A stretch of DNA of 64,000 nt from Escherichia coli (GTDB lineage: Bacteria; Pseudomonadota; Gammaproteobacteria; Enterobacterales; Enterobacteriaceae), in assembly GCF_001677475.2 (NCBI RefSeq), contig NZ_CP015229.1, one strand, 5' to 3'. Both the position numbers and the translations under genes were made by a program. The notes beneath the pieces are model-generated. The model did not search any database, had not been told where the DNA came from, and saw only the letters and a program-made list of their open reading frames with translations. Positions 1 through 64,000 of the stretch are shown in pieces (position 1 is the first letter of the stretch; every line of letters begins with the position of its first letter).

Positions 1-918
1 CCGGAACATACTCCGCTGCAGGATTCTAACGATAACTTCCTCGCTAACATCCAGAAAGACGGCACCTACTCGGTGATCCCGCGTTCTCCGGGCGGTGAAA
101 TCACCCCGGAAGGGCTGATGGCGGTAGGTCGTATCGCGCGTGAATTTAATCTCTACACCAAAATCACCGGCTCCCAGCGCCTGGCGATGTTTGGCGCACA
201 GAAAGACGATCTGCCGGAGATCTGGCGTCAGCTGATTGAAGCCGGCTTCGAAACCGGTCATGCCTATGCGAAAGCACTGCGTATGGCGAAAACCTGCGTG
301 GGTAGCACCTGGTGCCGCTACGGCGTTGGCGACAGCGTCGGCCTCGGCGTGGAACTGGAAAACCGCTACAAAGGCATCCGTACGCCGCACAAAATGAAGT
401 TCGGTGTCTCCGGCTGTACCCGTGAATGTTCAGAAGCTCAGGGTAAAGACGTAGGTATTATCGCCACCGAAAAAGGCTGGAACCTGTACGTTTGCGGTAA
501 CGGCGGCATGAAACCGCGTCATGCAGATCTGCTTGCAGCGGATATCGATCGCGAAACGCTGATCAAATATCTCGACCGCTTCATGATGTTCTACATCCGT
601 ACCGCCGACAAACTGACGCGTACCGCGCCGTGGTTAGAAAACCTTGAAGGCGGCATCGATTACCTGAAAGCGGTGATCATTGACGACAAACTGGGGCTGA
701 ACGCACATCTGGAAGAAGAGATGGCGCGCCTGCGTGAAGCGGTAGTATGTGAGTGGACTGAAACGGTCAATACACCGTCCGCGCAGACTCGCTTCAAACA
801 CTTCATCAACAGCGACAAGCGTGACCCGAACGTGCAGATGGTGCCAGAGCGCGAACAGCACCGTCCGGCAACGCCGTATGAACGTATCCCGGTAACTCTG
901 GTGGAGGACAACGCATGA
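1..918 (+). CDS. nirB: Nitrite reductase [NAD(P)H] large subunit, C-terminal part (5' end lies upstream of window)
   Basis: Frame-1 ORF open from position 1 to TGA at 916-918; translated sequence recognised as NirB C-terminus; followed by overlapping nirD and nirC as in the nir operon. Confidence 0.9.
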   Translation, partial: PEHTPLQDSNDNFLANIQKDGTYSVIPRSPGGEITPEGLMAVGRIAREFNLYTKITGSQRLAMFGAQKDDLPEIWRQLIEAGFETGHAYAKALRMAKTCVGSTWCRYGVGDSVGLGVELENRYKGIRTPHKMKFGVSGCTRECSEAQGKDVGIIATEKGWNLYVCGNGGMKPRHADLLAADIDRETLIKYLDRFMMFYIRTADKLTRTAPWLENLEGGIDYLKAVIIDDKLGLNAHLEEEMARLREAVVCEWTETVNTPSAQTRFKHFINSDKRDPNVQMVPEREQHRPATPYERIPVTLVEDNA

Positions 919-1241
919 GCCAGTGGAAAGACATCTGCAAAATCGATGACATCCTGCCTGAAACCGGCGTCTGCGCGCTGTTAGGTGACGAGCAGGTAGC
1001 AATTTTCCGCCCGTATCACAGCGACCAGGTGTTTGCGATCAGCAACATCGACCCGTTCTTCGAGTCCAGTGTGCTGTCACGCGGGCTGATTGCTGAACAC
1101 CAGGGCGAGCTGTGGGTCGCCAGCCCGCTGAAAAAACAGCGTTTTCGCTTAAGTGATGGCTTGTGCATGGAAGACGAACAGTTTTCCGTAAAGCATTACG
1201 AAGCACGAGTGAAAGACGGCGTGGTACAGCTACGCGGTTAA
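915..1241 (+). CDS. nirD: Nitrite reductase small subunit (Rieske-like)
   Basis: 108-aa ORF; ATG overlaps nirB stop (ATGA at 915-918); length and sequence match NirD. Confidence 0.9.
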   Translation: MSQWKDICKIDDILPETGVCALLGDEQVAIFRPYHSDQVFAISNIDPFFESSVLSRGLIAEHQGELWVASPLKKQRFRLSDGLCMEDEQFSVKHYEARVKDGVVQLRG

Positions 1242-1250
1242 TGTTTTAAC

Positions 1251-1276
1251 GGGAGGCGCAATGCCTCCCCTTTTTG
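1251..1276 (+). terminator. GC-rich hairpin plus T-run between nirD and nirC (possible attenuating stem-loop)
   Basis: gggaggc-gcaat-gcctccc stem-loop at 1251-1269 followed by cttttt. Confidence 0.45.
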
Positions 1277-1366
1277 CATGGTCCTGTAATAACCTTCGGT
1301 ATATTGCAGGACATTTTTTAAACTTTTTGTTTTATTTTTTGTTTTTATTTTTTAAAGGATAATCAA

Positions 1367-2173
1367 ATGTTTACAGACACTATTAATAAGTGTGCGGCTA
1401 ACGCTGCGCGCATTGCACGCCTGTCGGCAAATAACCCGCTCGGCTTCTGGGTCAGCTCCGCAATGGCGGGCGCGTATGTGGGTCTTGGGATCATCCTGAT
1501 TTTCACGCTCGGTAATTTGCTCGATCCGTCCATACGTCCTCTGGTGATGGGCGCGACCTTTGGTATCGCCTTAACGCTGGTGATTATCGCCGGTTCTGAA
1601 CTGTTCACCGGACACACCATGTTCCTCACCTTTGGAGTGAAAGCGGGCACTATCAGCCACGGGCAAATGTGGGCAATCCTGCCGCAAACCTGGCTGGGTA
1701 ACCTGGTCGGTTCCGTCTTCGTTGCCATGCTCTATAGCTGGGGTGGCGGTAGCCTGCTGCCGGTAGATACCAGCATCGTTCACTCCGTCGCGCTGGCAAA
1801 AACCACTGCACCGGCAATGGTACTGTTCTTCAAAGGTGCATTGTGTAACTGGCTGGTTTGCCTGGCAATCTGGATGGCGCTGCGCACTGAAGGGGCGGCG
1901 AAATTTATCGCTATCTGGTGGTGTCTGCTGGCATTTATCGCGTCCGGCTACGAGCACTCCATCGCTAACATGACGCTGTTCGCCCTCTCCTGGTTCGGCA
2001 ACCACAGCGAAGCCTACACGCTGGCGGGTATTGGTCATAACCTGCTGTGGGTGACGCTGGGTAATACTTTATCGGGTGCCGTATTCATGGGATTGGGTTA
2101 TTGGTATGCTACGCCGAAAGCGAATCGTCCGGTTGCGGACAAATTTAATCAAACTGAAACAGCTGCCGGTTAA
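1367..2173 (+). CDS. nirC: Nitrite transporter (formate/nitrite transporter family)
   Basis: 268-aa hydrophobic ORF, position after nirBD, length matches NirC. Confidence 0.9.
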   Translation: MFTDTINKCAANAARIARLSANNPLGFWVSSAMAGAYVGLGIILIFTLGNLLDPSIRPLVMGATFGIALTLVIIAGSELFTGHTMFLTFGVKAGTISHGQMWAILPQTWLGNLVGSVFVAMLYSWGGGSLLPVDTSIVHSVALAKTTAPAMVLFFKGALCNWLVCLAIWMALRTEGAAKFIAIWWCLLAFIASGYEHSIANMTLFALSWFGNHSEAYTLAGIGHNLLWVTLGNTLSGAVFMGLGYWYATPKANRPVADKFNQTETAAG

Positions 2174-2191
2174 TTACTAAGGGGTTTTTAC

Positions 2192-3565
2192 GTGGATCAT
2201 TTGCCTATATTTTGCCAATTACGCGATCGCGACTGTCTGATTGTCGGCGGTGGTGATGTCGCGGAACGCAAAGCAAGGTTGCTGTTAGACGCGGGTGCTC
2301 GCTTAACGGTGAATGCATTAGCGTTTATTCCACAGTTCACCGCATGGGCAGATGCAGGCATGTTAACCCTCGTCGAAGGGCCATTTGATGAAAGCCTTCT
2401 CGACTCCTGCTGGCTGGCGATTGCTGCGACGGATGATGACGCGCTTAACCAGCGCGTCAGTGAAACCGCTGAAGCTCGTCGCATCTTCTGTAACGTGGTC
2501 GATGCGCCGAAAGCCGCCAGCTTTATTATGCCGTCAATTATTGACCGCTCACCGCTCATGGTAGCGGTCTCCTCTGGCGGCACCTCTCCGGTTCTGGCGC
2601 GCCTGTTGCGTGAAAAACTTGAATCACTGCTGCCGCTGCATCTGGGTCAGGTGGCGAAATATGCCGGGCAGTTACGTGGTCGGGTAAAACAGCAGTTCGC
2701 TACAATGGGTGAACGTCGCCGTTTCTGGGAAAAACTGTTCGTTAATGACCGCCTGGCGCAGTCGCTGGCAAACAACGATCAGAAAGCCATTACTGAAACG
2801 ACCGAACAGTTAATCAACGAACCGCTCGACCATCGCGGTGAAGTGGTGCTGGTTGGCGCAGGTCCGGGCGATGCCGGGCTGCTGACACTGAAGGGTCTGC
2901 AACAAATTCAGCAGGCAGATGTGGTGGTCTACGACCGTCTGGTTTCTGACGATATTATGAATCTGGTACGCCGCGATGCTGATCGCGTTTTCGTCGGCAA
3001 ACGCGCGGGATACCACTGCGTACCGCAGGAAGAGATTAACCAGATCCTGCTGCGGGAAGCGCAAAAAGGCAAACGCGTGGTGCGGCTGAAAGGCGGCGAT
3101 CCGTTTATTTTTGGCCGTGGTGGCGAAGAGCTGGAAACACTGTGCAACGCGGGTATTCCGTTCTCGGTGGTTCCGGGTATTACCGCAGCTTCTGGTTGCT
3201 CTGCCTATTCGGGTATTCCGCTCACGCATCGCGATTATGCTCAGAGCGTGCGCTTAATTACCGGACACTTAAAAACTGGTGGCGAGCTGGACTGGGAAAA
3301 CCTGGCGGCAGAAAAACAAACGCTGGTGTTCTATATGGGACTGAATCAGGCTGCGACTATTCAGCAAAAGCTGATTGAACACGGTATGCCTGGCGAAATG
3401 CCGGTGGCAATTGTCGAAAACGGAACAGCAGTCACGCAGCGCGTGATTGACGGTACGCTCACACAGCTGGGCGAACTGGCGCAGCAAATGAACAGTCCAT
3501 CGCTAATTATTATTGGTCGGGTTGTTGGCCTGCGCGATAAACTGAACTGGTTCTCCAACCATTAA
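2192..3565 (+). CDS. cysG: Siroheme synthase (uroporphyrinogen-III methyltransferase / precorrin-2 dehydrogenase / ferrochelatase)
   Basis: 457-aa ORF with GTG start ([10 protein letters not shown]...), Rossmann GGG motif near N-term; length matches CysG. Confidence 0.9.
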
Positions 3566-3574
3566 TTTAACCAG

Positions 3575-3597
3575 GGCCAGAGAATTCTGGCCTTTTT
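3575..3597 (+). terminator. Intrinsic terminator downstream of cysG
   Basis: ggccaga-gaat-tctggcc hairpin immediately followed by ttttt. Confidence 0.6.
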
Positions 3598-3819
3598 CGT
3601 TTACAACTCTCTTTATATATTCAGCAGATAAAAATATAACTCATTAACAAAAATCATTTGTTTTTGTCCCGTTATATTCACCGTTACAGCGAATTACAAA
3701 ATTAAGTCATTCGCTCACTGACGCCAATTAAATATTCCTGTATCGTTCTAAATGAGCAGTCTGCTTATATTCATATAATCAATGAATATTAATTAATATA
3801 TAATACATAGGGAATGTAA

Positions 3820-3987
3820 ATGAACAAATTTATTAAAGTTGCACTGGTAGGTGCAGTACTGGCTACGTTAACTGCATGTACTGGTCATATTGAAAACCGT
3901 GATAAGAACTGCTCTTACGACTACCTGCTGCACCCGGCAATTTCTATTTCTAAAATCATTGGCGGTTGCGGTCCTACTGCACAGTAA
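3820..3987 (+). CDS. yhfL: Small lipoprotein (55 aa)
   Basis: ATG at 3820, 55 codons, TAA at 3985-3987; signal peptide with lipobox LTAC (MNKFIKVALVGAVLATLTAC...); below the ORF-track length cut-off; preceded by AT-rich promoter-like region. Confidence 0.6.
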   Translation: MNKFIKVALVGAVLATLTACTGHIENRDKNCSYDYLLHPAISISKIIGGCGPTAQ

Positions 3988-4028
3988 GTCTCTGACTGAA
4001 AGCGGCTAACACCGGTTTAATTGCCCGA

Positions 4029-4060
4029 CGCCCTCTGGATTTTCCGAGGGCGTATTTGTT
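4029..4060 (+). terminator. Candidate terminator downstream of yhfL
   Basis: cgccctc...gagggcg inverted repeat followed by a T-rich tract. Confidence 0.4.
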
Positions 4061-4231
4061 TCTACGTCCTTCTTGCTCCCCGCCCGTAAAAATATTTTCA
4101 CTTTAATTTCAATTGGATAACTACATCCATTAGCCACAGCGCGATCCTGTGCGAAATTTTGTGATCTTCCTCCACATTACATAACATCATATGTTGTTAT
4201 ATTCATCATGCATTGTCATGTTACCTTTTAA

Positions 4232-5620
<1,389 letters not shown>

Positions 5621-5640
5621 TGTTATCTGGAGAAAATAAA

Positions 5641-6663
5641 ATGTTGGATATTGATAAAAGCACCGTGGACTTTCTGGTCACCGAAAATATGGTTCAGGAA
5701 GTGGAAAAAGTTCTCAGCCATGACGTTCCGCTGGTGCACACCATCGTGGAAGAGATGGTGAAGCGCAACATTGATCGTATTTATTTCGTTGCCTGCGGAT
5801 CGCCACTCAACGCGGCGCAAACGGCGAAACATCTGGCGGATCGCTTTTCCGATCTTCAGGTCTACGCCATTTCCGGCTGGGAGTTCTGCGATAACACCCC
5901 GTATCGCCTCGACGATCGTTGCGCAGTAATTGGCGTTTCTGACTACGGTAAAACAGAAGAGGTAATCAAAGCGCTGGAGCTGGGGCGGGCCTGCGGCGCG
6001 CTCACTGCGGCATTCACCAAACGCGCGGATAGCCCGATTACCTCGGCGGCGGAATTTAGCATTGATTATCAGGCCGACTGTATTTGGGAAATTCATCTGC
6101 TGCTCTGCTACAGCGTGGTGCTGGAGATGATCACCCGCCTCGCGCCGAACGCGGAAATCGGCAAGATCAAAAACGATCTCAAGCTGTTGCCGAATGCGCT
6201 CGGTCATCTGGTACGCACCTGGGAAGAAAAAGGCCGCCAGCTTGGTGAACTGGCCAGCCAGTGGCCGATGATTTATACCGTTGCTGCGGGTCCGCTGCGT
6301 CCGCTGGGTTACAAAGAAGGCATTGTAACGCTAATGGAATTTACCTGGACGCACGGCTGCGTGCTCGAAAGCGGAGAGTTCCGCCACGGCCCACTGGAAA
6401 TTGTCGAGCCGGGCATTCCGTTCCTATTCCTGCTCGGCAATGACGAAAGTCGCCACACCACCGAACGCGCCATTAACTTTGTAAAACAGCGTACTGACAA
6501 CGTGATCGTCATTGATTACGCCGAAATTTCGCAAGGGCTGCACCCGTGGCTGGCACCGTTCCTGATGTTCGTGCCAATGGAGTGGCTCTGCTACTACCTG
6601 TCTATTTACAAAGATCACAACCCGGATGAACGCCGCTATTACGGTGGTCTGGTGGAATATTAA
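5641..6663 (+). CDS. frlB: Fructoselysine-6-phosphate deglycase (SIS domains)
   Basis: Track ORF 5620-6663; start trimmed to MLDIDKST (340 aa). Confidence 0.85.
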
Positions 6664-6712
6664 TCCCTCTCCCGGCCCGGCAACGGGCCGGATTTACGCA
6701 AGGAGTTACCCG

Positions 6713-7543
6713 ATGAAAACAGGTATGTTTACCTGCGGCCACCAGCGGCTGCCTATTGAACACGCATTCCGTGATGCAAGCGAGCTGGGTTACGACGGCA
6801 TCGAAATTTGGGGCGGTCGCCCGCACGCGTTCGCGCCGGACTTAAAAGCGGGCGGCATCAAACAGATCAAGGCGCTGGCGCAGACGTATCAGATGCCGAT
6901 TATCGGTTATACGCCAGAAACCAACGGCTATCCGTATAACATGATGCTGGGCGATGAACATATGCGTCGCGAAAGCCTGGACATGATCAAGCTGGCGATG
7001 GATATGGCAAAAGAGATGAACGCCGGTTATACGCTGATTTCTGCGGCCCACGCGGGCTATCTCACGCCACCTAATGTTATCTGGGGACGGCTGGCAGAGA
7101 ACCTAAGCGAACTGTGTGAGTACGCGGAAAACATCGGCATGGATCTAATCCTCGAACCGTTAACACCGTATGAATCGAACGTCGTGTGTAATGCTAATGA
7201 TGTGCTTCATGCGCTGGCGCTGGTGCCTTCGCCGCGCCTGTTCAGCATGGTCGACATTTGCGCGCCGTATGTCCAGTCGGAACCGGTGATGAGTTATTTC
7301 GACAAACTGAGCGATAAATTGCGTCATTTGCATATTGTCGACAGCGACGGGGCCAGCGACACGCATTACATTCCCGGCGAAGGCAAGATGCCGCTGCGGG
7401 AGTTGATGCGCGATATTATTGATCGGGGCTACGACGGTTACTGCACGGTGGAACTGGTAACGATGTATATGAACGAACCCAGACTCTACGCTCGCCAGGC
7501 GCTGGAACGCTTTCGCGCGCTGCTGCCGGAGGATGCGAGATGA
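6713..7543 (+). CDS. frlC: Fructoselysine 3-epimerase (sugar-phosphate isomerase/epimerase TIM barrel)
   Basis: Track ORF 6626-7543; start trimmed to [11 protein letters not shown] (276 aa); SD-like aggag upstream. Confidence 0.85.
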
Positions 7544-8325
7544 AAAACCTGGCGACAATCGGCGATAACTGCGTCGATATCTACCCGCAACTGAATAAAG
7601 CGTTTTCTGGCGGTAATGCGGTGAACGTGGCGGTGTACTGCACTCGCTACGGCATACAACCCGGATGCATTACCTGGGTGGGTGACGATGACTACGGCAC
7701 AAAGCTGAAGCAGGATCTTGCCCGCATGGGCGTCGATATCAGCCATGTCCATACGAAACACGGCGTTACCGCACAAACTCAGGTGGAACTGCACGACAAC
7801 GATCGCGTTTTTGGCGACTACACCGAAGGCGTGATGGCCGACTTTGCCCTGAGCGAAGAGGATTACGCCTGGCTGGCGCAGTATGACATTGTGCACGCGG
7901 CAATCTGGGGACATGCGGAGGACGCATTCCCGCACCTGCACGCAGCGGGCAAACTTACCGCTTTCGACTTCTCCGACAAGTGGGACAGCCCGCTCTGGCA
8001 GACACTGGTGCCGCATCTCGATTTTGCCTTTGCCTCCGCGCCGCAAGAAGACGAAGCGTTACGTCTGAAGATGAAGGCGATTGTTGCCCGTGGCGCAGGC
8101 GTGGTGATTGTCACGCTGGGCGAAAACAGCAGCATTGCCTGGGATGGCGCGCAGTTCTGGCGTCAGGCTCCTGAACCGGTGACGGTTATCGACACCATGG
8201 GTGCCGGAGATTCGTTCATTGCCGGATTCCTTTGCGGCTGGTCTGCGGGGATGACATTACCGCAGGCGATGGCGCAGGGAACGGCGTGCGCGGCACAAAC
8301 TATTCAGTACCACGGTGCCTGGTAG
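7540..8325 (+). CDS. frlD: Fructoselysine 6-kinase (PfkB/ribokinase family)
   Basis: 261-aa ORF, ATG overlaps frlC stop (ATGA); GAGD motif near C-terminus typical of PfkB kinases. Confidence 0.85.
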
Positions 8326-8424
8326 GCATAACGTTGGCGTGAGCATCTTCACGCCAACGTGCTGTTACTTGCCGGAAAACGACCCTATAATCCGTGTAAT
8401 TCATTCTTTATTTCAGGGTCGATT

Positions 8425-9156
8425 ATGTCAGCTACGGACCGCTACTCTCATCAACTCCTCTACGCTACCGTCCGCCAGCGGCTGCTGGATGATATCGCGC
8501 AGGGGGTTTACCAGGCCGGGCAACAGATCCCTACCGAAAACGAGCTTTGTACGCAATATAACGTCAGCCGCATTACCATTCGCAAAGCCATCAGCGACTT
8601 AGTGGCAGACGGCGTACTGATCCGCTGGCAGGGCAAAGGCACCTTTGTACAAAGCCAGAAAGTTGAAAACGCCCTGCTTACTGTCAGTGGTTTTACCGAT
8701 TTTGGCGTCTCACAAGGCAAGGCGACGAAAGAGAAAGTGATCGAGCAGGAACGGGTCAGCGCCGCGCCGTTTTGCGAAAAGCTGAACATCCCCGGAAACA
8801 GCGAAGTGTTCCATCTCTGCCGGGTGATGTATCTCGATAAAGAGCCGCTGTTTATTGATAGTTCATGGATCCCGCTGTCGCGTTATCCTGACTTTGATGA
8901 GATTTACGCCGAAGGAAGCTCCACCTATCAGTTATTTCAGGAGCGTTTTGACACGCGAGTGGTCAGCGATAAAAAGACCATCGATATTTTTGCCGCCACC
9001 CGCCCGCAGGCAAAATGGCTGAAATGCGAACTGGGCGAACCGCTGTTTCGCATCAGCAAAATCGCCTTTGATCAGAATGACAAACCGGTGCACGTCTCCG
9101 AACTCTTCTGCCGCGCCAATCGCATCACCTTAACGATTGATAATAAAAGACATTAA
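8425..9156 (+). CDS. frlR: GntR-family transcriptional regulator of the frl operon
   Basis: Track ORF 8359-9156; start trimmed to MSATDRYSHQ (243 aa); N-terminal HTH with UTRA-like C-terminal domain. Confidence 0.85.
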   Translation: MSATDRYSHQLLYATVRQRLLDDIAQGVYQAGQQIPTENELCTQYNVSRITIRKAISDLVADGVLIRWQGKGTFVQSQKVENALLTVSGFTDFGVSQGKATKEKVIEQERVSAAPFCEKLNIPGNSEVFHLCRVMYLDKEPLFIDSSWIPLSRYPDFDEIYAEGSSTYQLFQERFDTRVVSDKKTIDIFAATRPQAKWLKCELGEPLFRISKIAFDQNDKPVHVSELFCRANRITLTIDNKRH

Positions 9157-9161
9157 CCGTA

Positions 9162-9206
9162 GGCCGGATAAGATGCGCCAGCATCGCATCCGGCGATGCT
9201 GGCGCG
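9162..9206. repeat. REP (repetitive extragenic palindromic) element between convergent frlR and yhfS
   Basis: ggccggataagatgcgccagcatcgcatccggcg palindromic unit characteristic of E. coli REP sequences. Confidence 0.6.
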
Positions 9207-9263
9207 TTGAGGGGACCGTCCGGCGCTGAATTTAGCTTGATTGCCGAACGGGGCTATCCAGCA

Positions 9264-10349
9264 TTAAATACTGGCAATACTCTCACGCAAAATCCGCAGC
9301 ACCGTCTCTTCACCGCTGCGATTTGGGTTAATACGAATCGCGTAATGTTCGAGTTGCGGATTCGCCTGGCGAAACGTTCCGGAAAGGCGATAAAAAAGCG
9401 GCGGGATCTCATATTTCGACTCTGCACCAACCGGGTAAGGCAAGGCACCGCGCTTTTGCGCCTCTTCCAGTACTCTGGCGGCAATCGGCTGATGAAACTC
9501 CACAATCAACACCTTCGACTGTGCATTGGCAATCACCGCGCTTTTCACGTCCGCCACTGCGCCACCGTTAAGTAAAGCCAGCAACCGTTCAGATACCCCC
9601 GCCTGCACCGCGTGCATCACTGGCGCAAACACCAGCCCACGCAAGACTTCCAACGCCTGCGCGCCCTGAATCTGGCTGCCGCCGGAGTAAAGCGTGGCGC
9701 GAATACGGTTGATAACATCAGCATCGCCTACCACCGCGCCAACACCCTCTGGCCCAAATAGCTTGAAGCAGGAAAAAGTCGAGACATTCGCCCCGCATTC
9801 GCAGCCGATTCGCGCTACCTTCATCACCGCATAGTTGTCATCGGTTAAGGCTGGAACACTTGCCGCGCGCAACGTTGCCAGCACATCTGCCAGCACATAG
9901 CTATCCTGCGGCTGCTGGCGCGTATGCTGCACCAGCGCGGCATCTGGTTGTTGCTCGTCGACAACCTGCTTCAGTGCCGACAGGTCATTGAAATCAGCAG
10001 TGATAAGCGTCAGCCCCATCTGCTCAATAATGACCTGAGTCGTCGGGTAAACCGGCGCGTCATGCACCAGAAGACGCTGCCCCGGTTTGAGCAAAACCGC
10101 CAACGCCGCACGAATCGCTCCAGTACCCGCGCCCTGCACCAGCGCCGCAGCCTGTGCGTGAAATGCATCAGCCAGCACCTGTTCCACACGCTGGGTAATG
10201 CGCGGTTGATTCAGTCCCGGCGTTAAGCCTAAATCACCGCCAGCAAGAAACTCGCTGCCGGGAAAATGGCGGCAAATCGTGTCCACCAGCGCAAACTGCT
10301 TTTGCTGCGCCTCAATAAGCGTCAGGCTTTGCAGAGGAAACGTCTTCAT
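9264..10349 (-). CDS. yhfS: Uncharacterised putative PLP-dependent enzyme
   Basis: 361-aa ORF; recognised as YhfS by sequence and position; first gene (3'-most) of the php/yhf cluster. Confidence 0.8.
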   Translation of the reverse strand: MKTFPLQSLTLIEAQQKQFALVDTICRHFPGSEFLAGGDLGLTPGLNQPRITQRVEQVLADAFHAQAAALVQGAGTGAIRAALAVLLKPGQRLLVHDAPVYPTTQVIIEQMGLTLITADFNDLSALKQVVDEQQPDAALVQHTRQQPQDSYVLADVLATLRAASVPALTDDNYAVMKVARIGCECGANVSTFSCFKLFGPEGVGAVVGDADVINRIRATLYSGGSQIQGAQALEVLRGLVFAPVMHAVQAGVSERLLALLNGGAVADVKSAVIANAQSKVLIVEFHQPIAARVLEEAQKRGALPYPVGAESKYEIPPLFYRLSGTFRQANPQLEHYAIRINPNRSGEETVLRILRESIASI

Positions 10350-10360
10350 AGGTGCCTTCC

Positions 10361-11665
10361 TTAAGCTGGAACAAACAGACCAAGCCAGTAAAGAACATTC
10401 AGCAGAATACCGGTGATCATTACTGCCACGACCGGTGCCGCCATTTTCTGTACCGGACGGCCCAGGGATTCGTTGAAGAAGTAAATGGCAACCGCGATAG
10501 AGAATCCGGTATAATCCGCCATTTTAATTGCTGCGAAAATCGAACCGACCAGCAGCGCCACTTCCATCAGCATATTCATGGCGTTACGGATGTTATCCGA
10601 CGCATTACGCACCGACGGATAGCGCCCCAGCCATTTGCCAATCGAACGAAGCAGTAAGACTTCCGCCGAAATAACCACTGCGCCTAATACCGCTGCAACC
10701 ATCGGATTCGGCGAGAGATAGCCCACCGCATAAACAAAGGTAAAGCCCGCAACTGCATACACGCCAGTGGCTAACGCCGTGGTGGCAATCAACGGCACAA
10801 ACCCCAGTCCGCGCATAAATTCTGCCAGAGCCGCCTGATTAATCAGCGTTTGCGATTGTTCCGGCGTTACGCCTGCGGAATATGCTTTCTCCAGTGTGAA
10901 GATCGAAACTTCGCTACCAGCAAAAATCTTCATGCTGGCAACGGCGGCAATCAATGCTCCCACGATGGCGATATACGGTAAGTTTTTGATAATCCGCGAC
11001 GTGCGTTCTTCAAACACCGAAAGCCCGCTGGCATCAATGTCATTTTCATCACGATGACGCAAGTCGTGAGTTATCGCGATCCCCAGCAGCATCACCATGC
11101 CAATAAAGATTTCGATGGATTCAGGGTTAAGATGTGGGAAATAGCGCACGACGACCACACGGGTCATCAGTACCACCACGGCGGCGATCAGACTTTGCTT
11201 CCAGCCAAACTGGTAGAAAATCGCCACCAGCGGGAACAGTGCAAAAGCTGAAACCACCGGCGAGCTTAATTCCCCCAGGCTACCTAATACATCCACCGGT
11301 AGCGCGGTCAGCAGCTGGTTTACCGGCAACAGGCAAGTAAGGATCTACACGCCCCAGATAGCGCCAAGACCAAACGCCATCAGGCTGTTTATCGCCAGTA
11401 CGCCGAGGATATCGGTAGGAAGAAAGAGTAACCATGCGTTGAGCAGCCCGGTTTTCAGGGTAAACGAGATCCCCACCGAGGCCACAAAACCAATGCTCAG
11501 ACCAAAAGCGATACTCCCCGCCTCGCGACGGTTCATATAGCCTTCAATCAGTTGCGGCAGGATCGGGCGGATACCGTCATGAAAAACGGCCGCCGAGCGA
11601 TGCGCCAGAAGCGATGTCATACCCGTCAGGCACGCCACCACGATAATCTGAATATACAGATCCAT
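10361..11665 (-). pseudogene. yhfT: Putative inner-membrane transporter YhfT interrupted by an in-frame TAG stop
   Basis: Two same-frame ORFs (11345-11665, 106 aa; 10361-11329, 322 aa) separated by TAG (rev-comp of cta at 11345-11347) plus 5 sense codons; 106+1+5+322 = 434 codons, the length I recall for intact YhfT. Confidence 0.6.
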
Positions 11666-11676
11666 AGTCGTGCCTT

Positions 11677-12030
11677 TTATTTCAGATGGTTAATCAGCAT
11701 CGGAATCGCGTGTTCGACATGCTCAACGGAAAGCCCAAACGCCACTTTCCCTTCGGCGATCATTTTGGCGATATGTTCGTCTTTCGCTTTAATGCCTGGT
11801 TTGGCAATGGTGCAACTTTTGTTATAGCCAATCACCGCGATGGCAATCGACAATGCCGCGCCCGCACCGGTATTACACGCGCCGATGTAGTAATCCAGTT
11901 GCCCGGATTTCACTTTCATTGCCGCTTCCATGTCGTTGTGAATGAAAACTTCAAAACGGCCAGGAGCCGTCGCTTCAATGGTTTTTTTAATCTGCTCACG
12001 CTGTAAGCCTGCAACACCAATCTTTTTCAT
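11677..12030 (-). CDS. yhfU: Uncharacterised protein YhfU (117 aa)
   Basis: Track ORF 11677-12069; start trimmed to MKKIGVAGL; tightly spaced with php and yhfT. Confidence 0.75.
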   Translation of the reverse strand: MKKIGVAGLQREQIKKTIEATAPGRFEVFIHNDMEAAMKVKSGQLDYYIGACNTGAGAALSIAIAVIGYNKSCTIAKPGIKAKDEHIAKMIAEGKVAFGLSVEHVEHAIPMLINHLK

Positions 12031-12040
12031 GAGTCTGTCC

Positions 12041-12919
12041 TTATTGGAAAAATTGAGAGGGAGTTTCACGTAACATCACATCCACATCGGCCTGACTGAA
12101 TCCTGACTGGCGCAATTGCGGAATAAAGGTGGTCAATAAATAGTCATAGCCATAACCACCGTTGGCTTTTAAATGGGAGCGGCGCGTAATATCCATCGAC
12201 AGCATGACGCGGTTCAGCAACCCACGGTCGCGTAGCGCATGAAGCATCGCAATACGCATTTCGTCCGGGTAGTAACTGTTCTTACCAATGGTGTCGAACT
12301 GCACATACGCGCCGAGATCGATCATCTTCAAAATGTTGTCGAGGTTGTCTTTCAGATCGCAGTGACCAACGGTGACGCGCGAAAGATCAACTCCGTGGGC
12401 TTGCAGTAGCGCCAGTTGTTCCAGACCCATGGTGCTAAAAGAGGTATGCGTGGAGATCGGACGTCCGGTCTGGTTATGTGCCAGCGCGGCGGCAATAAAC
12501 ACCTTCTCTTCCAGCGGCGTAATCTTCCCTTCGCTGGAGCCGATCTCCGCGATGATCCCGGCTTTCAGCTCCGTGCCATCGATACCCTGTTCAATTTCAT
12601 CGACCATCTCCTGCGCCAGTTCCTGCACGCTGCGGGTCGCCACATGTTGCGGGAAAAACGCGTCCTGGTAATAACCGGTACAGGCCACCACGTTGATCCC
12701 GGTTTCGCGCATTACATCGAGCATAAATTGCGCATTGCGCCCCATATAACGGTTGGTCATCTCAATCACATTACGCACGCCCTGGGCCATCAGGTCGTTC
12801 ATCTCCTGGCAAATGAACGCATACTGATCAAGGCGGCAGTCCACGTTGTTTTTAAAGCCTGAGAGATCAATATGCAGATGCTCATGGGCGAGGGTGTAAC
12901 CCGTCGGATCAAAACTCAT
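12041..12919 (-). CDS. php: Phosphotriesterase homology protein (amidohydrolase-superfamily binuclear metal hydrolase)
   Basis: Track ORF 12041-12961; start trimmed to [21 protein letters not shown] (292 aa); HxH metal-binding motif visible at N-terminus. Confidence 0.85.
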
Positions 12920-14142
12920 AGGGTGTCTCCTGCAAACCGGAGGGAGGAAAGAAAAGAGCAACCATTTTGTGGCGGTGGCGCACGGAAAAATTCACACACG
13001 GTAGCCCCCACATCAGAAAGCGTGGTGCGCACACCGAGTTGCGTGTGGACCAGCCCTTGCTGATAAACCAGCACCGGCACCATTTCGCGGGTATGGTGGC
13101 TGTGACCGATTGTCGGATCGTTACCATGATCCGCCATCACGACCAGGCAATCATCTGGCTGCATCACCTCAACAAGCCGGGCAAGGTTTCGGTCAACGAC
13201 CTGCAAACGTTCGGCATAACGTGCGACGTCTTCTGCGTGACCAGCGAGGTCGGTTTCCTGGATATTGGTGCAAATAAACGCCGTCGGATGCGTGTTAAAT
13301 TCGTCGAGGGTGATATCCATAATCCGCTGGCTATCCACCAGGTTTTGCCAGCTCACGCCATAAGGATTGCTGGCAATATCCGCCACTTTCCCCACCAGCA
13401 CGGTTGGTACGCCCACTTCATACAGTTTTTGTGGCACCTGCACTTTATCATCGACACCGTAGCCCATATGCACGACCTGGAAGCCGTTGTCATAAGCGCC
13501 TGAACGCGGCGCATTGATACCAATAAAGCGCCCTTCTTTGCTTTCTGCGGCATCGAGAATGCGTTGACTGTCGGGTAACAGGCCGCCAAATGTAATGACC
13601 CGACCGACCTGTACCTGCTCACGCACAATACGACCAATTTTGATTGCGTCGTCAAAAGAGATCACAGAGAGATTGGCGGTGATGTTATAGACCTGGCCTA
13701 AATCCGCCTCGAGATTATCGCCAATCGCAACCGCCTGATTGACCCACAGAAATTGCAGATCATCGCCACGGCGCTCCACCTGCCAGCCTGCGGAAACTAA
13801 TGCCTGCTCAACACGGTCAATCACATCGCGAAAGGGCATCCGCAGCGGCGGTAACGGGCGCGTGCCTAAAATTTCCTGATGCCCCATAAAGGTATCGCCA
13901 CCTTCATGTTGCAGCTCTGCCACGCCCCAGGTTGCGGAGTCTGACGGCTGCATATCTCCAGGCGCATAACCTAATGCGTTGATTAGCCCCATTTTCTCCA
14001 GCATTGGTAGCTGCAAATGCGGCAACTGGCTCAGGATGTGACCACAGGTATTTGCCCCGGCATCCTGCGGACGCACCAACGTGACATCTTTCATTGCCCC
14101 TACGCCAAAGCTATCAATCACTAACACCACAAATCGCGCCAT
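12916..14142 (-). CDS. yhfW: Uncharacterised phosphopentomutase-like metalloenzyme
   Basis: 408-aa ORF; stop overlaps php start; contains ADHGNDPT motif typical of phosphopentomutase/alkaline-phosphatase superfamily. Confidence 0.8.
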
Positions 14143-15305
14143 TACGCCTCCAGAGGGTTGCCGAGGCTGTCATAACGACCCACAATCTCTGCCGCGCCAC
14201 GCTGAATACCAGACACCAGCACCACATCGCTACGGGTGACAAAAATCTGCGTGCGAAAACAGAGCACCACTGCACTGCTTACCGGATGCTCACCTGCCAG
14301 CGGCAGGGTGTAGTCGATACCGCTGTCATCCACGGCTTTGAGATATGTTTCAGTCACGCTTTGATTCTCTGGCGTAAACACCAACGCATGTTGCGCATGA
14401 CCACGACGGTAATAACCGCCGCCGTAGCAGTAGCTGTCACCACGGAAGTGATGGGAAATTTCGCTCAGCCAAAGCATCGCGATACGTTCAGGCTGGTCTC
14501 CCTGCTGGTTTACCGGAATCGTCCCCGTCAGTGCATGACCGGGTTCGGCATGAGTCACACCGTATTCCGCCAGTAATGGCAGCGAAGTGCAGCTGGTCGC
14601 TGAAGGCGCGTTCAGTTGCTCAATCGCAATACCAGATTTCGCCAGTTGATCCCGTACCTGTATCAGCGTGTGAAGATTCGGTGTCGGCAAAACTTTCCCG
14701 GCAGCCTCATCCCAAAGCAGGCAAGGGAAATGGGTTAGTCCGGCTAAATGCAGCCCCGGCAGTTTCTTAATTTCAGCAACCACCTCGTGCAGCGAATGCT
14801 GTACAAAACCGCTCTCCTGCCCCGGATAAAGAAAATCATCGTCGCTATAAACTTTGAGCAGCACAGACTGGATTCGCCCGGCCTTCACCGCCGCCGCAGA
14901 AACTTCCCGCGCTTTGTCGAGAGTAAACACGGTGATGACGTCGGTGCCCTGTTCAACGGCGTCAGCAACCTGATGACAAGGGATTTGTACCAGATGCCCC
15001 TGATGCGCCACCGGCAAACCAGCGCGGCGCATGACTCGCGCCTCTTTGTAATCCACCGCCACAATGCCGCTGTAGCCCAATGCCAGCAGTTTTTCCGCCA
15101 GCCACGGATTACGACCGAATTGTTTGGTCATCAGATACAGTTCAATGCCGTAAAGCCGTGCCGTCTCAATCAGCCGCTTACCGTTTTCCAGTATCTGATC
15201 CACGTCGATCACCCAGCTGTCCGGGGCGATCTTGCCCTGCTGCCACAGGCTTAGTGCGGCGGAAATCAGCGCCGGGTTCTGGCGTTTCAATGCTTCTACA
15301 AACAT
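14142..15305 (-). CDS. yhfX: Uncharacterised alanine-racemase-like (PLP fold type III) protein
   Basis: 387-aa ORF; 1-nt overlap with yhfW start; recognised as YhfX. Confidence 0.8.
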
Positions 15306-15388
15306 CTTGTTGCCTCGTTTCTGTTCCTTGAGTTAAATATTCATTTTTTTGAATATTTAGGTTGTGCGACGTGGATTTGTCGGGAGCT

Positions 15389-15751
15389 TCAAACCTCTTC
15401 GTTAGCAGCCATCCATAATCCATAAAGGTTGGCCAGCAAATAGCCTTCTTCACACGGGTTAACTTCCAATGCGAATTCCTTCAACAACACCTGATGCAAT
15501 TGCACAACGGCTTGCCAGTGGCTGGATTGCGCCAGCTCTGCCAGCAACTCGTTATCCAGTGGCTCAATTTCTTCACCACGGCGACTGCGCATAAGTGCAC
15601 TCGCCATATGTGTCATCGCCATCGTTCCTTGCTCACTGCGCACCGGCAGATGGCACTCTTTTTCCAGTACGTTGACGACCTGCATCATGCCTTTGCAGAT
15701 GTCCTTATCGATGACCCCTGCATCGCAAAGCAGGTTGAGTCTGGTTTCCAT
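15389..15751 (-). CDS. yhfY: Uncharacterised protein YhfY (120 aa)
   Basis: Track ORF 15389-15871; start trimmed to METRLNLLCDAG. Confidence 0.7.
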   Translation of the reverse strand: METRLNLLCDAGVIDKDICKGMMQVVNVLEKECHLPVRSEQGTMAMTHMASALMRSRRGEEIEPLDNELLAELAQSSHWQAVVQLHQVLLKEFALEVNPCEEGYLLANLYGLWMAANEEV

Positions 15752-15767
15752 TTCAGATGCCTTTGGT

Positions 15768-16673
15768 TTAATAACTGGGTTCCTGTTCCCCACTGACCAC
15801 TCGTTGTTGATGGGCAAGCAGGGCCTGTTTATCAACAACTGCACGCAGCAATTGTTGCATTGGGTAATCATCGACTCGCGTCAGGACCACGGCTTCGGTG
15901 GCCTGTAAAAATCGCGGATCGTCTGTGAGCGGCGTCGCTTCTAATCCCAGCATGGTCAGTTCGTTTTCCGCCACCACGTTCCAGATCACCGCATCAACAT
16001 CGCCTTTAACAATGCGTTGTAAACTCTCGTGATAAGAGAGATCGACACGTTCCACATCACTATCGCCAAAAAAGACATCGGTCATGATTTTCTGATCCGC
16101 CGAACGGTTATCCAGCCCCACGCGCTTCACGTTTGCGGACTCGCCTTTACGGCATATCAACTGGTGTTCGCCAACGTAGGTGTGCGGCCCCAATTCCAGC
16201 GCGAGGCATAACCCTTTTTGCGTGAGATAACTTTCCGCCGCCAGTCGGGAAACCACCGCCATGTCATACACGCCGTTAAGTAAACACTCCACGCGAATAT
16301 CCGCGCCGCGCATATGCGCATAGTAAAAAGGAATGCCATCAAACTGGGCTTTCAATCCGCTCGCTAAACCTTCGTACAAGCGGGTATAGGGCAAAGGCAT
16401 CGCACATACCACGTTGTTGATATCCACATGGCTCAGCAATGCTTTGTTATCCATCTCGACCAGATAACTGCCATTGCGCCCACGGCGTTCAATCCGTATC
16501 GCTCCGCTTGATTCCAGTGTTTTCAACGCTGCCTGCGTCAGGCCAACGGATGAACGGCATTCAGTTGCCAGCTCATCTATGGTTTTCAACCTATTACCGC
16601 ATTTTTCACCCAACAAATAACGGGCCAGCGTCGTGATAACGACGCCTTCTTTTTTGATAAACGTTCGACGCAT
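15768..16673 (-). CDS. yhfZ: Uncharacterised putative regulator YhfZ (N-terminal HTH-like region)
   Basis: 301-aa ORF; first gene of the yhfZ-to-yhfS co-directional cluster; AT-rich promoter region with palindrome upstream. Confidence 0.75.
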   Translation of the reverse strand: MRRTFIKKEGVVITTLARYLLGEKCGNRLKTIDELATECRSSVGLTQAALKTLESSGAIRIERRGRNGSYLVEMDNKALLSHVDINNVVCAMPLPYTRLYEGLASGLKAQFDGIPFYYAHMRGADIRVECLLNGVYDMAVVSRLAAESYLTQKGLCLALELGPHTYVGEHQLICRKGESANVKRVGLDNRSADQKIMTDVFFGDSDVERVDLSYHESLQRIVKGDVDAVIWNVVAENELTMLGLEATPLTDDPRFLQATEAVVLTRVDDYPMQQLLRAVVDKQALLAHQQRVVSGEQEPSY

Positions 16674-16702
16674 AATATATTTTCAATAAAATGAATGTTT
16701 AT

Positions 16703-16722
16703 ATCTTCATTAAAATGAAGAT
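16703..16722. promoter_or_regulatory. Near-perfect 20-bp palindrome in the yhfZ upstream region (candidate operator)
   Basis: atcttcatt-aa-aatgaagat, about 30 bp upstream of the yhfZ start codon. Confidence 0.4.
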
Positions 16723-16791
16723 AAGTGGCAACTGTGAGATGTGGAAACGGCGAGGCGCTTCACATTTTTTCGGATTATTGCAAATGAGGAT

Positions 16792-16817
16792 AAAAAAACC
16801 GGGTTTCCCCGGTTTTT
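16792..16817. terminator. Bidirectional intrinsic terminator downstream of trpS
   Basis: aaaaaaa-ccggg-tttc-cccgg-ttttt: stem-loop flanked by A-run and T-run, 15 bp past the trpS stop. Confidence 0.65.
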
Positions 16818-16832
16818 GGCATTAATGTTAAA

Positions 16833-17837
16833 TTACGGCTTCGCCACAAAACCAATCGCTTCGTACACCGCTTTTAGCGTACGGGAAGCGTGTGCGCTGG
16901 CTTTTTCCGCGCCATCTTTCATCACCTGTTGCAGGAAGGCTTCGTCATTGCGGAAACGGTGATAGCGTTCCTGCAATTCAGTCAGCATACCGGAAACGGC
17001 ATCAGCCACTTCGCCTTTCAGATGACCATACATCTTGCCTTCGAACTGTTTTTCCAGTTCCGGGATGCTCTGGCCCGTTACCGCAGAAAGGATATCCAGC
17101 AGGTTGGAAACGCCCGCTTTGTTCTGCACATCGTAGCGAACTACCGGCGGCTCGTCGGAGTCAGTGACCGCGCGTTTGATTTTCTTCACTACCGATTTCG
17201 GATCTTCCAGCAGGCCGATAACGTTATTGCGGTTATCGTCAGACTTGGACATCTTCTTGGTCGGCTCCAGCAGCGACATTACGCGCGCGCCAGATTTCGG
17301 AATAAACGGCTCCGGCACCTTAAAGATCTCACCATACAGCGCGTTGAAACGCTGAGCGATATCGCGGCTCAGTTCCAGGTGCTGTTTCTGGTCTTCACCC
17401 ACAGGTACCAGATTAGTTTGATACAGCAGGATGTCCGCAGCCATCAGCACCGGATAGTCAAACAGACCAGCGTTGATGTTCTCGGCATAACGCGCAGATT
17501 TATCTTTAAACTGCGTCATGCGGCTCAGTTCGCCGAAGTAGGTATAGCAGTTCAGTGCCCAGCCTAACTGCGCATGTTCCGGTACGTGGGACTGAACAAA
17601 AATGGTGCTTTTCTCAGGATCGATACCACAAGCCAGATACAAGGCCAGCGTATCCAGCGTCGCTTTACGCAGCTTCTGTGCATCCTGGCGCACGGTGATC
17701 GCGTGTTGGTCAACGATACAGTAAATGCAATGGTAGTCATCCTGCATGTTTACCCACTGACGCAGCGCACCCATGTAGTTACCAATGGTCAATTCACCTG
17801 AGGGCTGTGCGCCACTAAAAACGATGGGCTTAGTCAT
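16833..17837 (-). CDS. trpS: Tryptophan--tRNA ligase
   Basis: 334-aa ORF starting [21 protein letters not shown]; class I aaRS with KMSKS motif (KMSKS present). Confidence 0.95.
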
Positions 17838-18588
17838 TTTTCGATTCCTGATTTTCGCTATGCGGAAGCCCTAATGCGGGCAGAAGGTCATTTATAGACT
17901 GATAAATTACATCAGGCTGGCTGAGATCGATAGCCTCGCCGTAGTTATATCCGTAGGTTAAGCCAACGGATGGGCAACCTGCCGCTTTTGCCGCCTGAAT
18001 ATCATTGCGTGAGTCGCCGACAAACAGCATCTGTTGTGGGGCAATTCCCATCCGCTCAGCCACCAGTAACAGCGGGTCCGGATGCGGTTTTTTGTTTTGC
18101 ACATCATCACCGCCGATAACCACACTGAAGTATTTGGCGATATCTAAGGCTTCGAGCAGCGGCGCGACGAACGGCGTCGGTTTGTTGGTGACCAGGCCTA
18201 GCGGCAGGCCTTTAGCCTGCAACGCGCCCAACGTATCGGCAACGTGTGGGAACAAAAACGTCCCCTCTTCGGCAACCTCGCCATAGTAGCGATCGAACAG
18301 TTTACGCAGAATACGTATCTGTTCTTCTGCCGGAATGTCGTCATCAACGGGCGGTTTACCCATTGTTTTACGCTGAGTCGCACGTTCCTGACGCGCCCAG
18401 GTCAATGCGCGCTCCATCAGAACATCTGCGCCGTTACCAATCCAGGTAATAACGCGTTCTTCACCTGCGACGGGCAACTCCAGCGCATACAGCGCCATAT
18501 CTACCGCAGCAGCAAGACCAGGAGCACTGTCGACCAGCGTACCATCAAGATCAAAAGCGACGCCGCGAATATCTTCAAACTTATTCAT
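17830..18588 (-). CDS. gph: Phosphoglycolate phosphatase (HAD superfamily)
   Basis: 252-aa ORF; HAD DxDGTLVDS motif near N-terminus; 8-nt overlap with trpS start. Confidence 0.9.
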
Positions 18589-19258
18589 GACTTACCTTTG
18601 CCAGTTCACTGCGCATTTCATCAATGACTTTTTTGTAGTCTGGCTGGTCGAAGATTGCCGAACCGGCGACGAACATATCCGCGCCCGCCGCAGCGATTTC
18701 GCCAATGTTGTTCACCTTCACACCACCGTCCACTTCCAGACGAATGTCAAAGCCAGACTCGTCGATACGACGACGTACTTCGCGCAGTTTATCCAGTGTT
18801 TGAGGAATGAAAGACTGACCGCCGAAACCAGGATTGACGGACATCAGCAGGATCACATCCAGCTTATCCATCACGTAATCCAGATAGCTCAGCGGTGTCG
18901 CCGGGTTAAATACCAGACCCGCTTTACAGCCATTTTCTTTAATCAGTTGCAGCGTGCGGTCAACATGCTCGGAGGCTTCTGGATGAAAGGTAATGATGCT
19001 GGCACCAGCGGCAGCGAAATCAGGCACAATGCGATCGACGGGTTTCACCATCAGATGTACGTCGATAGGGGCGGTAATGCCGTAGTTACGCAAGGATTTC
19101 AGCACCATTGGCCCAATCGTCAGATTGGGAACATAGTGGTTATCCATGACGTCAAAATGCACGACATCAGCGCCAGCTGCCAGGGCTTTTGCGGTATCTT
19201 CACCCAGGCGGGCAAAATCAGCCGACAGAATTGAGGGGGCAATCAAATACTGTTTCAT
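18581..19258 (-). CDS. rpe: Ribulose-phosphate 3-epimerase
   Basis: 225-aa ORF; recognised Rpe sequence; overlaps gph start. Confidence 0.9.
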
Positions 19259-19275
19259 CCGCTTCTCCTTGAGAA

Positions 19276-20112
19276 TTATTTTTTCGCGGGTGAAACGACT
19301 CCTGGTTTGTACAAAGCCAGCAGTTCGTCCACCTTTTTACGTGTGCCGCCGTTGCTGCTTATACTGCGTCGAACTTTGACGACATGCAATTTTGCGCGCT
19401 GATACCACTCACGCGTTAACATCGTATCGTGATTGGAGATCAGCACAGGAATATGGCGATCAACCAGACCTTCGGCGATCTCCGCCAGATGCGCTTGTTG
19501 TTCAAGCGTAAAACTGTTTGTGTGATACGCCGTAAAGTTGGCGGTCGCAGACAGCGGTGCATAAGGCGGATCGCAATAGACGACGGATGCATCATCTGCG
19601 CGCGCCATGCTATCGGCGTAAGACTCACAATAGAAAAAGGCATTCTGCGCTTTTTCAGCGAAGTGATACAACTCTGCTTCCGGGAAATAGGGTTTTTTGT
19701 AGCGGCCAAACGGCACGTTAAACTCACCGCGCAGATTGTAACGACACAGGCCGTTGTAACCGTAGCGGTTCAAATATAAAAACAGTACCGCCCGACGGAA
19801 CGGATCCTGGCTTTTGTTGAACTCTTCGCGGAACTGATAGTAAACCTCGGCGCAATTTGTTTCGGGAACAAACAGCTCGCGTGCGGCCTGTACGTACTCA
19901 TCAGTACGCATTTTCACAATGTTATAGAGACTGATCAGGTCGCTATTGATATCGGCAAGGATATAACGAGAAAAGTCGGTGTTGAGAAACACCGACCCGG
20001 CACCTACAAAAGGCTCAACCAGACATTCGCCCTTGGGCAAATGCCGTTTAATATCATCAAGCAGGGGATACTTGCCCCCTGCCCACTTCAAAAAAGCGCG
20101 ATTTTTCTTCAT
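19276..20112 (-). CDS. dam: DNA adenine methyltransferase (GATC)
   Basis: 278-aa ORF; DPPY catalytic motif present ([11 protein letters not shown]). Confidence 0.95.
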
Positions 20113-20218
20113 GCTGACTAACTAATTACACCTTCTCCGGCTGTGGAGAAAGCTCCGACAGCATCCAGCGCTTCAGGCAGCTCCCGCAACGATAACCCAT
20201 TGCGGGAGATAACCTTGA

Positions 20219-21505
20219 TTACTTCAGATCGGCCTGTACCTGACGCAGCGGTTTCGCCCACGGGTTTTTGGCCTGGACATCTGCTGGCAATGTAGATACC
20301 GCTTTTTTCGCCTCTTCTTTCGAAGCGTACACGCCAGAAACCAGGACATACCACGGCTGACCATTACGCGTCGTTTCATAGACAACGTAGTTTTTCAGAT
20401 TCTCTTTCTTCGCCCAACCGTTCAGGTTGTCGTAGTTAGAGGAACTGCTCAGCTGCAGAGTGTAATGGCTGGACGGTGCCGATTTCAACGAACCAACATT
20501 ACCTGCGGTCTTCGCCCCAGCAGCGGGTGTTGCTGTGGTTTGCGCCGGGGATGCCGTCTGTACTGGAGCCGTAGTCGCCGTCTCTTTTGGTGCTGGCGTA
20601 GAAGTCGCAGCCGGTGCCTTCGTGCTCGCCACAGGGGCAGCTGGTTCAGTACGCTTCGGCGTCTGTGCTACCGGCTTCGGCTCCGTTTTCACGGTTGCTT
20701 GCGGTTTTTTCGGTTCAATCACCGCCTGCTGACGAGCTGGGCGCGTAGTGGCCGGACGTTCAGCGGTTTGCGTTTTCGCCGTGTCACGCGATGCATTGCC
20801 ATTGCGAACAGGCGCGACAGTCGCGGGTTCAGTCGGCAACGTGGAATTGACCGCCACATTGTTCAGCTGTTGCTGATTTTGTGGCTGGGTCAGCGCATTG
20901 TTCAGGTCACCCTGCACTTCAACACGTTGTTGACCATCCGTTGCCGCCGGGGTTTGCCCTTGAGTCGGCGTAGAAGAGATCGGTGGCAGAGAAACATCCT
21001 GCTGAGTATTTTCCGCAGACGTGGTTCCCGGCGCTGGCTGCACGCCATTCGCCTGATCGGTCGCATTGCCAGCAAGATCAATACTCTTCTCGCCAGACGC
21101 GGTTTGATCGCTGGAAGAGGTCGAGGGGGCTTTTAGCGCAGAACCGATACCGATGATCAACAGCAGTAGAACCAGAATGCCGACGCCCATCATCATATAC
21201 TGACGAGAAGCGGGTTTACTGGCTGCTTTTTTGCGCTTACGCGGACGACGCTCTACGCGCTCTTCATCCACGGTTTCATCTTCGGATTCGTCAATTTCTT
21301 CTTCGATTTCCGGTTCCTCATTGCGCTCTTTTTGCGCACGAGTCGGACGGCGATCGTCAGTGTCATCAAGTTCAATATCATCAAAATTGATCTGCGGTTC
21401 GCCACGTTCAGTACGCTCAGAACGTTCAGAAGATTGACGAGAACGACCAGTACGACGATCGCTGGGATCGGGTTTCAGCTCGTCTTCTGGTTTGAATTCA
21501 TCCAT
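20219..21505 (-). CDS. damX: Cell-division protein DamX (SPOR domain, low-complexity Pro/Thr/Ala/Gln-rich linker)
   Basis: 428-aa ORF; acidic N-terminus, single TM, long low-complexity linker, C-terminal SPOR-like domain. Confidence 0.9.
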
Positions 21506-21596
21506 TTAACACCCCACTAAAAGGTTAATGCTTACCACGTTGCAATTAACCTGAAGCTAATAGACCGCTTGATAAGCGGCCTGACCTTTCTTGTTG

Positions 21597-22685
21597 TTAC
21601 GCTGATTGACAATCGGCAATGGCGTTAAGAACAAGCTCGTGCGAAACGCCGCTGCGAACTTCACTCTTACCAATTGCCAACGGAAGAATTAAGCGTATCT
21701 CTCCCGCAAGGACTTTCTTGTCACGCAGCATATGCGGTAAATACGCCTGCGCGGACATTTCGCGCGGCCCATTGACCGGTAACCCAGCCCGCTTGAGCAG
21801 GGTTATAATACGCTGCGTTTCGGCAGAACTAAACTGCCCGAGACGTTCCGACGTCCGCGCCGCCATCACCATACCCGCAGCGACCGCTTCACCATGTAAC
21901 CAATTGCCATACCCCATTTCAGCTTCAATGGCATGACCAAAGGTGTGTCCCAGATTCAGTAAAGCACGTAACCCGGTTTCGCGCTCGTCGGCGGCGACAA
22001 CTTCTGCTTTCAGCTCACAACAACGGCGGATACAGTACGCCATTGCCGGACCGTCCAGACGCAACAACGCATCCAGATTCTCTTCCAGCCAGTTGAAAAA
22101 CGCACCGTCAAGAATAATGCCGTATTTGATGACTTCTGCCAGCCCCGACGCTAACTCACGCGGGGGAAGCGTTTTCAGACAGTCGAGATCCACCACCACT
22201 GAAGCAGGCTGGTAGAACGCGCCAATCATGTTTTTACCGAGGGGATGGTTGACCGCAGTTTTGCCGCCAACGGAGGAATCGACCTGCGACAGTAACGTCG
22301 TCGGGACTTGAATGAAACGTACGCCGCGCTGATAACTCGCCGCCGCGAAGCCGGTCAGATCGCCCACTACGCCGCCGCCAAGCGCCACCAACGTAGTATC
22401 GCGACCATGCGGCTTTTGTAACAACGCCGTAAAGACGGTATCGAGTACAGCCAGGCTTTTATACTGCTCGCCGTCAGGGAGGATAACGCTATCGACGTTA
22501 ACACCCGCCTGTTCAAGTACGCCGCGGACCTTATCGAGATACAGAGGAGCCAGGGTTTCGTTGGTGACCAACATGACCTGCTCGCCCGATTTCAGCGGTA
22601 AGAATGAAGCTGGTTCATTAAACAAACCAGATGCGATGGTAATTGGGTAACTACGTTCCCCGAGAGTAACGACAATCCTCTCCAT
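21597..22685 (-). CDS. aroB: 3-dehydroquinate synthase
   Basis: 362-aa ORF; recognised AroB sequence. Confidence 0.95.
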
Positions 22686-22741
22686 AACGCGACATCCACC
22701 TTAATTACTGTACCCGCAGACGAGTGTATATAAAGCCAGAA

Positions 22742-23263
22742 TTAGTTGCTTTCCAGCATGTGAATAATCTGGTTAGCGACCACTTTAGCGCTTTGATCAT
22801 CAGTACGAATGGTCACGTCGGCAATCTCTTCATACAGCGGATTGCGTTCATTGGCCAACGCTTCCAGAACTTCACGCGGCGGTGTTTCAACGTGCAGCAA
22901 CGGGCGTTTTTTATCACGCTGCGTGCGTGCAAGTTGCTTTTCGATGGTCGTTTCAAGATAAACGACAACGCCACGAGCGGAAAGACGGTTACGCGTTTCA
23001 CGGGATTTCACAGAGCCGCCGCCAGTAGCCAGCACAATACCCTGTTTCTCGGTCAACTCATTGATGACCTTTTCTTCGCGATCGCGGAAGCCTTCTTCGC
23101 CTTCTAAATCGAAAACCCAGCCCACATCAGCTCCGGTTCGTTTCTCAATCTCTTGATCGGAATCGTAAAATTCCATATTGAGTTGTTGAGCTAACTGGCG
23201 CCCAATAGTGCTTTTTCCGGCACCCATAGGCCCAACCAGAAAGATATTGCGTTTCTCTGCCAT
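22742..23263 (-). CDS. aroK: Shikimate kinase I
   Basis: Track ORF 22742-23464; start trimmed to [19 protein letters not shown] (173 aa); Walker [10 protein letters not shown]. Confidence 0.9.
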
Positions 23264-23663
23264 TTTTTCGGTACTACTAAGACTATTCGTTAATGATAAA
23301 CCCGCTTCGCTCAGAGAGCGCCGCAGGACATGAACTGAAACCTCATAAGATATTGCGAGAGTCAGACTGAAAATTATCTCAATACTCCAGCGGGTTTGGC
23401 AACTGAATAAATCACCCATCCCTCTGCATATCTGGTCGCTGCAAGCGCGCTGCCTTGCTACCACCGCTCTGGCGATAAATCACCGGGTAAGATTAGCGTA
23501 AAAAAGACAGCAAAATGCCGCCTGAATGATAAATCATCATCATGGAACGCAGGCAGCGAAGAGCACCAACTCTCAAATCGGTACTCCTTGTATGCTAAAT
23601 ACCTGCGCGCGTCAAATAGATGAAACACGTTCAGCGTAAAAACATTACCGCTTTTACGGCTGT

Positions 23664-24902
23664 TTACTCACTGGAAACCAGTCGTGGCGTGATAAACACC
23701 ACTAACTCGCGTCGTTCATCTTCTTTTCCGTCATGACGAAATAATTGCCCGAACCAGGGAATGTCGCCAAGCAACGGTACGCTATCCTGACCCGATTTAT
23801 TTTTACGGGTAAAAATGCCGCCCAGCGCCAACGTTTCTCCGCTTTTGACCTCGACCTGCGTTTCGATCTCCTGCTTATCAATCGCCAGCACTTCCCCATC
23901 AGCCTGCTGTAGCACCTGCCCCGGAACGTTCTGGCTGATGTGTAATTTCAGCCGGATGCGACCTTTATGTAACACCGTGGGCGTGACCTCCATCCCCAGG
24001 ACGGCCTCTTTAAATTCCACCGACGTCGCGCCACTTTCCCCGCTGGAAACCTGATATGGAATTTCGCTCCCCTGTTTAATGCTGGCAGGCTGAAGATGTG
24101 AGGCCAGCAGACGCGGACTGGCGATAATATCCAGCTGCTGTTTTTGTTCGAGCGCGGAAAGCTCAAGATCCAGCAAACGTCCGTTGATGCGTCCAATGTT
24201 AAAACCGACATGCGTTGTCGCCGTCGCTACGGAGAGGTCACTGCCAAGCGTGGTGACTTGCCCAACGCCACCAGCGTGTTGCGCATCAGCCAACGTCCAT
24301 TTCACGCCTAACTCACGCAAACTTTTTTCATTAATGGTGACAATATGCGCCGACAGCTCAACCTGCCCGACCGGCAGATCCATTTGCGCTACCCACTGTT
24401 CAAGCGCGCTTAACGCCGTTTTGTTATCTCGCAGCAAAAGGCGATTGGTGCGTTTATCGACGGTCATACTCCCTTTGGCACTCAGTAGCTTCTCCCCCGC
24501 TTTCGCCAGTTCTCCCGCGTCGGCGTATTGCAGGGTTATACTGCGATTTTCCAGCGGCAGATTTGCCTGCGCCCGCGCCTGCTCCGCCTCCTGACGGGCG
24601 ATATTGTCATTCTGCCAGGCAACGGAATGCACCGAGAGAATGTTGCCCTCCTGACGCGTTATCAGTCCGGCGCTTTTCACTACAGTTTGTAGTGCTTGCT
24701 TCCAGGGAACATCTGTTAGATGTAACGACACCGTACCGCTGACGTCTGGCGATACGACCAGGTTCAACTTCTCCTGTTCAGCCAGCGCCTGCAACACCTG
24801 AGCTACCGGAACGTCATCCACCATCAGCGTCACTTTTTGCGGCTTTGCCGCCTGTACGCCGGGTATCAGCATCAACAGTAGTGCGGCTATCCATTGCTTC
24901 AT
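23664..24902 (-). CDS. hofQ: Secretin-family outer-membrane protein (PilQ/ComE homologue) for DNA uptake
   Basis: 412-aa ORF with signal peptide; last gene of hofMNOPQ. Confidence 0.85.
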   Translation of the reverse strand: MKQWIAALLLMLIPGVQAAKPQKVTLMVDDVPVAQVLQALAEQEKLNLVVSPDVSGTVSLHLTDVPWKQALQTVVKSAGLITRQEGNILSVHSVAWQNDNIARQEAEQARAQANLPLENRSITLQYADAGELAKAGEKLLSAKGSMTVDKRTNRLLLRDNKTALSALEQWVAQMDLPVGQVELSAHIVTINEKSLRELGVKWTLADAQHAGGVGQVTTLGSDLSVATATTHVGFNIGRINGRLLDLELSALEQKQQLDIIASPRLLASHLQPASIKQGSEIPYQVSSGESGATSVEFKEAVLGMEVTPTVLHKGRIRLKLHISQNVPGQVLQQADGEVLAIDKQEIETQVEVKSGETLALGGIFTRKNKSGQDSVPLLGDIPWFGQLFRHDGKEDERRELVVFITPRLVSSE

Positions 24903-25218
24903 TTGTATCTCCTTGCCGTTGCCACAACCAGTGTGGCGGTTCGCAGTTTGTCCCGGTTCCCAGCGTTAGTGCGTCTGGCGTCAGCTGTAAGATCGTCCAG
25001 CCGTTTTCCAGCACATCGTTTTGCTGCACCCGTCGCCATTTTTTTTGCCCATCTTTTATTACACCGATGATGCGCTCGCCTCGCCCTACCATCCCCTGAT
25101 AGCGCCACTGGCTAAGTTCGCTAATCCGGCATAGATCTTCCGGCGGTTTAAAAGGGTCACGCATACCGGTTAAAAGGCACAATGCAATACCTGCCAACAA
25201 CCAGCGTTTAACCCTCAT
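24814..25218 (-). CDS. hofP: PilP-like DNA-utilisation protein
   Basis: Track ORF 24814-25257; start trimmed to MRVKRWLLAGIALCLL (134 aa); overlaps hofQ. Confidence 0.7.
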   Translation of the reverse strand: MRVKRWLLAGIALCLLTGMRDPFKPPEDLCRISELSQWRYQGMVGRGERIIGVIKDGQKKWRRVQQNDVLENGWTILQLTPDALTLGTGTNCEPPHWLWQRQGDTNEAMDSRTTVDADTRRTGGKAAKSDADGG

Positions 25219-25648
25219 GCGGCGTCTCCAGTTGTAGCGTGAACAAAAGGTCATCACCTTCCACGCTTAACGAAAAACGGCTCACTCTGACGTTGCGCTC
25301 TGCCAGCCGTGTAAATGCCAACGGCACTGCTTCCCACAGCGTTTTCAACGCCAACTCGCCTCCCTGCGCGGATGGATGCCAGTAAACCAGTTGTGCGTCG
25401 GGCAACTGAAAATCCAGTGGCGAAAAGAGCAGCGTTTTTTCCTCGCTGAAGGGGGTGGAGTCAACCAGGCGATACAGTGCGGCCCACTGCTGGTGATGAC
25501 TTGCCCGTAGTCGAATTAATGCGTCGCTCTCTTCCTGGTGTGTCGATGACAGAAAAATGAGCGTAACTAACATCAGCAACCAGACTGCCCAGCAAAGCTG
25601 GCGGAGGCGGGGTGATGTGGCGAACCACCAGTCAAAGAGCATGTCCAT
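25208..25648 (-). CDS. hofO: PilO-like DNA-utilisation protein
   Basis: 146-aa ORF; overlaps hofP and hofN. Confidence 0.7.
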   Translation of the reverse strand: MDMLFDWWFATSPRLRQLCWAVWLLMLVTLIFLSSTHQEESDALIRLRASHHQQWAALYRLVDSTPFSEEKTLLFSPLDFQLPDAQLVYWHPSAQGGELALKTLWEAVPLAFTRLAERNVRVSRFSLSVEGDDLLFTLQLETPHEG

Positions 25649-26171
25649 CGCTAACCTTCCTTGTTAACTGATACTCAAATTGCCAGCGTCCCTGCGCATC
25701 CTGCTGCGTGGCTCCCCTCTGATTGAGATGAAAAGATGCATCCTGGCGGAGTGACGTTTCTAGTGCGTTTAACGCGGTAATGCTTGTTGTCAGCCCCTTG
25801 ATCTCCAGCGTTCCCTGCTGCCAGCTTATCGTTGTCAGCCAGGCATGTTCGGGTAAAAGCGCCGCCAGTGCTTCCAGCGCAGATTGCCAGTCGCGGGTAA
25901 ATTCTCGCTGGCGCTGCCGTTGCAAACGCTGTTCGCGTAACTGCTGTTGCTCCAGCAAACGTGGTTTCGTTATCTGTAAGCTGTGGGCGAGTTGTTGTTC
26001 CGCCTGAAGCAAAACGGTGTTTACGCGTGCTTCGGCGTTGCTTGTCAGACGCAGTATTAGCGTTATCCCGACGGCCAGCAGCAGAGGTGCAACGAACATC
26101 AGCAACCAGAAACGAAGAAAAGCGGTCCGGCGTTGCTGTCGCCAGGGCAAAAAATTAATTGGCGGGTTCAT
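25632..26171 (-). CDS. hofN: PilN-like DNA-utilisation protein
   Basis: 179-aa ORF with N-terminal TM helix. Confidence 0.75.
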   Translation of the reverse strand: MNPPINFLPWRQQRRTAFLRFWLLMFVAPLLLAVGITLILRLTSNAEARVNTVLLQAEQQLAHSLQITKPRLLEQQQLREQRLQRQRQREFTRDWQSALEALAALLPEHAWLTTISWQQGTLEIKGLTTSITALNALETSLRQDASFHLNQRGATQQDAQGRWQFEYQLTRKVSDGHAL

Positions 26172-26950
26172 CAGTACGCCTTCCCAAGCGCCAGCCCCAG
26201 CGCGATGGCAAAGTCTCCACCTGGCGGCGGTAGCGGCGGCTGACGAACAGAAACGGCCTCCCAGGGGTCAAATCCGCCTTCGCCACATATCGCGACGCTT
26301 TCGGGATCAACGGATAACGCTGCCGCCAGCTCCTTCGCGCTAGTCATCCCCACCGCCAGTTTGCGCCCCCAGCGATAGCGCGTCGCCCACAGCCACTGTT
26401 CGTTATCACGCCAGGCCAGACATTGCTGATGAGAAGGCAAAAAAGGCAGGAATCGCTGTAATGCACTGGCATCCGGGGTGATCGCGCTAACATGAACGCG
26501 CAACCTTTCTGCCAGAGTAAGCAGCATTGCCAGCTCTTTGCTTTGCGCGGCAGTCACGTTATAAGCGGGGCTGAGTGAGTCTTCGCTGTAATCGAAGCGC
26601 AGGGAGTCCGGATCCATATCCAGCTCGCGGGCCATCGTCCCGGACAGCCAGGCCGTTTGCTCCCTCTCACCAAGGGACAACGACGGGCGCGGAAATGACC
26701 GCTGTAATGTGCGACTGGCGGGAAACGCCAACATAATATGATGACGCTGCGGCAGTTCGCGACTCCACGGTAACAACGTGTTAGCCAGCCGCTGCACATC
26801 GACAATCCGCCCATCTTTGATAATGTCGTTCTCCAGTGGCAACCGCCACCAGCGTTGCAATAAGCATTCTTTTGCGCCCCGCACGATAGCAACCGCTACC
26901 GCTTCTTGCTGTTGTAAATGCAAACCAATTTGCCAGATCTTAAATGCCAT
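26171..26950 (-). CDS. hofM: PilM-like DNA-utilisation protein
   Basis: Track ORF 26171-26977; start trimmed to MAFKIWQIGLHLQQQ (259 aa); divergent from mrcA. Confidence 0.8.
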   Translation of the reverse strand: MAFKIWQIGLHLQQQEAVAVAIVRGAKECLLQRWWRLPLENDIIKDGRIVDVQRLANTLLPWSRELPQRHHIMLAFPASRTLQRSFPRPSLSLGEREQTAWLSGTMARELDMDPDSLRFDYSEDSLSPAYNVTAAQSKELAMLLTLAERLRVHVSAITPDASALQRFLPFLPSHQQCLAWRDNEQWLWATRYRWGRKLAVGMTSAKELAAALSVDPESVAICGEGGFDPWEAVSVRQPPLPPPGGDFAIALGLALGKAY

Positions 26951-27069
26951 TGTGATGATCTCCTTATCACCCGTCACTCTGACGGGTATATCAATGCGTC
27001 TGGCTTGCCTTTATACTACCGCGCGTTTGTTTATAAACTGCCCAAATGAAACTAAATGGGAAATTTCCA

Positions 27070-29622
27070 GTGAAGTTCGTAAAGTATTTTTTGATCCTTG
27101 CAGTCTGTTGCATTCTGCTGGGAGCAGGCTCGATTTATGGCCTATACCGCTACATCGAGCCACAACTGCCGGATGTGGCGACATTAAAAGATGTTCGCCT
27201 GCAAATTCCGATGCAGATTTACAGCGCCGATGGCGAGCTGATTGCTCAATACGGTGAGAAACGTCGTATTCCGGTTACGTTGGATCAAATCCCACCGGAG
27301 ATGGTGAAAGCCTTTATCGCGACGGAAGACAGCCGCTTCTACGAGCATCACGGCGTTGACCCGGTGGGGATCTTCCGTGCAGCAAGCGTGGCGCTGTTCT
27401 CCGGCCATGCGTCACAAGGGGCGAGTACCATTACCCAGCAGCTGGCGAGAAACTTCTTCCTCAGTCCAGAACGCACACTGATGCGTAAGATTAAGGAAGT
27501 CTTCCTCGCGATTCGCATTGAACAGTTGCTGACGAAAGACGAGATCCTCGAGCTTTATCTGAACAAGATTTACCTCGGTTACCGCGCCTATGGTGTTGGT
27601 GCTGCGGCACAAGTCTATTTCGGTAAAACGGTCGACCAACTGACGCTGAACGAAATGGCGGTGATAGCCGGGCTGCCGAAAGCGCCTTCCACCTTCAACC
27701 CGCTCTACTCGATGGATCGTGCCGTCGCGCGGCGTAACGTCGTGCTGTCGCGGATGCTGGATGAAGGGTATATCACCCAACAACAGTTCGATCAGACACG
27801 CACTGAGGCGATTAACGCTAACTATCACGCGCCGGAGATTGCTTTCTCTGCGCCGTACCTGAGCGAAATGGTGCGCCAGGAGATGTATAACCGTTATGGC
27901 GAAAGTGCCTATGAAGACGGTTATCGCATTTACACCACCATCACCCGCAAAGTGCAGCAGGCCGCACAGCAGGCGGTACGTAATAACGTGCTGGACTACG
28001 ACATGCGCCACGGCTATCGCGGCCCGGCAAATGTGCTGTGGAAAGTGGGCGAGTCGGCGTGGGATAACAACAAGATTACCGATACGCTGAAGGCGCTGCC
28101 GACTTATGGTCCGCTGCTGCCTGCCGCAGTCACCAGCGCCAATCCTCAGCAAGCGACGGCGATGCTGGCGGACGGGTCGACCGTCGCATTGAGCATGGAA
28201 GGCGTTCGCTGGGCGCGTCCTTACCGTTCGGATACTCAGCAGGGACCGACACCGCGTAAAGTGACCGATGTTCTGCAAACGGGTCAGCAAATCTGGGTTC
28301 GTCAGGTTGGCGATACATGGTGGCTGGCACAAGTGCCGGAAGTGAACTCGGCGCTGGTGTCGATCAATCCGCAAAATGGTGCCGTTATGGCGCTGGTCGG
28401 TGGCTTTGATTTCAATCAGAGCAAGTTTAACCGCGCCACCCAGGCACTGCGTCAGGTGGGTTCCAACATCAAACCGTTCCTCTATACCGCGGCGATGGAT
28501 AAAGGTCTGACGCTGGCAAGTATGTTGAACGATGTGCCAATTTCCCGCTGGGATGCAGGTGCCGGTTCTGACTGGCAGCCGAAAAACTCGCCGCCACAAT
28601 ATGCTGGTCCAATTCGCTTACGTCAGGGGCTAGGTCAGTCGAAAAACGTGGTGATGGTACGCGCAATGCGGGCGATGGGCGTCGACTACGCTGCAGAATA
28701 TCTGCAACGCTTCGGCTTCCCGGCACAAAACATTGTCCACACCGAATCGCTGGCGCTGGGTTCAGCGTCCTTCACTCCAATGCAGGTGGCGCGCGGCTAC
28801 GCGGTCATGGCGAACGGCGGCTTCCTGGTGGACCCGTGGTTTATCAGCAAAATTGAAAACGATCAGGGCGGCGTGATTTTCGAAGCGAAACCGAAAGTAG
28901 CCTGCCCGGAATGCGATATTCCGGTGATTTACGGTGATACGCAGAAATCGAACGTGCTGGAAAATAACGATGTTGAAGATGTCGCTATCTCCCGCGAGCA
29001 GCAGAATGTTTCTGTACCAATGCCGCAGCTGGAGCAGGCAAATCAGGCGTTAGTGGCGAAGACTGGCGCGCAGGAGTACGCACCGCACGTCATCAACACT
29101 CCGCTGGCATTCCTGATTAAGAGTGCTTTGAACACCAATATCTTTGGTGAGCCAGGCTGGCAGGGTACCGGCTGGCGTGCAGGTCGTGATTTGCAGCGTC
29201 GCGATATCGGCGGGAAAACCGGTACCACTAACAGTTCGAAAGATGCGTGGTTCTCGGGTTACGGTCCGGGCGTTGTGACCTCGGTCTGGATTGGCTTTGA
29301 TGATCACCGTCGTAATCTCGGTCATACAACGGCTTCCGGAGCAATTAAAGATCAGATCTCAGGTTACGAAGGCGGTGCCAAGAGTGCCCAGCCTGCATGG
29401 GACGCTTATATGAAAGCCGTTCTTGAAGGTGTGCCGGAGCAGCCGTTGACGCCGCCACCGGGTATTGTGACGGTGAATATCGATCGCAGCACCGGGCAGT
29501 TAGCTAATGGTGGCAACAGCCGCGAAGAGTATTTCATCGAAGGTACGCAGCCGACACAACAGGCGGTGCACGAGGTGGGAACGACCATTATCGATAATGG
29601 CGAGGCACAGGAATTGTTCTGA
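27070..29622 (+). CDS. mrcA: Penicillin-binding protein 1A (bifunctional glycosyltransferase/transpeptidase)
   Basis: Track ORF 27046-29622; GTG start giving MKFVKYFLILAV (850 aa); transglycosylase and SxxK transpeptidase regions recognisable. Confidence 0.9.
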   Translation: MKFVKYFLILAVCCILLGAGSIYGLYRYIEPQLPDVATLKDVRLQIPMQIYSADGELIAQYGEKRRIPVTLDQIPPEMVKAFIATEDSRFYEHHGVDPVGIFRAASVALFSGHASQGASTITQQLARNFFLSPERTLMRKIKEVFLAIRIEQLLTKDEILELYLNKIYLGYRAYGVGAAAQVYFGKTVDQLTLNEMAVIAGLPKAPSTFNPLYSMDRAVARRNVVLSRMLDEGYITQQQFDQTRTEAINANYHAPEIAFSAPYLSEMVRQEMYNRYGESAYEDGYRIYTTITRKVQQAAQQAVRNNVLDYDMRHGYRGPANVLWKVGESAWDNNKITDTLKALPTYGPLLPAAVTSANPQQATAMLADGSTVALSMEGVRWARPYRSDTQQGPTPRKVTDVLQTGQQIWVRQVGDTWWLAQVPEVNSALVSINPQNGAVMALVGGFDFNQSKFNRATQALRQVGSNIKPFLYTAAMDKGLTLASMLNDVPISRWDAGAGSDWQPKNSPPQYAGPIRLRQGLGQSKNVVMVRAMRAMGVDYAAEYLQRFGFPAQNIVHTESLALGSASFTPMQVARGYAVMANGGFLVDPWFISKIENDQGGVIFEAKPKVACPECDIPVIYGDTQKSNVLENNDVEDVAISREQQNVSVPMPQLEQANQALVAKTGAQEYAPHVINTPLAFLIKSALNTNIFGEPGWQGTGWRAGRDLQRRDIGGKTGTTNSSKDAWFSGYGPGVVTSVWIGFDDHRRNLGHTTASGAIKDQISGYEGGAKSAQPAWDAYMKAVLEGVPEQPLTPPPGIVTVNIDRSTGQLANGGNSREEYFIEGTQPTQQAVHEVGTTIIDNGEAQELF

Positions 29623-29625
29623 TTA

Positions 29626-29648
29626 AAAAGGCGCTTCGGCGCCTTTTC
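29626..29648 (+). terminator. Intrinsic terminator downstream of mrcA
   Basis: aaaaa-ggcgc-ttcg-gcgcc-tttt hairpin 4 nt after the TGA stop. Confidence 0.7.
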
Positions 29649-29677
29649 AGTTTACTGACAAAGCGCACTTGTTTATG

Positions 29678-29773
29678 CCGGATACGGGTGAACGCGTTAT
29701 CCGGCTAACAAAATCGTGAAAATTCAATATATTGCAGGAACCCCATAAGCCTGATAAGCGTTGTGCATCAGGC
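29678..29773. repeat. Two REP-like palindromic units between mrcA and nudE
   Basis: gccggatacgggtgaacgcgttatccggc (29678-29706) and gcctgataagcgttgtgcatcaggc (29749-29773). Confidence 0.5.
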
Positions 29774-29786
29774 AAACTTCACGCAT

Positions 29787-30347
29787 TTACACTCGCCCCT
29801 GCCCTTTCAACCATTCGCGCACGAGGAAAAGCGCACTGACATTGCGCGCTTCATTGAAATCAGGGTCTTCCAGCAAATCCATCATATGAGCCAGCGGCCA
29901 GCGCACCTGTGGTAGCGGCTCTGGCTCATCGCCTTCCAGCGATTCCGGGTAGAGATCTTGCGCTACCACGATATTCATTTTGCTGGAAAAGTAAGACGGT
30001 GCCATGCTGAGCTTCTTCAAAAAAGTCAGATCGTTCGCACCAAATCCAACCTCTTCTTTTAGCTCGCGGTTAGCGGCTTCGTAGACGCTTTCACCCGGAT
30101 CAATTAATCCTTTCGAAAAACCTAATTCGTAGGATTCAGTTCCCACTGCGTATTCGCGGATCAGGATCAGGTGATCGTCCACAATCGGTACAATCATCAC
30201 TGCTTCCCGGTTGGTTGGACGCATTCGTTCATAAACACGCCGCACGCCATTGCTGAACTCCAGATCCACACTTTCGACGGTAAATAGTCGGGAACGGGCT
30301 ACAGTTTCAACATTCAGAATGGTGGGTTTTTGTAATGATTTGCTCAT
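29787..30347 (-). CDS. nudE: ADP compounds hydrolase (Nudix)
   Basis: 186-aa ORF; Nudix box GESVYEAANRELKEEVG. Confidence 0.85.
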   Translation of the reverse strand: MSKSLQKPTILNVETVARSRLFTVESVDLEFSNGVRRVYERMRPTNREAVMIVPIVDDHLILIREYAVGTESYELGFSKGLIDPGESVYEAANRELKEEVGFGANDLTFLKKLSMAPSYFSSKMNIVVAQDLYPESLEGDEPEPLPQVRWPLAHMMDLLEDPDFNEARNVSALFLVREWLKGQGRV

Positions 30348-30666
30348 CGTGGGATCTATGCTGTGAAATCAGCGGTTATTGTGCGATATCGGACACGCTT
30401 TCGGCAATGTGAATTGCATGTTATTTACATTTATGTAACTTAATAAATAATCGTCCTCAAATCAAATTAAAAGTCAATAGGTTGAAATAACTCCAGGAAT
30501 TTGCTGATATTCCGCCTTCAGAGGGTTTGCTATGATCAGCGGTTACTGTGATGTGCTTAATGATGCTCAAGTTAAACTCCACGCTTGCCGATAGCCAACC
30601 GCAGAATCATGTATTGTGTCCGGTGCGACTGACCACGCCTGACAGACTAAGTAAGATGGGGAAAGC

Positions 30667-32802
30667 ATGAGCACCATTGTAATTTTTTTAGCTGCTTTGC
30701 TGGCCTGCTCACTACTTGCGGGATGGCTGATAAAAGTGCGATCCAGACGGCGTCAGCTGCCCTGGACCAACGCCTTCGCGGATGCGCAAACGCGTAAACT
30801 CACACCTGAAGAACGTAGCGCCGTTGAAAATTATCTTGAGAGCCTGACGCAGGTATTACAGGTGCCTGGCCCAACGGGAGCCAGCGCGGCACCGATCTCT
30901 CTGGCGCTGAATGCCGAAAGCAACAACGTCATGATGCTGACACACGCTATCACGCGTTACGGCATCTCTACCGACGATCCGAATAAATGGCGTTACTACC
31001 TCGATTCGGTAGAAGTCCACCTGCCCCCTTTCTGGGAGCAGTACATCAACGATGAGAATACTGTTGAACTGATTCATACCGATTCGCTGCCGCTGGTTAT
31101 TTCACTCAACGGTCATACGCTGCAGGAGTACATGCAGGAAACGCGCGGCTATGCCTTGCAACCTGTTCCGTCAACGCAGGCGTCGATTCACGGGGAAGAG
31201 AGTGAGCAAATCGAGCTACTCAATATTCGCAAAGAAACGCACGAAGAGTATGCGCTGAGTCGTCCGCGCGGGCTGCGTGAAGCATTGCTGATCGTCGCCT
31301 CCTTCCTGATGTTCTTTTTCTGCCTGATTACCCCGGATGTCTTTGTTCCGTGGCTGGCAGGCGGCGCATTACTGCTGCTGGGCGCAGGTCTGTGGGGGCT
31401 ATTCGCGCCACCGGCAAAATCCTCCCTGCGGGAAATTCATTGTCTGCGCGGTACACCCCGTCGTTGGGGATTGTTTGGCGAAAACGATCAGGAACAGATC
31501 AACAATATTTCACTCGGTATTATCGACCTGGTCTATCCCGCACACTGGCAGCCATACATTGCTCAGGATCTCGGTCAACAAACCGATATTGATATCTATC
31601 TCGACCGCCACGTAGTGCGTCAGGGGCGATATCTTTCGCTGCATGATGAAGTAAAAAACTTTCCGTTACAGCACTGGCTGCGCAGTACGATTATCGCTGC
31701 GGGCTCGCTGCTGGTGCTGTTTATGCTGTTATTCTGGATCCCGCTGGATATGCCGCTGAAATTCACCCTCTCGTGGATGAAAGGCGCGCAGACCATTGAA
31801 GCCACCAGCGTAAAACAACTGGCTGACGCTGGCGTGCGGGTAGGCGATACATTGCGTATTAGCGGTACGGGAATGTGCAATATTCGCACTTCCGGAACCT
31901 GGAGCGCGAAAACCAATTCACCTTTTTTACCGTTTGACTGCTCGCAGATCATCTGGAATGACGCCCGCTCATTGCCATTACCAGAATCTGAGCTGGTCAA
32001 CAAAGCGACGGCATTGACTGAAGCAGTTAATCGCCAGCTGCACCCTAAACCGGAAGATGAATCTCGCGTCAGTGCCTCATTACGTTCAGCAATTCAAAAA
32101 TCCGGCATGGTATTGCTTGATGATTTTGGCGACATTGTACTGAAGACAGCGGATTTATGTTCTGCCAAAGATGACTGTGTGCGACTGAAAAATGCGCTGG
32201 TCAATCTCGGCAACAGTAAAGACTGGGACGCGCTGGTAAAACGCGCCAACGCCGGGAAGCTCGATGGCGTGAATGTGTTATTACGCCCGGTGAGTGCGGA
32301 ATCGCTGGATAACCTGGTGGCAACCTCCACCGCGCCGTTTATCACGCATGAAACGGCGCGAGCGGCACAATCACTAAACAGTCCGGCCCCCGGCGGATTC
32401 CTGATTGTCAGCGACGAAGGCAGCGATTTTGTTGATCAGCCCTGGCCTTCGGCATCACTTTACGACTACCCGCCGCAAGAACAGTGGAACGCTTTCCAGA
32501 AACTGGCACAAATGCTGATGCATACGCCGTTTAACGCCGAGGGTATCGTCACAAAAATCTTCACTGACGCCAATGGTACGCAGCATATAGGCCTTCATCC
32601 GATCCCGGATCGTTCCGGCCTGTGGCGCTATCTCAGCACCACTCTGCTGCTACTGACGATGCTGAGTAGCGCCATTTATAATGGCGTACAGGCCTGGCGG
32701 CGTTACCAGCGTCATCGCACTCGCATGATGAAGATTCAGGCCTATTATGAAAGCTGCCTGAACCCGCAACTGATCACACCTTCAGAAAGCCTTATCGAAT
32801 AA
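30667..32802 (+). CDS. igaA: Inner-membrane regulator of the Rcs phosphorelay
   Basis: 711-aa ORF with multiple TM segments; recognised as IgaA/YrfF. Confidence 0.85.
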   Translation: MSTIVIFLAALLACSLLAGWLIKVRSRRRQLPWTNAFADAQTRKLTPEERSAVENYLESLTQVLQVPGPTGASAAPISLALNAESNNVMMLTHAITRYGISTDDPNKWRYYLDSVEVHLPPFWEQYINDENTVELIHTDSLPLVISLNGHTLQEYMQETRGYALQPVPSTQASIHGEESEQIELLNIRKETHEEYALSRPRGLREALLIVASFLMFFFCLITPDVFVPWLAGGALLLLGAGLWGLFAPPAKSSLREIHCLRGTPRRWGLFGENDQEQINNISLGIIDLVYPAHWQPYIAQDLGQQTDIDIYLDRHVVRQGRYLSLHDEVKNFPLQHWLRSTIIAAGSLLVLFMLLFWIPLDMPLKFTLSWMKGAQTIEATSVKQLADAGVRVGDTLRISGTGMCNIRTSGTWSAKTNSPFLPFDCSQIIWNDARSLPLPESELVNKATALTEAVNRQLHPKPEDESRVSASLRSAIQKSGMVLLDDFGDIVLKTADLCSAKDDCVRLKNALVNLGNSKDWDALVKRANAGKLDGVNVLLRPVSAESLDNLVATSTAPFITHETARAAQSLNSPAPGGFLIVSDEGSDFVDQPWPSASLYDYPPQEQWNAFQKLAQMLMHTPFNAEGIVTKIFTDANGTQHIGLHPIPDRSGLWRYLSTTLLLLTMLSSAIYNGVQAWRRYQRHRTRMMKIQAYYESCLNPQLITPSESLIE

Positions 32803-32866
32803 CACGTTTGCGCGGCAGGTTATGCTACCCTGTCGCGCAAATTGCTTCACTCTGGAGATTTCCCTC

Positions 32867-33535
32867 ATGCATATCAACATTGCCTGGCAGGACGTAGATA
32901 CCGTACTGCTGGATATGGACGGCACGTTGCTCGACCTCGCCTTCGATAACTATTTCTGGCAAAAGCTGGTACCTGAAACATGGGGCGCGAAAAACGGGGT
33001 TACGCCACAGGAAGCGATGGAATATATGCGCCAGCAATATCACGACGTACAGCATACGCTAAACTGGTACTGTCTTGATTACTGGAGTGAGCAACTGGGT
33101 CTGGATATCTGTGCGATGACCACCGAGATGGGACCGCGCGCCGTACTGCGTGAAGATACCATTCCGTTTCTTGAGGCACTGAAAGCCAGCGGTAAGCAGC
33201 GAATTTTGCTCACCAATGCGCATCCACACAACCTGGCGGTAAAACTTGAGCATACCGGTCTGGACGCACACCTTGATTTATTACTTTCCACCCACACATT
33301 TGGTTATCCGAAAGAGGATCAGCGGTTATGGCATGCGGTGGCCGAAGCTACGGGTCTGAAAGCTGAAAGAACGCTGTTTATTGATGACAGCGAAGCGATT
33401 CTCGATGCTGCCGCGCAATTTGGTATTCGTTACTGCCTCGGCGTGACTAATCCTGACTCCGGGATTGCCGAGAAACAGTATCAACGCCATCCGTCACTGA
33501 ATGACTACCGCCGCCTGATCCCCTCGCTAATGTGA
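32867..33535 (+). CDS. yrfG: HAD-family purine nucleotidase
   Basis: Track ORF 32822-33535; start trimmed to MHINIAWQDVDTVLLDMDGTL (222 aa); HAD motif DMDGTL. Confidence 0.8.
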   Translation: MHINIAWQDVDTVLLDMDGTLLDLAFDNYFWQKLVPETWGAKNGVTPQEAMEYMRQQYHDVQHTLNWYCLDYWSEQLGLDICAMTTEMGPRAVLREDTIPFLEALKASGKQRILLTNAHPHNLAVKLEHTGLDAHLDLLLSTHTFGYPKEDQRLWHAVAEATGLKAERTLFIDDSEAILDAAAQFGIRYCLGVTNPDSGIAEKQYQRHPSLNDYRRLIPSLM

Positions 33536-33545
33536 AGGAGACGCC

Positions 33546-33947
33546 ATGAAAGAAAAACCTGCTGTTGAGGTTCGACTGGATAAATGGCTATGGGCTGCCC
33601 GTTTTTATAAAACCCGCGCGCTGGCCCGTGAAATGATTGAAGGCGGTAAGGTGCATTACAACGGGCAGCGCAGCAAGCCGAGCAAAATCGTCGAGCTGAA
33701 TGCCACGCTCACTCTGCGCCAGGGAAATGACGAACGCACGGTGATTGTAAAGGCGATTACTGAACAGCGTCGCCCCGCCAGCGAGGCAGCCTTGCTGTAT
33801 GAAGAGACTGTGGAAAGTGTAGAGAAACGCGAAAAAATGGCGCTGGCACGTAAACTTAATGCCTTAACCATGCCGCATCCGGACCGACGCCCGGACAAAA
33901 AAGAGCGCCGCGACCTGTTACGATTTAAACACGGCGACAGTGAATAA
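33546..33947 (+). CDS. hslR: Heat-shock protein Hsp15 (ribosome-associated, S4-like RNA-binding)
   Basis: 133-aa basic ORF; recognised Hsp15. Confidence 0.9.
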   Translation: MKEKPAVEVRLDKWLWAARFYKTRALAREMIEGGKVHYNGQRSKPSKIVELNATLTLRQGNDERTVIVKAITEQRRPASEAALLYEETVESVEKREKMALARKLNALTMPHPDRRPDKKERRDLLRFKHGDSE

Positions 33948-33971
33948 CTGTCACCTGTAAGAGAGATGATT

Positions 33972-34850
33972 ATGCCGCAACATGACCAATTACATCGCTA
34001 TCTGTTTGAAAACTTTGCCGTTCGCGGCGAACTGGTAACCGTTTCGGAAACCCTGCAACAGATCCTTGAGAATCACGATTATCCGCAGCCCGTTAAAAAC
34101 GTGCTGGCAGAACTGCTGGTTGCGACCAGCCTGTTAACCGCTACGTTGAAGTTTGATGGTGATATCACTGTACAGCTGCAAGGCGACGGTCCGATGAATC
34201 TGGCGGTTATTAACGGTAACAACAACCAGCAGATGCGCGGTGTGGCGCGCGTGCAGGGCGAAATTCCAGAAAATGCCGACCTGAAAACGCTGGTCGGCAA
34301 TGGTTACGTGGTGATCACCATTACCCCGAGCGAAGGCGAACGCTATCAGGGCGTGGTTGGTCTGGAAGGTGATACCCTGGCGGCCTGCCTGGAAGATTAC
34401 TTTATGCGTTCTGAACAGCTGCCGACGCGCCTGTTTATTCGCACCGGCGACGTAGACGGCAAACCGGCTGCAGGCGGTATGTTGTTGCAGGTAATGCCTG
34501 CGCAAAATGCCCAGCAGGACGACTTTGACCACCTGGCAACGCTAACCGAAACCATCAAAACCGAAGAACTGCTGACCTTACCGGCAAACGAAGTGTTGTG
34601 GCGTTTGTATCACGAAGAAGAGGTGACGGTTTACGATCCGCAGGATGTGGAGTTCAAATGCACCTGCTCGCGTGAACGTTGCGCCGATGCGCTGAAAACG
34701 CTGCCTGATGAAGAAGTCGATAGCATCCTGGCGGAAGATGGCGAAATTGACATGCATTGTGATTACTGCGGTAACCACTATCTGTTCAATGCGATGGATA
34801 TTGCTGAAATCCGCAACAACGCGTCTCCGGCAGATCCGCAAGTTCATTAA
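33972..34850 (+). CDS. hslO: Redox-regulated chaperone Hsp33
   Basis: Track ORF 33966-34850; C-terminal zinc-binding cysteines CTC...CDYC present; start may be the first ATG at 33966. Confidence 0.9.
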
Positions 34851-34858
34851 TGAGTATG

Positions 34859-34886
34859 TCCGGCAGAGAGGGCTCTGCCGGATTTT
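34859..34886 (+). terminator. Intrinsic terminator downstream of hslO
   Basis: 10-bp stem tccggcagag/ctctgccgga with loop aggg followed by tttt. Confidence 0.7.
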
Positions 34887-34978
34887 ACGACGTAATGGCC
34901 TGATGCGCTTACCAGGCCTATGAAATAAATCGCAAGTTATTTTGGTCAGATACAGCGTCGTATCCGATAAAAGCATTG

Positions 34979-36703
34979 TCACTTGCTTAAGTTTATTTCC
35001 AGCGTTTCACCATCTACCGCCAGATCGCGCCACGCTTTCGGCCTCGTCCCCAGCTTTCCATCCTTCGCAGCTGTGAGTAATTTTTCTTTCGTTATTTTGC
35101 GCGGAAGTAAACTCATATCAAGCGCGTCCCATTCTTTTCTGGCTGAGTCAAAGCCATAGACAATGACTCTGTCATCATTAAAAGCAAACAGGATCCGCTC
35201 CGCCTGACCATCACTATTCAGATCTTGCTCGACCAGTACGCAGGCGTCTTTTTCAATACAGGTCATCACGTTATAGCGATCCTGGATTAAGGCCGACCAG
35301 AATGTCGCATCCGGTTTACCAGAGCCTGGGGCAATTAACACATTTTCGGCTAATACTTTTTCCGATACCTGTTCCTGAAGATGTTGCTCTCCATCTAACG
35401 CCATCAGCAGATCCCGCGCGCGTTTCGGGTCTTTCATATACTCGGCATCGCTTTTCAGCGACTCAAGCGCCGCACGTCCATAGCGACCGCTCTGTTCGAG
35501 CATATAGAGACTTACCTGGTCTGGCGTGTTTTTGCCGCTCTGATAACGTGCCATATGACTGTTCACGCTAATACGCATACTGTCCAGCACCGGCGAATTA
35601 AGAAGCACCAGTATCACCAACACCAATAACGAAACCGCAAGGTTCACTTTGCCCTGAAGAACAAGGGGGTTTTGCCCTTTACGCCAGACGATACTGACAA
35701 AATACCCCAGCGACCATACCAGTAACACCAGCACCGCCAACGCGCCCTGCAAGCGGTCGACAGTCCAGCCGTACTGAGCGACCCGCAGCCATAACGCCCA
35801 GGCGGCGACGAACACATACAGCGGAGCAGCCAGCAGAGCGGTTTTAATCAGGCAACGCAACGGCCCTGTCCAGGGAAGTGACGCTTTTTGCGGATCGCGG
35901 ACAATAGCCATTAAGATCAATTGCAAAAATGCCAGCGTCAACAGCAACCCAGCGGCGGAGATGTGGCGAGAAATCGCGCTCAGGCCCGTAAACGGCAGGG
36001 TGATAATAAACATCAGGGTTAGCAATGATACTAACGGCAGCAACCCCGTGGCGATTAGCGTGAACAACTTTTGAATAGAGTCGATTAAACGTGACTGTGT
36101 ACGCGCGAGGATCACCGCCAGTGCGGTAACCAGACCTAATGTAAGATACATAAACCAGTCGGTTGCAAAAAAGAGCGTATTGAAAAACGTGATGCCAACA
36201 AGTTTAAACAACTCGCCCCACAGTAAAAGTACCAGCCATGTCAGGCCATTGGCGAGAAAAATCACCAGTAATATAAGTACGTTATGCCATACTGACTGGT
36301 AAAAATAGCGATAGCGGCTACTGTCATTGCGGATGCGAAGGCTTTGTTGTATCCACGGTAGCAACAACATTGCCATCAGCAGCAGATAGCAACCAAAATC
36401 CCAAAGCGCCTTTTCTGCTCTCCAGGGGTTCATGCCATCAGTTTGCCACTTCAGCCAACCGCTCATCCCTGTCGTGGCAATAAACACCAGCACCAGCCAT
36501 CCCCAAAGGCGCTTCTGTTTAAAGGAGATCACGGAGAAGAGTAAAACGGATGAAAACGCGACGGTCGCAGGCACGCCATAAACAATCCAACTGAGATTTT
36601 TTCCGGCAAGCCAGGCGATCAGCAAGTAGCAAACCAGCCCCTGAAGTAATCCGGTAGCAATCATCCCCCAGCGTGTTGCTGGTGAAAGTTCAACGTTATC
36701 CAT
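34979..36703 (-). CDS. yhgE: Putative inner-membrane protein YhgE
   Basis: 574-aa ORF with many TM helices. Confidence 0.75.
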
Positions 36704-37081
36704 GTTGGTTATCCAGAATCAAAAGGTGGGTTAATTATCGCATCCGGGCAGTAGTATTTTGCTTTTTTCAGAAAATAATCAAAAAAAGTTAGCGTGGTGA
36801 ATCGATACTTTACCGATTGAATTTGCATCAATTTCATTCAGGAATGCGATTCCACTCACAATATTCCCGCCATATAAACCAAGATTTAACCTTTTGAGAA
36901 CATTTTCCACACCTAAAATGCTATTTCTGCGATAATAGCAACCGTTTCGTGACAGGAATCACGGAGTTTTTTGTCAAATATGAATTTCTCCAGATACGTA
37001 AATCTATGAGCCTTGTCGCGGTTAACACCCCCAAAAAGACTTTACTATTCAGGCAATACATATTGGCTAAGGAGCAGTGAA

Positions 37082-38704
37082 ATGCGCGTTAACAATGGTT
37101 TGACCCCGCAAGAACTCGAGGCTTATGGTATCAGTGACGTACATGATATCGTTTACAACCCAAGCTACGGCCTGCTGTATCAGGAAGAGCTCGATCCGAG
37201 CCTGACAGGTTATGAGCGCGGGGTGTTAACTAATCTGGGTGCCGTTGCCGTCGATACCGGGATCTTCACTGGTCGTTCACCAAAAGATAAGTATATCGTC
37301 CGTGACGATACCACTCGCGATACTTTCTGGTGGGCAGACAAAGGCAAAGGTAAGAACGATAACAAACCTCTCTCTCCGGAAACCTGGCAGCATCTGAAAG
37401 GCCTGGTGACCAAGCAGCTTTCCGGCAAACGTCTGTTCGTTGTCGACGCCTTCTGTGGTGCGAACCCGGATACTCGTCTTTCCGTCCGTTTCATCACCGA
37501 AGTGGCCTGGCAGGCGCATTTTGTCAAAAACATGTTTATTCGCCCGAGCGATGAAGAGCTGGCAGGTTTCAAACCAGACTTTATCGTTATGAACGGCGCG
37601 AAGTGCACTAACCCGCAGTGGAAAGAACAGGGTCTGAACTCCGAAAACTTCGTGGCGTTTAACCTGACCGAGCGCATGCAGCTGATTGGCGGCACCTGGT
37701 ACGGCGGCGAAATGAAAAAAGGGATGTTCTCGATGATGAACTACCTGCTGCCGCTGAAAGGTATCGCTTCTATGCACTGCTCCGCCAACGTTGGTGAGAA
37801 AGGCGATGTTGCGGTATTCTTCGGCCTTTCCGGCACCGGTAAAACCACCCTTTCCACCGACCCGAAACGCCGCCTGATTGGCGATGACGAGCACGGCTGG
37901 GACGATGACGGCGTGTTTAACTTCGAAGGCGGCTGCTACGCAAAAACTATCAAGCTGTCGAAAGAAGCGGAACCTGAAATCTACAACGCTATCCGTCGTG
38001 ATGCGCTGCTGGAAAACGTCACCGTGCGTGAAGATGGTTCTATCGACTTTGATGATGGTTCAAAAACCGAGAACACCCGCGTTTCTTATCCGATCTATCA
38101 CATCGAAAACATCGTTAAGCCGGTGTCCAAAGCGGGCCACGCAACTAAAGTTATCTTCCTGACCGCAGACGCCTTTGGTGTGCTGCCGCCGGTTTCTCGT
38201 CTGACTGCCGATCAAACCCAGTACCACTTCCTCTCTGGCTTCACCGCCAAACTGGCTGGTACAGAGCGCGGCATCACCGAACCGACGCCAACTTTCTCCG
38301 CCTGCTTCGGCGCGGCATTCCTGTCGCTGCACCCGACTCAGTACGCAGAAGTGCTGGTGAAACGTATGCAGGCGGCGGGCGCGCAGGCTTATCTGGTTAA
38401 CACTGGCTGGAATGGCACTGGCAAACGTATCTCGATTAAAGATACCCGCGCTATTATCGACGCCATCCTCAACGGTTCACTGGATAATGCAGAAACCTTC
38501 ACTTTGCCGATGTTTAACCTGGCGATCCCAACAGAACTGCCGGGCGTAGACACTAAGATCCTTGATCCGCGTAACACCTACGCTTCTCCGGAACAGTGGC
38601 AGGAAAAAGCCGAAACCCTGGCGAAACTGTTTATCGACAACTTCGATAAATACACCGACACCCCAGCGGGTGCCGCGCTGGTAGCGGCTGGTCCGAAACT
38701 GTAA
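37082..38704 (+). CDS. pckA: Phosphoenolpyruvate carboxykinase (ATP)
   Basis: Track ORF 37013-38704; start trimmed to [17 protein letters not shown] (540 aa); kinase-1a motif GLSGTGKTT. Confidence 0.95.
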
Positions 38705-38751
38705 TGATTTGAAGCTGGAGAATATCTATCCAGTATCTTATAGAAAGCAAA

Positions 38752-38779
38752 ACGGGAGACACCTTCGCCTCCCGTTTTA
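38752..38779. terminator. Bidirectional terminator between convergent pckA and envZ
   Basis: acgggag...ctcccgt stem flanked by aaaa and tttt. Confidence 0.65.
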
Positions 38780-38780
38780 T

Positions 38781-40849
<2,069 letters not shown>

Positions 40850-41076
40850 TGTTTGTACTCCCAAAGGTTCGCAACAATTTGTAAGCGTGTATTCTTAAAA
40901 AAGCTCACGTTCGTCACCAGCTAAATCTGGTATGAATTTCAGCCTAAATTGTTACAAAGCATATTAAACAGCAGCTTAAGTATACAATTTATTCGGCGAA
41001 ACATTATTGATTCTGTTGATATGATCACGTTATACCCAATGTGCGCATTATCAAACAGACAAAGGGAATCAACGAG

Positions 41077-41553
41077 ATGAAAACGCCCCTGGTTACCCGG
41101 GAAGGGTATGAAAAACTCAAACAAGAGCTTAATTATCTCTGGCGTGAAGAACGCCCGGAGGTCACAAAGAAAGTGACCTGGGCCGCAAGTCTGGGCGACC
41201 GCAGCGAAAATGCTGACTATCAGTATAATAAAAAGCGCCTGCGTGAAATCGACCGTCGCGTGCGCTATCTCACTAAATGCATGGAAAATCTCAAAATCGT
41301 CGATTACTCCCCGCAGCAGGAAGGCAAAGTCTTTTTTGGCGCGTGGGTGGAGATTGAAAACGACGATGGCGTGACTCACCGTTTCCGTATTGTCGGCTAC
41401 GATGAAATTTTTGGCCGTAAAGATTACATCTCTATCGATTCCCCGATGGCCCGCGCATTGTTGAAAAAAGAGGTGGGCGATTTGGCGGTGGTGAATACCC
41501 CTGCCGGGGAAGCGAGCTGGTATGTTAATGCTATCGAGTACGTGAAACCGTAA
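41077..41553 (+). CDS. greB: Transcription elongation factor GreB
   Basis: Track ORF 41041-41553; start trimmed to MKTPLVTREGYEKL (158 aa). Confidence 0.9.
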   Translation: MKTPLVTREGYEKLKQELNYLWREERPEVTKKVTWAASLGDRSENADYQYNKKRLREIDRRVRYLTKCMENLKIVDYSPQQEGKVFFGAWVEIENDDGVTHRFRIVGYDEIFGRKDYISIDSPMARALLKKEVGDLAVVNTPAGEASWYVNAIEYVKP

Positions 41554-41649
41554 GGAAGAGTCTTAACCTCCTGCCGATGGCTGGCATTTTTGCCAGCCAG
41601 TCCGTATAACTATCCCCTGATTTTTGATCCGAAAAGATGAACTCAAACC

Positions 41650-43971
41650 ATGATGAATGATTCGTTCTGCCGCATTATTGCGGGTGAAATTCAGGCGCGC
41701 CCGGAACAGGTTGAAGCCGCCGTTCGCCTGCTTGACGAAGGGAATACCGTGCCGTTTATCGCACGTTATCGTAAGGAAATCACCGGCGGTCTGGATGACA
41801 CGCAGTTGCGTAATCTGGAAACGCGTCTGAGCTACCTGCGCGAGCTGGAAGAGAGACGTCAGGCGATCCTCAAGTCCATTTCTGAGCAAGGTAAACTCAC
41901 CGATGAGCTGGCGAATGCCATCAACGCCACCTTAAGCAAAACCGAACTCGAAGACCTCTATCTGCCCTACAAACCTAAACGCCGCACCCGTGGGCAAATC
42001 GCCATTGAAGCAGGTCTTGAGCCGTTGGCTGACCTGCTGTGGAGCGATCCGTCACACACGCCAGAAGTCGCCGCTGCACAATATGTTGATGCCGATAAAG
42101 GCGTGGCAGATACCAAAGCTGCGCTGGACGGCGCGCGCTATATCCTGATGGAACGGTTTGCCGAAGATGCCGCGCTGCTGGCAAAAGTGCGTGATTATCT
42201 GTGGAAGAACGCGCATTTGGTTTCTACGGTGGTGAGCGGTAAAGAAGAGGAAGGGGCGAAATTCCGCGACTATTTCGATCATCACGAACCGCTGTCAACG
42301 GTGCCTTCTCACCGCGCGCTGGCGATGTTCCGTGGGCGTAACGAAGGCATACTCCAGCTTTCGCTGAATGCCGATCCACAGTTCGATGAGCCGCCGAAAG
42401 AGAGCTATTGCGAGCAAATCATCATGGATCATCTCGGCCTGCGCCTGAACAATGCCCCGGCGGATAGCTGGCGCAAAGGCGTGGTGAGCTGGACGTGGCG
42501 CATCAAGGTGCTGATGCATCTGGAAACCGAACTGATGGGCACCGTGCGCGAACGTGCGGAAGATGAAGCAATCAACGTCTTTGCCCGTAACCTGCACGAT
42601 CTGCTGATGGCGGCCCCAGCCGGACTGCGTGCCACGATGGGCCTCGATCCGGGTCTGCGTACTGGGGTAAAAGTGGCGGTAGTCGATGCAACCGGCAAAC
42701 TGGTGGCGACCGACACCATTTACCCGCACACCGGACAAGCCGCAAAAGCAGCGATGACCGTTGCTGCCCTGTGTGAAAAGCATAATGTTGAACTGGTGGC
42801 GATCGGCAACGGTACAGCTTCCCGCGAAACTGAGCGTTTCTATCTCGATGTCCAGAAACAGTTCCCAAAAGTGACCGCGCAGAAAGTGATCGTCAGCGAA
42901 GCAGGCGCGTCGGTTTACTCGGCTTCAGAGCTGGCTGCACAGGAGTTCCCGGATCTCGACGTTTCGCTGCGTGGCGCGGTGTCTATCGCCCGCCGTTTGC
43001 AAGATCCGCTGGCGGAGCTGGTGAAAATCGATCCGAAATCTATCGGCGTAGGTCAGTATCAGCATGACGTCAGCCAGACGCAGCTGGCACGCAAACTGGA
43101 TGCAGTAGTAGAAGACTGCGTAAACGCTGTTGGCGTCGATCTCAACACCGCTTCTGTTCCGCTGTTAACCCGCGTGGCGGGCCTGACGCGCATGATGGCG
43201 CAAAACATCGTGGCCTGGCGCGATGAGAACGGTCAGTTCCAGAACCGTCAGCAACTGCTGAAAGTGAGCCGTCTGGGGCCGAAAGCCTTCGAGCAGTGCG
43301 CGGGCTTCCTGCGGATTAACCACGGCGATAACCCGCTTGACGCCTCTACCGTTCACCCGGAAGCCTATCCGGTGGTGGAACGCATTCTGGCAGCAACACA
43401 GCAGGCACTGAAAGATCTGATGGGTAACAGCAGCGAGCTGCGTAACCTGAAAGCGTCTGACTTTACTGATGAAAAATTCGGTGTACCGACGGTAACTGAC
43501 ATCATCAAAGAGCTGGAAAAACCGGGTCGCGATCCGCGTCCGGAATTTAAAACCGCTCAGTTTGCCGATGGCGTCGAGACAATGAACGACCTGCAACCGG
43601 GTATGATCCTCGAAGGCGCAGTGACCAACGTCACCAACTTTGGCGCGTTTGTCGATATCGGCGTGCATCAGGACGGCCTGGTTCACATCTCTTCATTGTC
43701 GAATAAGTTTGTGGAAGATCCGCATACCGTGGTGAAAGCGGGCGATATTGTGAAGGTGAAAGTGCTGGAAGTGGATCTTCAGCGTAAACGTATCGCCCTG
43801 ACCATGCGTCTGGACGAGCAGCCTGGCGAAACCAACGCGCGTCGCGGCGGCGGGAATGAACGTCCGCAAAACAACCGCCCGGCAGCCAAACCGCGTGGGC
43901 GTGAAGCGCAGCCTGCCGGTAACAGCGCGATGATGGATGCGCTGGCGGCGGCAATGGGCAAAAAACGTTAA
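41650..43971 (+). CDS. tex: Tex-like RNA-binding protein (YqgF/HhH/S1 domains)
   Basis: 773-aa ORF; C-terminal S1 domain; recognised YhgF/Tex. Confidence 0.9.
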
Positions 43972-43997
43972 ACGCCCTGATAGACAAACGTAAACCT

Positions 43998-44027
43998 GCC
44001 AGATAAGGCGTTCACGCCGCATCTGGC
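43998..44027. repeat. REP-like palindromic unit downstream of tex
   Basis: gccagataaggcgttcacgccgcatctggc. Confidence 0.5.
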
Positions 44028-44054
44028 AACGAACGCCTTGCCTGACATAAAAGT

Positions 44055-44079
44055 GCCGGAGAATATCTCCGGCCTTTTT
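44055..44079 (+). terminator. Intrinsic terminator downstream of tex
   Basis: gccggaga-ata-tctccggc stem-loop followed by ttttt. Confidence 0.7.
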
Positions 44080-44207
44080 ATTCCACAACCAAACTCTCAA
44101 TATATCCCGTTAATATTTATCACTTCATTAACAACTGAAACCTTAATTAAACATTAACCAGTCCTGGTAATTCGCTATTCGAATTATATTTTCGCTGCGA
44201 TATAACC

Positions 44208-44221
44208 TTGAGCCACATCAA
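44208..44221 (+). promoter_or_regulatory. Candidate FNR binding site in feoA promoter
   Basis: TTGAG-ccac-ATCAA matches the FNR consensus TTGAT-N4-ATCAA at 9/10 positions, about 190 bp upstream of feoA. Confidence 0.5.
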
Positions 44222-44275
44222 TATTGAGTCAGATTATTATTCAAACCAACATTCGCACACATTTTAAGTATTGCT

Positions 44276-44301
44276 GATAGAAACCATTCTCATTATCATT
44301 G
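44276..44301 (+). promoter_or_regulatory. Candidate Fur box in feoA promoter
   Basis: gatagaaaccattctcattatcattg resembles the GATAATGATAATCATTATC Fur consensus. Confidence 0.5.
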
Positions 44302-44410
44302 TGTTGTTGATTATTTAATCTCTCCTTCGTTGGCAAATCATCTGGTCTCATGTCGCTGTCAAACGCCCCATGAGGTAGTTATCCAGTTAATGAGAAACAA
44401 GTAGGCACCT

Positions 44411-44638
44411 ATGCAATACACTCCAGATACTGCGTGGAAAATCACTGGCTTTTCCCGTGAAATCAGCCCGGCATATCGCCAAAAACTGCTTTCTCTAGGC
44501 ATGTTACCTGGCTCCTCTTTTAATGTGGTGCGCGTCGCTCCACTCGGCGACCCCATTCATATCGAAACCCGTCGTGTGAGCCTGGTATTACGCAAAAAAG
44601 ATCTGGCCTTATTAGAAGTGGAAGCGGTTTCCTGTTAA
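44411..44638 (+). CDS. feoA: Ferrous iron transport protein A
   Basis: 75-aa ORF; recognised FeoA. Confidence 0.9.
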
Positions 44639-44654
44639 TACGGTGATAACAACA

Positions 44655-46976
44655 ATGAAAAAATTAACCATTGGCTTAATTGGTAATCCAAATTCTGGCA
44701 AGACAACCTTATTTAACCAGCTCACTGGTGCACGTCAGCGTGTAGGTAACTGGGCTGGTGTTACCGTCGAACGTAAAGAAGGGCAATTCTCCACCACCGA
44801 TCATCAGGTCACGCTGGTGGACCTGCCCGGCACCTATTCTCTGACCACCATCTCATCGCAGACCTCGCTCGATGAGCAAATCGCCTGTCACTATATTCTG
44901 AGTGGCGACGCCGACCTGCTGATTAACGTGGTGGATGCGTCTAACCTTGAGCGTAACCTGTACCTGACGCTGCAACTGCTGGAACTCGGCATTCCCTGCA
45001 TCGTGGCACTGAACATGCTCGACATTGCCGAGAAGCAAAATATTCGTATTGAAATTGATGCTCTGTCGGCGCGTCTTGGCTGCCCGGTGATCCCGCTGGT
45101 TTCAACCCGTGGTCGCGGTATTGAAGCGCTCAAGCTGGCGATTGATCGCTATAAAGCTAACGAGAATGTGGAACTGGTGCATTACGCACAGCCGCTACTC
45201 AACGAAGCAGATTCACTGGCAAAAGTGATGCCTTCCGACATCCCGCTGAAACAACGTCGCTGGCTGGGCCTGCAAATGCTGGAAGGCGATATCTACAGCC
45301 GCGCCTACGCCGGTGAAGCGTCGCAGCATCTGGATGCCGCCCTCGCCCGTCTGCGTAATGAGATGGACGATCCGGCGCTGCACATTGCCGATGCGCGTTA
45401 CCAGTGCATTGCTGCCATCTGTGATGTGGTAAGCAACACCCTGACGGCAGAACCCAGCCGTTTCACCACTGCGGTAGATAAAATCGTGCTCAACCGTTTC
45501 CTCGGTCTGCCGATTTTCCTCTTTGTGATGTACCTGATGTTCCTGCTGGCTATCAACATCGGCGGGGCGTTACAGCCGCTGTTTGATGTCGGTTCCGTGG
45601 CGCTGTTTGTGCATGGTATTCAGTGGATTGGCTACACGCTCCACTTCCCGGACTGGCTGACTATCTTCCTCGCCCAGGGCCTGGGCGGCGGTATTAACAC
45701 CGTGCTGCCACTGGTGCCGCAGATCGGCATGATGTACCTGTTCCTCTCCTTCCTTGAGGACTCCGGCTATATGGCGCGTGCGGCGTTTGTGATGGACCGT
45801 CTGATGCAGGCGCTGGGCTTGCCGGGGAAATCCTTTGTACCGCTGATCGTTGGTTTCGGTTGTAACGTACCGTCGGTAATGGGCGCACGTACGCTTGATG
45901 CACCGCGTGAACGTCTGATGACCATCATGATGGCACCGTTTATGTCCTGCGGCGCGCGTCTGGCTATCTTCGCAGTATTTGCGGCTGCCTTCTTCGGGCA
46001 GAACGGTGCGCTGGCGGTCTTCTCGCTGTATATGCTCGGTATTGTGATGGCGGTGCTGACTGGCCTGATGCTCAAGTACACCATCATGCGCGGTGAAGCG
46101 ACGCCGTTTGTCATGGAGCTGCCGGTCTACCATGTACCACACGTTAAAAGCCTGATTATCCAGACCTGGCAGCGTCTGAAAGGCTTCGTTCTGCGTGCTG
46201 GTAAAGTGATTATCATCGTCAGCATTTTCCTGAGTGCTTTCAACAGCTTCTCTCTGAGCGGGAAAATCGTCGATAACATCAACGACTCGGCGCTGGCTTC
46301 CGTCAGCCGGGTGATCACCCCAGTCTTCAAGCCGATTGGCGTGCATGAAGATAACTGGCAGGCAACGGTTGGCCTGTTTACAGGCGCAATGGCGAAAGAA
46401 GTGGTGGTGGGTACGCTCAACACCCTCTACACCGCAGAAAATATTCAGGACGAAGAGTTCAATCCGGCGGAATTTAACCTCGGTGAAGAGCTGTTCAGTG
46501 CGGTAGATGAAACCTGGCAGAGCCTGAAAGACACCTTCAGCCTTAGCGTACTGATGAACCCGATTGAAGCGAGCAAAGGCGACGGCGAAATGGGTACCGG
46601 GGCGATGGGCGTGATGGATCAGAAATTCGGTAGCGCAGCTGCCGCATACAGCTACCTGATTTTCGTCCTGCTGTATGTACCGTGCATCTCGGTGATGGGT
46701 GCTATCGCCCGTGAATCAAGCCGTGGCTGGATGGGCTTCTCCATCCTGTGGGGGCTGAATATCGCTTACTCGCTGGCAACATTGTTCTATCAGGTCGCCA
46801 GCTACAGCCAGCATCCAACTTACAGCCTGGTGTGCATTCTGGCGGTTATCCTGTTTAACATCGTGGTTATCGGTTTGCTGCGTCGCGCGCGTAGCCGGGT
46901 GGATATCGAACTGCTGGCAACGCGCAAATCGGTAAGCAGTTGCTGCGCAGCCAGCACCACCGGTGATTGCCATTAA
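44655..46976 (+). CDS. feoB: Ferrous iron transporter B (N-terminal GTPase plus membrane permease)
   Basis: Track ORF 44643-46976; start trimmed to [21 protein letters not shown] (773 aa); G1 motif GNPNSGKTT. Confidence 0.9.
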
Positions 46977-47212
46977 TGGCTTCACTTATTCAGGTGCGCG
47001 ATTTGCTGGCGTTACGGGGCCGTATGGAAGCGGCCCAGATAAGCCAGACATTGAACACTCCGCAGCCAATGATTAACGCCATGCTGCAACAGCTGGAAAG
47101 CATGGGCAAAGCCGTGCGGATTCAGGAAGAACCTGACGGCTGCCTCTCTGGCAGTTGTAAAAGCTGTCCGGAAGGCAAAGTCTGTCTGCGCGAGTGGTGG
47201 GCGCTGCGTTAA
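46976..47212 (+). CDS. feoC: Ferrous iron transport protein C (winged-helix with Cys cluster)
   Basis: ATG at 46976 overlaps feoB TAA by 1 nt; 78 aa; CxxGxCKxCPxxxxC motif. Confidence 0.8.
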
Positions 47213-47237
47213 CCATACTCCATCGCCTGTTTTGAAA

Positions 47238-47269
47238 AGCCCGGTATGCGTTTGCATCCGGGCTTTTTT
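47238..47269 (+). terminator. Intrinsic terminator downstream of feoC
   Basis: agcccgg...ccgggct stem followed by tttttt. Confidence 0.7.
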
Positions 47270-47414
47270 GCGTGCAGATTTCCATAAAAATGCAACTCTT
47301 GCAGCACGGCGTAAGTTCCTCTGAAAGCGTCTCGCAGGGATGAAAACTGGCTAATGCACAGGTGTGGAGTGGCGCGTAGAGTCGCGGCATTCAAATAACA
47401 GGTGAAGGAACGCC

Positions 47415-48308
47415 ATGAGCAAAAAGCAGAGTTCCACCCCACACGATGCGCTGTTCAAACTCTTTTTACGCCAACCGGAGACGGCACGCGATTTTCTTGC
47501 GTTTCATTTACCGGCACCCATTCACGCGCTCTGTGATATGAAAACCCTCAAGCTGGAGTCGAGCAGCTTTATTGATGACGATCTGCGTGAAAGCTATTCC
47601 GACGTGCTGTGGTCGGTGAAAACGGAACAAGGACCAGGATATATCTATTGTCTGATTGAACATCAAAGCACCTCAAACAAACTGATCGCATTTCGCATGA
47701 TGCGTTACGCCATTGCCGCAATGCAAAATCACCTTGATGCCGGATACAAAACGTTGCCGATGGTGGTGCCATTGTTGTTTTACCACGGTATTGAAAGCCC
47801 CTATCCCTATTCGCTGTGTTGGCTGGATTGTTTTGCCGATCCCAACCTGGCAAGGCAGCTTTATGCCTCTGCATTTCCGCTGATTGATGTCACCGTCATG
47901 CCTGATGATGAAATCATGCAGCACCGACGCATGGCGCTGCTGGAGTTAATTCAAAAACATATCCGTCAACGCGATCTGATGGGGCTGGTAGAGCAAATGG
48001 CCTGCTTATTAAGTAGTGGATACGCTAATGACAGACAAATCAAAGGGCTGTTTAATTACATCTTGCAAACCGGCGATGCGGTACGTTTTAACGATTTTAT
48101 CGACGGCGTTGCCGAACGTTCACCGAAACACAAGGAGAGTTTAATGACTATTGCGGAAAGATTGCGGCAGGAAGGGTTTCAGAAAGGTATACGTACCAAC
48201 GCCCTAAATATTGCCAAAACCATGCTGGATGCCGGAGTCTCTCTTGAGGACGTTCTGCGATTTACCAGCCTGACGGTTGAAGACCTTGCTGAAATAAATC
48301 ATCAATAA
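47415..48308 (+). CDS. rpnA: Recombination-promoting nuclease RpnA (YhgA-like, PD-(D/E)XK transposase_31 family)
   Basis: 297-aa ORF recognised as YhgA/RpnA; exact start uncertain by a few codons. Confidence 0.8.
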
Positions 48309-48325
48309 CGTAAAGGATGGTTTTA

Positions 48326-48499
48326 ATGACAGATGCAGAAAGAGAATATCTTATTAGTTACCTGATTGGTTATTTATTGGGTCGACGCCTGGAAGCCCTG
48401 GATATCGCCAAAAGAATGCTGTAATCCTGAGTCCCTCTTGCGGACATCATGCGTTTTACCGGGGTGTCAGAAGAAGAGTTGGCTGCGGCGAGTCAGTAA
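48326..48499 (+). repeat. Diverged, frame-broken tandem duplicate of the rpnA 3' tail (includes a 32-codon ORF at 48326-48424)
   Basis: Nucleotide and peptide similarity to rpnA 48144-48308: atgacagatgcagaaaga... vs atgactattgcggaaaga...; ...LDIAKRML vs ...LNIAKTML; VPLADIMRFTGVSEEELAAASQ* vs [23 protein letters not shown]. Confidence 0.6.
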
Positions 48500-48527
48500 A
48501 GTTCTGTCTCGCCATTTCAAAAGCTGT

Positions 48528-49316
<789 letters not shown>

Positions 49317-49317
49317 C

Positions 49318-50019
<702 letters not shown>

Positions 50020-50077
50020 AGCCTCGATGATGGGCGTATTATAACCAACTAAAATAGTCAACTATTAGGCCATTACT

Positions 50078-50653
50078 ATGATCCGTATTTCCGATGCTGC
50101 ACAAGCGCACTTTGCCAAACTGCTGGCAAATCAGGAAGAAGGGACACAAATCCGCGTATTTGTGATTAACCCTGGCACGCCTAACGCTGAATGTGGCGTT
50201 TCTTATTGTCCGCCGGACGCTGTAGAAGCCACCGACACTGCCCTGAAATTTGACCTGCTGACCGCGTATGTTGATGAGTTAAGCGCTCCTTACCTGGAAG
50301 ATGCAGAGATCGACTTTGTTACAGACCAGTTGGGTTCCCAGTTAACGCTGAAAGCGCCTAACGCCAAAATGCGTAAAGTTGCAGACGATGCACCGCTGAT
50401 GGAGCGCGTGGAGTATATGCTGCAATCGCAGATCAACCCACAGCTTGCTGGTCACGGTGGTCGCGTGTCGCTGATGGAAATCACCGAAGACGGTTACGCC
50501 ATTCTGCAATTTGGCGGCGGCTGTAACGGTTGTTCCATGGTCGATGTGACGCTGAAAGAAGGGATCGAGAAGCAGCTGCTGAACGAATTCCCGGAGCTGA
50601 AAGGTGTGCGCGATCTCACCGAACACCAGCGCGGCGAACACTCCTACTACTAA
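50078..50653 (+). CDS. nfuA: Fe/S biogenesis protein NfuA
   Basis: 191-aa ORF; C-terminal CxxC (GGGCNGCSM). Confidence 0.9.
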
Positions 50654-50711
<58 letters not shown>

Positions 50712-50836
50712 GTTGAACATGTGCCAGACGTTGGCGCAGCATTGCTTGGCAAATCCCTCCCTTCGTTTCCCCGCGATAATATGACCAACCTCTCATAATT
50801 TAAATTTACCCCGCTCTGGTGATTCTCAAACGCCAG

Positions 50837-50852
50837 ATGTTACCCGTATCAT
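50837..50852 (+). promoter_or_regulatory. Candidate GntR operator 1 in gntT promoter
   Basis: atgttacccgtatcat; GTTACCCG core typical of GntR operators. Confidence 0.5.
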
Positions 50853-50977
50853 TCACATGGGTACCAAACATACTCCTGACATCTGACTACAATAATTAGT
50901 TTTAGTGGGTATCAGTCGTGGTGCCGCAATATCTCTGTTCCCGATTGGGATAATTAGAGTTTGTCGTCAGAAAATTG

Positions 50978-50995
50978 ACGTTACCCATAACAAAT
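50978..50995 (+). promoter_or_regulatory. Candidate GntR operator 2 in gntT promoter
   Basis: acgttacccataacaaat, second copy of the GTTACCC core, about 20 bp upstream of gntT ATG. Confidence 0.45.
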
Positions 50996-51012
50996 GAAAG
51001 GCCAGGTAAATC

Positions 51013-52329
51013 ATGCCATTAGTCATTGTTGCTATCGGTGTAATCTTGTTGTTGCTCCTGATGATCCGTTTCAAAATGAACGGCTTCATCGCTCTCGTCC
51101 TCGTGGCGCTTGCTGTTGGATTAATGCAAGGAATGCCGCTGGATAAAGTTATTGGCTCCATCAAAGCCGGTGTCGGCGGGACGCTCGGTAGCCTTGCCCT
51201 GATCATGGGTTTTGGCGCGATGCTGGGCAAAATGCTGGCAGACTGCGGTGGCGCACAACGTATCGCCACCACGCTGATTGCCAAATTTGGTAAAAAACAC
51301 ATCCAGTGGGCGGTGGTACTGACCGGTTTTACCGTTGGTTTTGCCCTGTTCTATGAAGTGGGTTTCGTGCTGATGCTGCCGCTGGTGTTTACCATCGCGG
51401 CTTCCGCGAATATTCCACTGCTGTATGTTGGTGTACCAATGGCGGCTGCACTGTCTGTGACCCACGGCTTCCTGCCACCGCATCCGGGTCCGACTGCGAT
51501 TGCCACCATTTTCAATGCCGATATGGGTAAAACTCTGCTGTACGGTACTATTCTGGCAATCCCGACCGTGATTCTCGCCGGTCCGGTTTACGCTCGCGTG
51601 TTGAAAGGTATCGATAAGCCGATCCCGGAAGGTCTGTACAGCGCGAAAACCTTCAGCGAAGAAGAGATGCCGAGCTTTGGCGTCAGCGTCTGGACCTCTC
51701 TGGTGCCGGTAGTGCTGATGGCGATGCGTGCGATTGCCGAAATGATCCTGCCGAAAGGTCACGCTTTCCTGCCGGTGGCAGAGTTCCTCGGTGACCCGGT
51801 AATGGCTACGCTGATTGCCGTACTGATTGCGATGTTCACCTTTGGTCTGAACCGTGGTCGTTCAATGGACCAGATTAACGACACGCTGGTTTCTTCGATC
51901 AAAATTATTGCGATGATGCTGTTGATTATCGGTGGTGGCGGTGCGTTCAAGCAGGTGCTGGTAGACAGCGGCGTGGACAAATACATTGCTTCCATGATGC
52001 ACGAAACCAACATTTCTCCGCTGCTGATGGCCTGGTCGATTGCTGCCGTACTGCGTATCGCGCTGGGTTCCGCAACCGTTGCGGCAATCACTGCGGGTGG
52101 TATCGCGGCACCGCTGATTGCAACGACGGGTGTTAGCCCGGAGCTGATGGTTATTGCGGTTGGTTCCGGTAGTGTGATTTTCTCTCACGTGAACGATCCG
52201 GGCTTCTGGCTGTTCAAAGAGTACTTTAACCTGACTATCGGCGAGACCATCAAATCCTGGTCGATGCTGGAAACCATTATCTCGGTGTGCGGTCTGGTAG
52301 GCTGTCTGCTGCTGAATATGGTGATTTGA
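51013..52329 (+). CDS. gntT: High-affinity gluconate transporter (GntP family)
   Basis: 438-aa hydrophobic ORF; recognised GntT. Confidence 0.9.
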   Translation: MPLVIVAIGVILLLLLMIRFKMNGFIALVLVALAVGLMQGMPLDKVIGSIKAGVGGTLGSLALIMGFGAMLGKMLADCGGAQRIATTLIAKFGKKHIQWAVVLTGFTVGFALFYEVGFVLMLPLVFTIAASANIPLLYVGVPMAAALSVTHGFLPPHPGPTAIATIFNADMGKTLLYGTILAIPTVILAGPVYARVLKGIDKPIPEGLYSAKTFSEEEMPSFGVSVWTSLVPVVLMAMRAIAEMILPKGHAFLPVAEFLGDPVMATLIAVLIAMFTFGLNRGRSMDQINDTLVSSIKIIAMMLLIIGGGGAFKQVLVDSGVDKYIASMMHETNISPLLMAWSIAAVLRIALGSATVAAITAGGIAAPLIATTGVSPELMVIAVGSGSVIFSHVNDPGFWLFKEYFNLTIGETIKSWSMLETIISVCGLVGCLLLNMVI

Positions 52330-52340
52330 TAACACTGACT

Positions 52341-52361
52341 GCCGGATGCATCGCATCCGGC
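52341..52361. terminator. Palindrome between convergent gntT and malQ (likely bidirectional terminator/REP-like)
   Basis: gccggatgc-atc-gcatccggc perfect 9-bp inverted repeat. Confidence 0.5.
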
Positions 52362-52376
52362 ATCAACCGCACCCTA

Positions 52377-54458
52377 CTACTTCTTCGCTGCCGCTCTGCG
52401 CCGTCTGTCCAAATCCTTCAGCAACTTGTTCACGCCATCATCGGCAAACATCGCCTCAAGCGTTGCGGAGAGCTTGCGCCGCCAGTTTTTATACTGGTAA
52501 CTGGTGCCGGGAATATTTACCGGTTCGGCCATATCCAGCCAGTCTTCCGGCTGTAGTCCTAACAGAGCACTGTTACTGTCGGCAATGTAGCGCTGCAAAC
52601 CACGGTTCAGCGTCGGCGTCATCGACATCAACGATGCCTTATGCCCGGCACGTTTTGGCAGACAACCATATTTATGCAGTGCATCCAGCAGCCCTTGCTT
52701 CGCCAGTTCGCGATCCTGATACAGACCGCGCAGTACCACTTCATCCGGATACAGGCCCAGAGTTTTGCCCAGCGTTAGATCCCCGCTCTCCCAGTAACCG
52801 CGTAGCGTAGGCAGGTCATGTGTCGCCGCAACCGCCATCGACTGCTCCGGATACGCTTTCGGTGCACGGAACGTCTTCTCGTGGTCGTTTTCGAAATAGA
52901 GCACTTTGTAGGAGTACACACCGCTGCTGCGCAGCTTACCGACAATCTCTACCGGTACGGTACCGAGATCTTCACCAATCACCATGCAGCGATGACGTTT
53001 ACTTTCGAGTGCCAGAATCGAGAGCAGATCATCCACCGGATAGTGTACATACGCGCCCTGATCTGCCGTCTCGCCATACGGTATCCACCACAAACGCAGC
53101 ATCGACATCACATGGTCAATTCGTAATGCGCCGCAGTTTTGCATATTGGCACGCAACAGCTCGATAAACGGTTCATAGGCACGCGCGGTGATGATATGCG
53201 GGTCCATTGGCGGCAATCCCCAGTTCTGCCCCAACGGGCCGAGGATATCCGGCGGTGCGCCAACCGACGCTTTCAGGCAATACAACTCCCGGTCGCACCA
53301 GGTTTCTGCTCCACCCTCTGCTACACCAACGGCCAGGTCACGATACAAGCCAATCGGCATTTCATAGCCCTGGCTTATCTCCCAGCAGTCGGCAAACTGG
53401 CTGTAAGCCAGCCACTGCAACCAGAGATAAAAATCGACGTCATCACGATGTTCTTCGCAGAACTGGCGCACTTCTGGTGAATCCACGTTCTGATACATCT
53501 CTGGCCATGCAGGCCAGCCCCAGCGCATTTCGTCCTCTTTCACTTGCTGGGCATGTAGTGCGTCAAACGCCGCCTGCCAGAACAGGCTGTCGCCTTGCTC
53601 TGCAACAAACTGGCGAAACGCGGCCATCTGTTCATCATCACGTTGCGCGAAACCTTTCCACGCCATTCGTAATGCTGTCATTTTTAGGGCGGTAACCGTG
53701 GAGTAATCGACCCAGTCGGCATCCCGCGCCTGTTGCAGCGTCTGTTGCGTGGTCGGCAACTTCCACCAGGCCTGAGCCTCTTCGCTAAGATGGAAATCTT
53801 CGACGGCGTTAACGTCGATATAAATCACATTCAGCCAACGGCGAGAAGACGGGCTGTATGGGCTGGCACTCTCCGGATTTGCCGGATAGAGCGCATGAAT
53901 CGGGTTCAGGCCGATGAACGACCCGCCACGTTTTGCCACATCCACCAGCATCGCTTTGAGATCGCCAAAATCCCCAATACCCCAGTTTTTTTCCGATCGC
54001 AGCGTATAAAGCTGAACGCAGGCACCCCACAGCTTTTGTTTATTCAGCAACGCCTGCGGTTCGTAACAGCGTTTCGGGGCGACAATCACCCGGCAATGCG
54101 CGCGCTGGTCGTCCTGGGTGAGTGTCAGCGTGTGATAACCTTCCGGCAGCTTCGTCGGTAGATTGAACGCTTTGCCCCCCGTTACATGGCCTTTGTACTG
54201 TGTTCCTTCTTCGGTGGTCAGCAGCCAGCTATATTCGCCGCTGCCCTCCACCACCATCGGCATTTTTTTGCCGCTGGTATAAACCATGACATTCGGGACT
54301 GGCGTTACCGCCACTTTCGTGGCGGTACGTTGATGCATCGCGTCAAGCAAACGCCGTTTGGTTTCGGCGCTAATCGACTGCGGTTTACCGTGGGCATTGA
54401 TGTAATTGGGGCTGATCCCCGCCGCCAGCGCGGCATTATCCAGACGTTTGCTTTCCAT
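52377..54458 (-). CDS. malQ: 4-alpha-glucanotransferase (amylomaltase)
   Basis: 693-aa ORF beginning MESKRLDNAALAAGI; 9-bp spacer from malP stop. Confidence 0.95.
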   Translation of the reverse strand: MESKRLDNAALAAGISPNYINAHGKPQSISAETKRRLLDAMHQRTATKVAVTPVPNVMVYTSGKKMPMVVEGSGEYSWLLTTEEGTQYKGHVTGGKAFNLPTKLPEGYHTLTLTQDDQRAHCRVIVAPKRCYEPQALLNKQKLWGACVQLYTLRSEKNWGIGDFGDLKAMLVDVAKRGGSFIGLNPIHALYPANPESASPYSPSSRRWLNVIYIDVNAVEDFHLSEEAQAWWKLPTTQQTLQQARDADWVDYSTVTALKMTALRMAWKGFAQRDDEQMAAFRQFVAEQGDSLFWQAAFDALHAQQVKEDEMRWGWPAWPEMYQNVDSPEVRQFCEEHRDDVDFYLWLQWLAYSQFADCWEISQGYEMPIGLYRDLAVGVAEGGAETWCDRELYCLKASVGAPPDILGPLGQNWGLPPMDPHIITARAYEPFIELLRANMQNCGALRIDHVMSMLRLWWIPYGETADQGAYVHYPVDDLLSILALESKRHRCMVIGEDLGTVPVEIVGKLRSSGVYSYKVLYFENDHEKTFRAPKAYPEQSMAVAATHDLPTLRGYWESGDLTLGKTLGLYPDEVVLRGLYQDRELAKQGLLDALHKYGCLPKRAGHKASLMSMTPTLNRGLQRYIADSNSALLGLQPEDWLDMAEPVNIPGTSYQYKNWRRKLSATLEAMFADDGVNKLLKDLDRRRRAAAKK

Positions 54459-54467
54459 CGAGCTTCC

Positions 54468-56885
<2,418 letters not shown>

Positions 56886-56929
56886 TCAACACAACGTTAT
56901 CGCTAGTTTGCCAGGCTCGATGTTGACCT

Positions 56930-56976
56930 TCCTCATCCTGCGGGGGATTAGGCAGGGAGGAGTTGCGGGGATGAGC
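56930..56976. promoter_or_regulatory. Cluster of MalT-box-like motifs upstream of malP (malPp)
   Basis: GGATGAGG on minus strand (56930-56940) and GGGAGGAG / GGGGATGAG on plus strand (56953-56976), resembling the MalT box GGGGA(T/G)GAGG. Confidence 0.5.
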
Positions 56977-57477
56977 AAGGAAATGTGATCTCGACCACTT
57001 AAAGCTAGTGCAAACCACAGGATTAGCAGCAAATCAATGCCATACAGCGCAGAAAATCTGTATCTAAGTGCAAAAAATGGCCGTTGCGTATTTTCAAAAA
57101 GCGGAAGGTAACTCTATAAATTAAGTAAAGGAGTGAAACAGTTTCACAAGTAAAATATCCAGTGTGCTCCATCTTATTCTTAATAGATTTATTAAGATCA
57201 TCTTTTTAGATAGCACTTTCATCAGGAATGAAGAAGAAACCCTTGCTTAAATGAATCTGATGAACATAAGGGAAATACCGCACAACCCAGTATTCACGCT
57301 GTATTAGCGTCGTTTTAGGTGAGTTGTTAATAAAGATTTGGAATTGTGACACAGTGCAAATTCAGACACATAAAAAAACGTCATCGCTTGCATTAGAAAG
57401 GTTTCTGGCCGACCTTATAACCATTAATTACGAAGCGCAAAAAAAATAATATTTCCTCATTTTCCACAGTGAAGTGA

Positions 57478-60189
<2,712 letters not shown>

Positions 60190-60193
60190 GTTT

Positions 60194-60219
60194 AGCCGGA
60201 TGATGCGTCGGATCCGGCT
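60194..60219. terminator. Palindrome between convergent malT and rtcA
   Basis: agccggat-gatgcgtcg-gatccggct inverted repeat, 5 nt after malT stop. Confidence 0.5.
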
Positions 60220-60231
60220 TACATCTTTACA

Positions 60232-61251
<1,020 letters not shown>

Positions 61252-62478
61252 TTATCCTTTTACGCACACCACCTGACGCAGGGTGTAGATAACTTCCACC
61301 AGATCGCTTTGTGCCGCCATCACCGCATCAATATCTTTATACGCCATCGGGATTTCGTCGATCACTTCGGCATCTTTACGGCATTCCACATGCGCGGTGG
61401 CACGAATTTGATCTTCCACGCTGAACAGTTTTTTCGCTTTAGTACGGCTCATAACCCGCCCGGCACCGTGGCTGCACGAACAGAACGACTCTTCATTTCC
61501 CAGCCCACGGACGATAAAGCTTTTCGCTCCCATCGACCCTGGAATAATTCCATATTGACCAGCACGCGCAGACACCGCGCCTTTACGCGTCACGTAGATC
61601 TCTTCACCAAAGTGCTGTTCTTTTTGCACATAGTTGTGGTGACAGCTGATCTCTTCCATCGCCAGCGTTTGTGGCTGTCTGACCGTTTTCTGCGTAATGC
61701 TCTGCAACGCCGTAACCACGTTTTCCATCATCGCATCACGGTTAAGGCTGGCAAAAAGCTGCGCCCAGGCCACAGCTTTCAGGTAATCATCAAAGTATTC
61801 CGTGCCTTCCATAAAGTACGCCAGATCACGCGACGGCAACGTCTCAAGCGTTTCCTGCATCTCTTTTTGCGCCAGATCGATAAAGTAAGTCCCGATGGCG
61901 TTACCAATTCCGCGTGAACCGGAGTGCAACATAATCCACACCTGGTCCGACTCATCAAGGCAGATTTCAATAAAGTGGTTACCCGTTCCCAGCGTTCCCA
62001 GGTGTTTATAGTTGTTAGTGTTAAGGAAACGCGGATATTTTTGCGTTAACCACTGATAACCGGCTTCAAGCTCAGCCCATTTCGCATCGACGTTAACAGG
62101 CGGGTTTTCCCATGCGCCTTTATCACGTTTACAACGCCCGGTAGTACGCCCGTGCGGCACGGCAGTTTCAATGGCCTGACGCAGTTCCGCCAGGTTTTCC
62201 GGCAGATCTGCCGCCGTTAACGCGGTACGCAGTGCGTTCATTCCACAACCGATATCCACGCCCACCGCTGCAGGAATAATCGCCCCTTTGGTCGGGATCA
62301 CGCTACCAATGGTGGAACCTTTACCCAGGTGCACGTCAGGCATTACCGCAATATGTTTGAAAATAAACGGCATCTTCGCCGTATTAATAAGTTGCTGACG
62401 CGCATCGGCTTCTACCGGCACGCCTTTGGTCCACATTTTTACCGGGGCATTTTCAGTGGTCAGTAATTCGTAATTCAT
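61252..62478 (-). CDS. rtcB: RNA-splicing ligase RtcB
   Basis: 408-aa ORF; recognised RtcB; stop abuts rtcA start. Confidence 0.9.
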   Translation of the reverse strand: MNYELLTTENAPVKMWTKGVPVEADARQQLINTAKMPFIFKHIAVMPDVHLGKGSTIGSVIPTKGAIIPAAVGVDIGCGMNALRTALTAADLPENLAELRQAIETAVPHGRTTGRCKRDKGAWENPPVNVDAKWAELEAGYQWLTQKYPRFLNTNNYKHLGTLGTGNHFIEICLDESDQVWIMLHSGSRGIGNAIGTYFIDLAQKEMQETLETLPSRDLAYFMEGTEYFDDYLKAVAWAQLFASLNRDAMMENVVTALQSITQKTVRQPQTLAMEEISCHHNYVQKEQHFGEEIYVTRKGAVSARAGQYGIIPGSMGAKSFIVRGLGNEESFCSCSHGAGRVMSRTKAKKLFSVEDQIRATAHVECRKDAEVIDEIPMAYKDIDAVMAAQSDLVEVIYTLRQVVCVKG

Positions 62479-62515
62479 TTTGTTTTTCTCTTTTCATTGT
62501 TTGCTGTCCTGATAA

Positions 62516-62532
62516 TTGCAACCGTCGTGCCA
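62516..62532 (-). promoter_or_regulatory. Sigma-54 (-24/-12) promoter of rtcBA
   Basis: Minus-strand reading TGGCAC-gacgg-TTGCA (rev-comp of ttgcaaccgtcgtgcca), a near-consensus RpoN promoter about 40 bp upstream of rtcB. Confidence 0.75.
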
Positions 62533-62666
62533 GAAAATTAAATAAGCAGATTAATTTTTTTATTCATTGTTTTAAAAAAGATTATATCTTTACGTCCGTA
62601 ACCGGAGATTTCCCGCAAAGCCGATTTACCGATAATGAAATATCGTCTTTTATAAGGATATCTAAG

Positions 62667-64000
62667 ATGCGTAAAACAGTGGCTTTTGGCTTTGTCGGTA
62701 CCGTACTGGATTATGCCGGACGCGGCAGTCAGCGCTGGTCAAAATGGCGTCCGACACTCTGTTTATGCCAGCAAGAATCGTTGGTCATCGATCGACTGGA
62801 ATTATTGCACGACGCCCGCTCGCGCTCGCTATTTGAAACGCTTAAACGCGATATCGCCAGCGTTTCGCCAGAAACAGAAGTGCTGAGCGTTGAGATTGAA
62901 CTGCATAACCCGTGGGATTTCGAAGAGGTTTACGCCTGCCTGCATGATTTCGCCCGTGGTTACGAGTTTCAGCCAGAAAAAGAAGACTATTTAATTCACA
63001 TCACCACCGGCACCCACGTCGCGCAGATTTGCTGGTTTCTGCTGGCGGAAGCGCGTTACCTGCCCGCCCGGTTGATACAATCTTCACCTCCGCGCAAAAA
63101 AGAACAGCCGCGCGGCGCAGGTGAAGTGACGATTATCGATCTCGATTTAAGCCGTTATAACGCCATCGCCAGCCGCTTTGCCGAGGAACGCCAGCAAACG
63201 CTTGATTTTCTTAAGTCCGGCATTGCCACGCGTAACCCCCTCTTCAACCGCATGATTGAGCAGATTGAAAAAGTGGCGATTAAATCCCGCGCACCGATCC
63301 TGCTTAACGGCCCGACCGGCGCGGGTAAGTCGTTTCTGGCACGACGAATTTTCGAATTAAAACAGGCGCGGCATCAGTTTAGCGGCGCGTTTGTGGAAGT
63401 GAACTGCGCCACCTTGCGTGGCGATACCGCCATGTCGACGCTGTTTGGTCATGTAAAAGGCGCGTTTACCGGGGCGCGGGAATCTCGTGAAGGTTTATTA
63501 CGTAGCGCCAACGGCGGAATGTTGTTTCTTGATGAGATTGGCGAACTGGGCGCAGACGAACAGGCAATGCTGCTAAAAGCCATTGAAGAGAAAACCTTTT
63601 ACCCATTTGGCAGCGATCGCCAGGTGAACAGTGATTTTCAGCTTATCGCCGGAACGGTGCGCGATTTGCGCCAGCTGGTTGCCGAAGGCAAATTTCGCGA
63701 AGATCTGTACGCGCGGATCAATCTCTGGACCTTCACCCTGCCGGGTCTACGCCAGCGCCAGGAAGATATTGAACCGAACCTGGATTATGAAGTGGAGCGC
63801 CACGCCACACTCACTGGTGACAGCGTGCGTTTTAACACCGAAGCGCGGCGTGCCTGGTTGGCTTTTGCGACCTCTCCCCAGGCGACATGGCGCGGTAACT
63901 TTCGCGAACTTTCCGCCAGCGTCACGCGGATGGCCACCTTTGCCACTAGCGGACGCATCACTCTGGCCGTGGTTGAAGATGAGATAAACCGTCTGCGCTA
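62667..64000 (+). CDS. rtcR: Sigma-54-dependent activator of rtcBA (N-terminal CARF-like sensor, AAA+ domain), 3' end beyond window
   Basis: ATG at 62667, frame open to window end (I translated it manually); Walker A GPTGAGKS and GAFTGA motif present; not in ORF track because no stop lies in the window. Confidence 0.85.

Follow-up and report, generated by a model that had tools for sequence, protein, structure and literature searches.

The window analysed here, a stretch of 64,000 nucleotides of Escherichia coli DNA, contains genes related to type IV pilus assembly, which raises the question of what machine they specify and whether it is maintained by selection. ORF reading identified five overlapping, uninterrupted genes on the minus strand between positions 23664 and 26950, namely hofQ (23664-24902, 412 aa), hofP (24814-25218, 134 aa), hofO (25208-25648, 146 aa), hofN (25632-26171, 179 aa) and hofM (26171-26950, 259 aa). 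Neighbouring genes overlap at all four junctions, by 89, 11, 17 and 1 nt when followed from hofQ to hofM. The longest overlap, between hofP and hofQ, encodes the disordered C-terminal tail of HofP, while the stop codon of hofM and the start codon of hofN have one base in common (TGATG). The hofQ ATG at 24902 is preceded, 6 nt ahead, by a GGGAGA Shine-Dalgarno sequence as read from the DNA. The gene mrcA diverges from hofM with a plus-strand GTG start at 27070, and the coordinates and the arrangement of five Pil-like genes given in the first-pass annotation were exact. A consensus scan found a weak terminator-like hairpin on the minus strand (23647-23660, 5-bp stem and then a T-rich tail) 4 nt past the hofQ stop; terminator-like sites, this one included, are no more numerous in the region than in shuffled sequence. 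No family reached its gathering score in an Rfam scan of the whole window.

The locus is the core-genome operon hofMNOPQ (formerly yrfDCBA-hofQ), an ordinary and well-known operon. In E. coli K-12 (yrfD-yrfC-yrfB-yrfA-hofQ; b3395-b3391) the gene order and all four overlaps are as here, with mrcA divergent across the same 119-bp spacer and aroK-aroB downstream, and the whole window is colinear with K-12 positions 3495637-3559601. Between 23664 and 27300 the two sequences differ by point substitutions only, 78 in number. The best match among complete E. coli genomes reaches 96.2-98.3% identity, a draft assembly (GCA_027552025.1) is 100% identical over 6.4 kb, and an exact 30-mer of hofN (26013-26042) is absent from the GTDB species representatives. 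An ungapped comparison with K-12 MG1655 showed identical length, start codon and stop codon for each hof gene and no internal stop, hence the five frames that had been called intact indeed align with the reference without internal stops or indels. The encoded proteins are 99.3% (HofQ), 98.5% (HofP), 91.2% (HofO), 94.4% (HofN) and 97.3% (HofM) identical to those of K-12. HofO (13 amino acid changes) and HofN (10) are altered most, and hofO is the most divergent gene, with 13 of its 18 substitutions being nonsynonymous. The system was already known and had been recognised correctly; because it represents a textbook core-genome operon, the discovery value is low and the practical value lies in its annotation.

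Some other genes of the window were linked to the operon in the first-pass annotation. The ComF-family gene gntX/yhgH (49336-50019, plus strand, 227 aa), which belongs to the same regulon and is situated outside the operon, is intact and encodes a protein with 97.4% amino acid identity to K-12 (NF008616, 431 bits versus a cutoff of 304; TIGR00201 comF, 270 versus 234). Its reported position 22 kb downstream is right for the plus strand, with 22.4 kb separating it from the hofM start, but relative to hof transcription it lies upstream. The lesion in yhfT was confirmed as a change of codon 107 from TTG to TAG (11345-11347); it lies 12 kb away in a gene cluster with no relation to hof, about which it is uninformative. 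Two further candidate lesions were rejected, since the internal stop in malQ is merely a stop one codon early and rpnA is an intact ORF of 297 aa with a variant 3' end.

Families and predicted folds of the Hof proteins

The outer-membrane protein HofQ contains STN/N0, N1 and secretin domains (Pfam STN, Secretin_N and Secretin; PF07660, PF03958 and PF00263, the last with E 2.5e-47) and scores well above the cutoffs of the NCBIfam model 'DNA uptake porin HofQ' (NF007851, 854 bits versus 598) and of TIGR02515 PilQ (448 versus 284 bits). By these scores HofQ is a PilQ-type secretin. Its best solved relative, 6W6M (E 6e-75), is described in its PDB deposition as a type IV pilus secretin PilQ family protein, and from this similarity we infer that HofQ would form a gated multimeric channel in the outer membrane.

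HofN, a PilN-like bitopic inner-membrane protein, is PilN by family membership, as assigned by Pfam PilN (PF05137, E 4.8e-10, 39.8 bits versus a cutoff of 22.8), and the profile of its orthologues matches PilN of M. xanthus (3JC8_Na, E 5.7e-6). Its N-terminal motif N-[FL]-LPWR is strongly conserved, with N6, L8, P9, W10 and R11 invariant in 10 taxa. The inner-membrane protein HofO matched the Pfam 'HofO EpsM-like domain' (PF25319, E 6e-24), and three of ten HofO orthologues also matched T2SSM/GspM (best E 2e-5). No PilO match for HofO was found in Pfam or, by profile, in the PDB, where no relevant match appeared. On the basis of these sequence matches, HofO probably belongs to the PilO/GspM class.

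The periplasmic, PilP-like HofP belongs to its own Pfam family (HofP, PF10748, E 2.7e-79). The core of its AlphaFold model (residues 30-100) is predicted with a pLDDT of 75-88, and the 12 best PDB matches of the model were all PilP, the HR domain of GspC, the Legionella homologue LspC or GspB; among them are 3JC8_Pa, 2IVW, 3OSS_C, 2LC4 and 2Y4X, with modest E values of 9.6e-4 to 0.19 and TM scores of 0.4-0.7. According to this model, HofP has the β-sandwich HR-domain fold of PilP/GspC. The motif LTGMRDPF as well as Cys30 and Cys92 are invariant among HofP orthologues, and no conserved lipobox cysteine was found in these orthologues where the signal peptide ends (invariant LTG|MRDPF).

For the cytoplasmic HofM, the Pfam search gave no match at threshold; the sequence scored 15 bits, below the cutoffs of both PF11104 (PilM_2, 27) and TIGR01175 (133), and a direct sequence search of the PDB returned no relevant matches. 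Weak matches to PilM_2 and T2SSL were seen in 24 of 27 HofM orthologues, with E values down to 1.5e-6 in more distant ones. For the AlphaFold model (pLDDT 84, pTM 0.83), the best Foldseek matches in the PDB were two PilM structures, 5EOU (E 1e-13) and 2YCH (E 1e-10), both with TMq 0.72; the cytoplasmic domain of GspL and FtsA came next. In this model HofM adopts the actin-like fold of PilM in a shortened form. A non-rigorous profile comparison with a typed PilM-like sequence that is no database entry aligned residues 8-100 only and carries no weight here. In HofM orthologues G9-L-H11 is invariant and followed by QQ, and the window protein reads GLHLQQQ at this place, where canonical PilM and actin-fold ATPases carry the phosphate-1 motif D-x-G. 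With this sequence HofM, which is about 95 residues shorter than canonical PilM, may not bind ATP like PilM. A minor and improbable possibility is that the enterobacterial HofM represents an ATP-independent, GspL-like minimal PilM.

Proposed machine, its output and its maintenance

We consider it very probable that hofMNOPQ encodes the envelope-spanning part of a chromosomal type IVa pilus or competence pseudopilus, which is switched on by Sxy and CRP and serves DNA uptake. This reading builds on the identity and intactness of the genes, the folds of HofM and HofP, the families of HofN, HofO and HofQ, the synteny and the purifying selection found in the present study. In such a machine HofQ would provide the secretin channel in the outer membrane, and HofP would act as periplasmic connector that probably docks on the N-terminal domains of the secretin. 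The PilN/PilO-like bitopic proteins HofN and HofO would sit in the inner membrane, and HofM is predicted to clamp the conserved N-terminal peptide of HofN from the cytoplasm. The overlapping stop and start codons probably couple the translation of the genes. Partners outside the window would be ppdD-hofBC, ppdAB-ygdB-ppdC, a prepilin peptidase and homologues of comEA, comEC and dprA, in addition to the nearby gntX. The assembled machine would pass a pilus fibre across the outer membrane and bring DNA into the periplasm.

The regulation and the role in DNA uptake are taken from the literature, and activity in the present strain is presumed. In K-12, Sxy induces yrfD 16-fold, which requires CRP and cAMP, and without Sxy induction transcription of the operon is poor or undetectable (PMC1635313), in agreement with the earlier statement that it is normally poorly expressed. 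Transcription would be almost silent in ordinary culture and become active when cAMP-CRP, assisted by Sxy/TfoX, acts at weak CRP-S sites. A hofQ mutant has lost Sxy-dependent DNA uptake (PMC3330819).

Alternatively, the same machine could be selected mainly for host colonisation by means of an adhesive type IV pilus (PpdD, called 'haemorrhagic coli pilus'), with DNA uptake or the use of DNA as a nutrient being secondary. Deletion of hofQ in the uropathogenic strain UTI89 impaired kidney colonisation, which was restored by complementation (PMC2649431), hofMNOPQ is among the genes that were supplied on a plasmid to assemble PpdD pili in E. coli (bioRxiv 10.1101/856302), and PpdD-based pili of EHEC are reported to mediate adherence (PMC2920817). 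However, control by Sxy and CRP-S sites is a signature of the competence regulon shared with Haemophilus and Vibrio (PMC1635313), the Sxy-dependent uptake of DNA needs hofQ, and O157:H7, to whose pathotype such pili are attributed, has a hofM that is frameshifted according to RefSeq (1-bp deletion at nt 753 of 780). Adhesion as the main output appears rather unlikely, and one role does not preclude the other.

Of 5426 complete E. coli genomes, all but one (5425) carry the region. In a rank-spread sample of 60, about 54 genomes (~90%) have the exact operon length of 3287 bp; a whole operon is the norm, so that its intactness, which had been highlighted as worth noting, is not exceptional. The gene order mrcA<>hofMNOPQ-aroK-aroB is common to nine enterobacterial genera at the same location, and the same five genes were found between mrcA and aroK-aroB in E. 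albertii, E. fergusonii, Salmonella, Citrobacter, Kosakonia, Intestinirhabdus, Yokenella and Lelliottia. The identity of HofM, HofN, HofO and HofP to the Salmonella proteins is just 45-66%, yet the reading frames are kept across the nine genera. Moreover, wherever a residue reaches 90% conservation or more in the orthologues, the five proteins of the window carry it as well. The operon is under purifying selection, with dN/dS values versus E. albertii of 0.022 for hofQ, 0.10 for hofM, 0.15 for hofN, 0.19 for hofO and 0.26 for hofP; in this comparison hofQ is as constrained as mrcA.

Signs of decay exist within the species. Besides the frameshift in O157:H7, hofN of strain 20-20 is frameshifted, GPEC102 has a stop in hofP plus ISVsa5 within hofN, and truncated variants of HofM and HofP are numerous in the protein database. 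Since the operon has decayed in some lineages, there must be niches in which E. coli can do without it. The dN/dS versus K-12 reaches 0.80 for hofO and 0.39 for hofN, values based on small counts of 18 substitutions each, which could indicate relaxed constraint within E. coli. Together with the poor transcription without artificial Sxy induction, and the fact that no natural transformation has been detected in E. coli (PMC3330819), these independent lesions and ratios would fit a cryptic relic, effectively silent and free of selection in E. coli-like lineages, which mutation has so far spared by chance and which is turning into a pseudogene cluster. Such an interpretation is very improbable in view of the low dN/dS of all five genes in the longer comparison with E. 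albertii, the conserved frames, residues and operon length, and the DNA-uptake and kidney-colonisation phenotypes of hofQ mutants. Returning to the inducible pilus or pseudopilus, the divergent Escherichia lineage studied here retains all envelope components of this module for Sxy-inducible DNA uptake and PpdD pili, and is therefore a candidate for acquiring DNA naturally, provided that the remaining regulon is present.

The hofM-mrcA spacer and candidate CRP-S sites

The divergent spacer between hofM and mrcA (26951-27069, 119 bp, 100% identical to K-12) contains the hofM Shine-Dalgarno sequence GGAG at 26960-26963, and positions 26968-26988 can fold into a leader hairpin (-12.8 kcal/mol, z -2.4). 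The spacer is almost invariant across nine genera; the stem of the hairpin is kept in seven of nine taxa, with one pair varying between C-G, U-G and U-A. The spacer had been proposed as the interval in which to search for CRP-S sites, but this proved to be the wrong place. No site matching TGCGA-N6-TCGCA with three or fewer mismatches exists in the spacer, and a window-wide search with two or fewer mismatches gave none near hofM and a total below that of shuffled sequence. Both EMSA primers of Cameron & Redfield 2006 (PMC1635313) map without mismatch to 27101-27226, hence the published fragment with two predicted yrfD/hofM CRP-S sites lies wholly within the mrcA coding sequence. The sites of the proposed mechanism would then be situated upstream of the spacer, inside mrcA. 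In the original report the fragment gave a weak CRP shift, and both predicted sites were located at its ends, one at -246 (PMC1635313).

We assigned a candidate proximal site, TAAATCGAGCCTGCTCCCAGCA on the hofM strand (27116-27137, minus strand), to -166 to -187 from the hofM ATG; its core (27119-27134) has three mismatches to the above pattern, and it falls into a block with little or no variation among 10 sequences that represent nine genera. The candidate distal site, ATCTGCATCGGAATTTGCAGGC (27197-27218, minus strand), has its proximal edge at -247, in agreement with the published -246 (PMC1635313, Figure 4 legend). Its core (27200-27215) also has three mismatches, with C6 and G17 both present, and it shows coding-sequence-like conservation across genera, the right half-site being lost in Citrobacter and Kosakonia. 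About 1.75 matches per 500 bp are expected by chance for a core with three mismatches in ten positions, and both candidates are at this chance level. Because 26889-27300 is identical to K-12, the CRP-S experiments performed with K-12 should transfer to the present strain.

Starting in the hofM leader and extending to codon 23 of mrcA, about 190 bp are almost invariant in nine genera, and this block holds the proximal candidate. It is conceivable, though we regard it as improbable, that the block acts as a bidirectional control region for both genes, with Sxy/CRP-driven transcription of hofM starting inside mrcA, so that assembly of the competence pilus would be physically coupled to, or interfere with, expression of the peptidoglycan synthase PBP1a. 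The conservation of synonymous sites at the mrcA 5' end was rejected as proof of an embedded hofM promoter, because aroK shows an equal 5' effect. In any case, regulatory analyses of hofM must cover the mrcA coding sequence beyond the 119-bp spacer.

Relation to other pilus, competence and secretion systems

A regulatory parallel is the comABCDE(F) operon of H. influenzae, which Cameron & Redfield treated as orthologous, with yrfD corresponding to comA (PMC1635313). It is likewise controlled by Sxy and CRP-S, and its CRP-S site also overlaps the upstream ORF (PMC1635313). Unlike in E. coli, comF is joined to the operon and a single CRP-S site is present; the likeness as a whole is taken from the literature.

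Several features recall type II secretion, an envelope assembly of related structure. The HofM model resembles the cytoplasmic domain of GspL (4PHT, TMt 0.67), the HofP core the HR domain of GspC (3OSS_C, TMt 0.72), HofO orthologues match T2SSM, and HofQ matches GspD. However, HofQ scores 194 bits versus the GspD equivalog cutoff of 351 and is therefore not a GspD member, and no T2SS pseudopilin or GspE/F genes adjoin the hof operon.

With the type IVa systems of Pseudomonas, Myxococcus and Thermus, the operon shares the five-gene order M-N-O-P-Q, and the fold and sequence matches run in parallel, from HofM to PilM (5EOU, 2YCH), HofN to PilN (3JC8), HofP to PilP (3JC8_Pa, 2LC4, 2Y4X) and HofQ to the solved PilQ secretins 6W6M, 6VE2 and 3JC8, to which it is closest. 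The Hof proteins differ from these counterparts in several points. HofM has 259 aa compared with about 350 aa in PilM and does not carry the canonical phosphate-1 motif. The six best-matching solved PilQ chains have 571-901 aa, and HofQ, with 412 aa, is shorter than all of them; STN, Secretin_N and Secretin are the only domains found, and the alignments begin no earlier than residue 158 of the PilQ chains. PilP is a lipoprotein, whereas HofP has no conserved lipobox cysteine, and HofO shows no PilO match at the sequence level, being closer to GspM/EpsM. As in pilus systems, two distinct proteins are encoded by hofM and hofN, whereas GspL of type II secretion is a fused protein.

Integrity and conservation of the hof operon

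The hofMNOPQ operon (formerly yrfDCBA-hofQ) occupies positions 23664-26950 of the window. An ORF list taken over 22500-30500, with gene ends set by the reference start codons, gave hofQ at 23664-24902 (412 aa), hofP at 24814-25218 (134 aa), hofO at 25208-25648 (146 aa), hofN at 25632-26171 (179 aa) and hofM at 26171-26950 (259 aa), all on the minus strand and with neighbour overlaps of 89, 11, 17 and 1 nt. The five genes, their lengths and overlaps as well as the 119-bp spacer to mrcA are all equal in the record of the reference strain K-12 MG1655. In an ungapped comparison the start and stop codons are those of K-12 and internal stops are absent from all five genes, at nucleotide identities of 95.9-98.6% and amino acid identities of 99.3% (HofQ), 98.5% (HofP), 91.2% (HofO), 94.4% (HofN) and 97.3% (HofM). 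The five Hof proteins show no departure at residues that are at least 90% conserved among orthologues. The ORF list and the K-12 comparison thus confirm the five intact frames described in the first-pass annotation, and the frameshifts or stops that it had named as contrary evidence are absent relative to K-12. The divergent orientation towards mrcA was also read correctly; the GTG start of mrcA at 27070 is that of K-12, and the K-12 sequence of the spacer is matched at 100% identity across 26951-27069.

Contrary to what had been proposed, the intact state as such is not worth noting, given that the 3287-bp operon is present (coverage of at least 80%) in 5425 of the 5426 complete E. coli genomes and about 54 of 60 genomes in a rank-spread sample of complete E. 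coli genomes have exactly this length. The deviating genomes are mostly O157:H7. In the O157:H7 strain 2159, hofM is annotated as frameshifted, with 1 bp deleted from a G-run at nt 753 of 780 (locus L007, 3322-4100). Of three genomes labelled O157:H7 in a later sample, two are likewise 1 bp short, as is NZRM4169 (same chromosomal position). Strain 20-20 carries an annotated hofN frameshift (locus L008, 2783-3323), in strain GPEC102 an internal stop interrupts hofP and ISVsa5 has inserted into hofN (locus L009, 3665-6360), and in CNR20180903, a member of the spread sample, 67% of the operon aligned while most of hofQ had no match. The hof decay in other E. coli represents independent events. 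Since decayed copies are found, the operon is dispensable in some lineages, and the intact copy is the usual state. The hofMNOPQ finding is real and correctly interpreted, already known and ordinary.

Syntenic loci, recovered through exact-protein look-ups, showed that the order igaA-nudE-mrcA<>hofMNOPQ-aroK-aroB also occurs in E. albertii, E. fergusonii, Salmonella, Citrobacter, Kosakonia, Intestinirhabdus and Yokenella, and that Lelliottia keeps the mrcA<>hofMNOPQ-aroK-aroB core with other genes beyond mrcA. Compared with their Salmonella counterparts, HofQ is 86% and MrcA 93% identical in protein sequence, but HofM, HofN, HofO and HofP only 45-66%. The dN/dS values relative to E. albertii (dS 0.3-0.9) are 0.022 for hofQ, 0.10 for hofM, 0.15 for hofN, 0.19 for hofO and 0.26 for hofP, compared to 0.017 for mrcA. 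Relative to K-12, values of 0.06 (hofQ), 0.18 (hofM), 0.12 (hofP) and 0.020 (mrcA) were obtained, with a median of about 0.04 for neighbouring genes, and the values of 0.39 for hofN (10 nonsynonymous and 8 synonymous changes) and 0.80 for hofO (13 nonsynonymous and 5 synonymous changes) each come from only 18 substitutions. The dN/dS values indicate purifying selection on all five hof genes; constraint on the HofQ secretin equals that on a housekeeping gene, and evolution of the four small genes is 5-10 times faster.

Regulatory elements upstream of hofM

In K-12, two CRP-S sites, the Sxy-dependent type of CRP site, and no CRP-N site have been predicted at the yrfD (hofM) promoter, one of them at -246; the promoter fragment was weakly shifted by CRP, and induction of yrfD by Sxy was 16-fold and required both CRP and cAMP (Cameron & Redfield 2006, PMC1635313). 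The same study reported poor or undetectable transcription of the operon without Sxy, which agrees with the low expression assumed in the first-pass annotation. That annotation had suggested a search for CRP-S sites in the spacer 26951-27069; however, this region contains no site with up to 3 mismatches to the core TGCGA-N6-TCGCA, and both primers used for the published gel-shift fragment have perfect matches in the window and delimit 27101-27226, which is wholly within the mrcA coding sequence. Hence, the predicted CRP-S sites of hofM lie inside mrcA and not in the spacer. The best CRP-S-like cores within 27101-27226 are found at 27119-27134 and 27200-27215, each with 3 mismatches; the proximal edge of the latter is at -247, and it has both C6 and G17. 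Because an estimated 1.75 cores with 3 mismatches are expected by chance per 500 bp, sequence alone does not establish these candidates. No differences from K-12 exist across 26889-27300, so the regulatory experiments done with K-12 should be directly transferable to the strain of the window.

Ten sequences, representing nine genera and aligned over the hofM-mrcA region, revealed a nearly invariant block between about -30 and -190 from the hofM ATG (26980-27140, comprising spacer and mrcA codons 1-23) with a mean column identity of 91%, while HofM is only about 50% identical across the same taxa. In the first 23 codons of mrcA, only 7 third positions are variable, the lowest value of 828 windows (mean of 20.4 per 23-codon window), and the proximal CRP-S candidate falls within the fully conserved part of the block. 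It was considered that this conservation might be a specific sign of hofM control, but the 5' end of aroK behaves alike (2 of 23 positions variable versus a mean of 15.3), and because of this equal effect the conservation cannot be ascribed to hofM control in particular.

A stem-loop with the core CCCGTC...GACGGG is found at 26968-26988 on the minus strand, immediately upstream of the Shine-Dalgarno sequence of hofM. Its folding energy of -12.8 kcal/mol (z -2.4), the presence of the stem in 7 of 9 taxa and one covarying pair (C-G/U-G/U-A) weakly suggest a hofM leader hairpin; it has no match in Rfam.

Lineage and genomic surroundings

The window is colinear with K-12 3495637-3559601 at 95.6-98.7% identity. 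Among the 5426 complete E. coli genomes, the best identity reached 98.3% for the 7-kb hof-mrcA region, 97.5% for hofN-hofO and 96.2% for yhfS-yhfZ, and the identities to all these genomes fall into a narrow band. The draft assembly GCA_027552025.1 is 100% identical across 6441 bp (locus L004, 1-6441), 84 indexed blocks of the public collection contain the exact HofO protein, and a diagnostic hofN 30-mer is absent from the GTDB species representatives. The identity maxima, the match to the draft assembly and the 30-mer result indicate that the window belongs to an Escherichia lineage that is unusually far from each of the 5426 genomes and has no representative among the complete RefSeq E. coli genomes.

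The ComF-like gene gntX (yhgH; 49336-50019) was correctly placed about 22 kb away: it starts 22.4 kb from the hofM start, is intact and encodes a protein 97.4% identical to that of K-12, and its ComF family membership is supported by TIGR00201 (270 bits) and the GntX equivalog model (431 bits). A lesion in yhfT (10361-11665, minus strand) had been mentioned in connection with the hof genes. The lesion is real, namely a single-base nonsense change relative to K-12 (TTG to TAG at 11345-11347, codon 107 of 434) in a gene whose remainder shows 99% amino acid identity; it has no bearing on hof, because yhfT belongs to the unrelated yhfS-yhfZ cluster. This cluster (9248-16815), at 95.6% identity to K-12, diverges more than any other block of the window; in 939 E. 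coli genomes its identity is only 90-95%, and 364 genomes cover less than 80% of it. Two other suspected lesions were ruled out. In malQ (52374-54458) a TAG at codon 694, one codon before the K-12 end, is a trivial length variant, and rpnA is an intact 297-aa ORF (47415-48308) with a different C-terminal end; about 216 bp at 48177-48392, covering its 3' part and beyond, are missing from K-12. At the hslO-yhgE junction, 34911-34999 (yhgE 3' end) does not align to K-12, and the final 21 nt of K-12 yhgE have no counterpart in the window.

Comparison with type IV pilus machineries

HofQ contains STN, Secretin_N and Secretin domains (Pfam) and scores 854 bits against the NCBIfam model 'DNA uptake porin HofQ' and 448 bits against TIGR02515 PilQ (cutoff 284), while its scores are under both cutoffs for the GspD and type III secretin models. 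Its closest solved relative is 6W6M, deposited as type IV pilus secretin PilQ family protein (E 6e-75). HofN matches Pfam PilN, and its orthologue profile finds M. xanthus PilN (E 5.7e-6). The N-terminal N-[F/L]-LPWR peptide of HofN is invariant across ten taxa; in PilN, it is this peptide that PilM binds, as in PDB 5EOU and 2YCH.

HofM has no Pfam match at threshold, but an AlphaFold model from 27 orthologues (pLDDT 84, pTM 0.83) is most similar to PilM of P. aeruginosa (E 1e-13) and of T. thermophilus (E 1e-10), with a TMq of 0.72, followed by the GspL cytoplasmic domain and FtsA. PilM is about 95 residues longer. HofM also has an invariant GLH...QQ at the place of the phosphate-1 motif of actin-fold proteins, so a nucleotide dependence of HofM is uncertain. 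The sole Pfam match of HofP is the HofP family. In its model, the 12 best PDB matches of the confident core (residues 30-100) were PilP, the GspC HR domain, the Legionella homologue LspC and GspB, which points to a PilP-like fold. PilP has a lipobox cysteine, whereas HofP lacks a conserved one. In the 89-nt hofP/hofQ overlap (24814-24902), one frame encodes the HofP tail, modelled with low confidence and probably disordered, and another the HofQ signal peptide; in every other genus examined the two genes likewise share a long stretch (35-152 nt as called). HofO carries a 'HofO EpsM-like' domain, 3 of 10 orthologues also match T2SSM, and a profile search of the PDB gave no direct PilO match. 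These family and fold results on all five products uphold their description as PilM/N/O/P/Q-like, with HofO least directly supported.

A hofQ mutation abolished Sxy-dependent DNA uptake in a recombineering strain (Sinha & Redfield 2012, PMC3330819), UTI89 ΔhofQ showed a complementable kidney-colonisation defect (Kulkarni et al. 2009, PMC2649431), and the gene set for PpdD pilus assembly in E. coli includes hofMNOPQ as one module (bioRxiv 10.1101/856302). The uptake, colonisation and PpdD pilus reports suggest a mechanism in which a subcomplex of HofM, HofN, HofO and HofP would connect the HofQ secretin with an inner-membrane pilus motor whose genes lie elsewhere, and a short PpdD fibre and incoming DNA would cross the outer membrane via the HofQ-linked machine. 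We infer the contacts between the Hof proteins by homology, and HofM-HofN-HofO-HofP most likely corresponds to the standard alignment subcomplex of type IVa systems.

Follow-up and report, generated by a model that had tools for sequence, protein, structure and literature searches.

The region at positions 44080-44410 of the window, by which we mean the whole 64,000-nucleotide stretch of Escherichia coli DNA that was analysed, is with a probability of roughly 0.93 the native promoter-operator region of feoABC in a non-K-12 E. coli strain, activated by FNR and ArcA and repressed by Fur. This is an already described E. coli system and nothing about it is new here. An earlier note had recognised in this region an FNR site and a Fur-box-like tract, and had offered them as a sanity check that the regulatory architecture is intact, which in the source strain it appears to be. 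The value of the result is that of a control in which two real transcription-factor sites were placed to the base from sequence alone. The present analysis contributes sequence matches, scores and conservation, and it is the literature that shows, for identical sequence, that FNR, Fur and ArcA occupy these sites in vivo and influence expression, the ArcA motif carrying one T>C change at 44124.

The identity of the locus is clear from its genes. The source strain is E. coli and not K-12, and the 501 bases around the feature match 5,425 of 5,426 complete E. coli genomes, with about 22 of the 5,425 matching records covering less than 80% of the control region. The annotated genes under this match are yhgF (Tex family) and feoA in the RefSeq annotation of the matching genomes. 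Directly downstream of the region and in order on the plus strand lie open reading frames for FeoA (44411-44638; NCBIfam equivalog NF007106, 161 bits against a cut-off of 102; also feoA in the RefSeq annotation of matching genomes), FeoB (44655-46976; NF007105, 1642.8 bits against 683) and FeoC (46976-47212; NF011960, 173.9 bits against 111), all of which exceed their equivalog cut-offs. The control region is bounded on its 5' side by the terminator hairpin of yhgF (tex), GCCGGAGAATATCTCCGGC, which a terminator scan places at 44055-44073 with T-runs on both strands, and on its 3' side by the feoA ATG at 44411. The description of this stretch as an AT-rich control region upstream of feoA holds, as it has 35% G+C compared to about 53% for the 64-kb window and ends at the feoA ATG. 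A REP-type palindrome lies directly 5' of the yhgF terminator at approximately 43997-44050, and the Rfam family naRNA4, which is REP-derived, matches 43997-44074 on both strands with 38 bits, below its gathering score of 59.5.

The window is identical to K-12 over 44223-44328 and published scores within this interval therefore transfer directly. For the conversion of coordinates, the offset between the two MG1655 versions at the feo locus is 1978, a value that was verified on the FNR site.

The FNR binding site, TTGAGCCACATCAA, occupies 44208-44221 and reads as stated in the earlier note, matching TTGAT-N4-ATCAA at nine of ten positions with both the TTGA and the TCAA core intact. The G at position 5 is also present in 7 of 62 other ChIP-bound FNR sites. 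Because five one-mismatch matches to the consensus occur in the 64-kb window where 2.2 are expected, a difference that is not significant, the consensus count alone is weak evidence. We therefore draw on a matrix of our own, constructed from the 62 other FNR sites located under ChIP-seq peaks (Myers 2013) with the feoA site left out. Using this matrix, the feoA site scores 15.7-15.9 bits, the highest value in the 64-kb window, with the next best match at 12.3 bits; among bound sites it ranks mid-range (35th of 63), and its score is reached in 17 of 2000 dinucleotide shuffles of 44080-44410. The nirB FNR site, which was intended as a positive control within the window, is absent from the 64 kb because the window begins inside nirB. 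In line with these scores, Table S6 of Myers 2013 lists the identical 14-mer for K-12 feoA at 3537982, marks it as 'at ChIP-seq peak' and assigns it a PatSer score of 14.6 (ln p -13.13, cut-off -10.75), which places it at about rank 22 of 63 bound sites. The K-12 site and the window site are equally far from the feoA ATG, and the K-12 FNR ChIP-seq peak at 3537996 corresponds to window position ~44222 (Myers 2013). The same study classifies feoABC as bound and activated by FNR but masked by Fur in iron-replete medium. At 44222, immediately 3' of the FNR site, the window has T where K-12, CFT073, O157:H7, four other E. coli strains, E. albertii, E. whittamii and Escherichia sp. MOD1 have C.

The Fur operator consists of overlapping Fur sites at 44273-44306, and this assignment draws on ChIP-exo, ChIP-seq, the scores of Chen 2007, our own matrix with shuffles, and conservation. 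It contains the tract at 44276-44301, reading GATAGAAACCATTCTCATTATCATTG, that had been called Fur-box-like, and this tract lies inside the K-12 ChIP-exo footprint and under the CFT073 ChIP-seq summit. The best 19-mer match to GATAATGATAATCATTATC is 13 of 19 positions at 44285-44303 on the minus strand, and three tandem ATTATC-type hexamers at 44286-44303, ATTCTC, ATTATC and ATTGTG, match the reverse of the GATAAT hexamer at five, six and four of six positions, respectively. Several ChIP-exo peaks in Gao 2023 lie off the expected boxes or are mislabelled by one row (ryhB, yncE). Because of these displaced and mislabelled peaks, we trained our Fur matrix on the best intergenic sites of 13 classical K-12 Fur promoter regions, chosen by similarity to the consensus, so that it comprises only 13 sites. 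This matrix gives 13.9 bits at 44279-44297, a value that ranks second in the 64 kb and falls inside the span of 3.8-16.7 obtained for the training sites by leave-one-out scoring, and overlapping sites at -6 and +6 bp score 8.9 and 6.7 bits. Since the DNA is AT-rich, 110 of 5000 shuffles (2.2%) score at least as high as the single site; for the sum of the three sites, 3 of 2000 do.

Published evidence points to the same positions. Chen 2007 reports sites of 10.9 and 13.4 bits centred at 3538059 and 3538065, which are window positions 44285 and 44291, 6 bp apart, and the K-12 ChIP-exo footprint P104 at 3538047-3538080, which is 44273-44306 in the window, is found only in iron-replete cells (Seo 2014, as cited in Gao 2023). 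In CFT073, the Fur ChIP-seq signal peaks 116 bp ahead of the ATG (window position ~44295). Functionally, the Banerjee 2020 tables for the fur mutant show feoABC de-repressed approximately 10-fold, and Beauchene 2015 observed Fur repression of feoA only under anaerobic conditions, which was attributed to the need for ArcA and FNR for promoter activity. The check by position weight matrix that had been proposed for both sites thus gives scores above threshold (PatSer 14.6 for FNR; 10.9 and 13.4 bits, and 13.9 by our own matrix, for Fur), and the published FNR and Fur sites coincide with the positions noted earlier rather than lying elsewhere in the region.

A further Fur box is predicted at 44223-44241, immediately adjacent to the FNR site and spanning about -82 to -64. 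According to Chen 2007, two Fur boxes had been marked by Kammler 1993, and Chen 2007 scores the upstream one at 10.5 bits with its centre at 3538006, corresponding to 44232. Our own matrix gives it only 6.7 bits, at 44220-44238, and the K-12 ChIP-exo listing contains no separate footprint for it; across 77 Enterobacteriaceae sequences its GATTAT is partly conserved. Should this box be genuine, it could give Fur a means of hindering FNR binding as well.

Elsewhere in the window, the top Fur-matrix score is 14.2 bits for GATAATAAAAGACATTAAC at 9139-9157, adjoining yhfS and located at the edge of a segment of about 5.2 kb (4064-9262) that strain 19KM1831, whose genome is otherwise the closest, lacks. 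Weaker matches occur at 3630-3661 and 4116-4134 in the cysG-yhfL area. The K-12 Fur ChIP-exo peak P103 (3534739-3534772), which is seen in iron-replete and iron-starved cells alike, would map to approximately 40965-40998 in the ompR-greB spacer if the two genomes are collinear here.

The core sigma-70 promoter of feoA was read by hand on the plus strand at 44271-44299, with a -35 element TTGCTG at 44271-44276, a 17-bp spacer and a -10 element TATCAT at 44294-44299. A strict sigma-70 consensus scan found no feoA promoter because TTGCTG matches only three of six positions, and we retained the hand-read elements on the grounds of their agreement with the published start and their conservation: TATCAT stands at the -10 position in 57 of 79 species and the TTG of the -35 element is kept in nearly all. 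For the start itself we rely on Park 2013, since no feoA entry was found in the available portion of the transcription start site tables of Kim 2012. In Table S6 of Park 2013, the ArcA site at 3537888-3537908 is placed at -191 to -171, which yields a start at 3538079, or window position 44305; we infer from these offsets in one supplementary table that transcription begins at about 44305, plus or minus 1.

Relative to this start, the Fur array extends from about -32 to +2 and 44273-44306 would span the proposed -35 and -10 elements together with the start (~44305), a geometry that suggests repression by promoter occlusion. The centre of the FNR site falls at about -90.5, a distal position whose value depends on the indirectly derived start. 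FNR activates either from class II positions near -41.5 or from class I positions on the same helical face further upstream. Synthetic-promoter work includes an FNR position at -92.5, and the feoA centre is 2 bp off this value. Together, the geometry and the conserved spacing described below point to class-I-type activation, in which distal FNR on a fixed helical face would act through the alpha C-terminal domain of RNA polymerase.

Further upstream lies a direct-repeat ArcA site, mapped by K-12 alignment from the supplementary tables of Park 2013 to 44114-44134 on the minus strand (-191 to -171). In K-12, this site (TTGTTAATGAAATGATAAATA, 3537888-3537908) scores 17.6 bits under an ArcA ChIP peak, and feoABC expression is 3.7-fold lower without ArcA (Park 2013). 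The ArcA site overlaps the OmpR motif TTATCAnnnnnTTAACA at 44117-44133, and purified OmpR shifts a fragment containing this motif in vitro (EMSA, Gerken 2020). The T>C change at 44124 is the one difference from K-12 in the combined motif, which forms a conserved island across genera in the 77 Enterobacteriaceae sequences. Gerken 2020 also proposed an RstA/OmpR-like box, CCAACAttcgCACACA, at -165 to -150 from the ATG, which is predicted to lie at 44246-44261 on the plus strand, or about -59 to -44 from the start; unphosphorylated OmpR failed to shift a short fragment on which this was the sole motif. The block at 44250-44267 is conserved across genera. The earlier note's view that the region is under anaerobic and iron control is supported by published FNR, ArcA and Fur data, and its layout was incomplete rather than wrong, in that it lacked the second predicted Fur box, the ArcA/OmpR site, the RstA/OmpR-like box and the distal FNR position at about -90.5.

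Phylogenetic footprinting across the feoA loci of 80 Enterobacteriaceae species shows that both the FNR and the Fur site are retained in 78 of them. In 78 of the 80, the top FNR-matrix match upstream of feoA has the form TTG(A/C)n-N4-nTCAA, and the half-sites are invariant while spacer and flanks vary, the spacer bases freely so (CCAC, CCAT, GCAT, GAAT, AAAT, TCAT, CAAG, CTAT and others). Among 77 Enterobacteriaceae sequences, the Fur core ATTCTCATTATC, the TTG of the -35 element and TATCAT are almost invariant, and 44158-44205 is not conserved. The distance between the sites is likewise held constant, with the FNR site starting 77-78 bp before the Fur core ATTCTCATTA in 78 of 79 species, including those of Enterobacter, Lelliottia and Leclercia, in which the leader is approximately 65 nt shorter. 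In the single exception, the FNR site lies 68 bp before the core, one helical turn less. This constant spacing with one 10-bp variant supports a constraint on helical face. An apparent second spacing class of 83-84 bp was rejected as an artefact of the pattern matching the next hexamer.

Cedecea davisae and C. neteri retain the Fur core and promoter without an FNR-like motif 77-78 bp before that core. Both carry a perfect TTGATnTAAATCAA about 240 bp further upstream, 376-387 bp before feoA.

Within Escherichia, an alignment of 11 sequences gives the same picture at closer range, as 57 of 128 positions vary in 44080-44207 compared to 14 of 203 in 44208-44410. The FNR half-sites show no variation in this sample and the sole change inside the FNR site falls in its spacer. 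The pig isolate E. coli PEC301 carries the IS30-family element ISApl1 at 2695-3903 of its locus, equivalent to window position ~44273/44274. The element lies downstream of the FNR site and upstream of the -35/Fur box, and it splits the activator sites from the promoter.

With the start at ~44305, the feoA leader (44305-44410, plus strand) would be about 106 nt long. It contains a Shine-Dalgarno-like AAGTAGG at 44399-44405 that is nearly invariant across species. A structured or riboswitch-like leader was considered and rejected: no Rfam family reaches threshold in the leader, its predicted fold is no better than that of shuffled sequences (z-score 0.15 in E. coli; mean -0.02 over 29 species), and RNAalifold returns no consensus pairs. 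Two conserved blocks, TTCGTTGGC at 44326-44334 and CAGTTA(A/G)(T/C)GA at 44384-44394, can pair around a central hairpin whose sequence varies by genus (CTCATG...CATGAG in E. coli), a pairing without statistical support, and this segment of about 65 nt is missing altogether in the Enterobacter/Lelliottia/Leclercia clade. The leader also contains a seven-codon open reading frame at 44350-44373 (ATG TCG CTG TCA AAC GCC CCA TGA) with no obvious ribosome-binding site; it is probably a chance occurrence, and its ATG is not kept in Salmonella.

Taken together, these elements are consistent with the accepted model, in which feoABC is transcribed from a weak sigma-70 promoter with the -35 sequence TTGCTG, a 17-bp spacer, the -10 sequence TATCAT and a start near 44305. 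When oxygen is absent, a [4Fe-4S]-FNR dimer bound to TTGAGCCACATCAA at about -90.5 would activate this promoter, as would phosphorylated ArcA on the direct repeats at 44114-44134, and OmpR or RstA may contribute. Fe2+-Fur on the overlapping sites at -32 to +2 would exclude RNA polymerase and override the activators. Overall, the cell would produce its ferrous-iron uptake system mainly under anaerobic, iron-limited conditions.

We considered three other readings of the region. In the first, the distal phased FNR site, the OmpR/RstA-type box at 44246-44261 and the weak Fur box at 44223-44241 would belong together, such that activation might need a stereospecific multi-protein arrangement. We regard this as an improbable, if tentatively tenable, elaboration; if true, a stereospecific array of FNR and a response regulator with which Fur interferes at two places would be a refinement of the known system and no new kind of element.

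A second reading, which we consider very unlikely, borrows its layout from Yersinia pestis, for which an upstream promoter P1 spanning the FNR-like motif and a downstream Fur-repressible promoter P2 have been proposed. Applied to the window, FNR would act as a class II activator of an upstream start of its own near 44256, and Fur would control only the downstream promoter or block elongation. An FNR site at -41.5 would put the Fur array at roughly +17 to +50 of such a start, a place from which it could act as a roadblock, and the conserved block at 44250-44267 is not fully explained. The sequence offers no -10-like hexamer where the upstream promoter needs one, however, as 44244-44249 reads AAACCA and is poorly conserved. 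The distance from FNR to the downstream -10 is fixed across genera (77-78 bp, with the exception off by 10 bp), which speaks for a coupling of FNR to the downstream promoter. Moreover, Park 2013 uses one start site, and the authors of the Y. pestis study could detect no similarity between its promoter region and that of E. coli.

Finally, that one or both motifs are chance matches, with the tract being merely the -35/-10 of the promoter, draws on the 35% G+C of the region, the five one-mismatch FNR matches against 2.2 expected, the 13 of 19 positions matched by the Fur 19-mer and the 2% of shuffles that reach its matrix score, but it is contradicted by published in vivo occupancy at the same positions of identical sequence, by regulator-dependent expression in the literature, and by half-sites that stay invariant amid variable spacer and flanks over 78 of 80 species and an FNR matrix score that is the best in 64 kb, and we therefore dismiss it as exceedingly improbable. 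The reading of 44080-44410 as a single FNR- and ArcA-activated, Fur-repressed promoter region remains the one that we prefer.

This promoter region corresponds to feoAp of K-12, which lies at the same yhgF-feoA locus (described by Kammler 1993, as cited in Chen 2007, and mapped across the genome for FNR by Myers 2013, for ArcA by Park 2013 and for Fur by Seo 2014, as cited in Gao 2023, and by the information model of Chen 2007). The FNR 14-mer, the Fur operator, the -35 and -10 elements and most of the leader are identical between the two, and the distances of the sites to the ATG are equal. The yhgF-feoA spacer as a whole is 96% identical to that of MG1655, from which the window differs by being 17 bp shorter just after yhgF (43978-44003), by several substitutions in 44080-44207 that include the T>C at 44124, and by a T instead of C at 44222. 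In Salmonella, of which two S. enterica subspecies were sampled, an FNR-like site, TTGAGCCATATCAA, is separated from the same Fur core by an equal distance and differs from that of the window in a spacer base. The literature describes FNR and ArcA as activators of feoABC in Shigella and RstA as an activator in Salmonella, the one organism in which an RstA box has been demonstrated experimentally. The feoABC promoter of Y. pestis also has a Fur site and upstream FNR- and ArcA-like motifs, but it differs in having, according to the authors of that study, no detectable DNA similarity to the E. coli promoter region, in that fnr and arcA mutations were without effect, in the two promoters proposed for it and in its lack of aerobic Fur repression. 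Overall, the integration of oxygen signals (FNR, ArcA) and an iron signal (Fur) in the control of Fe2+ uptake is textbook knowledge for the feo region in E. coli, Shigella and Salmonella, and to this known system the family-wide footprint adds the small detail of fixed half-sites, a free spacer and constant spacing.

What the first reader, a model, noticed from the sequence alone, without database searches (positions are those of the whole stretch)
48326..48499. Degenerate duplicate of the rpnA 3' tail immediately downstream of rpnA
The 174 bp after rpnA repeat the last ~165 bp of rpnA (48144-48308) with substantial divergence. Both copies start atgac..gc.gaaaga and both end with a related ...RFT...EEL/EDLA...Q* peptide, but the second copy has an internal TAA at 48422-48424 and a frame shift. 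It still contains a 32-codon ORF ([32 protein letters not shown]) with an SD-like aagga upstream. Tail duplications like this could drive C-terminal diversification of Rpn nucleases by recombination, or the ORF could be a stand-alone small protein.
Basis: seen in the sequence. Interest (0 to 1): 0.5.

Follow-up and report, generated by a model that had tools for sequence, protein, structure and literature searches.

The report
Broken spare antitoxin copy after rpnA
The 174 bases after the E. coli rpnA nuclease gene are a stop-codon-broken second copy of the small antitoxin module at the end of rpnA, a gene arrangement already described next to two sister genes, so it is real but mostly ordinary.

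Summary
The duplication is real. Window 48326-48499 is a diverged copy of 48144-48308 (local alignment score 57 against 15.7 +/- 2.2 for shuffles; 91 nt at 73% and 22 nt at 82% identity). The copied unit includes the Shine-Dalgarno site and the ATG.

Copy 1 is rpnA_S, the intragenic antitoxin of the RpnA toxin (Zhong et al. 2023; PDB 7TH0). Copy 2 is a stand-alone downstream RpnS gene ("rpnA_Ss"). That paper describes the same arrangement for rpnE-ypaA and rpnC, but its text does not mention rpnA.

There is no frameshift. Copy 2 stays in one frame and is broken by TAA (48422-48424) and TGA (48428-48430). What remains is a 32-codon ORF that encodes only the predicted helix alpha1.

Of 5,426 complete E. 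coli genomes, 853 carry the two-copy form, and 852 of those have the TAA. Intact 57-aa versions sit at the same locus in E. ruysiae and in rare E. coli-like contigs; one is also on record for E. whittamii.

The K-12 RpnA tail differs from a two-copy allele by one 206-bp indel that joins copy 1's start to copy 2's end (3,552 genomes). O145 strains and E. albertii carry other fusions. The copy has therefore fed tail diversification.

Most likely this is a young pseudogene. It is a new member of a known kind, of modest interest.

The parts
47415..48308 (+). rpnA, the full-length toxin RpnA_L (297 aa); it appears intact
   Evidence: ORF list. NCBIfam NF007361 RpnA equivalog scores 675 bits, above the 583 cut-off. 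Pfam Transposase_31 matches residues 8-209, E = 2.8e-91.
48132..48137 (+). Internal Shine-Dalgarno AAGGAG of rpnA_S, 6 nt before its ATG
   Evidence: Read from the sequence. The RBS and start of rpnA_S were validated by mutation in K-12 by Zhong et al. (PMC10400941).
48144..48308 (+). Copy 1: rpnA_S, the gene-within-gene antitoxin and C-terminal HTH_Rpn_C domain (54 aa)
   Evidence: The translation is [54 protein letters not shown]. NF007361 positions 244-292 match. The same 165 nt are present in E. ruysiae.
48309..48325 (+). 17-nt spacer carrying the duplicated SD (AAGGA, 48313-48317); an alternative in-frame ATG lies at 48317
   Evidence: No terminator-like or promoter-like site lies between the rpnA stop and copy 2, so co-transcription with rpnA is inferred.
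48326..48499 (+). Copy 2: nonsense-disrupted stand-alone RpnS gene (rpnA_Ss); one reading frame throughout
   Evidence: The repaired translation matches PDB 7TH0 (RpnA-S) at E = 1.1e-13. Intact 57-aa orthologues at the same locus carry PF27070 HTH_Rpn_C. PGAP annotates it in some genomes as a pseudogene with an internal stop.
48326..48424 (+). Residual 32-codon ORF ([32 protein letters not shown]) plus the TAA; it equals predicted helix alpha1 only
   Evidence: ORF list. The AlphaFold model of the repaired protein has helices at 3-33, 38-45 and 49-56, with mean pLDDT 93.8. The ORF is called 'hypothetical protein' on more than 1000 contigs.
48347..48382 (+). Three 12-nt (four-amino-acid) repeats, YLIS / YLIG / YLLG, in helix alpha1
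   Evidence: Read from the sequence. Copy number varies: P0022 has an extra YLIS, and E. albertii P0012 and P0014 differ by YLISYLLDR units.
48422..48424 (+). TAA nonsense codon at codon 33 (E, Q or Y in intact relatives)
   Evidence: It is present in 852 of 853 two-copy complete E. coli genomes. The codon is GAA in K-12, L013 and L014, and CAA in E. ruysiae and E. albertii.
48428..48430 (+). Second nonsense codon TGA at codon 35 (GGA elsewhere); specific to one lineage
   Evidence: The window-type 39-mer occurs in only 24 of 5,426 complete genomes. It is GGA in all other sampled alleles.
48431..48499 (+). Untranslated remainder of copy 2 (VPLADIMRFTGVSEEELAAASQ*), orthologous to helices alpha2-alpha3 of K-12 RpnA_S
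   Evidence: The alignment to 7TH0 residues 11-49 runs across this stretch. The window region 48393-48528 is 123/136 identical to the K-12 tail and downstream spacer.
48528..49298 (-). bioH, the convergent neighbour that bounds the locus
   Evidence: ORF list and the annotation of homologous loci.

Best explanation
The segment is a nonsense-inactivated stand-alone copy of the RpnS antitoxin module, which I call rpnA_Ss here.

Shown:
- It is a paralogue of rpnA_S, the small protein translated from inside rpnA that blocks the toxic nuclease RpnA_L.
- It was duplicated together with its ribosome-binding site and start codon, and it lies 17 nt after the rpnA stop.
- Intact 57-aa versions occur at the same locus in E. 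ruysiae and in rare E. coli-like contigs. An intact 57-aa version is also on record for E. whittamii, though I did not inspect its locus. The repaired window sequence is predicted to fold as a three-helix protein.
- In essentially all E. coli that carry it, codon 33 is TAA. In this strain codon 35 is also TGA.
- At most a 32-residue peptide can be made, corresponding to predicted helix alpha1 with its YLIS/YLIG/YLLG repeats. Helices alpha2 and alpha3 are lost.
- Single in-frame indels relate this copy to the chimeric RpnA tails of other strains.

Inferred:
- The intact protein acts as a second RpnS-type partner of RpnA.
- The copy is co-transcribed with rpnA.
- The truncated copy here is a young pseudogene.
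- Its lasting effect is evolutionary. As a homeologous direct repeat it has recombined with the rpnA tail. The K-12-type tail arose from one 206-bp in-frame deletion of an intact two-copy allele. The O145-type tail arose from a different junction of about 195 bp. E. albertii carries a larger deletion.
For: - The duplication is statistically real and includes the SD and ATG.
- The repaired copy 2 matches the RpnA-S crystal structure sequence 7TH0 at E = 1.1e-13. Its model (pLDDT 93.8) has 7TH0 as the top Foldseek hit, with probability 1.00 and TM-score 0.80 normalised to the target.
- Intact 57-aa orthologues lie between rpnA and bioH in E. ruysiae and cryptic-clade contigs and carry PF27070 HTH_Rpn_C. 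An intact 57-aa protein is listed for E. whittamii.
- The architecture matches K-12 rpnE-ypaA, read here directly: stop codon, then AAGGAGAGATTA, then the ATG of a second tail with one extra four-residue repeat. Zhong et al. detected the ypaA product and named the class RpnSs.
- The TAA is in 852 of 853 two-copy genomes and no sense-codon neighbour was found among complete genomes. The extra TGA occurs only in this sub-lineage, as expected for neutral decay downstream of a stop.
- Fusion alleles exist with defined junctions.
- There is no Rfam match, no better-than-shuffle RNA fold and no terminator or promoter consensus that would suggest another kind of element.
Against: - The pre-stop ORF is unusually invariant. 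Among six distinct TAA alleles it has 1 variable site in 96 nt, against 7 in 75 nt after the stop (Fisher p = 0.022). The SD and ATG are kept in every sampled allele. This could mean the 32-codon ORF is under constraint.
- That invariance is confounded. A 287-nt tract without a single mismatch is shared even with E. ruysiae, which looks like a recent recombination tract.
- The post-stop part also has no indels, so decay is minimal overall.
- No expression or activity data exist for this locus.
- The polarity of the K-12 indel (deletion or insertion) is inferred, not proven.
- The Pfam-A copy available to profile_search lacks PF27070 and gave no hit. The family assignment therefore rests on precomputed hits, NCBIfam, PDB sequence similarity and the predicted fold.
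Confidence: 0.72

Rival explanations
1. The TAA is not a defect. The conserved 32-codon ORF encodes a functional alpha1-only micro-protein. For example, it could be a dimerisation-helix decoy that tunes RpnA_L/RpnA_S oligomerisation.
For: - The TAA is fixed in 852 of 853 carriers.
- The SD at 8-nt spacing and the ATG are homologous to the validated rpnA_S start and are retained in all sampled alleles.
- There is 1 variable site in 96 nt before the stop against 7 in 75 nt after it (p = 0.022).
- The stop falls exactly at the end of predicted helix alpha1. Helix alpha1 is the dimer interface in the RpnA_S crystal (PMC10400941).
- A variant with one extra in-frame YLIS repeat ends at the same stop (P0022).
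Against: - The low diversity is shared with the adjacent spacer and with copy 1, and extends across species as a mismatch-free tract. A recombination tract or sweep explains it without selection on the ORF.
- Helix alpha1 of copy 2 (YLISYLIGYLLG) is unlike that of copy 1 ([13 protein letters not shown]). Changing a single repeat unit abolishes cognate recognition in RpnC.
- Low-frequency missense variants of the 32-aa ORF exist.
- Any 12-nt slippage preserves the frame regardless of function.
- There are no expression data.
Confidence: 0.12
2. The polarity is reversed. A K-12-like single tail is ancestral. A horizontally acquired cassette of about 206 bp (the 3' part of a new tail, a spacer and the 5' part of another tail) was inserted. 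This displaced the original tail end downstream, where it decays, in the manner of orphan C-terminal modules of polymorphic toxins.
For: - K-12 and L013 differ by a single 206-bp indel with GGGG microhomology, and either direction needs only one event.
- The extra segment lies within the tract that is 100% identical between E. coli and E. ruysiae, whose flanks differ by about 8%. It has therefore spread recently.
- Zhong et al. depict rpnC_Ss and rpnE_Ss as insertions.
Against: - The two copies are only about 73% identical at best, whereas K-12 is 29/29 and 147/150 identical to the two parts of L013. The duplication is therefore much older than the indel.
- E. albertii retains diverged YLIG/YLIS repeats fused to rpnA (86.7% identity to the window). 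That part of the 'extra' segment is therefore old in the genus.
- Deletion between direct repeats is mechanistically simpler than such a precise insertion (general knowledge).
Confidence: 0.3
3. The copy is a silent donor cassette for frequent tail switching of RpnA, possibly stimulated by RpnA itself. It would be maintained for that purpose rather than decaying.
For: - At least three independent fusion junctions are seen in nature.
- The O145 junction lies downstream of the TAA, so the stop would not be transferred.
- Zhong et al. speculate that RpnL may initiate such recombination.
Against: - Each fusion deletes the donor, so switching is one-way and not reusable.
- Each allele class is clonally widespread rather than variable within lineages. 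The exact junctions occur in 3,362 and 41 genomes respectively.
- No recombination signal sequences or inverted repeats with significant structure were found.
Confidence: 0.08
4. The similarity is chance or a compositional artefact, and there is no real duplication.
For: None, beyond the low identity (about 47% at the amino-acid level) in the middle of the repeat.
Against: - The alignment lies about 19 sd above shuffles.
- Repeat blocks of 91 nt and 22 nt are in register.
- tblastn gives E = 6e-7 to 1.5e-9.
- Intact orthologues carry the same Pfam domain.
Confidence: 0.01

Closest known systems
RpnE_Ss (YpaA) downstream of rpnE, and RpnC_Ss downstream of rpnC, in E. coli (Zhong et al. 2023, PNAS; PMC10400941)
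   Same: - A second copy of the rpn C-terminal (RpnS) module sits immediately after the rpn stop codon and was duplicated together with its SD and ATG.
- It differs from the upstream copy in the number of four-residue repeats.
- It can be lost by deletion or by fusion to the rpn N-terminal domain.
- I read the K-12 rpnE-ypaA sequence here and the layout is the same.
   Different: - This copy is at rpnA, a locus the paper's text does not list (0 occurrences of 'RpnASs'). I could not see the paper's figures.
- The two copies are old and diverged (47-51% amino-acid identity), whereas rpnE and ypaA are nearly identical.
- The repeats are mostly hydrophobic (YLIS/YLIG/YLLG) rather than one hydrophobic plus three charged or glycine residues.
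- The copy is nonsense-truncated in 852 of 853 E. coli carriers.
RpnA_S, the intragenic antitoxin of RpnA (PDB 7TH0)
   Same: - The repaired copy 2 aligns to 7TH0 residues 11-49 at E = 1.1e-13.
- It is predicted to have the same three-helix fold.
- The K-12 protein that was crystallised shares its C-terminal 38 residues with this copy's lineage.
   Different: - It is a separate gene rather than a gene-within-a-gene.
- Its helix alpha1 sequence is different.
- In this window it is truncated after alpha1.
Stand-alone DUF4351 / HTH_Rpn_C (PF14261 / PF27070) small proteins
   Same: Intact orthologues (P0001-P0010, P0049) are 57-aa single-domain proteins with precomputed PF27070 hits.
   Different: The window copy is not an intact member. 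The 35-aa ORF alone matches no NCBIfam model.
Displaced 'orphan' C-terminal toxin/immunity cassettes downstream of rhs and cdiA genes (from my own knowledge, not tested here)
   Same: Partial copies of a variable C-terminal module lie downstream of the main gene. They share a homologous 5' junction and can recombine with the main gene to change its tip.
   Different: - Here the module is the antitoxin/oligomerisation domain itself, not a toxin tip with a separate immunity gene.
- Only one cassette is present.
- Each recombination deletes it.

Membership tests
RpnS / HTH_Rpn_C domain (PF27070; Rpn C-terminal antitoxin module) | Sequence homology to the C-terminal domain of Rpn proteins | tested here: met
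   - Repaired copy 2 against 7TH0 RpnA-S: E = 1.1e-13.
- NCBIfam NF007361 positions 254-292: E = 2.9e-12.
- Intact orthologues carry precomputed PF27070 hits.
- The Pfam-A copy used by profile_search lacks this family.
RpnS / HTH_Rpn_C domain (PF27070; Rpn C-terminal antitoxin module) | Compact three-alpha-helix bundle with a long first helix | tested here: met
The AlphaFold model has pLDDT 93.8 and helices at 3-33, 38-45 and 49-56. The top Foldseek PDB hit is 7TH0. The ORF as encoded in the window stops at residue 32 and cannot form the bundle.
RpnS / HTH_Rpn_C domain (PF27070; Rpn C-terminal antitoxin module) | Four-amino-acid (12-nt) repeats in helix alpha1 whose number varies between strains | tested here: met
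   - The repeats are YLIS/YLIG/YLLG at 48347-48382.
- P0022 has four units, and E. albertii P0012 and P0014 differ by repeat blocks.
- Copy 1 alleles differ by a 12-nt indel.
- The composition (three hydrophobic residues plus G or S) departs from the published 'one hydrophobic plus three charged or glycine' pattern.
RpnSs (separately encoded downstream RpnS homologue, sensu Zhong et al. 2023) | Located directly downstream of an rpn gene, on the same strand, with its own SD and start codon | tested here: met
   A 17-nt spacer follows the rpnA stop. AAGGA lies 8 nt before the ATG at 48326. The layout matches K-12 rpnE-ypaA.
RpnSs (separately encoded downstream RpnS homologue, sensu Zhong et al. 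2023) | Intact ORF encoding the whole RpnS module | tested here: not met
   TAA at 48422 and TGA at 48428. The TAA is in 852 of 853 two-copy complete E. coli genomes. The ORF is intact only in E. ruysiae, E. whittamii and rare contigs. The window copy is therefore filed as a pseudogene or remnant of the class, not as a functional member.
RpnSs (separately encoded downstream RpnS homologue, sensu Zhong et al. 2023) | The protein is synthesised | not testable with these tools
   No ribosome-profiling or proteomic data for a two-copy strain were available. The 32-aa ORF is only a gene-caller prediction in public records.
Rpn toxin-antitoxin / antiphage system | The small protein blocks the toxicity or nuclease activity of the cognate RpnL | not testable with these tools
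   This needs genetics or biochemistry. PADLOC-DB 2.0.0 has no model that matches RpnA or the small protein.
Rpn toxin-antitoxin / antiphage system | Intact PD-(D/E)XK Rpn nuclease partner gene adjacent | tested here: met
   rpnA at 47415-48308 scores 675 bits on NF007361 (cut-off 583) and carries Transposase_31 at E = 2.8e-91. I did not inspect the catalytic residues individually.

The most novel reading that the evidence does not exclude
The fixed TAA creates, rather than destroys, a gene. On this reading, a 32-residue alpha1-only peptide with hydrophobic YLIS/YLIG/YLLG repeats is translated from the inherited rpnA_S-type start site. It would act as a dimerisation-helix decoy, for example an anti-antitoxin that modulates RpnA_L/RpnA_S pairing. 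That would explain why the SD, the ATG and the pre-stop codons are nearly invariant in 853 genomes while the post-stop part drifts.
Probability: 0.1. Interest if true: 0.6.

Novelty: new member of a known kind. Interest (0 to 1): 0.3.

Why it matters
Rpn nucleases with their intragenic RpnS antitoxins are a recently recognised toxin-antitoxin and antiphage system. Their specificity sits in the variable tail.

- **A third E. coli locus.** rpnA, the best-studied member, also had a separate downstream RpnS gene. This extends the RpnSs arrangement beyond rpnC and rpnE.
- **Origin of the crystallised tail.** The crystallised K-12 RpnA_S tail plausibly descends from a fusion with that downstream gene.
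- **A natural allele series.** The locus offers intact, nonsense, and two kinds of fusion alleles for testing how tail exchange resets toxin-antitoxin matching.
- **Annotation.** About 16% of complete E. coli genomes carry a segment that is unannotated, called a 32-aa 'hypothetical protein', or labelled a 'transposase' pseudogene. "rpnA_Ss pseudogene" would be a better name.

None of this overturns current understanding.

Tried and rejected
- **Frameshift claim.** Rejected. A single frame spans the whole copy.
- **RNA element.** Rejected. There is no Rfam match above noise. The RNA folds of 48280-48390 and 48100-48530 are no better than shuffles (z = 0.19 and 0.41). The 21-nt inverted repeat 48293-48313 / 48358-48378 is therefore treated as chance.
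- **Own promoter, or a terminator between rpnA and the copy.** None was found by the consensus scan. This is weak negative evidence only.
- **Pfam scan of the intact 57-aa protein.** No hit. This was traced to the library copy lacking PF27070, because it also misses the domain in full-length RpnA.
- **PADLOC.** No model matches.
- **Protein search with the copy 1 tail, to find which other Rpn proteins carry it.** It returned only 7 short fragments and was uninformative for polarity.
- **Search with the RpnA N-domain for an outgroup.** The next relatives outside Escherichia RpnA are about 70-73% identical (Citrobacter, RpnB-like) or are mosaics. No syntenic outgroup was obtained.
- **Species-representative genome scan with a 21-mer from copy 2.** It found only E. 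albertii, plus a chance hit in a glycine dehydrogenase gene.
- **Selection test on the 32-codon ORF.** It is suggestive (p = 0.022) but confounded by the cross-species identical tract, so I do not use it as evidence of function.
- **Supplement of Zhong et al.** The text and figure legends do not mention an rpnA downstream copy. The figures themselves are not held, so prior depiction cannot be excluded.
- **Other rpn genes or tails in the window.** None.

Full report
**Setting.** The window carries feoB-feoC, then rpnA (47415-48308, + strand, 297 aa), then a 219-nt interval, then convergent bioH (48528-49298, - strand). rpnA scores 675 bits on the NCBIfam RpnA equivalog (cut-off 583) and has the Transposase_31 domain. 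The window holds no other rpn gene or tail.

**Observation check.** The 174 nt at 48326-48499 are a diverged direct repeat of the last 165 nt of rpnA (48144-48308).
- The local alignment scores 57, against 15.7 +/- 2.2 (maximum 29) for 1000 shuffles.
- The repeat finder reports 91 nt at 73% identity and 22 nt at 82% identity. Their spacings differ by 12 nt.
- At the protein level, tblastn gives E = 6e-7 to 1.5e-9.
- The homology begins upstream of the ATG and includes the Shine-Dalgarno site (AAGGAGAGTTTAATGAC against AAGGATGGTTTTAATGAC).

The frameshift is not. One frame reads [55 protein letters not shown]. The disruption is therefore two nonsense codons, TAA at codon 33 and TGA at codon 35 (48428-48430).

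**What copy 1 is.** The stretch 48144-48308 is rpnA_S. Zhong et al. 2023 (PMC10400941) showed that all five E. coli rpn genes contain an internal translation start. That start produces the variable C-terminal domain as a separate small protein, RpnS, which binds and blocks the toxic full-length nuclease RpnL. They also reported that RpnS is a dimeric three-helix bundle with a long helix alpha1. This helix carries four-amino-acid repeats that vary between strains and set RpnL/RpnS specificity.

**What copy 2 is.**
- With the two stops repaired, copy 2 matches the crystallised RpnA-S (PDB 7TH0) over residues 19-57, E = 1.1e-13.
- It models confidently (pLDDT 93.8) as three helices at 3-33, 38-45 and 49-56. 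7TH0 is the top structural match.
- Intact 57-aa versions exist as separate called genes with the HTH_Rpn_C domain (PF27070). They lie between a 297-aa rpnA and bioH in E. ruysiae, in cryptic-clade contigs and in a few metagenome contigs. An intact 57-aa protein is also listed for E. whittamii.
- The layout is the one Zhong et al. named RpnSs, described for rpnE-ypaA and for rpnC in some strains. I read the K-12 rpnE-ypaA sequence directly. The rpnE stop is followed by AAGGAGAGATTA and the ATG of a second tail that has one extra four-residue unit.
- The paper's text and supplementary legends do not mention an rpnA-linked copy. I could not see its figures.

**Population picture.**
- 853 of 5,426 complete E. 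coli genomes have the two-copy form.
- A 34-mer spanning TAA-TCC-GGA matches 828 of them. Every 28-nt seed word within that 34-mer contains the TAA.
- A composite query tested all nine single-base neighbours of TAA plus the window's TAA-TCC-TGA. It matched only the window type, in 24 genomes.
- So 852 of 853 carriers have the TAA. None has a sense codon on that background. The TGA is a later change in one sub-lineage, as expected downstream of an existing stop.
- Intact relatives have GAA, CAA or TAY at this codon.
- PGAP sometimes labels the copy a 'transposase' pseudogene with an internal stop. It also labels the expressed ypaA a pseudogene, so this flag carries little weight.
- The 32-aa ORF is called 'hypothetical protein' on more than 1000 contigs.

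**Recombination products.**
- **K-12 type.** The K-12 RpnA tail ([11 protein letters not shown]|EQSKALHIAKIMLESGVPLADIMRFTGLSEEELAAASQ) matches the first 29 nt of copy 1 (29/29) plus the last 150 nt of the interval of the metagenome allele L013 (147/150). The difference is a single in-frame 206-bp indel at a GGGG microhomology. That junction occurs in 3,552 genomes.
- **O145 type.** O145 strains carry a different chimera, copy 1 up to RFT followed by the copy 2 end, in about 45 genomes.
- **E. albertii.** This species retains only rpnA codons 42-69 fused in frame to copy 2's repeats, with CAA at the stop position.

The copies are far more diverged from each other (73% at best) than K-12 is from either part. 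E. albertii also holds diverged YLIG/YLIS repeats. I therefore infer that the two-copy state is older and that the K-12 tail is a deletion fusion. I put this at about 65-70%. The reverse, cassette insertion, is not excluded. Zhong et al. already state in general terms that rpnSs genes can be lost by deletion or by fusion to the rpn N-terminal domain.

**Is the 32-codon ORF functional?**

For:
- The SD and ATG are homologous to the validated rpnA_S start.
- The stop lies exactly at the end of predicted helix alpha1, and alpha1 is the dimer interface.
- Among six distinct TAA alleles there is 1 variable site in 96 nt before the stop, against 7 in 75 nt after it (p = 0.022).

Against:
- The window and E. 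ruysiae share a 287-nt tract with no mismatch (48072-48358). The flanking genes are only 89-93% identical and the post-stop part is 92% identical. The low diversity therefore looks like a recently exchanged tract that also covers copy 1 and the spacer.
- The alpha1 sequences of the two copies are unrelated in their repeat region.
- Missense variants of the ORF exist.

I rate function of the peptide at roughly 10%.

**Other possibilities excluded.** There is no Rfam family, no significant RNA structure, and no promoter or terminator consensus between rpnA and the copy. Co-transcription with rpnA is inferred from this.

**Verdict.** The finding is real, with one descriptive error. It is a nonsense-truncated rpnA_Ss, a new locus-level member of the published RpnSs class. 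It is probably a young pseudogene. Its relatives have contributed, by in-frame fusion, the tail now found on most E. coli RpnA proteins. Interest is modest at 0.3. The invariant tract shared across species remains unexplained.

Noticed in passing
window 48072-48358, against L010/L011 (E. ruysiae) and L007: A 287-nt tract has no mismatch between E. coli and E. ruysiae. It covers the end of the rpnA linker, all of rpnA_S, the spacer and the first 33 nt of copy 2. The flanking feoB, feoC, bioH and gntX are 89-93% identical. This suggests either recent exchange of the tail cassette between species or constraint at the nucleotide level.
   Followed up: partly
L006 696-1110 (E. coli O145 RM9154-C1, NZ_CP031353.1): An AbrB/MazE antitoxin plus PemK/MazF toxin pair is inserted between rpnA and bioH in O145 strains, which also carry the chimeric rpnA tail. 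The rpnA-bioH gap appears to be an insertion hot spot for toxin-antitoxin modules.
   Followed up: no
L021, L022, L003 (ST131 strain 4993; O2:H1 HM670; strain 118UI): rpnA itself is inactivated in some lineages. It is annotated as an N-terminally truncated pseudogene in ST131 and O2:H1, and an IS5 element lies within or adjacent to it in 118UI.
   Followed up: no
L015 1501-1737 (E. albertii CP034212.1); P0012, P0014: E. albertii keeps a 78-aa or 96-aa ORF that joins RpnA residues 42-69 to the copy 2 module. The two forms differ by extra YLISYLLDR units, so repeat expansion occurs in 27-nt as well as 12-nt steps.
   Followed up: partly
L026 4668-4865 (K-12 RP437, ypaA / rpnE_Ss): PGAP annotates ypaA as a pseudogene 'missing N-terminus', although Zhong et al. 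detected its product. Automatic pseudogene calls on RpnSs genes are therefore unreliable.
   Followed up: yes
P0069, P0071, P0072 (metagenome-derived Rpn proteins): Some Rpn proteins are mosaics, with RpnA-identical segments joined to RpnB-like or Citrobacter-like segments. This indicates recombination between rpn paralogues beyond the tail.
   Followed up: no
window 48293-48313 / 48358-48378: A 21-nt inverted repeat (81% complementary) brackets the SD and start of copy 2. The predicted fold is no better than shuffled sequence (z = 0.19), so it is probably chance.
   Followed up: yes
window 48194-48205 (copy 1), against L005, L014, L020: Some two-copy alleles lack 12 nt (one four-residue unit, NALN) in copy 1. 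This changes the functional rpnA_S/RpnA_L tail by one repeat while copy 2 is unchanged.
   Followed up: partly
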